Position numbers and translations under genes: made by a program
Assembly: GCF_043950625.1 (NCBI RefSeq)
Contig: NZ_CP171007.1
Length of the DNA stretch: 32,000 bases
From: Alkanindiges sp. WGS2144
GTDB taxonomy: Bacteria > Pseudomonadota > Gammaproteobacteria > Pseudomonadales > Moraxellaceae
Direction: 5' to 3' (one strand)
Shown here: positions 1-32,000 of the stretch, one piece after another
Numbering within the stretch: position 1 is the stretch's first letter
How the letters are laid out: every line of letters starts with the position of its first letter
Notes under the pieces: generated by a model
Databases searched by the model: none
Seen by the model: the letters and a program-made list of their open reading frames with translations, nothing else
What the model was told of the DNA's origin: nothing

Positions 1-416
1 TCGCCTACGAAGTTGGTTCTTCACAGGCCTCTACCACGGCACGGGATGTGCTGGCCAACCGGGCCGGGGTTTGCCGTGACTTTGCTCATCTGGGGGTCGC
101 CTTGTGCCGGGCGCTGAATATCCCGGCACGCTTTGTGTTTGGTTATGCCGAGTTTGAGGAGCCGCCACCAGATTTTCATGCCTTGTTTGAGGCTTATATT
201 GGCAACCAGTGGGTTTTGTTTGATGCTACCCGTATGGCACCTATTGATAAAATTGTCCGTATTGGGACAGGAGCTGACGCCAAGGACGTCGCTTTTGCCA
301 CCATTTATGGGGATGTGGAAATGATTTATATGAAGCCATTTATTTGTGACCACGTGGAAGGTCAGCCACCACGCTTTATTCATCAGGATAATTTCATTGG
401 CCGTCAGGTAGTATAG
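1..416 (+). CDS. Transglutaminase-like (TGc) superfamily protein, C-terminal fragment; 5' end lies outside the window
   Basis: The frame is open from base 3 (AYEVGSSQASTTARDVLANRAGVCRDFAHL...). GVCRDFAH is the catalytic-Cys signature of transglutaminase-like cysteine protease domains. Stop TAG at 414-416. Confidence 0.8.
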   Translation, partial: AYEVGSSQASTTARDVLANRAGVCRDFAHLGVALCRALNIPARFVFGYAEFEEPPPDFHALFEAYIGNQWVLFDATRMAPIDKIVRIGTGADAKDVAFATIYGDVEMIYMKPFICDHVEGQPPRFIHQDNFIGRQVV

Positions 417-537
417 GACGCACTGACTACGTCGTGGTGAAATTAGGGACACGCCCTAACACAAGTACAGCGTTTTTTGTTCTGCTCAGTTAAGATACTT
501 TAGAATGTGCCCTCATTTTAACCACTCATCTGTGTAA

Positions 538-571
538 TACGATAAAATTTGCGTGGTACGATAAAATCTGC
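538..571. repeat. Tandem direct repeat TACGATAAAAT(T/C)TGC x2 (538-552, 557-571) in the ibaG-murA upstream region
   Basis: Read directly from the sequence. A third partial copy, TACGATA, lies at 599-605. Each full copy contains the -10-like hexamer TAAAAT. Confidence 0.6.
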
Positions 572-661
572 CAGAAGTATTGAACTGGACTGGATATTTA
601 CGATAGGGCAGAGTAACCTTTCGCCCAGTCTTTTTTGCCCTCTTATATTTAGGTGTTCTCA

Positions 662-913
662 ATGAATAGCGAACAACTTGTCGCGCTTTTACAGGCCGCT
701 TTTCCCCAGGCTGATGTTGCTGTTACCGGTCAGGCCGGAAAATTTGATTTGCGCATTGTAGACGCCCAGTTTGAAGGCATGCGACCAGTTGCCCGTCAGC
801 AGGCGGTCTATGCGCCTTTAAATGAACACATTGCCAGTGGCGTCGTCCATGCGGTAAGTATTCGTGCTTTAACCCCCGAAGAATGGCGCAAAGCCAGCCT
901 GTTTGGAGCCTGA
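662..913 (+). CDS. ibaG: BolA-family protein (IbaG/YrbA-like)
   Basis: About 83 aa, containing FDLRIVDAQFEGMRPVARQQAVYAPL...VHAVSIRALTPEEW, which is typical of BolA/IbaG. It sits immediately upstream of murA, as in many gammaproteobacteria. AGGTG lies 7 nt before ATG 662; the ORF track starts at GTG 653. Confidence 0.85.
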   Translation: MNSEQLVALLQAAFPQADVAVTGQAGKFDLRIVDAQFEGMRPVARQQAVYAPLNEHIASGVVHAVSIRALTPEEWRKASLFGA

Positions 914-919
914 ACCTGA

Positions 920-2883
<1,964 letters not shown>

Positions 2884-3010
2884 CTACCAGGTAAGTCAAA
2901 AGCGATCAGGGTCACAAGATTTTCCCATCGTTATGCCTTGCTAAAACTGCCACAAGATAGGTGAAACACGCTAAACTATGGTTTTGCTTATCGTTGTGGA
3001 AGTGATGTGA

Positions 3011-4297
3011 ATGCGTCGTTTATCTACCCAGGATGCTGACTTTGGGCAGCAGTTTGCTGCGCTTCTGGCATTTGAAACCGTAAATGATCCTGCCCTGATT
3101 CAAACTGTTGACGATATTATCGAACAGGTAAAAAAACAGGGTAATGCACATGTTTTGGCACTCACCCAGCAGTTTGATCAGCATCCAGCCCAGCATTTTG
3201 ATGAGCTGGAGCTATCCAAAATACAACTACAACAAGCTTTTGAACAGCTTGATCAAAAAGTGCGCGAGGCATTGGAGCTTGCAGCCAATCGTATCCGCGA
3301 ATTCCATGAACGCCAGCTACAGCCCGAATGGCAATATGTGGATCAACTGGGCAATACGCTAGGGCAAAAAGTCACGCCACTGGATCGGGTTGGTATTTAT
3401 GTGCCCGGTGGTAAGGCTTCTTATCCTTCTTCTGTTTTAATGAATGCAATCCCTGCTGCTGTGGCAGGCGTGCAGGAAATTATTATGGTGGTGCCAGCGC
3501 CCAAAGGGGAGTTGAATCCACTGGTGCTGGCAGCCGCACATCTGGCGGGCGTGCATCGGGTACTTACCATTGGCGGTGCGCAGGCAGTAGCAGCGCTGGC
3601 TTACGGTACTGAGACCATTCCCAAAGTAGATAAAATTACCGGCCCCGGCAACCGTTTTGTGGCAGCCGCCAAGCGTGCCGTTTTTGGTCAGGTCGGCATT
3701 GACATGATTGCAGGGCCTTCTGAAATTCTGGTGTATGCTGAAGGACAAAATAACCCCGAATGGCTAGCCATGGATTTGTTGTCACAGGCTGAGCATGATG
3801 AAGTCGCCCAATCCATTTTCATCACCCCTGACGCCGAGTTATTAGAGCAGGTCGCTCAGGCCGTTGAAGTGCATTTAGCCAAACTACCCCGTGCGGATAT
3901 TGCCCAGACCTCCCTACAAAACCGGGGTGCCTTAGTATTGGTCAAAGACCGTAACGAGGCCATTGAACTGATCAATCAGGTGGCGCCCGAGCATCTGGAG
4001 CTATGTATGGATCATCCGGAGCACATACTGCCGCAAATTCGCCATGCTGGGGCTATTTTTATGGGGCGCTATAGCCCAGAGGCTATTGGGGATTACTGCG
4101 CCGGGCCCAACCATGTACTGCCAACCTCTGGCACCGCACGCTTTTCATCCCCCTTGGGTGTGTATGACTTTCAAAAACGTAGCAGTATTATTTATTGCTC
4201 AAAAGAAGGTAGCCGGTCACTGGCTCAGGCTGCGGATATATTGGCACAGCAGGAAGGCCTTGAGGCGCATGCAGCATCTGCACGCTACCGTGCCTAA
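3011..4297 (+). CDS. hisD: Histidinol dehydrogenase
   Basis: 428 aa, with [29 protein letters not shown] and [13 protein letters not shown] motifs. Confidence 0.97.
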
Positions 4298-4402
4298 ATT
4301 TAAAGAGTTTAAACCATCAGCTTGGATAGCTCAAAACCGGTGTTTAATCGTCGACTTTGAGCAACTACTTAAATAACTGATGGCTTATAACAATACACTG
4401 GC

Positions 4403-5530
4403 ATGATAAAACCTGTTAATGAGAATCCCATGAATACCACCCCTGAGCAATTACAGCGCTTTTGGAGCCCAGAGGTACGCAGCCTGACGCCTTATGTGCC
4501 TGGTGAACAGCCCAAAATTGACAACCTGCTTAAACTTAATACCAACGAAAGCCCGTTTCCGCCTTCGCCCAAAGTGGCAGAGGCCATTATTCAGGCACTA
4601 AGTGATCAAGTCGAACTGGGTAGCAGCTTACGTTTATATCCAGACCCGGATGCAACCGCTCTAAAACAAGCCATTGCCATACAGCAAAATATTCCAGTAG
4701 AGCAGGTGTTTGTAGGTAATGGTTCGGATGAAGTGCTGGCACATATCTTCAAGGCGTTTTTTATTCAGGAAAACCCGCTGTTATATCCGGATATTACTTA
4801 TAGTTTTTATCCAGTTTACAGTCAGTATTTTGGTATTAAAGCGGTGCAAATACCATTAGCGGATGATTTTTCCATTGATATCAAAAGTTATAATCAACCT
4901 AACGGCGGCATTATTTTTGCTAACCCCAATGCCCCTACTGGCGTCTTTCTACCTTTAGCGCAAATAGAAGCCTTGCTACAGCAGCATCCAGATAGCGTGG
5001 TTGTAGTTGATGAAGCCTACATTGATTTTGGTGGTCAGTCGGCAGTGAGCTTAATTAGCCAGTATGACAATCTGGTGGTGTGCCAGACTACTTCCAAATC
5101 CCGCGCACTGGCCGGTTTGCGTATTGGCATGGCCTTTGCCCAGCCGCATCTCATTGCCGCACTGGAACGGGTGAAAAACAGCTTTAACTCTTATCCGATG
5201 GATCGCCTCGCCATTGCTGGGGGTGTGGCTTCGTTTGAAGATCAGGCTTATTTTGAGCAAACCTGCCAGCAAACTATTCACAACCGGGAACAACTGGTTG
5301 AAGCGCTAACCCAGCTTCGTTTTGCAGTGCTGCCGTCTAAAGCCAACTTTATATTTGCCCAGCATCCCAAACATGCAGCCGCCGATATTGCAGCAAAGCT
5401 TCGCCAGACCGGCATTATTGTGAGACATTTTAACACAGAAAAAATCAATAACTTTTTGCGCATTACCATTGGTACGGTAGAGCAACAAGCGCGTTTAATT
5501 GAACGCTTGAAGCAAATTGTGTCAATTTGA
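4403..5530 (+). CDS. hisC: Histidinol-phosphate aminotransferase
   Basis: 375 aa class-II aminotransferase ([36 protein letters not shown]) downstream of hisGD. The start is uncertain; the alternative is ATG 4430. Confidence 0.92.
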
Positions 5531-5599
5531 CACTCTGAACCTAAGGAAACTTAGTGCTAGAATCTATCCAAAGCCTGGACTATTGCAGGAGCATCAAGC

Positions 5600-6247
5600 A
5601 TGCCAATGTTAAAGCAAAAAACCTATATGAGTGAACAGGACTATCTGGAAGGCGAATTGCATTCAGACATCAAGCATGAATATATTGATGGTGAAGTCTA
5701 TGTCATGTCTGGTGCGCACGCCAACCATAATCGTATTGCTGGCAATGTATACCGCAAATTGGGTAATCACTTAGAAGGAAAACCCTGCCAGCCCTATAGC
5801 TCAGATATGAAGGTCAAAGTCGGCAGCAAATATTTTTATCCTGATGTCATGGTAGAGTGTCAGGAAGCGGATGGATATTTCACCGAGTCACCCATTTTAC
5901 TGGTAGAGGTCTTATCCAAATCCACACGCCGTCATGATAAAACCTTTAAACGTCTGGCCTATCTGCAAATTCCGACCCTACAGGAATATGTACTCATAGA
6001 GCAGGACTTTGTTGAAATTGAACTATGGCGACGTACAGCGCAATCCCACTGGCAACAGAACGTTTATTATCTGGGCGATGACATTTATTTTGCTTCAATA
6101 GACCTAAGCATTGCGGTTGCAGATATTTATGATCGGGTTAAAAATACCGACATGCAGGAATGGCTACAGAAAAAGGCCGACTCGCAAGCAACGCAACAGT
6201 CTGAGCAACAGACCGAAAAAAGCCAGGAAAAGCAGGAGCAAAATTAA
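5600..6247 (+). CDS. Uma2-family (DUF820) PD-(D/E)xK-like endonuclease with a Q/E/K-rich C-terminal tail
   Basis: EYIDGEVYVMSGA, HNRIAGNVY, YPDVMV and LLVEVLSKST form a motif series typical of the Uma2 family. AGGAG lies 8 nt upstream of the ATG. The last ~30 aa are low complexity (QATQQSEQQTEKSQEKQEQN). Confidence 0.8.
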   Translation: MPMLKQKTYMSEQDYLEGELHSDIKHEYIDGEVYVMSGAHANHNRIAGNVYRKLGNHLEGKPCQPYSSDMKVKVGSKYFYPDVMVECQEADGYFTESPILLVEVLSKSTRRHDKTFKRLAYLQIPTLQEYVLIEQDFVEIELWRRTAQSHWQQNVYYLGDDIYFASIDLSIAVADIYDRVKNTDMQEWLQKKADSQATQQSEQQTEKSQEKQEQN

Positions 6248-6251
6248 TAGG

Positions 6252-7622
6252 TCACACACTCAAACCATTCACACAATTTAAAATTGCCCCAATCTTATCC
6301 AGACATTCCTGATATTCTTCTTCGCCATCTGATGCAACAGTAATACCACCACCCGCCCAGGCCGTTAGCATATCCCCATGTTTTTGCAGGCTACGGATCA
6401 AAATATTAAAGCGCCCCGTGCCATCATAGTTTAAATAACCCATACTGCCACAATACGCACCGCGTGCTTGTGCTTCCAGCTCATCAATAATCTGCATGGC
6501 GCGAATTTTGGGTGCGCCAGTAATTGAACCACCGGGCAGGGCAGCAAATAATACATCCAGCGGTGAAGCATCCGGTTTTAAAGTGGCCTTTATTTCACTG
6601 ACCAAGTGATGCACCTGCGCAAAGCTTTCCACCTCAAACAGTTTTGGTACCTGCACACTGCCAGTTTGTGCATAAATACTTAAATCATTACGCAACAAAT
6701 CCACAATCATCAGGTTTTCTGCCCGGTCTTTTGCTGAGTGCAATAATGCCTGCCTAAGCTGTTCATCCTGGATGGGATCAGCATGGCGTGGCCTTGTACC
6801 TTTTATGGGGCGGGTAATGACCTCGCCCTGCTGTCCAAACTCAATAAATAACTCTGGCGAGCAACTTAATAGCTCAAAATCTTCGTATTTTGTATAACCG
6901 GCATAAGCCGCTTTGGTTAGGTGTAGCAAAGCATCCATCGCTGCAAGCAAGCTTCCTTCAGCTTGTGCAACAAAAGGCTGAGTCAAATTAACCTGATAGC
7001 AGTCCCCTTGCTGCAAATACTGCTGAATCTGCTTAAAAGCCAGACGGTATTGTGCTTTATGCCACACCGGCCGAAATGCTTTTAATATCTGTAAGTCTGT
7101 AGGGCTAGGCTGGGGCACAGAATCATTTAATAGGTTTTTAATAAAATTATATACAGGGATCAATTCGGCCAGATCTGGGCCATACAATTGCCAGCCATTG
7201 TGTTCCTGCCTTAAAAAAATATCGTATTCGCCCATCAGGGCAGCTGGTGCCTGAATCTGTTTAAGTGAAACAAACTGACTGGCGGCCAGGTCATAGCCGA
7301 CAAAACCCAGCAATCCACCATCAAATCGCAACTTACTGCCTGCATCGCAACAAGCATTTGAATTTAATTTATTTTCCCCCCAAGTTTGTTTTATGCAGCT
7401 TTTAAAGCTTTGCTGCGTCATGGAAGCTTCATAAGTTAGCCCATGCCTTATTTGTTTAAGCGTCTGATCGGGCTGCAACACTATATACAGCCATTTGGGG
7501 AATATCCCAATGACTGACTGATAGGCATCATTAAGTGAATGTAAGCCATGGCAGTTTTGTAACTTTGTACACAAACTTTGAAGAGATTCACAAAATGGAT
7601 AAAAATACTGCTTAACGATCAC
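6252..7622 (-). CDS. pabB: Aminodeoxychorismate synthase component I (chorismate-binding enzyme)
   Basis: 456 aa, with GDCYQVNLTQ, PIKGTRPR and GGSITGAPKIRAMQII motifs. The size and the GDCYQVNL block favour PabB over TrpE. No glutamine amidotransferase partner is adjacent. Confidence 0.85.
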   Translation of the reverse strand: MIVKQYFYPFCESLQSLCTKLQNCHGLHSLNDAYQSVIGIFPKWLYIVLQPDQTLKQIRHGLTYEASMTQQSFKSCIKQTWGENKLNSNACCDAGSKLRFDGGLLGFVGYDLAASQFVSLKQIQAPAALMGEYDIFLRQEHNGWQLYGPDLAELIPVYNFIKNLLNDSVPQPSPTDLQILKAFRPVWHKAQYRLAFKQIQQYLQQGDCYQVNLTQPFVAQAEGSLLAAMDALLHLTKAAYAGYTKYEDFELLSCSPELFIEFGQQGEVITRPIKGTRPRHADPIQDEQLRQALLHSAKDRAENLMIVDLLRNDLSIYAQTGSVQVPKLFEVESFAQVHHLVSEIKATLKPDASPLDVLFAALPGGSITGAPKIRAMQIIDELEAQARGAYCGSMGYLNYDGTGRFNILIRSLQKHGDMLTAWAGGGITVASDGEEEYQECLDKIGAILNCVNGLSV

Positions 7623-7768
7623 GTTAACTGGCCTGCAATGTATAACACAAAAAATTTTATTTAATAATATATTGAAACCTAAGCAGATGCCTAAAAAAGA
7701 TAAACATAAAAAGTTAGAGCAAATATTCTACCGTTCATCGGAACATCTCCATAATTTATTAAAGTTGC

Positions 7769-7797
7769 TTGCACAAAAAGAAAACACAGGGTAATTT
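7769..7797 (+). promoter_or_regulatory. Candidate sigma70 promoter for the fibre-like cluster: TTGCAC-N17-TAATTT
   Basis: -35 TTGCAC at 7769-7774, a 17-nt spacer, and -10 TAATTT at 7792-7797, inside the 282-bp AT-rich region between divergent pabB and the first paralog. This is a hexamer match only. Confidence 0.3.
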
Positions 7798-7846
7798 TAG
7801 CTGGCAGGATTAGCTACAAGAACACCATGTAGGGATGCATTAGCTA
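7797..7846. promoter_or_regulatory. Three copies of TTAGCT (two as ATTAGCTA) in the putative 5' leader of the cluster
   Basis: TTAGCT at 7797-7802, 7810-7815 and 7840-7845. ATTAGCTA at 7809-7816 and 7839-7846, i.e. 30 bp apart. Confidence 0.35.
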
Positions 7847-7904
7847 TAAATCGCCGTACAGGGTAGTAGCGACAAAACAAAACTTATACTCGTAGGAGAG
7901 TGCA

Positions 7905-8807
7905 ATGAAGCTTTTTACTAAACTGGCTTTAGTTTGTGCAATCGCTGTTAGCGGTAGTGCAATGGCTATGGAATCACTGGACGATACAGCACTGAGTTCT
8001 GCAACTGGTCAGGAAGGTATCACTGTAAATGTGTTTAGCGATGGTATTTCTATCGGAAAGCTATTAATTCATGACGAAGATGGCTTATCTACTCGTGAAA
8101 CCACCCCGGGCGGTCAGAACTTGGGCGGTACTGGTGAAACAGGTGCCATCGTGGTTAATGATATATCTTTGGCAGTCGATGAGGATAATGCAAATGGAGC
8201 GCTCCGAGGTGCTTTAGCAAATATCAACATTGACACTGATGGTAACGGCGGCGATGCTTTCCTGAACATAGGTATCAATACTAATGCTCTGGCTGTTGAA
8301 GTAGGTAGCATTGCAGTAGCAAAGTCAGCTGATACTGTAACTGGTGCACGTCGTGGTACAGTTACTGGTGTTGCTGCAGATGATGAAACTGAAATTCTGG
8401 GTGCTTTAAGTGTAAATATTGGTGCGACCAGCATGAACATTCAGTTGGGTGCTGATGCTCCCCAAGATGCTCTGATCTGGGCAAATGCTACTATCACCAA
8501 TGGTATCAAAATTTCCAATATCGACTTAAAAGATCATTCAGATATGGATGGTTCAATCACAGCACTAGGTGGCTCAGGTTCTATTGGAATCGATAATTTA
8601 TACATCACCACTGCTGGCAGTGAAGATTTAATTGTAAATACCAAGATTGGTGTATCTCAGAATGGCTTAGTAGTTAAGTCTTCTGGTTCACAGGATATTT
8701 ACATGGATGCTGTACGTCTGGGTAGTGCTTCTGCTGCCTCTATCGGTGCAGTTGAAATCCAGGGCTTGAACATGGGTGAATCCATGATCGTTGTATCTGG
8801 TCACTAA
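7905..8807 (+). CDS. filA: Secreted Gly/Asn/Asp/Thr-rich repeat protein, paralog 1 of 4 (FilA-like/DUF6160-like putative fibre subunit)
   Basis: 300 aa. AGGAG RBS. Signal peptide MKLFTKLALVCAIAVSGSAMA|ME. Mature N-terminus ESLDDTALSSATGQEGITV. Ends ...MIVVSGH. No Cys in the mature part. Codon usage is dominated by GGT/GCT/ACT. The symbol comes from my memory of the Acinetobacter fil locus annotation and is unverified. Confidence 0.75.
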   Translation: MKLFTKLALVCAIAVSGSAMAMESLDDTALSSATGQEGITVNVFSDGISIGKLLIHDEDGLSTRETTPGGQNLGGTGETGAIVVNDISLAVDEDNANGALRGALANINIDTDGNGGDAFLNIGINTNALAVEVGSIAVAKSADTVTGARRGTVTGVAADDETEILGALSVNIGATSMNIQLGADAPQDALIWANATITNGIKISNIDLKDHSDMDGSITALGGSGSIGIDNLYITTAGSEDLIVNTKIGVSQNGLVVKSSGSQDIYMDAVRLGSASAASIGAVEIQGLNMGESMIVVSGH

Positions 8808-8816
8808 GTAACGGAT

Positions 8817-8847
8817 GGCTGGTAACCTTAGGGTTGCCAGCCTTTTT
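8817..8847 (+). terminator. Rho-independent terminator/attenuator directly after paralog 1
   Basis: GGCTGGTAAC (8817-8826) pairs with GTTGCCAGCC (8833-8842): a 10-bp stem with one G-U pair and a 6-nt loop, followed by TTTTT at 8843-8847. Confidence 0.7.
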
Positions 8848-8897
8848 GACCTGCTATTTGTAATCAGTGTTATCTTCAAGGGACAAGGAAATATACT

Positions 8898-9749
8898 ATG
8901 AAAACTTTAACAAAAATTGCTTTGGTTTCAGCAATGGCAATTAGCAGCAGTGCTTTTGCGTTGGAATCACTTGATGATTCAGCACTGAGCGCAACTACTG
9001 GTCAGGATGGTATTACCATTAAACTGGATGCCCAACAAGACGGTACCATTTTTGGTGCAGACAACATTGTTGTGCATGACAAAGACGGTGTTGGTAATAA
9101 CAATGGTGTATCCAATACTGGCGCTGGTGCGATTGTTTTAGGTAAAGGTGCTGCGGGCATTCAAGGTTTTAATATTATGGGTACTGCTAGTGATGCAGTA
9201 ACTATTAAAGTGGATGCAGATTCTAACGGTACTGCTCCAGTGTTAAACGTAAATGTTGCGCTGCCAGATGAATTAGAAGTAAATACTGGTGATATCTACG
9301 TGGCTTCATCAGGTGGTATTGCTGCTGACGCAAATGCTCAATTTGCTAATGAATCCAAAATTCTGGATAACATCAACATTAGCCTGGGTGGTGCTGAGAT
9401 GAACATCCAGCTGGGTAACACTGCACAAGGTGCCATGATTGTACTGGACGGTAATGTGGACGGTGGTATCAATATTGCTGGTCTGGCATTGACTGATAAC
9501 TCTGCTGGTGCAGGTGGTAAAATCACGATTGATAACATTAACGTACGTGACGCTGGTGGAGCCAACTTGGGCTTAGCCACTGACATTAAAGTAACCAATG
9601 ATGGTTTGTCAGTAATCCGTACCGGTGGTGATGTTGACGTTCGCTTAAGTGGTGTTCAGTTAGGCTCTGTTGGCCTTGCCCATAACCTGGGTGACGTAGC
9701 TATTCTGGGTATGGCTGTACCTAATATTACCATTAGCGGCCATAACTAA
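8898..9749 (+). CDS. Secreted Gly/Asn/Asp/Thr-rich repeat protein, paralog 2 of 4 (FilA-like)
   Basis: 283 aa. Signal peptide ...SSSAFA|LE. Mature N-terminus LESLDDSALSATTGQDGITI. Contains DADSNG and EMNIQLGNTAQG blocks. Ends ...NITISGHN. Gly codons are dominated by GGT. Confidence 0.75.
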   Translation: MKTLTKIALVSAMAISSSAFALESLDDSALSATTGQDGITIKLDAQQDGTIFGADNIVVHDKDGVGNNNGVSNTGAGAIVLGKGAAGIQGFNIMGTASDAVTIKVDADSNGTAPVLNVNVALPDELEVNTGDIYVASSGGIAADANAQFANESKILDNINISLGGAEMNIQLGNTAQGAMIVLDGNVDGGINIAGLALTDNSAGAGGKITIDNINVRDAGGANLGLATDIKVTNDGLSVIRTGGDVDVRLSGVQLGSVGLAHNLGDVAILGMAVPNITISGHN

Positions 9750-9774
9750 TTATAGTGCCGTTTTCTGGGTAATA

Positions 9775-9805
9775 AACAAGGCGGCATACAATGTGCCGCC
9801 TTGTT
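9775..9805 (+). terminator. Perfect 12-bp hairpin after paralog 2 (terminator-like, lacks a clean U-tract)
   Basis: AACAAGGCGGCA (9775-9786) pairs with TGCCGCCTTGTT (9794-9805) around a 7-nt loop. It is followed by GTCACGG rather than a T-run. Confidence 0.45.
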
Positions 9806-9886
9806 GTCACGGGGTAGAGGAGGTTAATCATAGTCTTGGGCGGGAAGCCTAACTAACCAAACGCTAGAGGCTAGAGGGAACTGTAG

Positions 9887-10738
9887 ATGATGCCACTAAA
9901 AACTATAATCATGACTTCTTTGCTATTGGCAAATGGTTCAGTATTTGCCTTGCAAACACTGGATGATTCTTCCTTGAGTCAGGCAACCGGACAGGATGGC
10001 ATTACCGTAACCTTGCAGGATTTTGAGCCCAATGCGCAGATTATCTGGACAGATACCAATGGTATTAATAGTGCCGATGGTATAGACCCTGCTAGTGTTG
10101 GAATTATAACAACCACACCACAGCCTGGTGCAGTGGTATTTGGTGATGGAACAAGAGCAAATAACTTTAGAATTAGTAAAGGCACCACGACACTAACTCT
10201 GGATGCTGACGGCAATAATGGTTCCCCAATGCTGAATATTAATATCAGTCTGCCTGAGGATTTAACGGTGCAAACTGGGGATATTTTTGTAGCTGGCAAG
10301 GATAATAATAACCAGCTGGTAAATATGATCAAAATTATGAATGACGTTAAGGTGGAGCTTGGTGGCTTGGATCTTAATGTACAGTTGGGTAGTGCCCCAC
10401 AGGGGCAACTGTTGAAATTTTATGGAACAGTAGTAGGTGGTATCCGTATTTCTAACCTAGCGTTAATTTCGGAGTCTTCAGGTACTGAGCAATATGGCAT
10501 TGGCATTCAGAAGATAACGGTTCGGGATGCAGGTGCAAGCGGTGACTTAACCTTTAATGGTAGTGGTGTCAGCGTTGCCAACACAGGGTTGATTATTACA
10601 CCTTCTGCTGGTAAACAGGTAGATGTATTAATGGATGATGTAAAAGTAGGTAACCTGGCTAGCAGTGCATCAATTGGTGGGGTGGCTGTGCTTGGTATGC
10701 AGCTTGATGGTAATTCATTAACGATCTCTGGACACTAA
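9887..10738 (+). CDS. Secreted repeat protein, paralog 3 of 4 (FilA-like)
   Basis: 283 aa. Signal peptide ...NGSVFA|LQ. Mature N-terminus LQTLDDSSLSQATGQDGITV. Contains DADGNNG and DLNVQLGSAPQG blocks. Ends ...SLTISGH. The start could be the second ATG (9890). Confidence 0.72.
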   Translation: MMPLKTIIMTSLLLANGSVFALQTLDDSSLSQATGQDGITVTLQDFEPNAQIIWTDTNGINSADGIDPASVGIITTTPQPGAVVFGDGTRANNFRISKGTTTLTLDADGNNGSPMLNINISLPEDLTVQTGDIFVAGKDNNNQLVNMIKIMNDVKVELGGLDLNVQLGSAPQGQLLKFYGTVVGGIRISNLALISESSGTEQYGIGIQKITVRDAGASGDLTFNGSGVSVANTGLIITPSAGKQVDVLMDDVKVGNLASSASIGGVAVLGMQLDGNSLTISGH

Positions 10739-10820
10739 AGATAAAAGGTACGCCGCCATTACTTGCTACACTCTGAAGTGGCGCTGAGTTGAAGCACTAT
10801 TTGAAAGGCAGGAAGCTCTA

Positions 10821-11816
10821 ATGAAATGTACAACTGCAAAGCTGGCATATCTTGCAATATTAATACCATTGTCTTCTCACACATGGGCATTACAGGCTCT
10901 GGATGATCAATCTCTGGCCGCGCAAACAGGTCAGGATGGCATCAGTATGGCACTGGACTATCCTAACTCAACCATTAGTTTTAGTGAGGTGATATTAACC
11001 GATACTGATGGTATGCCAGATGCTACAAATGGCGCTTCACTGATTGTTGCTCCTGCAACATATAGCGACACCCAGGGCATTCGTATGTTTAAAAACAATA
11101 GCAATACTGCTATTGCCACCGCCCCTGTGCTCATCAAGATGGATGCGGACAGTAATAGTAATCAACCAGTATTTAATGCCAATATTTCCTTACCTACTGA
11201 TTTGGGACGTATGCGGATTAACCCGTTTTCAATTTATTTAACCGCTGGTTCAGATTCTATTTTCGAGCCTGGCACACGCATAAAAGATAGTACAGGCACT
11301 ATAAGAGCCACAGGCGTGACAGAGCTACTAAGAGTGAATACTGAAGGCATTGATGTGGTGTTTAAAGAAGGTGATCCCCTTAGTGTCAATGTACAGTTAG
11401 GAAATGCACCTCAGGGGCATATGCTCAAATTTACCGGTGGTAGTATTTTGTGTGTAGGTAACAATGCCTCATGCATGGCAACACAGGGTGAGGAAGGGAA
11501 AAATCCCATTGAGCTGATCTCTAAAAACAGTTCGGGTGAATCTAGCTTGAAACTTGGATTTACGCTTAAGGCGAGTGAACAGGATACCGGTTTCCGCCTG
11601 GCAGGTTTTTATGCAGGCTTTGATAATGACGGGCTGATATTTGGCAAAGAAGGTTCCACAGATAAGTTTGATTTTGTGTTAAATAATGTGGTTGCAGGCG
11701 AGGCAGGGGCACAAGCTCCAGAGACCTTTAATCATCTCAAAAATGGTTCAATGGGTAATTTTGGTTTAATAGGGGCTTCAGTCACTAATCTAAAAGTCAA
11801 TGTAAAGGGAATGTGA
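10821..11816 (+). CDS. Secreted repeat protein, divergent paralog 4 of 4 (FilA-like N-terminal two-thirds, unrelated C-terminal region)
   Basis: 331 aa. Signal peptide ...SSHTWA|LQ. Mature N-terminus LQALDDQSLAAQTGQDGISM. Contains DADSNSN and SVNVQLGNAPQG blocks. The C-terminal ~130 aa differ from paralogs 1-3, contain a CX6C pair, and end ...VNVKGM with no SGH terminus. Confidence 0.7.
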   Translation: MKCTTAKLAYLAILIPLSSHTWALQALDDQSLAAQTGQDGISMALDYPNSTISFSEVILTDTDGMPDATNGASLIVAPATYSDTQGIRMFKNNSNTAIATAPVLIKMDADSNSNQPVFNANISLPTDLGRMRINPFSIYLTAGSDSIFEPGTRIKDSTGTIRATGVTELLRVNTEGIDVVFKEGDPLSVNVQLGNAPQGHMLKFTGGSILCVGNNASCMATQGEEGKNPIELISKNSSGESSLKLGFTLKASEQDTGFRLAGFYAGFDNDGLIFGKEGSTDKFDFVLNNVVAGEAGAQAPETFNHLKNGSMGNFGLIGASVTNLKVNVKGM

Positions 11817-11825
11817 TTTGAGCGT

Positions 11826-11853
11826 GATTAATTTGCTAGTTGGCAAATTAATC
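11826..11853. repeat. Perfect 11-bp AT-rich inverted repeat between the subunit genes and the peptidase gene
   Basis: GATTAATTTGC (11826-11836) pairs with GCAAATTAATC (11843-11853) around a 6-nt loop. It is followed by CAAAAAAA, not a T-run. Confidence 0.5.
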
Positions 11854-11908
11854 CAAAAAAATTAGTGTAATTGTGAATAAAACACGGTATCTTGTAACCA
11901 CATGGACG

Positions 11909-11930
11909 GCGATTAGTAACTTCTAATCGC
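11909..11930. repeat. Perfect 8-bp inverted repeat (hairpin) upstream of the peptidase gene
   Basis: GCGATTAG (11909-11916) pairs with CTAATCGC (11923-11930) around a 6-nt loop. Confidence 0.45.
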
Positions 11931-11993
11931 ACCTTCAATAGGATATGGTGATGTTCTTTAACTGGATATCACCCACAATTAGAAAAACTTGCT

Positions 11994-12830
11994 ATGTTTA
12001 TCGTCACGCTAGGATCAGCCTTAATTTATCATTTTGCCACTGAAGCATTACAAGTGGCGGATAAACCTGCTGGCTCAGTGTATTACACTGAAGTGGCAGA
12101 TTCCCGTTATCCCTCATTTGGTAAGTACCACCGTGAACCTGTTCAGGTCAAGCCGGCTATCGAACAGCAGTTCCGCGGTATTGTCAAACAAGCTTATGAC
12201 TATAGCTGTGGTTCAGCAGCGCTAACTACTTTGCTTAATGGCTATGTGGGCGAAAAGCTAAATGAGCGTCAAACCATGGATGGATTGATGCGCTATGGTG
12301 AGTATGATCGCATTGTAGAGCGGCGCAGCTTTTCACTGTTAGATATGAAACGCTTTGTAACGGCGCTAGGATACAATAGTGGCGGCTATAAAGGTAAATT
12401 TGAGGATCTCATAGCTCTTGATAAACCAGCCATTGTGCCTATTGCCTATGCTGGTTTTAAGCATTTTGTCGTATATAAAGCCTATCGTAATGGTCGTGTG
12501 TTTGTCGCTGACCCGGCTTTGGGTAATTTAAGTTTTAGTGCCGATCATTTTCAGGAAATCTGGGACAATAATACGCTGTTCATCGTTGACCCTCCGGTGG
12601 GACGTGAATTACCTGGTTTGCTTGCCCTGCAAGAACAGGATATGCGTATTGTGGAGGATAGCGTAATTGATCGATTTGCTTTTGTAGATGTACGCTATCC
12701 TACGTTAATGATGGAAAAAAATGCTGACCGGGCTGCCACTATGCGCAGAGTGCTTGATGAAGATCCAAAATCAGCAACCTATCAGCAACCTATTGATGTC
12801 CCTCTACGCTTATATTATAAGCGTAAATAA
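11994..12830 (+). CDS. filB: Stand-alone C39-type (papain-fold) cysteine peptidase, predicted exported (FilB-like)
   Basis: 278 aa. QAYDYSCGSAALTTLLN carries the catalytic-type Cys72 (nt 12207-12209). GFKHFVVY carries His157 (12462-12464). VFVADPALG carries Asp173 (12510-12512). There is no ABC-transporter domain. The 5' end is problematic (see findings). Confidence 0.75.
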   Translation: MFIVTLGSALIYHFATEALQVADKPAGSVYYTEVADSRYPSFGKYHREPVQVKPAIEQQFRGIVKQAYDYSCGSAALTTLLNGYVGEKLNERQTMDGLMRYGEYDRIVERRSFSLLDMKRFVTALGYNSGGYKGKFEDLIALDKPAIVPIAYAGFKHFVVYKAYRNGRVFVADPALGNLSFSADHFQEIWDNNTLFIVDPPVGRELPGLLALQEQDMRIVEDSVIDRFAFVDVRYPTLMMEKNADRAATMRRVLDEDPKSATYQQPIDVPLRLYYKRK

Positions 12831-12877
12831 AATTAACGTATCGTTTTCAATTTAAAATAACTGTTTCAAGGTAGATT

Positions 12878-14179
12878 ATGGTCATGCAGAAACAATGGAT
12901 GAATCGCTCAATACTGGCCCTAAGTATTAGTTTGGCAATGATTGGGGCGAATGTGCATGCAGCAGATGCAGAGGATTCTCAGGTTAATGAGAGTGCGGAC
13001 AGTGAAATAACCACTACACAGGAACAAGAAGGTACCACTGATCCAGTAGCTGCAGAAAGCCGGGAACAGGTTGAAGCTCCCTTAACTCATGATAATAATC
13101 CTGATGAGGTAGAAAGCACGGTTGTCAATACCGTTGCTGAGCGCCCGGATGATACGCAAGAACCAGTTGCTACCGCGCAGAGCGCTGCCACGGCTTCTGG
13201 CTCAACAGCTGTTACTCCTTCTATGGCACCTAAAGACAGTGCTGCCAGTGTTCTGGAGCAAAAAGCGGATGATGCGTCTGCACAAAGCAACTTGGAAGAA
13301 GTATTTACGCGTTCTGAGCAGCAGTATTCCTTATCCAAGCGTGGTTCTTATTCTGCCTACTATGATGTTGACTATAGTTATTACCGTGATAGTCGTCTGG
13401 ATTTGGCATTAAGCGATAGTGGATCAGCACTCACCCGGTTACGTGTGGAAGAGGATGCACAGCACAGTATTACCAATACGTTTACCTTCCAGTATGGTCT
13501 GCTGGATAACGTGACATTAACAGCTTCCTTACCCTTGGTTGCCAAAAGCGATAATCTAAAAGACGCTACTACTGCCGGTCTAGGGGATATTAGCCTGGGA
13601 GCACGCTGGGAACCATTCCCCCTAAAACAGGGCCGCCTGCCGTTAATTTTATTTGGTAGCCTCTCTACTAAAACAGGTGATAGTCCCTACGAAATTGACC
13701 CGGTTCGTGGCTTATCGACAGGTAAAGGATATTATTCCATCGGCGGCGGTGCCAGTACCCGTAAGTTTATTGATCCTGTCGTATTGTTTGCCTCTGGTTC
13801 GGTTAGCTATGGTCTAAAAGAAACAGGTATTAATCAGGTGCGGGGTAATACCAACCGGATTCTGGAGTCTTTTGATCCTGGAATGAGCGGTGGTATTTCG
13901 TTTGGTTTTGCATACTCATTTAACTATGATGTGTCTTTAACCATGTCATACCAGCAAAGCTTCTCGACTGGCAGTGAGTTTAAATTTGACAATGGTGATG
14001 TTTCAAAGCCAGCTGATCAAACCAGTGCCTCACTTGGTTTTTCTCTAGGGGTGCGGGTAACACCCAAGACTATTGTTAATGGTTCAGTGGGCTTTGGCTT
14101 AACTGAAGATGCGCCAGATGTGTCTTTAGGTCTTTCTTTCCCGCTGGATTTCCTGGGTTTTGGCCGTGACAACCGCTGA
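12878..14179 (+). CDS. filC: Outer-membrane beta-barrel protein (MetA/phenol-degradation 'transporter'-type, GLGD motif) with a long acidic N-terminal extension (FilC-like)
   Basis: 433 aa. Signal peptide ...GANVHA|AD. About 120 aa of D/E/S/T/A/Q-rich low complexity follow. The remainder alternates amphipathic strands, including TTAGLGDISLGARWEP, which is typical of that barrel family. Confidence 0.6.
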   Translation: MVMQKQWMNRSILALSISLAMIGANVHAADAEDSQVNESADSEITTTQEQEGTTDPVAAESREQVEAPLTHDNNPDEVESTVVNTVAERPDDTQEPVATAQSAATASGSTAVTPSMAPKDSAASVLEQKADDASAQSNLEEVFTRSEQQYSLSKRGSYSAYYDVDYSYYRDSRLDLALSDSGSALTRLRVEEDAQHSITNTFTFQYGLLDNVTLTASLPLVAKSDNLKDATTAGLGDISLGARWEPFPLKQGRLPLILFGSLSTKTGDSPYEIDPVRGLSTGKGYYSIGGGASTRKFIDPVVLFASGSVSYGLKETGINQVRGNTNRILESFDPGMSGGISFGFAYSFNYDVSLTMSYQQSFSTGSEFKFDNGDVSKPADQTSASLGFSLGVRVTPKTIVNGSVGFGLTEDAPDVSLGLSFPLDFLGFGRDNR

Positions 14180-14190
14180 GGCACGCTAGT

Positions 14191-15855
14191 ATGAAAATAA
14201 ATTTGCGCTTGCGGCCTTTAAGTTGTGCCATATTGCTGTCCAGCGTTTCGGCTTTATCTCATGCACAGCTAGGGCAAAACCTGTCTATTGATATTCGTGC
14301 TTTATCCATGGGGAATGCGGTTACTGCAGACCCGCCGGGAATCAGTGCGATTCATTTTAACCCGGCAGGTTTAACCAAAATACAGGGTTTACAAACTGAT
14401 GTTCAGGGCTTGCTGGTAGACTTTAACATTCGCCGAGAATTTGAAGCACCGCCAGGCTATAACGTATTTGGTTATTCAGATGATCCTCTTATTTGTAATG
14501 AAATGGAGATGGGTCAAAAATTATGTGGGGAATTTAAGGATTACGCGGTTAGTAAGGTTGATCATCCCAGTCTTTATGTCCCTGTTCTAAAGAAAATTGT
14601 TAACTGGCCACAAGGCTTACCATTAGCCGCCCCTTTGGCGGGGGCCGCCTATAATCCTCCAGGCTCAAAAATTACATATGCTTCGGGTTTATATGCGCCG
14701 TTAGTTGCAGGCTTTGGTTCGGCAGATGGTGATCCTGGTAACTACATGGGTCAGCAAGTAGCCATTGAGCGGATCACTTATTTATCCCCCTCAGCAGCCT
14801 ATAAGGTTAATGATCACTTATCGTTGGGTGCTTCGGTAGGTATGTCTTATCAGGCCATTGGCTTAAAGACAGATTTACGTTTTCCCAATGAATTGATTGG
14901 CGTACTACGCTTAATTGATGAAGATGTCTGTGGCCCATTTAAAGAAAATGGTAATATTGTTGGTAACCTATTATTATTTGGTATTTGTAATGCTGAGGAG
15001 AGTATAGGGCCGTTTAAAAAGCTAGCTGCCATGGACGTGGCGCTGGAGCAAAGCTTATCTCCTACGTATAACCTGGGTTTGCTCTGGGAACCTAATGATG
15101 ATTTTGGCTTTGGTATGGTTTATCAAAGCTCTAGCAAAATGAAGCTTAAGGGCAAGTATGCTATTGATAATGGCAGAGGTGCGCAGGAGCTGATTCGTGC
15201 TTTGGGTTCGTCAGCTACAGGTGTAATTTTACAGGCTATTTTAGGCTTCCCATCTTATATACCTCCTACAGAAAGTGGCATTGTATCCATGGACTTGGAG
15301 TATCCAGCGCATTTTCAGGCAGGGATTAAATATAAGGTAATGCCGGACTTACAGTTTAATTTTGATATCGGCTGGACGGATTATGCTGCCTGGGATTCCT
15401 TCAAATTTAATTTTGACCGCCAGGTATCTGCTTTAAAAATTGCACGACTTTTAACTAACGGCGCTACCCCAACAAGTCTGGAACTTCCTTTAGGATTTCG
15501 CAGCCCCTGGAGCTGGGGGGTAGGCATGGAGTATAGTGCGACTGATCGTTTAAAGCTGCGGTTAGGTTATGAACCTCGAAAGAGTGCTATTCCCGACGAT
15601 CGACGTAATACGCTGGTGCCAATTAATAATGCACAAATGTTTGGTGCCGGTATTGGTTATCAATTCGATCCGGATACCACAATTGACCTAACAGCGATGC
15701 ATTTACGTAGTCGTGATAATATTCCTGCAAATACAAGTGGGCTAGCCAACAAAACCGGGGTGAATAATTTATTGTTAAACCCATATGCAGGCTTGGACAT
15801 TAAAACCAACACAAAAGTTACCATTTTAGGTATAGCATATCGCACGGTTTGGTAA
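14191..15855 (+). CDS. filD: FadL/TodX (OMPP1) family outer-membrane transport protein (FilD-like)
   Basis: 554 aa. Signal peptide ...ALSHA|QL. LSMGNAVTADPPGISAIHFNPAGL is the N-terminal hallmark of the FadL family. The C-terminal beta-signal is ...LGIAYRTVW. It starts 11 nt after filC. Confidence 0.75.
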   Translation: MKINLRLRPLSCAILLSSVSALSHAQLGQNLSIDIRALSMGNAVTADPPGISAIHFNPAGLTKIQGLQTDVQGLLVDFNIRREFEAPPGYNVFGYSDDPLICNEMEMGQKLCGEFKDYAVSKVDHPSLYVPVLKKIVNWPQGLPLAAPLAGAAYNPPGSKITYASGLYAPLVAGFGSADGDPGNYMGQQVAIERITYLSPSAAYKVNDHLSLGASVGMSYQAIGLKTDLRFPNELIGVLRLIDEDVCGPFKENGNIVGNLLLFGICNAEESIGPFKKLAAMDVALEQSLSPTYNLGLLWEPNDDFGFGMVYQSSSKMKLKGKYAIDNGRGAQELIRALGSSATGVILQAILGFPSYIPPTESGIVSMDLEYPAHFQAGIKYKVMPDLQFNFDIGWTDYAAWDSFKFNFDRQVSALKIARLLTNGATPTSLELPLGFRSPWSWGVGMEYSATDRLKLRLGYEPRKSAIPDDRRNTLVPINNAQMFGAGIGYQFDPDTTIDLTAMHLRSRDNIPANTSGLANKTGVNNLLLNPYAGLDIKTNTKVTILGIAYRTVW

Positions 15856-15867
15856 CTGGTACTCATC

Positions 15868-17091
15868 ATGCCTATAAATATCTGGAAATTTATCGCGATC
15901 AGTGGATTAGGCCTGCTTTGTATAAACCCGGTTGCTCATGCAGAGCGCTCCGGGTTTTATACAATTATTGGCCCGGATGGGCGTATCATGGTAGTTGATC
16001 GCAATGCTCCAAGCGACCGTGAAACCAGGACGAAAGTAGCTACTAAGCAACCTAAAACTGCTCATAAGACAGCGACATCTTCAAAGTGGTCTTTATTTAG
16101 TGGCAAGACTAAAAGTAAGATAGTGAACTCACCACAGCAGCCTACCTCGGCTGTTAATTCTACTCTACCAGCAGGTAAAACTACCCCCTCAGCTACAACT
16201 CACGATTCTGCCCCAACTTCAGTAAGTCATTCTGTTGAGCAGCGGGTGTTTGTCCAGCAGCCAGAAATGCAATCGATAAGTAAAACAGAAGCCGCTATAA
16301 AAACAAATTCAGTAAAAGCAGAAAATAGTGAAAATCCTATAAAAAATAAGGCCATTCCGGCTTCCAGCCCTACTGTACAACCATCAATAGGAGAAGAATC
16401 GCCGTCCGTTGATAGCCAGCCAGTTAAAACCATTGATGGCGAGCAGTATGTCGATAGCGAATACTTAGAGGCGCATGAGTTTAATTTAGAAGGAAAAAAA
16501 AGATTTTATAACCTGCCTGATGGTTTGGGAGGCACGCAGGTGCTCCAGCGTGAAAAGGGCGTCGATATGAGTTTCTTTCGACGTTTTAAAGCCGAGCAAC
16601 CGCAGCAGCAGGTTGTTAACCTGGCAAAGAACTATCAGCGTCTTAGCCAGAATGAGGTAACAGCACTTACTGGAGTACAATGCTTTAGTGAAAAGCAATT
16701 GAAAAAAGCCAAGCTGCTCCGTAAAGATGAAAGCCTGAGTTTATGGCCCAAGCCTGGGTTTGAGCCAAAATTTGATTTTGTAGTCGCACGGCTATCTGAA
16801 CAAATTAATGATATCCAATTTAATTCATATGCTGATAAGATCAGTAATCCTGAATTTTACTGGCCTTTACCTATATTTCTGGATGATAAAGGCTGCGTAA
16901 TAGAGGGGGTCAATGCGTTTTATCAGCAGACCATTTCCCCTACGGTGACTACTCGCCAGGCACTGCAAGGCTATATGCATATTCCGACAGGTACGAGCTA
17001 TGTATTGCTAACTCCACTTGAGGCAGCAGTTGACCTTGAACATATTCAGTTAACGGACAAAGGACAGGTTCGTTTAACACCGGTTCGTTAA
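15868..17091 (+). CDS. filE: Exported protein of unknown function with an S/T/P/Q/K-rich linker (FilE-like)
   Basis: 407 aa. Signal peptide ...INPVAHA|ER. A low-complexity region of ~140 aa (nt ~16009-16437) follows, then a ~215-aa C-terminal domain. It starts 12 nt after filD. The symbol comes from the remembered fil locus order. Confidence 0.55.
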   Translation: MPINIWKFIAISGLGLLCINPVAHAERSGFYTIIGPDGRIMVVDRNAPSDRETRTKVATKQPKTAHKTATSSKWSLFSGKTKSKIVNSPQQPTSAVNSTLPAGKTTPSATTHDSAPTSVSHSVEQRVFVQQPEMQSISKTEAAIKTNSVKAENSENPIKNKAIPASSPTVQPSIGEESPSVDSQPVKTIDGEQYVDSEYLEAHEFNLEGKKRFYNLPDGLGGTQVLQREKGVDMSFFRRFKAEQPQQQVVNLAKNYQRLSQNEVTALTGVQCFSEKQLKKAKLLRKDESLSLWPKPGFEPKFDFVVARLSEQINDIQFNSYADKISNPEFYWPLPIFLDDKGCVIEGVNAFYQQTISPTVTTRQALQGYMHIPTGTSYVLLTPLEAAVDLEHIQLTDKGQVRLTPVR

Positions 17092-17119
17092 GTAATATCA
17101 TTAATTGGAAGTTTGAATA

Positions 17120-19102
17120 ATGAACAGATTTTACAAAAACTCAAAGAGCCCGTTTGCATTAACAACCTTATGCTTGTTACTCAGTGCTTGTGGCGGTGAA
17201 AGCAATACATTTAATGAAGGCTCTGGCTCAACAGGTGGTGGTCAAGGCAATGGCAGTATGACGCTACTATGCCCCAGCGATGATTTAAGTTGTGTAGATG
17301 TGGTATTTGATGATACGCCAGTGGTGAACTTGAATTACGAATGCGGCAAGTATAATGGGGTAACCGATGCAACAGGCACTGCACGCTGTCCTATTGACTC
17401 TAATGTCAAATTTTATCTTAAGGCAGCTAATGGCGTACGCCGGGTTAACCTAGGTACTTTTTCTATCAAATCAGTGCGGAATAATGACCCGTCTGAAGCG
17501 CAGGATACCTCACTAATTCGTATAGGCGTTAAAGAACTGGCCGAAAATACGACAGGTGCTTCCATTAATAATCTTGATGATAGTGCAACAGCAACGGCAG
17601 CCATTAATATTAGTCGGCTTTTACAGTCCTTGCGGCGCAAATCAGAGCCCTATGTAGAGACAGCACCAGTCAATCGTGTCTATATTGATAATGCCGTTAA
17701 AGCTGATATTGAAAAAATAAGCCAGAACGTAGAGCCTAAGGATTTCCTGGATGATACTTTTGAGGAAAAGCTGGCACCCTGGTTAGAAGCGCAAAAAAGA
17801 ACCTTGCTTGATGAAGGTGTTGCAAAGGCCAGACTGGAGAAAACCATACTTGCCACTAAGTCGGGTATATTCTTCTCTACTCCCACAGCTACGCTGGATT
17901 GGGGTATGCAGATTGGTAGCCTAAATCTGGATTTAGGCATTTCTGGTTCAAATGCCAATAATCAGCGTGCCAGTGTGGCTGTATATATGCTCACAGACCG
18001 CACAGGGCAAACCACGGGCTATGGGATGCAATGGACTGGGCAGACGACTACTGCTCAAGATGCATATAAGCTATTTTTAACCAGCAATTTTGCCAAAATG
18101 CGTATCAATAATGCATCCGGTAGCATTGATCCTTACACTGATCGTTTTAATAAACTGGGTTTCAAAGTTGGGCCCAAAACTTACGAAGCGAACGATGCCA
18201 ATCAGTATAGTGGAGATACCTTTAGTTTTAATAATGGTAAGTTAATTCGGGACTTGGCTGTTTTTGGTTCTGCCGATGTATATGAGTTTTTTACTCGCGT
18301 GAAAATAGCAGACCAAACTGAGCTTGGTACCTGGGAGCAAAAAACACCAACAGGAAGCACCAGTTTTACCGGAAACGCAACGGTATTTAAAACTGGCGCG
18401 ATAAATAGCTACTTTGATCCGGCGGTATGGCGTACCAAAGATAGTATCACTGCAGGCAACTACATATTCCCTTTGTATGCTACTTTTACATTCAGCTACG
18501 ATGACGCTTATTTGGAGGAGTGCAAGAAGCAAGCCCTTACTTGTGCTAAATCAGATCAGTTACCTGTGGTCTTCCTGGAAAATGGTGACATTATGACCGA
18601 TGGCGATAATGCAGATCTATTAGTGAACTCAAAAGCAGTATGTGGGCAGGGTAATATTCCACAAACTCGTATTGGTACTGTGCGTGCTGCTTATACCAGC
18701 ACAGATGGCAATCAGGCTTATATTAATCCCAGTGTGATTTTATCCGGTGATCAGTTTGGTGCACTGGATGGTATACAAATAGGCACTTCTGCGTTGGCGC
18801 CCCGGGTCAAAATTAATATTGCTGGTATTAAACAGGCTGCAACCGGTCAGCAAGGTAGCATTAACGTGACCAGTGCTGAGGGCGGCGACACTGCTTCAGG
18901 TAACGCGCCAGGAGTTTGGGTGAATGGATTTAATAGCTTTACAGGCTTTCGTGTAGCACAAAAAGAGGCAGAAGATGCGGCAGAAGAGAAGCCTGAAAAA
19001 CCGTCACCAGCCATTACCAAAGCGCAAAAACTTGCCTCTGAACAGGTGGCAGGTAATCTTGCGGCAAGTGTTTCTTCTTGTTATACAGTAAAACAGAAGT
19101 AA
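17120..19102 (+). CDS. filF: Large lipoprotein of unknown function (FilF-like)
   Basis: 660 aa. Lipobox LLLSAC|GGES with Gly at +2, which predicts outer-membrane sorting. There are four Cys within the first ~70 mature residues and a K/E/A/P-rich C-terminal tail. The size and position match my memory of Acinetobacter FilF. Confidence 0.6.
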   Translation: MNRFYKNSKSPFALTTLCLLLSACGGESNTFNEGSGSTGGGQGNGSMTLLCPSDDLSCVDVVFDDTPVVNLNYECGKYNGVTDATGTARCPIDSNVKFYLKAANGVRRVNLGTFSIKSVRNNDPSEAQDTSLIRIGVKELAENTTGASINNLDDSATATAAINISRLLQSLRRKSEPYVETAPVNRVYIDNAVKADIEKISQNVEPKDFLDDTFEEKLAPWLEAQKRTLLDEGVAKARLEKTILATKSGIFFSTPTATLDWGMQIGSLNLDLGISGSNANNQRASVAVYMLTDRTGQTTGYGMQWTGQTTTAQDAYKLFLTSNFAKMRINNASGSIDPYTDRFNKLGFKVGPKTYEANDANQYSGDTFSFNNGKLIRDLAVFGSADVYEFFTRVKIADQTELGTWEQKTPTGSTSFTGNATVFKTGAINSYFDPAVWRTKDSITAGNYIFPLYATFTFSYDDAYLEECKKQALTCAKSDQLPVVFLENGDIMTDGDNADLLVNSKAVCGQGNIPQTRIGTVRAAYTSTDGNQAYINPSVILSGDQFGALDGIQIGTSALAPRVKINIAGIKQAATGQQGSINVTSAEGGDTASGNAPGVWVNGFNSFTGFRVAQKEAEDAAEEKPEKPSPAITKAQKLASEQVAGNLAASVSSCYTVKQK

Positions 19103-19122
19103 GAGTAGATAGATAATTTAAG

Positions 19123-19150
19123 AAGGGCTTTTCAAAAAAGCCCTTTTTCT
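19123..19150. terminator. Rho-independent terminator closing the cluster, shared with the convergent NUDIX gene
   Basis: AAGGGCTTTT (19123-19132) pairs with AAAAGCCCTT (19136-19145) around a 3-nt loop. The T-run at 19144-19148 overlaps the last two bases of the 3' stem arm. It lies between the stops at 19102 (+) and 19174 (-). Confidence 0.8.
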
Positions 19151-19173
19151 ATTGGTAGAAGTACTTTGAGAAA

Positions 19174-19722
19174 CTAACCACTACCATCCAGACGTGTCCC
19201 GATTGTTTCCAGGTGCAGTACAAAAGCACCCTGCTTACGATCCTGGAAATAATGCCTTAAGGTGCGTTCAACACTAGGAAAGGCTAATTCCTGCCATGGA
19301 ATTTCTTCTTCGCTAAACAGGCCGCATTCCAGACTTTCGCTACCAGCACCGTATTTGCCATCTTTTAGGTCGCCCTTAAACAATACATAAATTTGACCAA
19401 TCCGGGGAATATTGTACAGGCAATATAGCTGTTCAATATTAACCACTGCCTCGGCTTCTTCCAGAGTTTCACGTGCAGCACCTTCTTCCATGGTTTCATA
19501 AAGCTCCATGAAGCCAGCAGGAAGTGTCCATAGGCCGTAACGTGGCTCAATGGCACGTTTGCATAGCAGTACTTTGTCTTGCCAGGTCACCAGCGCCCCG
19601 CAAATTACCTTGGGGTTTTCATAATGGATATGGCCGCAATTGTTACAGACCAGACGCTCACGCTGATCACCTTCAGGGATAGTAAGCTGACCTTGCTGGC
19701 CGCATTTTAAGCAAAAAGACAT
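19174..19722 (-). CDS. NUDIX hydrolase with an N-terminal zinc-ribbon
   Basis: CLKCG...CNNCGH forms a CxxC/CxxC ribbon, followed by the Nudix box GFMELYETMEEGAARETLEEAEA. The start is placed at MSFCLKCG (ATG at 19722); the ORF track extends to 19782. Confidence 0.8.
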   Translation of the reverse strand: MSFCLKCGQQGQLTIPEGDQRERLVCNNCGHIHYENPKVICGALVTWQDKVLLCKRAIEPRYGLWTLPAGFMELYETMEEGAARETLEEAEAVVNIEQLYCLYNIPRIGQIYVLFKGDLKDGKYGAGSESLECGLFSEEEIPWQELAFPSVERTLRHYFQDRKQGAFVLHLETIGTRLDGSG

Positions 19723-19818
19723 GCAGGTACTGATCAATGTTAAAGGGCTACTGAGCATAACCGAAAACTTTAACAATCGCATCTGGTTATCCTGACTTTA
19801 ACGCGGTAAGCTAGAAGT

Positions 19819-20445
19819 ATGCAGCCGAATAACTCGTCCTCTTTAATATTGCCGACTGAGTCATTAATTGACCAGCTTACCCGGACATTAAGCTTTGCAC
19901 CGTCGCCGCGTCGTGCAGATGCTGCTGTACTGCTTGCTATTACCAATGAGGCGGAGCCTCAGGTATTGCTAACACGTCGTGCTTCCCACATGCGTCATCA
20001 TGCCGGTGAGGTGTCTTTTCCCGGAGGCAGGCGTGAACTGGGCGATACCAGTAATATTGTAGTGGCGCTAAGAGAAGCACAGGAAGAAACAGGTCTTAAC
20101 CCTTTTCAGGTGCAGCTCATTGGCGAGTTGCCCAGCCAGCGTTCTAAAAGTGGCCTTTGGGTCAAGCCAGTGGTTGGCATTATTCCACCGCAAATCGCAT
20201 TGCAACCGCAGCCTGAGGAGATTGACCGGATTTTTTATGTGGCGCTGGCTCATATGCTTAATGCCAAACCATTACCCTATCCAGTGAAGCTTAACCAGCG
20301 ACAGTTTTATATGCCCAGTTTTCAGCTGGACAATGAAATCATCTGGGGGTTAACGGCAAGTATTTTAGTCTCCCTGTTTAGGCGCGGGCTTAAGCATTCC
20401 ATTGAGTGGCCGCTGTTAATGAATCATACTGAGCCGCGGCGCTAA
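19819..20445 (+). CDS. nudL: CoA pyrophosphatase-type NUDIX hydrolase (NudL/YeaB-like)
   Basis: 208 aa. LLTRRASHMRHHAGEVSFPGGRRELGDTSNIVVALREAQEETGL is typical of CoA pyrophosphatases. Confidence 0.8.
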   Translation: MQPNNSSSLILPTESLIDQLTRTLSFAPSPRRADAAVLLAITNEAEPQVLLTRRASHMRHHAGEVSFPGGRRELGDTSNIVVALREAQEETGLNPFQVQLIGELPSQRSKSGLWVKPVVGIIPPQIALQPQPEEIDRIFYVALAHMLNAKPLPYPVKLNQRQFYMPSFQLDNEIIWGLTASILVSLFRRGLKHSIEWPLLMNHTEPRR

Positions 20446-20495
20446 GTATCTCTGGTTCGGTAGCCTCAAGACCAAAAATGGCAGCAGGAAAAATT

Positions 20496-21029
20496 ATGCT
20501 TTATTGTTTAGATGAACATTGCCCCACCAGTACAGTTTCTCCGTGGGATGGCTGGATAGCGGATAATGCCACGGTCATTGGTCAGGTGAGTCTTGGACAG
20601 CAGGTCAGTATCTGGTTTGGGGCAGTGATTCGTGCTGATAACAGTCCAATTATTTTAGGTGATTTTAGTAATGTACAGGAAAATGCCGTATTGCATACGG
20701 ACGCCGGCATTGCACTCAACATTGGGGAGTATGTGACAATTGGGCATCAGGCCATGCTGCATGGCTGTACCATTGGTGATAACACCTTAATTGGTATTAA
20801 TGCCGTAGTATTAAATCATGCAGTGATTGGCAAAAACTGTATTATTGGTGCCAATGCCCTGATTCCTGAAGGCAAAATCATTCCAGATAACTCGATCGTG
20901 ATGGGTTCACCCGGCAAAGTGGTCAAGCAGGCAGGTGAGCAGGTTGAGCAAATGAACCGTTTAAGTGCTTTGCATTATGCGAGTCATTACCAAAAGTTCC
21001 GGCAGGGTTTACGTCCTCATCAATTGTAG
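20496..21029 (+). CDS. Gamma-class carbonic anhydrase-like hexapeptide-repeat protein (YrdA/PaaY/CaiE-like)
   Basis: Left-handed beta-helix repeats: IWFGAVIRAD, VQENAVLHTD, IGHQAMLHGCTIGDNTLIG, VLNHAVIGKNCIIGANALI. AGGAAA precedes ATG 20496; the alternative start is 20478. Confidence 0.85.
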   Translation: MLYCLDEHCPTSTVSPWDGWIADNATVIGQVSLGQQVSIWFGAVIRADNSPIILGDFSNVQENAVLHTDAGIALNIGEYVTIGHQAMLHGCTIGDNTLIGINAVVLNHAVIGKNCIIGANALIPEGKIIPDNSIVMGSPGKVVKQAGEQVEQMNRLSALHYASHYQKFRQGLRPHQL

Positions 21030-21117
21030 AGGCTGCTATGAGCCAGTACATTTAATGCTATAATGGTCAGGCTGGAAATTACGATTAGTTTGTATTCGGA
21101 GCGTATTGAGGTGCGTC

Positions 21118-21600
21118 ATGAATAGCCAGGTAAATGCAGTAAAAAAACGAAAATTGTTGTCTGCACTGGTCAGTGATATGGCTCAAACTTTTCGTGACCA
21201 TCCTTCCTTGTCTTCCCTACAGCCAGTAAAGGAATTACTGGAAAAACAGGTACCCTTTAATCAGCTTGCTTCCTTGCCTAAGAATCAGGCACTAGATTTG
21301 CTGGATCAATTTCAGGCCAGGGTGACGCCGCAGTTTTATACTGGTTTGTGCGCTCAGAGCCCGTGGTTTGGCAGCACTGAAAAACGGCTTACCGGTCTTG
21401 GTTCAGCCAGCCTGTTTGTGCCAGTAACAGCCGATGGTCTTGCCCAAAAGCATCCACCATTTACGGTACAACAACAGTGGGGGCGAGTAGGGCGTCAGGC
21501 CGAGTTATTCAAGGAGCAGCTACAGCGCAAAATTGACCGCATGACCGGTGTACGTGCCAAAATAGATGAGTGGGATACCGTCTTCCCCGAAGATGAATAA
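21118..21600 (+). CDS. Hypothetical protein
   Basis: 160-aa ORF with GAGG 6 nt upstream of ATG 21118. I recognised no family motif. Confidence 0.5.
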   Translation: MNSQVNAVKKRKLLSALVSDMAQTFRDHPSLSSLQPVKELLEKQVPFNQLASLPKNQALDLLDQFQARVTPQFYTGLCAQSPWFGSTEKRLTGLGSASLFVPVTADGLAQKHPPFTVQQQWGRVGRQAELFKEQLQRKIDRMTGVRAKIDEWDTVFPEDE

Positions 21601-21652
21601 TCATCATGCCATCGCTAAAGCCCTACATGGTTCAGTGAAAGCATGTGTGTAA

Positions 21653-22078
21653 TTAACTTAAAAAAATTAAAAACAGACTCCAGATAATGCCCACAACAAG
21701 CAGGGTTTTGGCAATCAAACGGATGAGGGCGCTACTGCCCGCGCTTGCGCCCTGATCATCACCAGCAAATAATTGGGCAAACAGCTCGCCTGCGCGTGAA
21801 CCAAAACAAAAACCAGTTACTGCGCCAATAGCTGCAAAGACATAAGCCAAAAACCAGATAAATTCTGCACTGACCTGTGGCTGGGCAAGCGTCCTTAATA
21901 AGATGGTAGCCAGGTCAAACAAGCCACCCAGTAATAAACCGAATATACCCGCAAACAGTGCAAATTTAAGACGGTTAACCGTTGAGCGTAAGCGCTGTTC
22001 AGAGGGGTGGCTCTGCAAGCGCTCTAGCTGGTGCTTTTTAAACCATCGGGCAGATTTATGATGAATAAAATGGCGCAT
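21653..22078 (-). CDS. Hypothetical small membrane protein
   Basis: About 141 aa from MRHFIHHK, with AGGTGA upstream of ATG 22078. It has three or four hydrophobic segments (FALFAGIFGLLLGGLF, FIWFLAYVFAAIGAVTGFCF, LLVVGIIWSLFLIFL). Confidence 0.55.
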   Translation of the reverse strand: MRHFIHHKSARWFKKHQLERLQSHPSEQRLRSTVNRLKFALFAGIFGLLLGGLFDLATILLRTLAQPQVSAEFIWFLAYVFAAIGAVTGFCFGSRAGELFAQLFAGDDQGASAGSSALIRLIAKTLLVVGIIWSLFLIFLS

Positions 22079-22330
22079 TGTTCTCACCTTTGGGTATTTA
22101 ATCAAGGCCAGTCTGTGGCGCAATTAGTGATCGGTATTTTTTTGATTTAAAAAGCCATGAGCTATTGCCAGCGTTGATTGATTGAGCTCAAAAAAAGCTT
22201 TTTATACAAAGGTACTCAGTTAGATAGTACTGGTGTATACATAAAATAGCGTAAAAATTTCCTGTGGTTTTGTTACTATAGCCCGCTGCAAGACTACAGA
22301 TTGATAGACAGAAATAGACAAGGGGCAGGC

Positions 22331-23014
22331 ATGCTGCTGGCATTAGAAACGGCAAATGATGGGTGTTCGGTAGCATTGTATGATGGGCGGCAAGTGGTGG
22401 CGCAGCATCAGGATGACCGTAGCCGTGAACAGACGCGCCTGATTTTGCCCATGATTGATGCAGTATTACACGAGCAGCAATTGAATATTGCTGAGCTTAA
22501 GGCCATTGCCTTTAGCCGTGGACCAGGATCATTTAGCGGCGTACGCATTAACGCGGCAGTAGCCCAGGCGCTGGCCTGGGCGCATGATCTGCCAGTAGTG
22601 CCTGTCTCTACGTTGCAGGCACTGGCTCAAGCCGCGTACCGCCTGCATGGTTTGACTCATGTGATGAGTGTGCTGGATGCACGGATGAATGAGGTGTATA
22701 GCGCAGCTTACCAGCTGGATGATCAGGGACTGATGCAGCCGCTGACAGATGAGCAATTGGGTGCTTATGATCAGCTTGATTTAGCGGATCAGGCATTAGA
22801 TTTTGCACTGGTCGGCAATGGCAGTGTGCTAGTTAGCCAATCTGAAGCGCACCAGACTTTCCCTCAGCTAAAACCCACCAGTGAAGACATTGCGGTGCTG
22901 GCTTATGCGACATTCAAGGCAGGGCAGGCGGTGAGTGCAGCGCAAGCCTTACCGGTGTATTTGCGCGACAATGCCTGGAAAAAAATAGCCGAGCAGGGTA
23001 GTAGCAAGCACTAA
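22331..23014 (+). CDS. tsaB: tRNA threonylcarbamoyladenosine (t6A) biosynthesis protein TsaB
   Basis: MLLALETANDGCSVAL... and FSRGPGSFSGVRI are typical of TsaB/YeaZ. AAGGGG RBS. The ORF track begins at TTG 22301. Confidence 0.9.
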   Translation: MLLALETANDGCSVALYDGRQVVAQHQDDRSREQTRLILPMIDAVLHEQQLNIAELKAIAFSRGPGSFSGVRINAAVAQALAWAHDLPVVPVSTLQALAQAAYRLHGLTHVMSVLDARMNEVYSAAYQLDDQGLMQPLTDEQLGAYDQLDLADQALDFALVGNGSVLVSQSEAHQTFPQLKPTSEDIAVLAYATFKAGQAVSAAQALPVYLRDNAWKKIAEQGSSKH

Positions 23015-23076
23015 AACGTGCGCTTAAGGCTTTTTAGAAACTTTATTAGTCACTTTTTTATTTATAGGGGAGCACA

Positions 23077-23901
23077 ATGGACATCTGGCTGTTGCTTCAG
23101 GCCATCGTGATGGGGGTGGTAGAAGGAATTACCGAATTTCTGCCAATTTCCAGCACTGGCCATTTAATTTTGGCCAGTGAGCTCATGGATTTTTGGAGCA
23201 AGCAAAAAAGTGACGTGTTTGTGGTGACCATTCAGATGGGTGCTATTGCAGCGGTTATTTATGAATACTGGACAAGATTGTGGGGTGCTGCCACTGGTAT
23301 TGTAACGGGTGAACCACAGGGGCGACGTTTGGGCTTTGGCCTGATTCTGGCTTCCATTCCCATTGTGCTGGTGGGCTTAACGTTGGGGCAGGCGGTTAAA
23401 GACCTGCTGTTTAATGATATTGCAGTGGCCATGGGTTTAATTGTTGGCGGACTGATTATTATCTGGGTGGAAAAAACTCCTATTAGAATCAATGCACCAG
23501 AAGTAGAAAATATCAGCTTTAAGCAGGCGGTTTATATTGGTCTGATTCAGGTGTTGTCGCTTATTCCGGGTACGTCGCGTTCGGGTGCAACAATTATCGG
23601 CGGTATGATGCTGGGTTTGTCGCGCAAGGCAGCCACTGAGTTTTCCTTCTTTTTGGGTATCCCGGTGATTGTTGGCGCAGGGCTGCTTGACTTGTGGCAA
23701 AACCGGGGTGTGCTGCATGGTACAGAGGACTGGGCAGTACTGACCGTTGGTTTGATTGCTTCGTTTATTTCTGCCTTGCTGCTTATTCGTGTGCTGGTTG
23801 ATTATGTGGCAAAGCGTAATTTTATGGTGTTTGCCTGGTATCGAATTTTTTCCGGATTGGTGATTTTACTGTTTGCCTGGACTGGCTGGAAATTGTGGTA
23901 A
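23077..23901 (+). CDS. uppP: Undecaprenyl-diphosphate phosphatase
   Basis: 274 aa polytopic membrane protein. GVVEGITEFLPISSTGHL and PGTSRSGATI are the canonical BacA/UppP motifs. Confidence 0.96.
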   Translation: MDIWLLLQAIVMGVVEGITEFLPISSTGHLILASELMDFWSKQKSDVFVVTIQMGAIAAVIYEYWTRLWGAATGIVTGEPQGRRLGFGLILASIPIVLVGLTLGQAVKDLLFNDIAVAMGLIVGGLIIIWVEKTPIRINAPEVENISFKQAVYIGLIQVLSLIPGTSRSGATIIGGMMLGLSRKAATEFSFFLGIPVIVGAGLLDLWQNRGVLHGTEDWAVLTVGLIASFISALLLIRVLVDYVAKRNFMVFAWYRIFSGLVILLFAWTGWKLW

Positions 23902-23903
23902 GC

Positions 23904-24719
23904 ATGCTTTTGCTCAGCAATCGCTGTGGTGCTGATCAGTTATTGCACTGGCAACAGCAGCTTAAAAATTTAAACATTGAGATCATACCCAAATTTGAGG
24001 CTTCTTTTGGTTCAAAAGTGCTGACGCAATATCAGGAGCCGCTGTTTATTGTTGATGAAAAAGGCCTCTGGCTAGCGGCTAATGGGATGCGGATGCAGCC
24101 CGACTGGGTAGGACAATTGGCGCGGTTAAAGCGTGCCAGCCATAAAAATGAGCTGATTGCCCGTGCCTGTCAGACTGAACAACAGCCGGTCATTATTGAT
24201 GCTACGGCAGGTTTGGGTCATGATGGTTTATTGCTGGCCTGGCTGGGTGCCAAGGTGAATCTGATTGAGCGACACCCAGTGCTGTTTGCTTTGCTCAGCG
24301 ATGCCTATCAGACTGCGATGCAACATCCGGCGCTGGCGGCAACCATGCAGCGCGTACAACTGGTACATGGTGAGGCTAGTGACTATCTGGCGCAAATGCA
24401 ACGCCAGGGTAAAAAGGTAGATGTGGTATATCTTGACCCCATGTTTCCCAAAGGGGGCCACAAAGAGGCCAAAAAGCAGGCGCAGGTTAAAAAGGAAATG
24501 CAAATTTTGCATTACTTATTACCTGATCACGCGGGTATGGACCTAGGAGAGTATTTGCTGCCGCTGGCAAAGCAAGTTGCGCCAAGAGTTATTATCAAAA
24601 GACCAAGGCATGCGGCGCCCTTAACCGCTGATATGCCACAGCATCAATGGCTGGGAGATGCCTGCCGGTTTGATGGCTATTTTCAGCCCGCGTTGCAGCT
24701 AAAAAACTCGCAGCTATAA
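23904..24719 (+). CDS. rsmJ: 16S rRNA (guanine1516-N2)-methyltransferase
   Basis: VIIDATAGLGHDGLLLAWLGAKVNLIERHP and VVYLDPMFP are typical of RsmJ/YhiQ. The ORF track starts at GTG 23895, which overlaps uppP. Confidence 0.85.
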   Translation: MLLLSNRCGADQLLHWQQQLKNLNIEIIPKFEASFGSKVLTQYQEPLFIVDEKGLWLAANGMRMQPDWVGQLARLKRASHKNELIARACQTEQQPVIIDATAGLGHDGLLLAWLGAKVNLIERHPVLFALLSDAYQTAMQHPALAATMQRVQLVHGEASDYLAQMQRQGKKVDVVYLDPMFPKGGHKEAKKQAQVKKEMQILHYLLPDHAGMDLGEYLLPLAKQVAPRVIIKRPRHAAPLTADMPQHQWLGDACRFDGYFQPALQLKNSQL

Positions 24720-24731
24720 GCAGAGTTCAGT

Positions 24732-25535
24732 GTGGATGCCATGATTTTACCAACAAAATTTCCGCAAAAAAAATTACAGCAAAAAGAAACTGGTGAAAAA
24801 AGAGTCTGGCAAAAATTTGATGCTGCGGCCAGCCGTTATGATCGGGCCAGTTTCTTACAACAACAGGCTGCTCGCCACTTACTTGATTTGATGGGTACTG
24901 TTGTGCCCGGCAGTATATGGCTGGATGCAGGTTGTGGTACTGGGGTACTGGCCAAAGCACTGGCAAATCAGGAAGCGCGGGTCTGGGCAGTTGATCTGGC
25001 ACCCAATATGCTCAAGGCACTGGAATATGATGATCGCATTCAGACTATTCTGGCTGATATCCGGAATTTGCCACTGGCCGATGATATGCTGGATGGCGCA
25101 GTGAGCAGTTTTGCCTTGCACTGGCTGGGTGCAACCATTATTGAGGAAATATTACGGGTAATTCAACCAGGAGGCGAAGCCTGGCTGGCAGTACCGGTAC
25201 AAGGCTCTTTAGCTGAGGTGACGGCACGTTATCCGGGTTTGCCAGTTTTTGCGTTTGAACCGGCGCAGTGCTGGCTGGCACAGGCAGGGAGTACCGTACA
25301 GTACTGGGAAACCAGACGGTTTAGCCAGTCTTACTCTAGTTTGAAAGCGCTGATTAGCGCGATCCGGCAAATGGGTGGTAACGAGAGTGGACAAGCGCCT
25401 TCTACCACCAGTAAATCACAATGGAAGCAATGGTTAGGCGATCAGACGCCCATCGATTTATCTTTTGAGGTGTTGTTCCTTCATTTGAAAAAACCGGCCA
25501 CTGATCATGCGTTGGCTTTTTTATATGAGTCTTAA
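24732..25535 (+). CDS. bioC: Malonyl-[acp] O-methyltransferase
   Basis: FDAAASRYDRASFLQQQAARHLLDL plus the SAM motif WLDAGCGTG, directly upstream of bioD. The start is GTG 24732 or ATG 24741. Confidence 0.85.
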   Translation: MDAMILPTKFPQKKLQQKETGEKRVWQKFDAAASRYDRASFLQQQAARHLLDLMGTVVPGSIWLDAGCGTGVLAKALANQEARVWAVDLAPNMLKALEYDDRIQTILADIRNLPLADDMLDGAVSSFALHWLGATIIEEILRVIQPGGEAWLAVPVQGSLAEVTARYPGLPVFAFEPAQCWLAQAGSTVQYWETRRFSQSYSSLKALISAIRQMGGNESGQAPSTTSKSQWKQWLGDQTPIDLSFEVLFLHLKKPATDHALAFLYES

Positions 25536-25574
25536 GCACTTTAAACTCTGCATACTCGCAAGGAAGATCAGATA

Positions 25575-26270
25575 ATGGGCACAGCCATGCGTCAAACCTA
25601 TTTTGTGACCGGTACAGATACCAATGTTGGTAAAACTTTTGTCAGTAGTGTGTTGCTGGCACGCGCAAAAGCACAGGGGCACTTATGCTTTGGCCTAAAG
25701 CCCATTTCAGCCGGTTGTGTACAGGATGAAGAGGAAAAGTGGCGCAGCGGAGATGCCGACCAGTTAAAACAGTATGCCAGTGTGGCGCTGGTTGAGGAGC
25801 TTATTGCCCCGATTAAGTTGCCACTGGCAACCTCACCACATATTGCAGCGCAGGCGCATGGTGAGCGTCTACAGGCTGGCCGTGTGGCAGGACATATCCG
25901 CGCAGGTTTATCGACCAGAGCCAGCCATATTCTGGTCGAAGGGGCAGGCGGCTGGCGTGTGCCTATTAATATGCAGGAAAATATTTCTGATGTGGTCAAA
26001 CTGCTGGGCTTGCCGGTCATTTTAGTAGTGGGTATTCGTCTGGGTTGCCTAAACCATGCCTTACTCACTGCCGAAGCTATTGTACGGGATGGCCTAAAGC
26101 TGGCGGGCTGGGTGGCCAATTGTTTACAGCCTGATGAGCCGTTTATGCAGGAGCAACTTGATACCTTAATAAAAAAAATACCGGCTCCTTGCCTGGGAGT
26201 GTTGCACTATCAGCCAGGTCAGCCCATGGATCCGCTAATCGAACAGGTACGCTGGCCTGCTGAGCTTTAG
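25575..26270 (+). CDS. bioD: Dethiobiotin synthase
   Basis: YFVTGTDTNVGKTFVS (P-loop-like BioD signature) and VEGAGGWRVP. AAGGAAG RBS. Confidence 0.93.
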   Translation: MGTAMRQTYFVTGTDTNVGKTFVSSVLLARAKAQGHLCFGLKPISAGCVQDEEEKWRSGDADQLKQYASVALVEELIAPIKLPLATSPHIAAQAHGERLQAGRVAGHIRAGLSTRASHILVEGAGGWRVPINMQENISDVVKLLGLPVILVVGIRLGCLNHALLTAEAIVRDGLKLAGWVANCLQPDEPFMQEQLDTLIKKIPAPCLGVLHYQPGQPMDPLIEQVRWPAEL

Positions 26271-26420
26271 AGCTAAGATGTTGGCTGTTTTGTTGAGCAT
26301 AGCACTCCATGTCATTTTTGTAATCTATGTTATTAATAGGCAAGAAAAATATAGCCTAAGCTGCTTTTCTTGCTAGGATACACTCATGCAACTGGGGTGT
26401 GATGTAATGCAGGTCACTAG

Positions 26421-27830
26421 ATGATTGAACTTAAGCCTTCTAAAAATTTTCTAAGTGATTTGCGCGATAACCAGATTGCGGCAATGTGGATGCTGATTGG
26501 CTCCAAACGCTGCTTTAACTGGATTACTCCTAACGGCTGGCAGTTTTTATTCTGGGCTATTCTCGCCTGTCTAGCCAATACCTTATTTAGCTGGCTGACT
26601 GCAGGGGGTGCAGGGCACTTTAATCTGCAGGGTCTGGTCAGTTATTTGTTATGGCCATTTATTGCCTTAATTGCGGGTATTTTTCTGGCACAGCGTAGTG
26701 GACTTGGTCGCTTACTGTTAGTGCCTGCCCTGTTATGGCTGATTGCTGATGTCAATGTGGCTTTATTGCAGAGTCTGGTGCAGTTCTTAGGACAAATTGA
26801 CCGGCTGCCGGACTGGAGCTATGGCTATCTGCCTACTATCTTTCTGGTTTTATTTGTTTGGCAAACCGTGGCGGTTTTCTGGGTGTTTGCTCGTGCTTTG
26901 CATTGGCCGTGGTGGGAACAGGCGCTTATTCTAGTAGGTATTATTCTTACCTTGACCATTTGGCAGTCATCAGTAAACAGTCAGCCAATCTGGAAGGTTC
27001 AGGAGCAGCGTATTTCTCTGCCCGAGGCGGCTATTTATGCACAGCCGCGCCTGCTGGATGATGTATTAACGCAAATGCAAAGCAGCGTGCAAGGACAAAG
27101 TAACTGGTATTTTATGGGTGTGGCCGGGGCAGGCTATCAGGATGTATTTAAATCAGAGATAGACCGCATCCAGCGTCAGTTTGATACCCGTTTTGGGACT
27201 TATGGTCGCTCAGTTGCACTGGTCAATAACAATAAAACCTTTATTAGTCAGCCTATTGCCACCAAAACCAGCATAGAACGCAGTCTGGCACGTATTGCTC
27301 AGCAAATGAATCCGGATACCGATGTGCTGTTTTTATACATGACATCGCACGGCCTGCCCAGTGTGTTTGAGCTGGCTAATGAGCCTATTGATATGCAGTC
27401 GGTTGACCCGCAATGGTTGCGTGAGGTGTTGGATCGTTCTGGTATCCGCTGGCGTGTCATTGTGATTTCCTCATGCTATTCTGGTAGTTTTGTGCCAGCA
27501 CTACAATCACCTGATACGCTGGTCATTACTGCTTCAGCTGCGGATCGTACCTCTTTTGGCTGTACCAATGAGGCAGAATATACATACTTTGGACGTGCTT
27601 TTTTTGATGAAGCATTACGCTCGCAGCGCAGTTTTAAATCTGCTTTTGAAGTAGCGACGGCTCGTATTAAACAGTGGGAAAAAGCCCAGGGGTTTGAGCA
27701 TTCACAGCCGCAGTTTAAGCTGGGTCAAAATATGGCACTGATGCTGCCGCAGTTTGAAAGTCGCCTGTTTCCACCCGAAATGCTGACTGATCCTGCAAGT
27801 CAGCCCGTAGAGGCGCCGTTGGAACACTAG
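26421..27830 (+). CDS. Membrane-anchored peptidase C13 (legumain/caspase-fold) family protein
   Basis: 469 aa. The N-terminal ~190 aa contain several Trp-rich TM segments. The C-terminal domain carries LFLYMTSHGLP (His310, nt 27348-27350) and VIVISSCYSGSF (Cys352, nt 27474-27476), i.e. the His/Cys dyad context of clan CD peptidases. Confidence 0.75.
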   Translation: MIELKPSKNFLSDLRDNQIAAMWMLIGSKRCFNWITPNGWQFLFWAILACLANTLFSWLTAGGAGHFNLQGLVSYLLWPFIALIAGIFLAQRSGLGRLLLVPALLWLIADVNVALLQSLVQFLGQIDRLPDWSYGYLPTIFLVLFVWQTVAVFWVFARALHWPWWEQALILVGIILTLTIWQSSVNSQPIWKVQEQRISLPEAAIYAQPRLLDDVLTQMQSSVQGQSNWYFMGVAGAGYQDVFKSEIDRIQRQFDTRFGTYGRSVALVNNNKTFISQPIATKTSIERSLARIAQQMNPDTDVLFLYMTSHGLPSVFELANEPIDMQSVDPQWLREVLDRSGIRWRVIVISSCYSGSFVPALQSPDTLVITASAADRTSFGCTNEAEYTYFGRAFFDEALRSQRSFKSAFEVATARIKQWEKAQGFEHSQPQFKLGQNMALMLPQFESRLFPPEMLTDPASQPVEAPLEH

Positions 27831-27863
27831 TATTTATGGACTTTAGCCATCAGGAGTTGTTTT

Positions 27864-28970
27864 ATGAAAACACGTGCAGCCATTGCCTGGGAAGCCGCCA
27901 AGCCGCTTAGTATTCATGAGGTTGATCTGGCGCCACCAAGAGCTGGTGAAGTGCTGGTAGAAATTAAAGCCACCGGGATTTGTCATACTGACTATTACAC
28001 ACTGTCCGGTGCTGATCCAGAAGGACGTTTTCCTGCTATTTTGGGTCATGAAGGGGCGGGTGTGGTGCTGGAGGTCGGTGAAGGTGTTAAAAGCCTAAAG
28101 CCCGGCGACCATGTGATTCCGCTGTATACGCCAGAATGCCGCCAGTGCAAATTTTGTTTATCGCAAAAAACCAACCTGTGTCAGGCGATCCGCACCACAC
28201 AGGGGCAGGGTTTAATGCCAGATGGTACCAGCCGTTTTAGTCTGGATGGTCAGGAAATTCTGCACTATATGGGAACCTCTACCTTTGCCAATCATATTGT
28301 AGTGCCTGAAATTGCATTGGCCAAAATTCGTGAAGACGCGCCTTTTGATAAAGTTTGTTATATTGGCTGTGGCGTGACCACAGGCATTGGCGCGGTAATT
28401 TTTACTGCCAAAGTAGAAGCAGGCGCCAATGTGGTGGTGTTTGGTTTGGGCGGTATTGGTTTAAACGTGATTCAGGGTGCCAAAATGGTTGGTGCCAACA
28501 AGATTATTGGTGTTGATTTAAACCCTGAGCGTGAAGCCATGGCACGCAAGTTTGGCATGACGCACTTTATTAACCCCTCAAAAGTTGAAAACGTGGTGGA
28601 TACCATTATTCAGTTAACTGATGGTGGTGCCGATTATTCGTTTGAATGTATTGGCAATGTGGATGTTATGCGTCAGGCACTCGAGTGCTGCCATAAAGGC
28701 TGGGGCAAAAGTATTATTGTGGGTGTGGCACCAGCAGGGGCAGAAATTGCCACGCGTCCGTTTCAATTAGTCACTGGCCGTCACTGGCTAGGTTCTGCGT
28801 TTGGCGGTGCGCGTGGCCGAACTGATGTGCCTAAAATTGTAGACTGGTATATGGAAGGCAAGCTGAATATTGACGACCTGATTACCCATCATTTAAGCCT
28901 TGATGAAATTAATAAAGGCTTTGATTTGATGAAAGCAGGCGAGTCGATTCGTAGTGTGGTGATGTATTAA
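27864..28970 (+). CDS. frmA: S-(hydroxymethyl)glutathione dehydrogenase / class III alcohol dehydrogenase
   Basis: 368 aa. [43 protein letters not shown] and GHEGAGVV are canonical class III Zn-ADH motifs. Confidence 0.95.
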
Positions 28971-28993
28971 AAAATATAATGGCGAATAAGCTA

Positions 28994-29057
28994 CCGCCCT
29001 GTGTACTTTGCTTCGACGCTAACGCTACGATTTAAGCAGTATATAGGGCGGGTTTTT
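28994..29057 (+). terminator. Long imperfect hairpin with a T-run after frmA
   Basis: CCGCCCT (28994-29000) pairs with AGGGCGG (29045-29051). Additional imperfect inner pairing (TACTTTGCTT / AAGCAGTA) is present. GTTTTT follows, with the T-run ending at 29057. Confidence 0.55.
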
Positions 29058-29135
29058 AAAGAGTGCCGTTGTAGCAAGGTTGTAGAAAGCTGAATTATCC
29101 ATAAAATTGCCCATAATTTTGCTATGGTTTTTTTA

Positions 29136-29579
29136 TTATTTATAGTTTTTCCAATGGCCGTTTTGATGATCCCTTATTAAAGTTGCGCTTTCTCTAGGCA
29201 AACATTGACCTGACCACTGCCAAAAATCCCCTTGATCTCGGCGGTGAGTGACGTATTCAATAACCTTTGTATCCGTAGCAAATATAATCACGTTGTACGA
29301 ATCAGATTTAAGCACGGGTGTGTGGTCAGATACTTGCCAATTAAAGCCTAATACTTTGGCTGAGTTTTCATTATAAGGGCCTAAGAAACAAACCTTGGTC
29401 CATTGTTGGCCAGCAAGTTTTGAGAAATCAATTGAGGCAAACTGATTTGATTCAAGTTGCGCTGATATCTGGTTGCTCGTGGTACTGGTTTTATATTCAT
29501 TATTTGAACAGGCAGTTAACAGTACACAATACAAAAGCAGTTTCCAGCTTTTTATAACGATGTGGCTGTATGTACTCAC
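29136..29579 (-). CDS. Hypothetical lipoprotein
   Basis: 147 aa, with a signal peptide and lipobox LLTAC|SNNE. I recognised no family. Confidence 0.6.
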   Translation of the reverse strand: MSTYSHIVIKSWKLLLYCVLLTACSNNEYKTSTTSNQISAQLESNQFASIDFSKLAGQQWTKVCFLGPYNENSAKVLGFNWQVSDHTPVLKSDSYNVIIFATDTKVIEYVTHRRDQGDFWQWSGQCLPRESATLIRDHQNGHWKNYK

Positions 29580-29817
29580 TTATTTCCTCTAAATCATTTT
29601 ATTAAGTACAGCACCGTGTATATATAGTCCCACAAACCCACCCTCACCATTTGAATAGATCAGCGCGTGGTAATGCAACTTAACAATGACTTGTACGCTT
29701 GTCAGTGGTGCTAGGCAATACATGTAACAAAGGTGCTGCCTCTGGCACTGCAAGTTTAGTCAACAGGACAAGCCTGTTTGGGTGCGCTCGCTTCTATAAA
29801 ATGGTTACCGACTACGC

Positions 29818-30276
29818 CTAGTCTAGCAGCTCTACCGTCCAGTTCAATGATTGAATTTTAGTATCTAGCTCACGGTATGCCTTGGCCAAATCATCCACTT
29901 TTTTTTGCAAAGTCTTAATATCCACCGTGCTTTTAAATTTGATTTCTGAGCGGCTGTAGCGATCTTGTGTTGCTGAAGCAGCATTCACCAGTTCATCGTA
30001 CACCTTGCGCCGTGTAGCAAGTACATCGCGTTCGGCCAGTGCATCGGTCAGGGTTTTTTGTGGGTCAAATGCAGTGATGGTGTTGGTTTTATTAATGCGC
30101 TTAATTAAATCCATGAGCCCATCAGCCACCCGCTCAAATTCTTTCAGCAGTGCCTGAGGATCTTCGGCTGGTTGTTCGCCTTCTTGTACTTTGGCATTAT
30201 TGCTCAGGCGCTGGCGCAGTTGACTAATACGCGTCATATAATCGGCGCGTAAAATTAATGCTTCGGCAAGTTTCAT
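29818..30276 (-). CDS. DIP1984-family (septicolysin-like) coiled-coil protein
   Basis: 152 aa. The N-terminus MKLAEALILRADYMTRISQLRQRL and the overall helical heptad character match my memory of the DIP1984 family. Confidence 0.6.
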   Translation of the reverse strand: MKLAEALILRADYMTRISQLRQRLSNNAKVQEGEQPAEDPQALLKEFERVADGLMDLIKRINKTNTITAFDPQKTLTDALAERDVLATRRKVYDELVNAASATQDRYSRSEIKFKSTVDIKTLQKKVDDLAKAYRELDTKIQSLNWTVELLD

Positions 30277-30497
30277 GCAGTCACTCCTTTAAGTTGTATC
30301 CTGCTTGCTTAAAACAGATGAATAAGCATTAAAAATACATTGGAATGTCGTGTTTGCCTATGGTTTAAATGTAGGGCAGCGAGATGGGGTGCCGTGCAAG
30401 CCAAGTGAAGATAGGCTAGTATCAGTCTCATCGATGAGTTGCCGATACCCCTACAGGGTTAGGCGAATAAAATCCACTGTCATCACTGGTGAAAGAG

Positions 30498-31340
30498 ATG
30501 AAACAACTTTCCTCAAACCGTTGCTTTAACGGTGAGCAGCGCATTTATGAACATGAATCATCAATTGTTGGTTTACCCATGAAGTTTGGCGTGTACTTAC
30601 CGCCGCAAGCCTTAAAAAGTGAAAGCAGGGGCGAGAAATGTAAAACCCTGTTTTATCTGGCAGGACTCACCTGTACTGAAGAAACCTTTGCCATTAAGGC
30701 GCATGCACAACAATTGGCGTCCGAGTTGGGCTTTATTCTGGTGAGTCCGGACACCAGCCCGCGGGGAGATGTCGCACAAGGTGATCATTGGGATATCGGC
30801 GAAGGGGCGGGTTTTTATATTGATGCGGTGCAAGAACCATGGGCACCGCACTATAAAATGGAAAGTTACATCACTCAGGAGTTATACCAGCTGGTACAGG
30901 ATCATTTTCCCGTTGAAGCGGGCAAAGTGGGTATTTTTGGCCACTCCATGGGCGGTCATGGCGCCTTAACACTGGCATTTAAATATCCTGAACTTTACAG
31001 CTCGGTTTCTGCCTTTGCACCTATTGCAGCACCGGTTGACTGTGCTTGGGGGCAAAAGGCGTTCAGGCACTATCTGGGCAACAATGAAGAAGAATGGCAG
31101 GCGCATGATGCCAGCCGTTTAATTGCCAAAAAGGGTAAACAGTTTCAAAATATTCTGGTGGATCAGGGCACTGCTGACCAGTTTCTGGAGCAGCTTTGTA
31201 TTGATCAGCTGGAAACAGCTTGTCAGGAGTCAGGGCAGCCGATTACCCTAAGATTCCATACTGGCTATGATCATGGTTATTACTTTATTCAAAGTTTTAT
31301 GCAGGATCATTTAAACTTTCATGCGGAGCAATTGCAGTAA
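30498..31340 (+). CDS. fghA: S-formylglutathione hydrolase (esterase D)
   Basis: FNGEQRIYEHESSIVGLPMKFGVYLPPQ, the nucleophile elbow GHSMGGHGAL, and C-terminal GYDHGYYFI. The ORF track starts at GTG 30489. Confidence 0.93.
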   Translation: MKQLSSNRCFNGEQRIYEHESSIVGLPMKFGVYLPPQALKSESRGEKCKTLFYLAGLTCTEETFAIKAHAQQLASELGFILVSPDTSPRGDVAQGDHWDIGEGAGFYIDAVQEPWAPHYKMESYITQELYQLVQDHFPVEAGKVGIFGHSMGGHGALTLAFKYPELYSSVSAFAPIAAPVDCAWGQKAFRHYLGNNEEEWQAHDASRLIAKKGKQFQNILVDQGTADQFLEQLCIDQLETACQESGQPITLRFHTGYDHGYYFIQSFMQDHLNFHAEQLQ

Positions 31341-31364
31341 TAGCAATATTTAGCCCAAAAATAC

Positions 31365-31411
31365 AGCAGCGCTCTGACAAAACCTTAATTTTCTGCTAAG
31401 GTTGCGCTGCT
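31365..31411 (+). terminator. Two-tier hairpin after fghA (possible terminator)
   Basis: Outer stem AGCAGCGC (31365-31372) pairs with GCGCTGCT (31404-31411). Inner stem AACCTTA (31381-31387) pairs with TAAGGTT (31397-31403). Only a weak T-run (TTTATAG) follows. Confidence 0.4.
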
Positions 31412-31446
31412 TTATAGTGCAGAGCCAGTTGATGGAATTACCAGCC

Positions 31447-32000
31447 ATGTCAAAGAATTATTTAATTGCCCCGTCCATTTTATCTGCTGATTTTGCCCGC
31501 CTTGGTGAGGAAGTAGACAAAGTATTGGCCGCCGGGGCGGATGTGGTGCACTTTGATGTGATGGACAACCACTATGTGCCGAACCTGACTTTTGGTGCAG
31601 GTGTGTGTAAAGCGCTTAAAAATTATGGCATTACAGCACCCATTGATGTGCACTTAATGGTGAGCCCGGTAGATCGTATTATTGGGGATTTTCTGGAGGC
31701 TGGGGCAGATATTATTACCTTTCATCCCGAAGCATCGAGTCATATTGACCGTTCCTTGCAACTGATCAAGTCAGGCGGGGCCAAGGCGGGTCTGGTATTT
31801 AACCCGGCCACGCCACTGCATTATCTGGATTACGTACTGGACAAGGTAGACCAGATTTTACTAATGAGTGTCAACCCGGGCTTTGGTGGGCAAAAATTTA
31901 TTCCCATGACGCTGGAAAAGCTGAGGGAAACCCGCAAGATTATTGATGACAGTGGCTTTCATATTCGCCTTGAAGTGGATGGTGGTGTATCAGCGCAAAA
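31447..32000 (+). CDS. rpe: Ribulose-phosphate 3-epimerase, 5' part (runs off the window end)
   Basis: My own translation from ATG 31447 gives [50 protein letters not shown]..., the canonical Rpe N-terminus. There is no stop before base 32000. Confidence 0.92.

Follow-up and report, generated by a model that had tools for sequence, protein, structure and literature searches.

What do nine consecutive genes for four paralogous exported proteins, a peptidase, two outer-membrane barrels, a further exported protein and a lipoprotein build in Alkanindiges sp. WGS2144, and did this system arise independently of known export routes? Judged by sequence, the locus is filA(×4)-filBCDEF, a new member of a gene cluster that is already named. 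FilA1 shows 100% identity to a protein of this organism. All nine products are matched by the NCBIfam FilA-F models, in agreement with the fil identity proposed in the initial annotation; chance is excluded for the family matches, because E-values are as low as 0 (FilD) and 1e-184 (FilC). The initial annotation took the name to rest on annotation alone. This is not the case: FilA was identified by Edman degradation in Acinetobacter sp. Tol 5 cells with long curved fibres (PMC3498257), and A. baumannii pellicles are rich in the Fil proteins A1S_0690-0695 (PMC3203104, PMC4256060, PMC5376624). The assignment of FilA to the Tol 5 fibre was "deduced" (PMC3498257), and this published support, FilA in Tol 5 and pellicle proteomics, is only indirect evidence for Fil fibres. 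Structure and literature searches found neither a solved structure nor a mechanistic paper for the fil system. The reading that we favor, with a probability of roughly 60%, is that fil directs Sec-dependent, ATP-independent export and assembly of a beta-rich surface fibre (Fil fimbriae) by a core homologous to that of Fap.

Organization of the locus

The nine open reading frames lie on the plus strand at positions 7905-19102 of the window, that is, of the whole 32,000-nt stretch analyzed, and are separated by 90, 137, 82, 177, 47, 11, 12, and 28 bp; the coordinates and the 11-177 bp range of gaps given initially are exact. Upstream, a 282-bp AT-rich non-coding region (7623-7904), presumably a promoter or regulatory region, separates filA1 from the divergent pabB gene on the minus strand. 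Its GC content is 34.4%, compared to 45.9% for the window; no Rfam element was found in it, and a consensus promoter scan gave sites not above the chance number. At the 3' end, a NUDIX gene is convergent with filF, and both share an intrinsic terminator (about 19120-19150) with a 13-bp stem (AAGAAGGGCUUUU/AAAAGCCCUUUUU), U runs, a folding energy of -21.4 kcal/mol and a z-score of -3.6, as strong as had been proposed. The gene order and neighborhood given initially proved correct. However, direct adjacency to hisGDC did not, because an Uma2 gene and pabB (minus strand) intervene.

The families expected from the initial annotation were all recovered by profile searches: DUF6160, Peptidase_C39, Phenol_MetA_deg, Toluene_X/FadL, FilE_C, and a lipoprotein with the lipobox LLSAC followed by GG. 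Similarly, the stated lack of components of known pilus pathways was upheld, as none of the nine products matches the ATPase, chaperone, usher, prepilin, prepilin peptidase, secretin, sortase, or CsgG/E/F families in Pfam and NCBIfam. This already contradicts the idea that the parts were misread and in fact form a chaperone-usher, type IV, curli, or type V pilus system of the classical kind, an explanation suggested by the label "putative type III pili" in the A. baumannii literature (PMC4256060, PMC5376624). Since FilA also carries Sec-type signal peptides with A-x-A sites and neither a prepilin nor a lipoprotein leader, we consider it exceedingly improbable.

FilA subunits and their arrangement

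Four paralogs of the DUF6160 family open the cluster: filA1 (7905-8807, 300 aa; pilus_FilA 272.7 bits), filA2 (8898-9749, 283 aa; 256.7 bits), filA3 (9887-10738, 283 aa; 219.8 bits, just below the model cut-off of 220 bits), and filA4 (10821-11816, 331 aa, three cysteines; 94.8 bits, DUF6160 30.4 bits), which is the most divergent and retains the N-terminal motif. As proposed, they are paralogous Sec-exported proteins, alignable end to end with 27-40% identity and each carrying a Sec-type signal peptide with an A-x-A cleavage site. The N-terminus of the mature proteins carries a near-invariant motif, (M/L)DDxxLSxxTGQ(D/E)G(I/L). Among 106 Moraxellaceae subunits, 84 have this motif unchanged and 68 end in SGH. 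Distant subunits of 146-474 aa retain both ends around a variable middle. The AF2 model of FilA1 is all-beta at moderate confidence (pLDDT 78, pTM 0.66) and matched neither any solved structure nor a pilin. FilA is not Q/N-rich, and no internal repeat, solenoid period, or amyloid-type imperfect repeat was detected in it.

The set of four subunits, initially regarded as an expansion in this locus, is not unique: the same classes in identical order are found in other Alkanindiges, A. sedimenti, and A. marinus. The filA2 gene represents an orthologous class with a conserved position in loci L001-L003, L010, and L074, filA3 is also an orthologous class, and in multi-copy loci (2-4 copies) filA4 always closes the series of subunit genes, ahead of filB. 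Identity to the nearest relative is 57% for FilA1 and 87-94% for FilA2-A4. A terminator-like hairpin on the plus strand directly follows filA1 (8817-8842; an 11-bp stem with seven G-C pairs, then TTTTT) and also appears as the centroid fold computed for the intergenic RNA. If pilus operons are a guide, it is possibly an attenuator raising the ratio of subunits to machinery. Based on the divergence patterns and this hairpin, FilA1 is probably the major, surface-exposed fibre subunit, abundant and antigenically variable, and FilA2-A4 would be conserved minor subunits, with filA4 a candidate for a specialised one. Another strong plus-strand hairpin follows filA2 (9775-9805; a 14-bp stem in the fold of 9747-9886) and has no clean U run. 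The 177-bp gap between the subunit and machinery genes (11817-11993, plus strand, 34.5% GC) contains two strong hairpins (MFE -43.1 kcal/mol, z-score -4.55; none of 200 shuffled sequences folds as well); candidates for its role are a terminator, a processing site, and a second promoter.

These subunits could alternatively leave the cell through FilC and form no pilus-like polymer, acting as surface-attached adhesins or as a loose matrix or coat held at the outer membrane by FilD or FilF; in that case, the "Fil fimbriae" observed by microscopy would be something else. Such an explanation agrees with the purely correlative fibre assignment in Tol 5 and the migration of FilA as a monomer on SDS-PAGE (PMC3498257), with subunit lengths unusual for a regular helical polymer, and with the lack of an internal period or of structural similarity to any pilin. 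However, strongly conserved ends around a variable center fit head-to-tail contacts, the paralogs fall into several ordered classes, of which one is hypervariable, much as in major and minor pilin sets, and pellicle proteomics in A. baumannii found Fil proteins alongside other pili (PMC3203104). We regard the non-polymeric alternative as unlikely.

FilB and FilC are homologs of FapD and FapF

The filB gene (11994-12830) encodes a stand-alone C39 cysteine peptidase of 278 aa (pilus_FilB 511 bits, cut-off 475), whose N-terminus includes a hydrophobic segment and whose C-terminal tail, YY(K/R)R(K/N), is conserved. The catalytic Cys, His, and Asp are intact, as noted initially, and so is the Gln; in 98 family members Q66, C72, and H157 never vary and D173 hardly does. 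FilB scores 105.5 bits (E 2e-30) with the C39_FapD model and at most 33 bits with models of ABC-fused C39 domains, and the FilB and FapD models both match all 98 sampled stand-alone family members.

The product of filC (12878-14179, 433 aa; pilus_FilC 613.9 bits, FapF model 56.7 bits, Pfam Phenol_MetA_deg) consists of a signal peptide, an acidic low-complexity linker, a conserved pre-barrel helix, and an outer-membrane barrel. The conserved segment upstream of the barrel reads LEEVFxxxEQQYSLxKRG, and in FilC from outside Moraxellaceae only about 25 residues precede the conserved helix. FapF is the sole solved relative of FilC (E 8e-10 with a single sequence, 6e-22 with a profile); the match covers about 200 barrel residues including both xTG motifs, with the plug region outside it.

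Thus, the initial impression that no protein in the locus looks like a Fap ortholog was wrong for FilB and FilC, and the proposed independence from Fap has to be abandoned: as these two are detectable homologs of FapD and FapF, Fil is not an independent invention, and the logic common to both systems stems from the shared ancestry of their export cores rather than from convergence. Could this then be a Fap functional-amyloid operon in the strict sense that merely goes by a different name, with FilA equivalent to FapB/FapC and forming an SDS-insoluble amyloid? The two homologies and the gene order (subunits, then peptidase, then barrel) are what such an operon would show. However, the scores are far below the equivalog cut-offs (105 vs. 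330 bits for FapD, 57 vs. 700 bits for FapF), and for FilA, FilE, and FilF, searches up to an E-value of 10 returned no Fap model. FilA is not Q/N-rich, has no imperfect repeats, and is a monomer on SDS-PAGE (PMC3498257), the FapF coiled coil is missing, and a FadL-type barrel is present with no FapA/FapE counterpart found. This makes a true Fap operon very unlikely.

FilD, FilE, FilF, and the possibility of uptake

The filD gene (14191-15855, 554 aa) encodes an outer-membrane barrel of the FadL/TodX family (pilus_FilD 1029 bits, Toluene_X E 2e-63) with an N-terminal hatch carrying the HFNPAGL (NPA) motif and the C-terminal YRTVW; weak matches are to PorV/PorQ (E 2e-8) and FadL (E 3e-8). The exported 407-aa product of filE (15868-17091; pilus_FilE 377.8 bits, FilE_C E 3e-62) has a DUF4124-like hairpin motif at its N-terminus and an S/T/P/Q-rich linker in addition to the FilE_C domain. 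In six loci from outside Moraxellaceae, the place of filE is taken by the gene for a DUF4124/MalM-like protein, whose MalM-like domain aligns with FilE_C (hhalign E 0.0018, 128 columns). The outer-membrane lipoprotein encoded by filF (17120-19102, 660 aa; pilus_FilF 371.7 bits, cut-off 390) has conserved cysteines C51, C58, C75, and C90 and a confident AF2 model (pLDDT 82.8, pTM 0.82), which no solved structure matched (best E 0.023, TM at most 0.13).

Another explanation is a device mainly for capture or uptake of hydrophobic substrates. FilC (COG4313/MetA-type) and FilD (FadL-type) would import lipids or hydrocarbons, and secreted or surface DUF6160 proteins would bind, wick, or emulsify them, any fibre being secondary. 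FilD belongs fully to the FadL/TodX family and carries the NPA hatch motif, FilC scores above the Phenol_MetA_deg cut-off, both families are known importers of hydrophobic molecules, and the structure closest to FapF is a COG4313 importer (PMC5557850). Tol 5 grown on triacylglycerol shows Fil fibres and FilA (PMC3498257), many hosts are oil or lipid degraders (Alkanindiges, Acinetobacter, Oleispira, Thalassolituus, Marinobacter), and Oleispira, Thalassolituus, and Bacterioplanoides have an alpha/beta-hydrolase gene directly 3' of the cluster. On the other hand, FilC is nearer in sequence to the exporter FapF than to the solved COG4313 importers, none of which it matched at E-values up to 1, and a periplasmic C39 peptidase with Sec-exported subunits bearing conserved ends would be pointless if the locus served import alone. 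Phylogeny (a single order) and not ecology may underlie the host range, and a search for a connection with Pra, the alkane "protein activator", found none. We regard uptake as the main function as unlikely.

Distribution and conservation

The gene neighborhood is co-conserved, the order hisC-pabB-filA(n)-filBCDEF-nudix-nudix being kept in 80 Moraxellaceae loci. Identity across this family is 54-94% for FilB, FilC, and FilD (65-94% for FilD) and 24-71% for the fast-diverging FilA, FilE, and FilF. Outside Moraxellaceae, five of six loci, from Metapseudomonas, Oleispira, Thalassolituus, and Bacterioplanoides, contain a five-gene core in the order DUF6160 subunit, C39 peptidase, FilC/FapF-like barrel, FadL-like barrel, and DUF4124/MalM-like protein. 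The Marinobacter locus has only the last four core genes, with no subunit gene within 20 kb. Core proteins from these lineages are 50-53% (FilB), 43-48% (FilC), and 37-43% (FilD) identical to those of the Alkanindiges locus. The core loci are syntenic next to pabB, which suggests vertical descent. The filF gene is missing from all six and is found in Moraxellaceae loci only.

Proposed mechanism and comparison with Fap

In the favored model of fibre export, FilA1-4 cross the inner membrane via Sec and are cleaved by signal peptidase at A-x-A, as read from their sequences. In the periplasm, the N-terminal motif would be recognized by FilB, the transporter, or both, and proteolysis by FilB may license export, as for FapD in the Fap system, where secretion of FapC through FapF requires the FapD cysteine (PMC5557850). 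Unfolded subunits would then pass through FilC, a barrel homologous to FapF with a presumed FapF-like plug and trimeric state. Outside the cell, FilA would fold into its all-beta form and polymerize via the conserved ends, with folding as the likely driving force. FilD (FadL-type) and FilE (MalM/DUF4124-like) are conserved core partners that may provide a platform for anchoring or collecting, or may connect the system to hydrophobic substrates, and FilF is an outer-membrane lipoprotein limited to Moraxellaceae loci.

Several observations weigh against this model: the importer families of FilC and FilD, the indirect nature of all FilA-fibre experiments, the absence of a canonical double-glycine leader from every Fil protein, the missing FapF-type coiled coil in FilC, the restriction of the FapF match to the barrel, the subunit-less Marinobacter locus, and the moderate FilA model.

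In terms of sequence relationships, Fil has diverged within the type of outer-membrane export represented by Fap, which depends on Sec and needs no ATP. FilB and FilC are distant relatives of FapD and FapF. The N-terminal coiled coil that all FapF homologs are said to possess (PMC6173795) is missing from FilC. The subunits differ, as those of Fil are all-beta DUF6160 proteins with invariant terminal motifs and without amyloid repeats. Fap-model matches in the locus are limited to FapD and FapF, so that FapA and FapE have no counterpart found, and Fil has a FadL-type barrel instead. The link to Fap renders the Fil mechanism testable.

Structure and identity of the fil locus

The nine plus-strand ORFs at 7905-19102, found by an ORF check exactly where the initial annotation had placed them, constitute a fil locus, an already named kind of locus with curated annotation models. 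Subunit genes of the DUF6160/FilA type, filA1 (7905-8807) to filA4, occupy its 5' end. A search with Pfam and NCBIfam profiles returned every family match that had been predicted. All four FilA paralogs pass the Pfam DUF6160 model, and on the NCBIfam pilus_FilA model (cut-off 220 bits) FilA1, FilA2, FilA3, and FilA4 score 272.7, 256.7, 219.8, and 94.8 bits, respectively. Full-length alignments above the cut-off were obtained for FilB (11994-12830; pilus_FilB, 511 bits, cut-off 475; also Peptidase_C39), FilD (14191-15855; pilus_FilD, 1029 bits, cut-off 970; also Toluene_X), and FilE (15868-17091; pilus_FilE, 378 bits, cut-off 100; also FilE_C). FilC (12878-14179) and FilF (17120-19102) also align over the full length and fall just under their cut-offs (pilus_FilC, 613.9 vs. 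630 bits; pilus_FilF, 371.7 vs. 390 bits); by position, both are clearly orthologous across 80 loci. FilA1 and FilF are each 100% identical to a protein of Alkanindiges sp. WGS2144, which puts the window on a Moraxellaceae chromosome. Chaperone, usher, secretin, ATPase, prepilin leader, CsgG, and ABC/MFP components are absent among the nine products, as the initial annotation had it. Chaperone-usher, type IV, curli, and type V pili, as well as T1SS and T2SS, were each considered and rejected, having zero signature components in this set.

The ORFs are separated, in order, by 90, 137, 82, 177, 47, 11, 12, and 28 bp. The locus is preceded by a 282-bp AT-rich non-coding region (7623-7904; 34.4% GC vs. 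45.9% in the window) and closed by a strong terminator at approximately 19120-19150, a hairpin with a 13-bp stem followed by a U run (-21.4 kcal/mol, z -3.6). It is flanked on one side by murA, hisG, hisD, hisC, a Uma2-family gene, and pabB (minus strand), and on the other side by two NUDIX genes and then a gamma-carbonic-anhydrase-like gene. Thus, the reported position beside hisGDC holds as a nearby location but not as direct adjacency, the Uma2-family gene and pabB lying between. This putative endonuclease gene (5600-6247, between hisC and pabB) is absent from most Acinetobacter fil loci and has the opposite orientation in the Alkanindiges-like loci L003 and L005.

Three sets of strong hairpins lie inside the locus: a terminator-like one directly 3' of filA1 (8817-8842), a strong one with a 14-bp stem after filA2 (9775-9805), and two strong hairpins in the 177-bp gap between filA4 and filB (11817-11993), whose predicted fold is much more stable than those of shuffled sequence (z -4.55). 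Hence, the nine genes may not form one uniform transcript, and the machinery genes could be under transcriptional control of their own. No riboswitch or other known RNA was found upstream of or between the fil genes, where only sub-threshold Rfam matches on the hairpins were observed, and a promoter scan of the locus yielded no more sites than expected by chance. The GC skew is positive, 0.11-0.18 over most of filA1-filB and about 0.05 in filC. Minus-strand ORFs of 83-117 aa occur inside filA1-filA3 and filC (8114-8440, 9338-9598, 9979-10332, and 13087-13338); these are probably by-products of biased composition rather than real genes. Downstream of bioC/bioD, the window also encodes a 469-aa Peptidase_C13 (legumain-like) protein (26421-27830) and, on the minus strand, a DUF6847 protein (29818-30276), neither of which is related to the fil locus.

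Published evidence for a surface fiber made of FilA is indirect; its sources are Acinetobacter sp. Tol 5 and pellicles of A. baumannii (PMC3498257, PMC3203104). Edman degradation identified FilA in Tol 5, where it ran as a monomer band on SDS-PAGE (PMC3498257), and cells grown on triacylglycerol bore long curved fibers that were taken, by deduction, for Fil fimbriae (PMC3498257; PMC11784438). The A. baumannii genes A1S_0690-0695 are described as 'putative type III pili', and their products are highly expressed and abundant in pellicles (PMC3203104, PMC4256060, PMC5376624, PMC7273844). FilF is in use as a vaccine antigen (PMC11834437). Our literature search returned no report on the structure or mechanism of Fil and no paper connecting Fil with Fap, C39, or FadL.

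Co-conservation and the five-gene core

A scan using one genome per species returned 80 fil loci, all from Moraxellaceae (Acinetobacter, Alkanindiges, Aquirhabdus, and metagenome-assembled genomes). The proposed conservation of gene order and neighborhood is borne out by every sufficiently long locus, which reads hisC, pabB, filA(n), filBCDEF, and two nudix genes. Across these loci the machinery proteins are 62-90% (FilB), 54-83% (FilC), and 65-94% (FilD) identical to those of the window; FilA, FilE, and FilF diverge fast (24-71%).

Six loci beyond Moraxellaceae were reached with a profile of FilB-like peptidases: L081 from Metapseudomonas otitidis, L084, a Metapseudomonas-type locus from a metagenome bin whose source label is Stenotrophomonas maltophilia, and one locus each from Marinobacter, Oleispira, Thalassolituus, and Bacterioplanoides. 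The gene order in five of these is DUF6160 gene, C39 peptidase, FilC-like barrel, FadL barrel, and a DUF4124/MalM-like gene. Identity to the window proteins is 50-53% for FilB, 43-48% for FilC, and 37-43% for FilD. The product of the fifth gene, which takes the filE position, has a short YxTWxDxxG hairpin motif, as does FilE, and its C-terminal domain weakly matches FilE_C (hhalign E 0.0018 over 128 columns). FilE matches MalM-like proteins weakly, by profile comparison only, with nothing obtained by BLASTP. FilF is absent from all six loci. From the order and gene content across loci we therefore distinguish a conserved unit A-B-C-D-E, with FilF found in addition only in the Moraxellaceae loci.

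The exception is the 20.8-kb Marinobacter locus (L082), which keeps the C39, FilC-like, FadL, and MalM-like genes and has no DUF6160 subunit gene within 10 kb on either side; here the subunit is encoded elsewhere or the substrate is different. Upstream of the cluster, five of the six loci have a divergently oriented pabB-like gene, which is the immediate neighbor in Oleispira, Thalassolituus, and Bacterioplanoides; the Marinobacter locus showed none. In the Metapseudomonas-type loci, two large genes for MalT-type LuxR-family regulators (AAA_16, TPR_MalT, GerE; L081:3823-9230 and L084:838-6256) are located directly upstream of the DUF6160 gene, between the cluster and the pabB-like gene; such regulators are absent from the fil loci of Moraxellaceae.

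In three marine genera, the FilE-like gene is followed on the same strand by an alpha/beta-hydrolase gene (Abhydrolase_1/6): L083:14614-15531 in Oleispira, L085:11576-12319 in Thalassolituus, and L086:11578-12456 in Bacterioplanoides, with the two genes overlapping in two of the three. The hydrolase may be a partner of the cluster with a lipid-related role.

Export core shared with Fap

The initial annotation had seen no Fap-like protein in the locus and regarded the system as a candidate for one independent of Fap, the Pseudomonas functional-amyloid system with FapB/FapC subunits, the C39 peptidase FapD, and the transporter FapF. This view has to be abandoned, as profile scores make FilB and FilC homologous to FapD and FapF, respectively.

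FilB matches Peptidase C39 (Pfam PF03412) with E 3e-15. On the NCBI FapD model it scores 105.5 bits (E 2e-30), below the equivalog cut-off of 330, and on models of ABC-fused C39 domains at most 33 bits. With an E-value limit of 1e-10, a scan of 1.84 billion cluster representatives yielded 873 FilB relatives. The FilB and FapD models both match each of the 98 members sampled, which puts FilB in the same stand-alone C39 subfamily as FapD. In the 98 relatives the catalytic residues Gln66, Cys72, and His157 are invariant, and Asp173 is nearly so. None of the Fil proteins has a canonical double-glycine leader; in the FilA N-terminus, LDDxxLSxxTGQ(D/E)G, no GG, GA, or GS stands at a position with the expected hydrophobic spacing. 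FilB and its orthologs in L081-L083 share a hydrophobic N-terminus without positive residues (M-x-I/L-I/V-L-x-G-S...) and a conserved basic-aromatic C-terminal tail, YY(K/R)R(K/N), both of which are atypical for known C39 domains.

The sole solved relative of FilC is FapF, matched with E 8e-10 by the single sequence and with E 6e-22 by a profile of 33 sequences. The profile match covers about 200 residues and includes two xTG motifs, which mark the beta5-beta6 loop in FapF (PMC5557850). FilC scores 56.7 bits on the FapF model, short of the equivalog cut-off of 700, and passes Pfam Phenol_MetA_deg (PF13557; 31.1 bits, cut-off 22). The closest structural neighbor of FapF is a COG4313 importer channel (PMC5557850), and at E up to 1 FilC matches none of the solved COG4313 importers and channels, whereas it does match FapF. 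Just before the barrel FilC carries a strongly conserved segment, LEEVFxxxEQQYSLxKRG, which by its position may be the equivalent of the FapF plug helix. The pre-barrel region also contains an acidic low-complexity linker of variable length, almost absent in the non-Moraxellaceae orthologs. Judged from its sequence, FilC lacks the N-terminal periplasmic coiled coil described for FapF homologs (PMC6173795).

The remaining proteins are unlike Fap: even with E allowed up to 10, no Fap model is matched by FilA, FilE, or FilF, and FapA and FapE have no match among the fil products. Thus, the export core is common by descent, and the substrates and accessory proteins differ. As the scores are far below the equivalog cut-offs, Fil and Fap are paralogous systems rather than orthologs. 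For the same reason, and because its subunits lack amyloid repeats, Fil is unlikely to be a true Fap amyloid despite the common core; the appearance of FilA as a monomer on SDS-PAGE in Tol 5 (PMC3498257) also speaks against an amyloid, although not decisively.

The FilA subunits

The four FilA paralogs of the window are 27-40% identical in pairwise comparison. A near-invariant motif, (M/L)DDxxLSxxTGQ(D/E)G(I/L), immediately follows the signal-peptide cleavage site; it is unchanged in 84 of the 106 Moraxellaceae subunits, and the C-terminal ending SGH is found in 68. Both ends are also kept in the distant subunits, which range from 146 to 474 aa, and the middle is variable. Such a layout suggests a modular beta core capped by conserved ends. 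AF2 modeled FilA1 as an all-beta protein (pLDDT 78, pTM 0.66) in which the strands are long and the N-terminal motif contains a short helix. This model has no significant structural match in PDB or BFVD; the family profile found zero matches among PDB sequences. In the FilA composition G, A, I, S, L, and D predominate, and neither the paralogs nor the distant subunits have a solenoid or internal period (no lag above z of about 3).

The four-paralog form is common to other sequenced genomes: orthologs of all four classes occur, with their order unchanged, in other Alkanindiges, A. sedimenti, and A. marinus. Compared with the nearest relative (locus L001), FilA2-FilA4 are 87-94% and FilB is 90% identical. 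FilA1 is only 57% identical to its ortholog (L001:5887-6795), with differences concentrated in the center and conserved ends, which looks like diversifying selection or allele replacement of a major subunit. Taken together with the hairpins, this divergence pattern suggests that FilA1 is an abundant, variable major subunit and that FilA2-FilA4 are minor ones.

An identification of short Pseudomonas DUF6160 proteins as PraA/PraB was considered and found no support: these proteins have only a weak match to NCBIfam FilA, their source name is 'DUF6160 family protein', and tblastn against plasmids returned nothing. PraA/PraB are known as an alkane 'protein activator', and their genes adjoin an OmpP1/FadL gene (PMC4542665, PMC5410065).

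FilD, FilE, and FilF

FilD aligns with Toluene_X over profile positions 5-419 of 421 (E 2e-63) and has the NPA hatch motif, HFNPAGL, within its N-terminal 60 residues; it is a complete FadL/TodX barrel. A weak match to the PorV/PorQ family was also observed. PorV of type IX secretion is a FadL-fold shuttle for secreted proteins, and the match only recalls, by analogy, that FadL-fold proteins can handle secreted proteins.

The FilE and FilF profiles gave zero matches among PDB sequences. The FilF model (m637568e1ac00), built from an alignment of 36 sequences, is confident (pLDDT 82.8, pTM 0.82), contains conserved cysteines, and has no structural match. Weak local resemblances (E 0.02-0.6) to small eight-stranded barrels, such as avidin and retinol-binding protein, and to lipid-binding MucB were noted for FilF, and may hint at a ligand-binding barrel domain.

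The main alternative to an export system is a function centered on hydrophobic substrates. It is favored by the presence of both FadL-type and COG4313-type barrels, by induction on triacylglycerol, by the oil-degrading hosts, and by the neighboring hydrolase gene in the three marine genera. Such a function need not exclude export of the subunits.

Proposed mechanism and significance

The best-supported model for Fil is an export route of the Fap type. The subunits would cross the inner membrane by Sec; FilB would then perform a periplasmic proteolytic step, by analogy with FapD, whose cysteine is needed for FapC secretion (PMC5557850). Unfolded subunits would pass through FilC and then fold and polymerize outside the cell without ATP. 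Family membership, the homology of FilB and FilC to FapD and FapF, co-conservation, and the conserved ends of the subunits are shown by the present data; we infer the substrate of FilB, the plug and the oligomeric state of FilC, polymerization by the end caps, and what FilD, FilE, and FilF do.

In its fullest form, this export model would make the Fil/DUF6160 clusters a widespread, hitherto unrecognized sister branch of Fap across Pseudomonadales, in which beta-rich, modular subunits of a new, non-amyloid fold are exported by a peptidase related to FapD and a barrel related to FapF; the subunits would polymerize through their end caps, and at interfaces with oil, lipid, or air the fiber together with the always-linked FilD would serve to reach hydrophobic substrates or take them up. 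We give this complete reading roughly one chance in five.

Three points appear new when set against the papers searched: (i) the homology of the Fil and Fap cores, (ii) the five-gene core across Pseudomonadales, and (iii) predicted folds of FilA and FilF that have no match. With these, the mechanism can be tested directly. Given the kinship of FilB and FilC with FapD and FapF, the experiments established for Fap (catalytic-cysteine mutant, plug mutants, and E. coli secretion assays) are directly applicable. Nearly all Acinetobacter species examined carry the fil operon, the pathogen A. baumannii among them. The Fap-type 'hybrid' secretion would be extended beyond amyloids to a second class of substrates with an unmatched predicted fold, and the constant FadL-type partner, together with the oil- and lipid-degrading hosts, suggests a testable link between surface fibers and the use of hydrophobic substrates.

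Comparison with known systems

Among the systems with similar single components, the C39 domains of PCAT-type ABC exporters (e.g., PDB 4RY2, 7N87) have the papain-like fold and the catalytic Gln/Cys/His/Asp of FilB, but FilB has no ABC fusion and carries an N-terminal hydrophobic segment for export. To the FadL/TodX channels for hydrophobic compounds, Fil is related by FilD, a full-length Toluene_X member with the NPA hatch. With type IX secretion, the likeness of FilD to PorV is an analogy only, as the fil locus contains zero type IX components.

The closest system is filABCDEF of Acinetobacter (A. baumannii A1S_0690-0695, A. baylyi, and Tol 5), which shares with the window all six families, their order, and the hisC-pabB...nudix neighborhood. 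Identity is 62-70% for FilB, 54-75% for FilC, and 65-72% for FilD, and only 24-44% for FilA, FilE, and FilF in most Acinetobacter species. The window differs in having four ordered FilA classes, whereas most Acinetobacter species have one, and a longer acidic linker in FilC. The five-gene clusters of Metapseudomonas, Oleispira, Thalassolituus, and Bacterioplanoides have the A-B-C-D-E order of fil and subunits (146-474 aa) with N- and C-terminal motifs common with FilA. They differ from fil in a FilC without the long linker, in the lack of FilF, and in the E protein, where a recognizable MalM domain or repeated DUF4124 motifs replace FilE_C.

Fap (FapF, PDB 5O65, 5O67, 5O68) resembles Fil in the stand-alone periplasmic C39 peptidase and in the barrel, which in both systems belongs to the FapF/COG4313 lineage and carries paired xTG motifs. 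In both systems the subunits are Sec-exported, their genes come first, and no ATPase is present. However, the Fil subunits have no relationship to FapB/FapC: they are not Q/N-rich and lack amyloid repeats. Beyond the Fap components, Fil has a barrel of the FadL type, a protein resembling MalM/DUF4124, and, in Moraxellaceae, also a large lipoprotein.

Follow-up and report, generated by a model that had tools for sequence, protein, structure and literature searches.

The four tandem genes at the head of the fil operon in Alkanindiges sp. encode secreted subunits that share a strongly conserved element directly after the signal peptide, and we consider it somewhat probable that this element is a periplasmic leader-like tag, read by the peptidase FilB and cut after Gly-Gln, in a Fil-pilus pathway in which the paralogs have roles of their own. 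Fil is a little-studied surface pilus of Acinetobacter-type bacteria, whose filaments are real and made of FilA (PMC10980823, PMC11539960, PMC3498257); in Acinetobacter they have been observed and identified by mass spectrometry or Edman sequencing (PMC10980823, PMC3498257). FilA is also very abundant in the Tol 5 proteome. Direct translation of positions 7905-11816 of the window (the whole 32,000-nucleotide stretch of Alkanindiges sp. DNA that was analysed) gave four plus-strand ORFs in tandem: filA1 (7905..8807, 300 aa), filA2 (8898..9749, 283 aa), filA3 (9887..10738, 283 aa) and filA4 (10821..11816, 331 aa). All four matched the FilA model NF050077 (score cut-off 220 bits), at 272.7, 256.7, 219.8 (slightly below the cut-off) and 94.8 bits (below the cut-off), respectively, and Pfam DUF6160 (32.9 bits for filA3 and 30.4 bits for filA4). 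By these profile matches they are paralogous FilA/DUF6160 subunits of the Fil pilus, and the operon order is filA1-A2-A3-A4-B-C-D-E-F. The filA2 product is 100% identical to P0001 of Alkanindiges sp. WGS2144. Translation confirmed the original prediction of four tandem paralogs, in which LDD falls on residues 25-27 of paralogs 1-3 and a DADxNx block on residues 106-111 of paralogs 2 (DADSNG) and 3 (DADGNN). At its shared N(I/V)QLG...(P/A)QG block, paralog 1 reads NIQLGADAPQD and thus has PQD.

The N-terminal block at 7977-8021, 8970-9014, 9959-10003 and 10899-10943 translates as LDDTALSSATGQEGI, LDDSALSATTGQDGI, LDDSSLSQATGQDGI and LDDQSLAAQTGQDGI, with LDD at residues 27-29 in paralog 4. The predicted signal-peptidase sites have A/A, A/A, V/A and T/A as -3/-1 residues, consistent with the usual rule. 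With the predicted signal-peptidase site as its start and Gly-Gln as its end, the tag of paralog 1 lies at 7968..8012 (plus strand, residues 22-36, MESLDDTALSSATGQ), and translation and column counts place those of paralogs 2, 3 and 4 on the same strand at 8961..9005 (residues 22-36, LESLDDSALSATTGQ), 9950..9994 (residues 22-36, LQTLDDSSLSQATGQ) and 10890..10934 (residues 24-38, LQALDDQSLAAQTGQ). Hundreds of homologues keep the consensus (L/M)DDxxL(S/A)xxTGQ(D/E)G as well as the terminal Gly-His, which bears out the claim of a constrained N-terminal block: its T, G, Q and G occur without variation in 82/82 type-A and 91-92/92 paralog-4-type (type-4) homologues, and, counting Gln as -1, L(-12), D(-10) and L(-7) are almost invariant in both sets. 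The same tag conservation was seen among 134 further cluster representatives, and a regex for the block matched 112 of 1279 ORFs in 81 loci, all 112 of them FilA-HMM matches. Because T/G/Q/G is invariant even though whole-length identity among the four paralogs is merely 30-43%, and because the regex is specific to FilA, conservation of the block is far beyond chance. Ala takes the place of Gly at -2 (TAQDG) in some paralogs of A. sedimenti, A. marinus and A. populi.

The spacing of these residues resembles that of the double-glycine leaders read by C39 peptidases. The published C39 recognition pattern is Leu(-12)-X3-Glu(-8)-Leu(-7), with a leader that ends in Gly-Gly/Ala/Ser and forms a helix setting the -4, -7 and -12 residues into a groove (PMC6363468). 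The FilA block has Leu or Met at -15, -12 and -7 and Gly at -2, and is thus in the same register (Leu-12, Leu-7, Gly-2), although at the motif level only; leader-peptide HMMs did not match the tags. The FilA tag also departs from canonical leaders at -1, with Gln in place of Gly/Ala/Ser, and at -4, with Thr/Ala in place of a hydrophobic residue. The same element occurs directly after the signal peptide of FapE, a protein of the Pseudomonas Fap system that did not match DUF6160. Among 42 distinct FapE sequences we counted a hydrophobic residue at -12 (42/42), D-10 (41/42), E-8 (39/42), L/M-7 (42/42), A/S-6 (39/42), L/M/I-4 (42/42), G-2 (42/42) and R/K-1 (42/42). The FilA and FapE tags therefore have in common a hydrophobic -12, D-10, L/M-7, S/A-6 and G-2, and differ at -1, which is Arg/Lys in FapE and Gln in FilA; a strict joint regex gave 0 background matches in 401,468 residues. 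FapE is the only Fap protein without N-terminal peptides and is known to lose its N-terminus, for which Rouse et al. proposed cleavage at a more distal GG/GA site (PMC5557850). By motif comparison, then, both tags share the C39-leader register, and the part of the original prediction that has gained most support is the one that sees the new N-terminus as an element for recognition or processing, tied to the neighbouring papain-fold enzyme. Furthermore, A. guerrae encodes five consecutive secreted proteins (229-800 aa), each tagged right after the signal peptide, and for three of the four that are not FilA the DUF6160 match spans the signal peptide and tag only. Judged by this distribution, the tag is a portable module.

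The remaining genes of the operon, all on the plus strand, supply a candidate reader for the tag and a candidate export route. The filB product (11994..12830; NF050078, 511.4 bits) is a C39 cysteine peptidase that matches Pfam Peptidase_C39, FapD (E 2.4e-30) and the C39 domains of PCAT1 and LahT150 in the PDB, which are solved double-glycine protease domains. All 81 orthologues compared keep its Q66, C72, H157 and D173, and proteolysis is therefore under selection. Next come filC (12878..14179), encoding an outer-membrane protein (NF050079, 613.9 bits against a cut-off of 630; FapF model, E 1.7e-15) whose residues 277-424, the C-terminal barrel region, match the FapF structures 5o65/5o67 at about E 1e-9, and filD (14191..15855), encoding an outer-membrane barrel of the FadL/OmpP1/TodX family (NF050080, 1029 bits; Pfam Toluene_X, E 2e-63). 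They are followed by filE (15868..17091), whose secreted product has a FilE_C domain (NF033645, E 6.9e-113; PF22881, E 2.9e-62), and filF (17120..19102; NF050081, 371.7 bits against a cut-off of 390), which encodes a probable lipoprotein (N-terminal LLSAC|GG) and is the last operon gene; the genes further downstream are unrelated housekeeping genes. With FapD as the homologue of FilB and the amyloid exporter FapF as that of FilC, the Fil machinery is a relative of the Fap export system of Pseudomonas, where FapD resides in the periplasm and secretion depends on its catalytic Cys (PMC5557850, PMC6173800).

We propose that Sec would take each precursor across the inner membrane and that the AxA-type signal peptide would be removed. 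The newly exposed element of about 15 residues, (M/L)(E/Q)x(L/M)DDxxL(S/A)xxTGQ, would act as a periplasmic version of a bacteriocin double-glycine leader, a short helix presenting Leu(-12), Leu(-7) and Gly(-2) and docking onto FilB. FilB probably recognises this tag and may cut it, in which case cleavage would probably fall after Gly-Gln and the mature pilin would begin DGI(T/S). Recognition or cleavage would license export via FilC (FapF-like) and FilD (FadL-like), and the exported pilin would then form the thin, curved Fil filament by non-covalent assembly.

Beyond the proposed cut site the sequence is still conserved (D in 78/82 and G in 82/82, then I/V/L and T/S), which is unusual for a leader/core boundary; a retained structural turn would fit too. 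The N-terminal 22 residues of CsgA direct it to CsgG/CsgE, and the FilA block could similarly be an outer-membrane targeting signal retained on the mature pilin and read by FilC, FilD or FilE, with FilB processing another component (FilC, FilE or FilF) or serving as a chaperone only. We regard this as possible but rather unlikely. It would account for the unbroken TGQDGI(T/S), and the A. guerrae cluster of five tagged proteins lacks its own peptidase, so that there the tag would have only a shared exporter to address. Moreover, Rouse et al. raised the possibility that FapD acts on FapF (PMC5557850), and certain C39-like domains are non-catalytic chaperones (PMC5557850, PMC6173800). The invariant FilB tetrad, however, speaks for catalysis, the tag fits C39-leader recognition positions and not known outer-membrane targeting motifs, and the Fap protein that carries the same tag, FapE, is the one that loses its N-terminus. 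Nor did inspection of N-termini and the block regex find the tag in FilC, FilD, FilE or FilF.

AlphaFold2 gave folded all-beta models for the filA2 and filA4 products (pLDDT 83.1 and 84.9), in which a short helix coincides with the tag (residues 27-34 in paralog 2 and 29-36 in paralog 4), at a tag pLDDT of just ~54-71. The filA2 model has its first beta strand from residue 38 onward, and in both models the beta domain follows immediately after GQDG. Searches with FilA found no solved structural relative and no match to a beta-solenoid, which had been suggested as a fold to look for. FapBC and curli models likewise did not match the paralogs and, together with the confident all-beta models, this led us to reject an amyloid-repeat identity. 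The comparison originally drawn with Fap is apt for the machinery (FilB-FapD, FilC-FapF), although FilA is a folded all-beta protein. The helix prediction also bears on whether the block could be a retained polymerisation element, that is, a stretch at the N-terminus inserted into a neighbouring subunit or capping it, as in the donor-strand exchange of chaperone-usher pili, with the conserved C-terminal strand and Gly-His as its partner. The termini are the best-conserved parts of an otherwise fast-evolving protein, paralog 4 differs exactly at the terminal residue, and a fold with no solved relative could harbour an unusual assembly interface. We nevertheless think such a role improbable: the segment is predicted as a low-confidence helix and not as a beta strand, profile searches found no chaperone or usher in the operon, and the same tag occurs on FapE and on otherwise unrelated proteins of 229-800 aa, and one docking groove could not serve them all.

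The paralogs end in VVSGH, TISGHN, TISGH and VNVKGM, respectively. The SGH(N) ending noted for paralogs 1-3 is present, but SGHN of paralog 2 is a local oddity, found in 1/82 aligned homologues and in one closely related locus (L001). Paralog 4, with 108 strong homologues of its own, belongs to a distinct conserved subfamily that terminates in Gly-Met/Leu instead of Gly-His and whose gene is invariably the last filA ahead of filB. Its C-terminal ~130 aa had been called unrelated to the other paralogs, which proved wrong: type-A and type-4 profiles align along their whole length (hhalign: columns 15-297 against 4-327, probability 100, E 2.5e-40), with Gly-Met aligned to Gly-His and the penultimate Gly invariant in both subfamilies. 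C211 (TGT, 11451-11453) and C218 (TGC, 11472-11474) are, as claimed, the sole Cys residues outside the signal peptides of the four paralogs, but the pair is not a family feature, being present at those columns in 15/92 orthologues, while 43/92 have no mature Cys. The expectation of fibre subunits with one specialised outlier agrees with the FilA/DUF6160 matches, the Acinetobacter filaments and this separate subfamily. The papain-like fold and Cys nucleophile of FilB, the invariant Gln of TGQDG and the invariant penultimate Gly could also suggest a transglutaminase or transpeptidase that cross-links subunits at the Gln, as had been speculated, or a sortase-like enzyme acting at the C-terminal Gly after removal of the last residue. 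This is very improbable, given that surface FilA of Tol 5 runs as a monomer on SDS-PAGE (PMC3498257), that the Q/C/H/D signature and similarity of FilB (81 orthologues) are those of leader-cleaving C39 peptidases and not of transglutaminases, and that FapE has Arg/Lys where FilA has Gln.

The order p1-p2-p3-p4-filB is preserved as four orthologous groups in six other loci, with p3-type orthologues in the same position in L001, L002, L003, L008, L010 and L074. Paralog 1 is the best BLAST match for the single FilA of 58 Acinetobacter loci and on that basis is the ortholog of the canonical Acinetobacter FilA, the experimentally seen pilin. Synteny suggests that paralog 1 is the probable major (shaft) pilin, that paralogs 2 and 3 would be extra subunits on the same export route, and that paralog 4 is probably a minor or specialised subunit, such as a low-copy adaptor, tip or base. 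Paralog 4 is absent from the fil operons of most Acinetobacter species, 58 loci having one p1-type FilA, and is therefore not universally required. Directly after filA1 lies an intrinsic-terminator-like hairpin with a U tract (8817..8847, plus strand; an 11-pair stem with 7 G-C, then TTTTT), which is the centroid structure of the fold; the filA terminator of A. baumannii is in use as a strong terminator. A GC-rich hairpin of 14 bp without a clear U tract follows filA2 (9775..9805, plus strand), and the fold of 9747-9890 has a z-score of -2.71, with equally good folding in 0/200 shuffles. Overall, the Fil system is known but poorly characterised, and this locus adds a testable mechanistic lead.

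Translation of the feature (window positions 7905-11816) yielded four consecutive open reading frames (ORFs) on the + strand, of 300, 283, 283 and 331 amino acids, separated by intergenic gaps of 90, 137 and 82 nt and displaying pairwise identities of 30-43%. The paralog 2 sequence matches an Alkanindiges sp. WGS2144 protein at 100% identity, which places the window in that Moraxellaceae genome. The anatomy described by the original prediction was reproduced at the residue level: the LDD...GQ(D/E)GI blocks are encoded at 7977-8021, 8970-9014, 9959-10003 and 10899-10943, LDD occupies residues 25-27 in paralogs 1-3, residues 106-111 are DADSNG in paralog 2 and DADGNN in paralog 3, the four proteins end in VVSGH, TISGHN, TISGH and VNVKGM, and paralog 4 contains C211 and C218. 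All four ORFs matched NF050077 ('putative pilus system protein FilA') in nearly full-length alignments; against the curated cut-off of 220 bits, paralogs 1 (272.7 bits) and 2 (256.7 bits) scored above, paralog 3 (219.8 bits) lay 0.2 bits under and paralog 4 (94.8 bits) well under. Paralogs 1-4 also passed the gathering score (27 bits) of DUF6160 (PF19657), with 47.9, 42.8, 32.9 and 30.4 bits; this domain is the N-terminal region comprising the signal peptide, the (L/M)DDxxL(S/A)xxTGQ(D/E)G element that follows it (henceforth referred to as the tag) and the first strands. The public annotation of paralog 4 (protein entry P0121, 315 amino acids) begins 16 codons 3' of the ATG at 10821, a start that cuts off most of the signal peptide (10821-10868); because orthologues, for example in the closely related locus L001, retain a full signal peptide, the database start is probably wrong. 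On the - strand, ORFs of 86-117 amino acids occur inside filA1, filA2 and filA3 (8114-8440, 9338-9598 and 9979-10332); they are rich in Pro, Ala, Ser and Val, mirroring sense frames that are rich in Gly, Asn, Asp and Thr, and are unlikely to be genes.

The four filA genes are followed on the + strand by filB, which encodes a C39 peptidase (11994-12830; 511.4 bits, cut-off 475), filC (12878-14179; 613.9 bits, slightly under the cut-off of 630, matched full length), the FadL-like filD (14191-15855; 1029.1 bits, cut-off 970), filE (15868-17091; 377.8 bits, cut-off 100) and filF (17120-19102; 371.7 bits, slightly under the cut-off of 390, matched full length). This composition is the one that defines a fil operon (filA, then the C39 peptidase gene filB, filC, the FadL-like filD, filE and filF). 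The upstream neighbours encode an aminotransferase (hisC), a Uma2-family putative restriction endonuclease (5600-6247) and a chorismate-binding enzyme, the Uma2 gene lying between the other two, and downstream are genes for Nudix hydrolases; because these flanking genes are housekeeping genes, we take the unit to be a filA1-A2-A3-A4-BCDEF operon. The gene order is the same as in the Acinetobacter fil operon filABCDEF (NF050077-NF050081, NF033645) and all components are homologous. The surroundings also correspond: hisC and the chorismate-binding enzyme gene lie upstream here, in Acinetobacter sp. Tol 5 hisC stands two accessions ahead of FilA in the protein list, and in comparison locus L083 a chorismate-binding enzyme gene is found upstream.

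Within the operon, a terminator with an 11-bp stem and a U tract follows filA1 (8817-8847), a hairpin with a 14-bp stem without a U tract follows filA2 (9775-9805) and two hairpins follow filA4 (11824-11860 and about 11905-11935; z-score -4.75 for 11814-11963), whereas no strong hairpin was found 3' of filA3. This pattern suggests graded transcriptional attenuation along the operon. The filA terminator of A. baumannii is used in strain engineering as a strong terminator, and the terminator after paralog 1 fits a major subunit that is transcribed in excess.

The extracellular filament itself has been seen only in Acinetobacter relatives (PMC10980823, PMC11539960, PMC3498257), and for Alkanindiges it is predicted from the genes. 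The FilA filaments of Acinetobacter gp16 are thin, curved fibres that were identified by mass spectrometry (PMC10980823; PMC11539960), and Edman degradation identified FilA, in monomeric form, from the 'Fil fimbriae' of Tol 5 (PMC3498257). In the Tol 5 proteome FilA ranks among the abundant proteins, and FilC, FilD and FilE were detected as well. The literature searched (FilB/FilC/FilD, Fil pili, DUF6160) contained no paper on Fil assembly or on a role of the tag, and the supplements of PMC10980823 and PMC11784438 show no peptide-level data for the FilA N-terminus.

Both ends of the protein proved to be conserved among homologues. Of the best 120 homologues of paralog 2, 100 matched the search pattern, and 99 of these have the block at residue 25-27; most of the homologues end in xGH. 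In an alignment of 82 sequences of the subfamily of paralogs 1-3 (type A), T34, G35, Q36 and G38 are invariant, L25 is Leu or Met in 81 sequences and Val in one, D27 is Asp or Glu, L30 is Leu or Met, S31 is Ser in 78, and 77 sequences have His as their last residue. When 1.84 billion cluster representatives were searched exhaustively with a profile, 909 relatives were obtained at E <= 0.001; TGQDG was present in 106 of the 134 newly returned representatives, with 108 ending in GH and 16 in GK. Of 1279 ORFs in 81 loci, 112 matched a regular expression for the block, and all 112 were hits of the FilA HMM. Homologues therefore do not lack these blocks, an outcome that would have refuted the original prediction, and the N- and C-terminal blocks are family signatures. 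The SGHN end of paralog 2 (9744-9749), in which an Asn extends beyond the usual terminal His, occurs also in L001; endings of this type were found in one of the 82 aligned homologues, and this is an exception to explain if a free C-terminal His matters.

Paralog 4 has strong homologues of its own (n = 108), which constitute a second subfamily (type 4); in an alignment of 92 of them, 87 end in (K/R/S)G(M/L) and 90 in G(M/L). The earlier view that the C-terminal region of paralog 4 is unrelated to that of the other three did not hold: profile-profile alignment of type A with type 4 by hhalign (probability 100, E 2.5e-40) covered both profiles end to end and paired the terminal Gly-Met with Gly-His. 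The same alignment rules out a chimera carrying a foreign C-terminal domain. Nor does the Cys pair mark the subfamily, as Cys is found at those columns in only 15 of the 92 orthologues. Species-representative genomes were scanned with FilB, which gave 80 loci. Fifty-eight Acinetobacter loci among them, including those of A. calcoaceticus, A. pittii, A. nosocomialis, A. baylyi, A. haemolyticus and A. junii, contain one filA each, closest to paralog 1, and their fil operons have no counterpart of paralogs 2, 3 and 4. Multi-filA sets occur in Alkanindiges, several Moraxellaceae metagenome-assembled genomes, Aquirhabdus, A. sedimenti, A. marinus, A. populi and A. puyangensis, and consist of one to three type-A genes and then exactly one type-4 gene, always directly 5' of filB. 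By best hit, the order of paralogs 1-2-3-4 seen here recurs in six loci (L001, L002, L003, L008, L010 and L074); the four genes therefore represent four old orthologous classes and not recent duplicates. By sequence, paralog 1 is the orthologue of the canonical pilin. From this arrangement we infer that paralog 1 would form the shaft and that paralog 4, with its distinct terminal residue, would be a low-copy specialised subunit.

AlphaFold2 models built from deep alignments (paralog 2, pLDDT 83.1 and pTM 0.69; paralog 4, pLDDT 84.9 and pTM 0.79) show the signal-peptide helix, then a short helix of lower confidence that coincides with the tag (residues 27-34 and 29-36, respectively) and an all-beta domain that begins directly after GQDG. 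The regular coil repeats and beta-helix fold expected of beta-solenoid fibre proteins were not found, and the beta-solenoid idea is not supported. A PDB sequence search with paralog 2 and the family profile gave nothing meaningful (calerythrin, E 0.1; Affilin, E 0.64), and Foldseek comparison of both models with the PDB gave no hit at E <= 0.001 and none with TM > 0.2, the weak hits being Der p 7 and LptA/LptC-like proteins. The DxDxN blocks (8220-8237, 9213-9230, 10202-10219 and 11142-11159) belong to a motif, (I/V/M)DADxN(G/S/N)xxP(V/M)(L/F)N, that is conserved in both FilA subfamilies, with D108, D110 and N119 of paralog 4 invariant across 92 sequences. In sequence this block resembles a DxDxN(G) calcium-binding loop; the sole PDB sequence match was the weak one to calerythrin, an EF-hand protein.

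We considered whether the tag could be read by FilB. Residues Q66, C72, H157 and D173 of FilB are invariant in 81 orthologues, and among solved structures the protein matches the double-glycine protease domains of PCAT1 and of LahT. Leaders cleaved by C39 peptidases end in Gly-Gly/Ala/Ser and follow the consensus Leu(-12)-X3-Glu(-8)-Leu(-7), with the leader helix placing residues -4, -7 and -12 into a hydrophobic groove (PMC6363468). With position -1 assigned to the invariant FilA Gln, the block reads L/M at -15 (the first residue past the signal-peptidase site), L/M at -12, D at -10, L/M at -7, S/A at -6 and G at -2. Among the 82 sequences, L/M is found at -12 in 81, at -7 in 82 and Glu at -8 in 14, the residue at -4 being Thr or Ala; Gly(-2) and Gln(-1) are both present in 82 of 82, so that the Gly-Gly/Ala/Ser end is lacking. 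In L010, L074, L011 and L023 (A. sedimenti, A. marinus, A. populi and A. puyangensis), the paralog 3 and/or paralog 4 types carry TAQDG instead of TGQDG, the Ala falling where the leader Gly(-2) would be, and the paralog 1 and 2 types of these species retain Gly; this may reflect co-variation with FilB or relaxed specificity.

A second substrate candidate with the same element emerged from the Pseudomonas Fap system. The C39 peptidase FapD is located in the periplasm, and FapC secretion depends on the catalytic Cys of FapD; FapE is the sole Fap protein that lacked N-terminal peptides in whole-cell mass spectrometry (PMC5557850; PMC6173800). The FapD substrate 'is yet to be determined' (PMC6173800). 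In the Pseudomonas fap operon L085, FapE (6523-7257; NCBIfam FapE, E 1.5e-100) reads AHA|GFKPEL-IQDQELSQLRGR-YVMPG, that is, the same leader-like element in the same place as in FilA; the element is absent from FapA, FapB and FapC of this operon. A search with a FapF fragment had returned mostly fragmentary ORFs from frameshifted assemblies. Because L085 was the only clean fap operon among them, we obtained a wider FapE set by a metagenome scan with the FapD/FilB alignment, which gave 80 loci (L089-L168) with 70 FapE homologues, or 42 distinct sequences. In these 42, a hydrophobic residue at -12, L/M at -7, L/M/I at -4, R at -3, G at -2 and R/K at -1 are each present without exception, D at -10 in 41, and E at -8 and A/S at -6 in 39 each. 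FapE therefore agrees with the published leader consensus everywhere but at -1, including all four recognition features (Leu at -12, Glu at -8, Leu at -7 and a hydrophobic residue at -4), and its near-perfect double-glycine-type leader, with the end R-G-(R/K), is a candidate recognition or cleavage site for FapD; no description of this element was found in the papers searched. Positions -12, -10, -7, -6 and -2 are common to FilA and FapE, and a strict joint regular expression gave 0 matches in 401,468 residues outside N-termini. When the tags alone were scanned against NCBIfam (E <= 10), the sole hits were FilA and FapE themselves and no leader-peptide HMM matched, and FapE did not match DUF6160; the link between FilA, FapE and the leaders is thus one of motif register and not of profile homology.

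The two machineries are likewise related in part. FilB and FapD are reciprocal hits (E 2.4e-30; real FapD against FilB, 8e-30), residues 277-424 of FilC match crystal structures of FapF, a trimeric outer-membrane exporter, at about E 1e-9, and Sec-exported substrates are common to both systems. However, FilB scored 105.5 bits as FapD (curated cut-off 330) and FilC 56.7 bits as FapF (cut-off 700): the Fil proteins are homologous to their Fap counterparts but are not equivalogs. Fil adds a FadL-type barrel, FilD, together with FilE and the lipoprotein FilF, and is without FapA, FapB and FapC; the FapBC domain (Pfam), present in L085, is absent from all four paralogs. FilA folds as an all-beta protein of some 260 residues, whereas Fap subunits are Asn/Gln-rich repeat amyloid; the tag is confined to the minor component FapE in Fap but is carried by every subunit in Fil, and the residue before the putative cut is Arg/Lys in FapE and Gln in FilA. 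Residues about 28-150 of FilC (12960-13330) form a long acidic, Ser/Thr/Ala/Gln-rich low-complexity N-terminal region before the FapF-like barrel, where FapF has a periplasmic coiled coil and linker.

Compared with the C39 leaders of ABC transporters (ComA/ComC, PCAT1/CtA, LahT), whose peptidases belong to the same family as FilB, the tag is in register at -12 and -7 (hydrophobic) and at -2 (Gly), and its recognition segment is predicted, at low confidence, to be helical like that of the leaders. The differences are as follows: a classic C39 leader forms the very start of a cytoplasmic precursor and acts in the cytoplasm, whereas the FilA element comes after a Sec-type signal peptide and would act in the periplasm; at -1 the leaders have Gly/Ala/Ser, FilA has Gln and FapE Arg/Lys, and at -4 FilA has Thr/Ala; the cargo is a pilin of 26-31 kDa and not a small peptide; and FilB carries no ABC transporter domains, whereas classic C39 precursors leave via a peptidase-containing ABC transporter. 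The comparison with curli (CsgA/CsgB) failed, curlin repeats and CsgG/E/F genes being absent among the Pfam/NCBIfam matches of the operon; no usher or PapD-like chaperone family match was found among its proteins; and no N_methyl (type IV pilin) match was obtained, the paralogs showing classical AxA signal peptides and then an acidic segment. The type V pili of Bacteroidia (FimA/Mfa1) are a functional analogy only; neither the PDB sequence search nor Foldseek revealed sequence or fold similarity of FilA to their pilins. In type V pili, removal of an N-terminal segment by a cysteine protease licenses polymerisation and a conserved C-terminal strand joins the subunits; these pilins are lipoproteins and are cut by gingipains at the cell surface.

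From the operon anatomy, the homologies and the register of the block, we infer a route in which Sec export and signal-peptidase cleavage would expose the leader-like helix, FilB would bind this helix and probably cut after Gly-Gln, and the processed pilin would leave via FilC and FilD and then polymerise non-covalently. Since all four paralogs carry the same tag, they would all take this route. Against a leader read by FilB stand Gln at -1, Thr/Ala at -4 and, in some paralogs, Ala at -2; moreover, conservation runs on beyond the proposed cut, and the helix over the tag is predicted with modest confidence only. The main rival explanation is that the tag is an export signal which is retained on the pilin and read by outer-membrane components. 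The original prediction had also raised enzymatic processing or cross-linking at the invariant Gln, which is encoded next to the peptidase gene. Covalent cross-linking is unlikely, as FilA was recovered as a monomer (PMC3498257), FilB looks like a leader peptidase and FapE has Arg/Lys where FilA has Gln. Processing, by contrast, gained ground from the register shared by FilA and FapE next to periplasmic C39 peptidases. We tentatively extend the FilB-leader reading to both systems, as a serious possibility that falls somewhat short of probable: FilA and FapE may carry a general two-step address, a Sec signal peptide and then a double-glycine-type leader, in which the leader exposed after Sec export would be read and cut after Gly-Gln or Gly-Arg/Lys by free periplasmic C39 peptidases (FilB, FapD), thereby gating FapF-type exporters.

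The tag also occurs on proteins that are not FilA. A. guerrae has a fil operon with a single filA (L071) and, elsewhere, a type-4-like gene in locus L081 (RAXU01000001.1), where 3446-10960 encode five consecutive secreted proteins of 641, 229, 800, 463 and 319 amino acids, the fifth being paralog-4-like. All five have the tag right after the signal peptide (ISDESLSETTGE, INSDDLSHITGQ, MNDSDMRAVDGQ, LTDKELSEQTGQ and LDDQSLSATTGQ). The DUF6160 matches of the 229-, 800- and 463-residue proteins span the signal peptide and tag only, and the 641-residue protein has no Pfam match; because the matches of the non-FilA proteins are limited in this way, the tag is a portable address that does not belong to any single fold. 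The locus lacks genes for a peptidase or outer-membrane proteins, and the Fil machinery may handle its tagged proteins as accessory or tip cargo.

Overall, the feature is genuine and well conserved, and belongs to a named but mechanistically uncharacterised pilus system that is present here as a four-subunit variant. On the surface of Acinetobacter, clinical species among them, Fil pili are abundant filaments, and their structure, assembly and function are essentially unstudied; FilF has been tried as a vaccine antigen. Four conserved subunit classes, versus one in most Acinetobacter, provide a natural handle on major and minor subunits, and the invariant block ties Fil to the Pseudomonas Fap amyloid exporter through a common leader-like element. 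The value of the finding lies in this testable link among FilA, FapE and periplasmic C39 peptidases, and the hypothesis is precise and cheap to probe: FilA would be cut after Gly-Gln and FapE after Gly-Arg/Lys. If the two-step address is real, the long-sought substrate of FapD and its recognition motif would have been identified, sequence searches with the tag could reveal more substrates, the five-gene tagged cluster of A. guerrae being one example, the peptidase would be a target against both pilus and amyloid biogenesis, and the Fil pilus would represent a separate protease-licensed class of Gram-negative pilus with a pilin fold that has no solved relative.

Follow-up and report, generated by a model that had tools for sequence, protein, structure and literature searches.

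The stand-alone C39 peptidase FilB and a putative double-glycine-type leader behind the export signal of FilA fibre subunits

We have studied a stretch of 32,000 nucleotides from Alkanindiges sp. WGS2144, which we will call the window. It contains a gene for a C39 cysteine peptidase that is not part of an ABC transporter. The question raised by this locus is which protein such a peptidase cuts, and on which side of the inner membrane. A previous reading of the sequence, made from the letters only, had presented it as an unusual enzyme with neither its usual transporter nor the usual substrates. The analysis suggests a different picture: a previously unnoticed, bacteriocin-like leader may be present behind the export signal of the neighbouring FilA subunits, and FilB would be the enzyme that removes it.

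FilB and the operon in which it is found

The gene filB is found in positions 11994..12830, stop codon included, on the + strand, as are all the other features described below. It codes for a stand-alone C39 cysteine peptidase of 278 aa, recognized by its open reading frame and by the profiles PF03412 (Pfam) and NF050078 (pilus_FilB, NCBIfam). The match with the latter has 511.4 bits (cut-off 475) and covers profile positions 1-277 of 277. Acinetobacter proteins named "putative pilus system C39 family peptidase FilB" have 68% identity with it. Judged by these matches the product is FilB, an orthologue in a family which already has a name, and the idea of an unusual orphan has to be abandoned. 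By itself filB is an ordinary gene, a member of an annotated family in a known operon.

The complete operon filA(x4)-B-C-D-E-F lies within the window and all six Fil models match consecutive genes. The 80 genome loci compared all have the same order, with one to four copies of filA, as far as their contigs reach. The fil operon occurs throughout Acinetobacter, the A. baumannii group among them, and attempts have been made to use FilF as the antigen of a vaccine. In the searchable literature we found no mechanistic study of Fil, nor any paper which addresses FilB or links Fil to Fap.

The four paralogs of filA precede filB. The first one, filA1 (7905..8807, Pfam and NCBIfam matches), codes for a DUF6160 fibre subunit with a signal peptide in aa 1-21. 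It is followed by filA2 (8898..9749) and filA3 (9887..10738), both identified by an NCBIfam profile, and by filA4 (10821..11816, Pfam and NCBIfam profiles), which is the most divergent. A search of the FilA fold against the PDB gave no significant match (best E 0.2). On the other side, 47 nt downstream of filB, starts filC (12878..14179), which codes for an outer-membrane barrel related to FapF: its score with pilus_FilC is 613.9 bits, just below the cut-off of 630. Then come filD (14191..15855), a FadL/OmpP1-type outer-membrane barrel (Toluene_X, E 2e-63; pilus_FilD, 1029 bits, cut-off 970), filE (15868..17091; Pfam FilE_C, E 2.9e-62; pilus_FilE, 377.8 bits, cut-off 100) and filF (17120..19102), a predicted lipoprotein with the sequence LLSACGG (pilus_FilF, 371.7 bits, just below the cut-off of 390).

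FilB itself has three parts. At its N-terminus aa 1-18, MFIVTLGSALIYHFATEA (11994..12047), form the hydrophobic export or anchor segment which had already been pointed out; it has no Lys or Arg. Residues G7, S8 and A9 are invariant in 37 orthologues, and a small-x-small site, T16-E17-A18, is also kept in orthologues. A stop codon 15 codons upstream limits the choice of the start codon. We looked for a longer frame with a basic n-region, and between this stop and the start there is no ATG, GTG or TTG. The topology of FilB is thus not certain, given an N-terminus with no basic n-region. Two relatives have longer annotated N-termini.

The C39 catalytic domain covers aa 63-198 (12180..12587), as defined by Pfam Peptidase_C39, by the catalytic residues and by the predicted model. 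Membership of the C39 family is supported by PF03412 (E 3.4e-15, 56.5 bits, gathering cut-off 22, aa 63-198). The active-site residues are Cys72 (TGT, 12207-12209, context YSCGSAA), His157 (CAT, 12462-12464, FKHFVVY) and Asp173 (GAC, 12510-12512, VADPALG), exactly as the sequence-only reading had placed them. They align with the active-site motifs of PCAT1, and Gln66 (12189-12191) stands where the residue of the oxyanion hole is expected. In 139 family representatives with at most 50% identity, Gln66, Cys72, His157 and Asp173 are present in 137, 137, 135 and 136 cases respectively; they are also kept among 76 FilB orthologues. This conservation supports an intact active site, not a pseudo-protease. 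The predicted core has pLDDT values of 71-89 over aa 70-210, with low confidence after aa 220. It can be superposed on the peptidase domains of PCAT1, ComA and LahT150 (Foldseek E 2e-7 to 9e-6), with a TM of 0.69-0.76 relative to stand-alone domain targets, which corresponds to a papain-like C39 fold.

The absence of an ABC partner also holds. None was found among the scanned ORFs of the window, and the 278 aa of FilB are too few to include the transmembrane and ATP-binding domains fused to C39 in AMS/PCAT exporters. It differs as well from the inactive C39-like domain (CLD) of RTX-toxin exporters, defined by loss of the cysteine: in FilB Cys72 is present and conserved.

The third part is a C-terminal tail, aa 201-278 (12594..12827), conserved in orthologues and in the 139 representatives. 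An extension of about 70 aa had been announced; it does exist, with a length of 78 aa. It ends in a conserved RLYYKRK and contains a leader-like segment, LLALQEQDMRIVEDS, in aa 209-223 (12618..12662), apparent from the conservation in the 139 representatives.

FapD, the peptidase of the Fap amyloid system, had been suggested as a precedent, and the comparison supports it. The FapD model matches FilB with E 2.4e-30. FapF matches FilC with E 1.7e-15 (NCBIfam), and PDB entry 5o67 does so with E 7.9e-10. In the reverse direction a genuine FapD/FapF pair matches the FilB and FilC models. FilB is nevertheless not FapD: with the FapD equivalog NF058616 it has only 105.5 bits (cut-off 330), as compared with 389.9 for a genuine FapD. 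Models of the Fap subunits and chaperone gave no match at E <= 0.01 among the proteins of the window. What filB and filC have in common with Fap is the module of a FapD-like C39 and a FapF-type barrel: a stand-alone C39, an export segment and an adjoining barrel. This module is widespread. We examined distant stand-alone C39s in 80 metagenome loci, 53 of which have enough sequence; in at least 38 of these 53 a FilC/FapF-like barrel directly adjoins the C39 gene. Uncharacterised loci with a C39 and a barrel form 873 clusters at 50% identity (E below 1e-10).

A leader-like segment in FilA and in related cargo

In each of the four FilA paralogs the signal-peptidase site is immediately followed by 15 residues which have the register of a double-glycine leader. 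In FilA1 the putative leader is MESLDDTALSSATGQ (aa 22-36, 7968..8012), followed by EGITV; it is detected both by the motif and by the N-terminal profile. The other three have been located by the motif: LESLDDSALSATTGQ in FilA2 (aa 22-36, 8961..9005), followed by DGITI, LQTLDDSSLSQATGQ in FilA3 (aa 22-36, 9950..9994), followed by DGITV, and LQALDDQSLAAQTGQ in FilA4 (aa 24-38, 10890..10934), followed by DGISM. All of them are hydrophobic at -15, -12 and -7, with Gly at -2, and end in Gly-Gln, not in Gly-Gly. An invariant T-G-Q-(D/E)-G-I is found 13-18 residues past the signal-peptidase site. The earlier statement that no Gly-Gly is conserved across the four paralogs is literally true, but its corollary, that the neighbours have no leaders of this type, does not stand: after the Sec signal comes a leader in the double-glycine register, which ends in Gly-Gln. 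Of the 81 ORFs in the window, four have this motif, and these are the FilA paralogs.

In FilA the leader segment is the best-conserved part of the protein. A profile of 94 unique FilA-like N-termini has A-x-A at -18 to -16, M/L at -15, M/L/I/V at -12, D at -10 and L/M at -7; around the cut it has T at -3, G/A at -2, Q/R at -1, D/A at +1 and an invariant G at +2. The model of FilA1 has a helix in aa 28-34 and the first beta-strand in aa 38-43, so that the proposed cut falls in between. Seven FilA N-terminal peptides of 30-31 aa, compared with NCBIfam at E <= 10, matched only the FilA model, in a comparison for which the motif is too short to be a real test.

In double-glycine leaders Leu-12, Glu-8, Leu-7 and Val-4 dock in a hydrophobic groove; the leader ends in GG, GA or GS and is recognized within its last 13 residues (PMC6363468). 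The FilA leaders of the window deviate from this pattern, as they have Ala or Ser instead of Glu at -8, and Ala, Thr or Gln, no strong hydrophobic residue, at -4. Part of the agreement in register could be due to the generic periodicity of an amphipathic helix.

The same type of segment is found well beyond Fil. With a consensus regex we have found 51 leader-bearing ORFs in the metagenome C39 loci, compared with about 3.6 expected from shuffled sequences. Most of them (45 of 51) are on the same strand as the C39 gene and within 6 kb upstream of it (odds ratio 40, p 5e-29). With a strict regex a leader ORF is present in 21 of the 44 metagenome loci whose upstream sequence extends for 1.5 kb or more. 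The leader endings of the cargo form a continuum, from the canonical GG/AG/GS type (LSDDELASITGG, LSDAELDQVFGG, LTDAQLDSVTAG) to GQ, AQ and GR, and some loci carry both canonical and non-canonical endings. Ten leader-bearing cargo ORFs from loci other than Fil were compared with Pfam; except for one weak NHL repeat, they matched no family.

Fap belongs to this group as well. In a genuine fapABCDEF operon, defined by all six NCBIfam equivalogs above their cut-offs, FapE has a signal peptide, followed by VSDAELSELRGR and YVMPGR. The FapE homologues examined, those of Pseudomonas among them, carry this segment as well. The leader regex matches 76 of 114; the non-matching ones which we inspected either are misannotated or differ only by Lys, His or Arg at -11. 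In the C39 domains characterised so far, the P1 residue is Gly, Ala or Ser. A Gln or Arg in this position would need a different S1 pocket. Comparison of C39 alignment columns with the P1 class (small, Gln or Arg) in 30 loci, a small sample confounded by phylogeny, gave no convincing active-site determinant.

The probable action of FilB and its alternatives

We think that FilB is probably the periplasm-facing leader peptidase, of FapD type, of the Fil fibre system. FilA would cross the inner membrane by the Sec route, and signal peptidase I would cut it after A-x-A (aa 19-21). The 15-residue leader which remains at the N-terminus would form a short amphipathic helix, hydrophobic in positions -15, -12 and -7 and with Gly in position -2. 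This helix would bind in the C39 leader groove of FilB, and a cut after Gly35-Gln36 would expose (D/E)-G-I-T-V. Trimmed FilA would then pass to FilC, the FapF-type barrel, and FilD, the FadL-type barrel, and finally to the surface fibre. The cut after Gln36 is most likely made in the periplasm and precedes the exit of FilA from the cell: FilB should act after translocation, because a cytoplasmic cut in this position would strip the Sec signal before export. The hydrophobic N-terminal segment of FilB, the logic of the Sec signal and the experiments on FapD (PMC5557850) all point to a periplasmic location. Cleavage might either release FilA for export or license its polymerisation.

The alternatives differ mainly in the substrate. 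The N-terminal segment of FilA might not be cleaved at all and act as a targeting or assembly element, either a donor strand or a signal which could be read by FilC or FilD, while FilB would process FilE, FilF or itself. The cleavage of FilA is a prediction, and the conserved pattern continues into the mature part, with an invariant Gly at +2 and hydrophobic positions at +3 and +5; FilE also has a conserved motif, FxTIIGPDG, near its N-terminus. This reading is unlikely, although the least so among the alternatives. The segment fits the C39 leader register, also in loci with a canonical GG ending, and it is found together with a C39 whose catalytic residues are intact. Mass spectrometry has found complete N-terminal processing for only one Fap protein, FapE, which bears the motif too (PMC5557850). 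FilE and FilF cannot be the conserved substrate, because they are absent from the distant Fil-like loci which keep A-B-C-D. FilC is another candidate: FilB would cut its N-terminal periplasmic region and thus open or close the barrel, the cargo not being a substrate. FilC is indeed a relative of FapF with a long N-terminal extension, and Rouse et al. raised the cleavage of the FapF linker or plug by FapD as a possibility (PMC5557850). We consider this quite unlikely. The acidic region of FilC (approximately aa 29-125) is poorly conserved and rich in gaps in 79 orthologues, it has no leader-like motif, and the conserved motif tracks the cargo genes rather than the barrel.

Two other readings concern FilB itself. 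Its tail helix might be the primary ligand of the groove, in an autoinhibited or self-processing zymogen which would be regulated mainly by release of the tail and for which the cleavage of FilA is secondary or absent. The segment aa 209-223 is hydrophobic at -15, -12, -7 and -4, is acidic at -8 and has no Gly, and these columns are conserved in the 139 representatives. The resemblance is one of pattern only, in a tail where the confidence of the model is low beyond aa 220, and a tail bound in the groove is compatible with the removal of the FilA leader by FilB, not an alternative to it. As a replacement for it we find this reading doubtful, even more so than a cut in FilC. Finally, FilB might hold the subunits in a non-catalytic or chaperone-type role, like the C39-like domain of HlyB. 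Domains of this kind, which bind a substrate and do not cut it, do exist, and 3zua and 7sgr are among the fold matches of FilB. They lack the catalytic Cys, however, whereas Gln, Cys, His and Asp are nearly invariant in the clade of FilB, and FapD requires its Cys: the mutation C38A abolishes secretion (PMC5557850). Such a role is very improbable.

Among the reactions that the sequence-only reading had proposed, trimming of the subunits is now clearly favoured. A transpeptidase or sortase-like activity is unlikely, because it is the leader, rather than the subunit, that would be bound in the acyl-enzyme.

Implications and comparison with known systems

The proposed removal of the FilA leader by FilB gives a concrete candidate for the Fil system: FilA as the substrate, with the scissile bond after Gly35-Gln36 and before Asp/Glu37. 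If it is true, the FilB site is the ...T-G-Q of FilA, cut before D-G, and the site of FapD can also be named, in FapE, after the invariant L-R-G-R and before Y. Peptidases of the FapD/FilB type may then represent a widespread two-step route in diderm bacteria: the cargo has a Sec signal and a double-glycine-type leader, which a stand-alone C39, coupled to a FapF-type barrel, reads and removes in the periplasm, while P1 has diversified from Gly/Ala/Ser to Gln (FilA) or Arg (FapE). To this general proposal we give an even chance. A bacteriocin-type leader would have found a new use, behind a Sec signal, in the secretion of fibre subunits through the outer membrane, hundreds of uncharacterised cargo families would join the pathway, and the leader rule could be used to find the cargo of the uncharacterised C39-plus-barrel loci. 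FilB would also become a candidate anti-adhesion target, by blocking the assembly of fibres.

The closest relatives are the Fil systems of Acinetobacter. They have FilB proteins with 60-69% identity, the same operon order filA-F, the same N-terminal segment and the same C-terminal tail. Most of them carry a single filA, whereas the Alkanindiges-like Moraxellaceae window carries four paralogs.

FapD (PMC5557850) shares with FilB the stand-alone C39 domain, the export signal and a co-encoded FapF-type barrel, and its partner FapE has a post-signal leader like that of FilA, although it ends in Gly-Arg. FilB differs from it by its 78-aa tail and its uncharged N-terminus. The cargo is also different: DUF6160 all-beta subunits in Fil, Asn/Gln-rich amyloid repeats in Fap. 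FapA, FapB, FapC and FapE are absent in Fil, which has FilD, FilE and FilF in addition, and in Fil the barrel gene comes directly after the protease gene.

The peptidase domains of ComA, PCAT1 and LahT have the same fold and catalytic residues as FilB. Their double-glycine substrates share a register with the putative substrates of the C39 clade: Leu at -12, an acid at -8, Leu at -7, a hydrophobic residue at -4 and Gly at -2. Unlike the AMS/PCAT transporters, FilB lacks fused ABC domains and would act after Sec export, not in the cytoplasm. The FilA leader differs from bacteriocin leaders, as it follows a Sec signal peptide rather than being the N-terminus, and its P1 is Gln; the cargo is a fibre subunit of 26-33 kDa instead of a small peptide. 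A more distant parallel is found in the type V pilins of Bacteroidia, in which Arg-gingipain removes an N-terminal segment and polymerisation by strand exchange follows. There too the idea is that a protease, in the periplasm or at the surface, trims the N-terminus of a pilin and licenses its assembly, but it is an analogy only: the protease family, the pilin fold and the export route are unrelated to those of Fil.

The fil locus and its protease

The stand-alone C39 peptidase gene at 11994–12830 (+) is filB. It is part of a cluster in which each gene is assigned by NCBIfam to the Fil models of a "putative pilus system". All genes are on the + strand: filA1 (7905–8807), filA2 (8898–9749), filA3 (9887–10738), filA4 (10821–11816), filB itself (511 bits against a cut-off of 475), filC (12878–14179), filD (14191–15855), filE (15868–17091) and filF (17120–19102). 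FilB is an orthologue of the annotated FilB proteins, stand-alone C39 peptidases of the FapD type, and belongs to an already known family: it has 90% identity to Alkanindiges proteins and 60–69% to Acinetobacter proteins which already carry the name. The order filA-B-C-D-E-F is invariant over 80 genome loci; the copy number of filA alone varies, from 1 to 4. The flanks are housekeeping genes (a MurA/AroA-type enzyme, hisG, hisD, hisC, Nudix hydrolases, BacA, methyltransferases). No ABC transporter, the usual partner of C39 domains, is found among the window ORFs scanned, as the sequence-only reading had remarked. In the literature FilA has been named as fibre subunit in Acinetobacter sp. Tol 5 and FilF has been used as a vaccine antigen; no study on the Fil mechanism or on FilB was found in the searchable literature.

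Two other features of the window may be mentioned. A strong terminator-like hairpin at 8817–8842 (+), with an 11-bp stem, 7 G-C pairs and a T-run, sits directly 3' of filA1, ahead of filA2. It may attenuate transcription past the first subunit gene, as is known from other pilus operons. Beyond the operon, at 26421–27830 (+), there is a 469-aa ORF with a Peptidase_C13 (legumain-type) domain (E 1.8e-31), apparently with no relation to fil.

The filB ORF codes for 278 aa and has no earlier start: the 15 codons back to the preceding stop contain no ATG, GTG or TTG. The earlier description of the protein is confirmed in its ORF, catalytic residues, domain, N-terminus and tail. Cys72, His157 and Asp173 are exactly at the nucleotides (12207–12209, 12462–12464, 12510–12512) and in the contexts (YSCGSAAL, FKHFVVY, VADPALG) that had been proposed, and Pfam Peptidase_C39 covers aa 63–198 (E 3.4e-15). 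The C-terminal extension is present, with a length of 78 aa instead of about 70. By sequence the nearest solved structures are the PCAT1 peptidase domain and a double-glycine protease (E 5e-6 to 3e-3), onto whose active-site motifs C72, H157 and D173 align. With 37 orthologues as input, AlphaFold2 gave a model that is confident for the core only (aa 70–210, pLDDT 71–89). The best structural matches of this core are the peptidase domains of PCAT1, ComA and LahT150 (Foldseek E 2e-7 to 9e-6; TM 0.69–0.76 to the isolated domains). The first 18 residues (window 11994–12047) are hydrophobic, as had been noted, and G7, S8 and A9 are invariant across the 37 orthologues. This segment has no Lys or Arg. 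A cleaved signal peptide without any basic residue is unusual, so that aa 1–18 may be a retained membrane anchor.

Putative leader segments in FilA and in other loci

The four FilA paralogs have 27–40% identity overall, yet they share an invariant segment right behind the signal-peptidase site. A profile of 94 unique FilA-like N-termini, in which Gly35-Gln36 are positions −2/−1, shows A-x-A at −18 to −16 (the signal-peptidase site), M/L at −15, M/L/I/V at −12, D/S at −11, D at −10, L/M at −7, T/A/V at −4, T at −3, G/A at −2, Q/R at −1 (P1), D/A at +1, an invariant G at +2 and I/V/L at +3. Double-glycine leaders are recognized by Leu(−12)-X3-Glu(−8)-Leu(−7) and end in GG, GA or GS; their last 13 residues suffice for recognition (PMC6363468). 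The FilA segment has the same register. Its main departure is at P1, where Gln is unlike the characterised C39 substrates. The paralogs of this window match weakly at −8 and −4; in more remote FilA-like proteins the agreement is closer still, as in VSDSDLSNVTGQ and LSDSALAKIGGR. HMM libraries gave no leader-family match for the FilA N-termini. Within the window the motif is restricted to the four FilA paralogs: it is absent from FilC, FilD, FilE and FilF.

Metagenome loci around distant stand-alone C39 genes include some with cargo unrelated to FilA. There, the C39 gene is closely preceded by small ORFs that encode a signal peptide and, behind it, fully canonical leaders, such as LSDDELASITGG, LSDAELDQVFGG and LTDAQLDSVTAG. 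A regex derived from the literature consensus was applied to 2370 ORFs: 23 match with G, A or S at P1 (2.2 expected from shuffles) and 28 with Q, R, H, E or K (1.4 expected). Of these 51 leader ORFs, 45 are on the same strand and at most 6 kb upstream of a C39 gene, a class of 412 ORFs in total (odds ratio 40, p 5e-29), and about half of the loci have a leader ORF by this strict regex. The premise that double-glycine-type substrates are lacking is thus probably wrong: FilA has a segment in the leader register and the motif is enriched upstream of C39 genes. In four loci (L084, L085, L092, L107) GG or AG endings are found beside AQ or GQ endings, which suggests that one protease tolerates both. 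Comparison of P1 class with C39 columns in 30 loci, a small and phylogeny-confounded sample, gave no convincing active-site determinant.

A proposed maturation pathway

We propose that FilA would be exported by Sec and lose its signal peptide; FilB would then bind the remaining 15-residue leader helix and remove it after Gly35-Gln36, and the subunit would be handed to the outer-membrane barrels FilC and FilD. FilB would have to act after translocation, because a cytoplasmic cut after Gln36 would remove the Sec signal. In the AlphaFold2 model of FilA1 (window 7905–8807; mean pLDDT 69.5) there is a helix at aa 28–34, a first beta-strand at 38–43 and an all-beta structure after residue 38; a fold search against the PDB gave no significant match (best E 0.2). 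The whole chain appears to us somewhat better than an even bet. We hold a narrower statement with high confidence: FilB is an active protease of the FapD type and is dedicated to the Fil system.

FilB might instead cut the N-terminal region of FilC, following the model of the FapF plug; this is disfavoured by the poor conservation of the region and by the lack of a motif in it. It is unlikely that the FilA segment is a targeting signal left uncleaved. A non-catalytic chaperone role of FilB is hardly credible in view of its conserved active-site residues. The tail of FilB contains LLALQEQDMRIVEDS at aa 209–223 (window 12618–12662), in the leader register: hydrophobic residues at −15, −12, −7 and −4, an acid at −8, and Asp-Ser in place of the leader Gly-x. 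These columns are conserved over 139 family representatives. From this pattern the segment may be a pseudo-leader, docking as a pseudo-substrate in the protein's own groove. The pattern also favours a primarily autoinhibitory tail, which we consider quite improbable all the same.

Kinship with the Fap system

FapD was rightly taken as the precedent for FilB, and the kinship extends past the protease to the barrel. FilB matches the FapD model (E 2.4e-30); FilC matches the FapF model (E 1.7e-15) and the sequences of FapF crystal structures (E 8e-10). Reciprocally, FapD and FapF of a genuine fapABCDEF operon (metagenome locus L125, six of six NCBIfam equivalogs above cut-off) match the FilB and FilC models. 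When 1.8 billion cluster representatives were searched exhaustively, 1751 clusters proved to be related to FilB, 873 of them at E below 1e-10; most are stand-alone proteins of 220–260 aa. Gln66, Cys72, His157 and Asp173 are retained in 135–137 of the 139 best representatives, which marks a large clade of predicted active enzymes.

We also surveyed 80 metagenome loci with 30–50% identity to FilB. Of the 53 loci with enough sequence, at least 38 have a FilC/FapF-like barrel as direct neighbour of the C39 gene, and some loci show the complete order FilA-like(n)-B-C-D. No FilE or FilF is found outside Moraxellaceae in these 80 loci. Twelve have B-C-D without them (L087, L091, L097, L103, L107, L111, L113, L117, L127, L134, L143, L158), several with FilA-like genes upstream. 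The two barrels, FapF-type FilC and FadL-type FilD, and the protease thus look like a conserved core; FilE and FilF look like Moraxellaceae-specific accessories.

According to Rouse et al. (PMC5557850), FapD is located in the periplasm and secretion depends on its Cys; the Fap proteins have no canonical C39 sites, and FapE alone among them undergoes complete N-terminal processing. In L125, the signal peptide of FapE (9154–9891) is followed by VSDAELSELRGR and then by YVMPGR. The segment (L/V/I)-x-D-x-E-L-x-x-L-R-G-R-Y is present throughout the FapE homologues examined (P0391–P0510), those of Pseudomonas included. The regex matches 76 of 114 FapE homologues; of the non-matches inspected, one is misannotated and the others deviate solely at −11, where they have Lys, His or Arg. 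Judged by its residues, the segment is a leader of the double-glycine type with Gly-Arg at its end. This motif is a candidate FapD cleavage site, a specific site for the N-terminal processing of FapE which is absent from the 2017 Fap paper. The predicted scissile bonds make two questions directly testable, the substrate of FapD and the maturation of Fil fibres. The FapE motif, together with the processing of FapE, lends support to an analogous logic for FilB acting on FilA.
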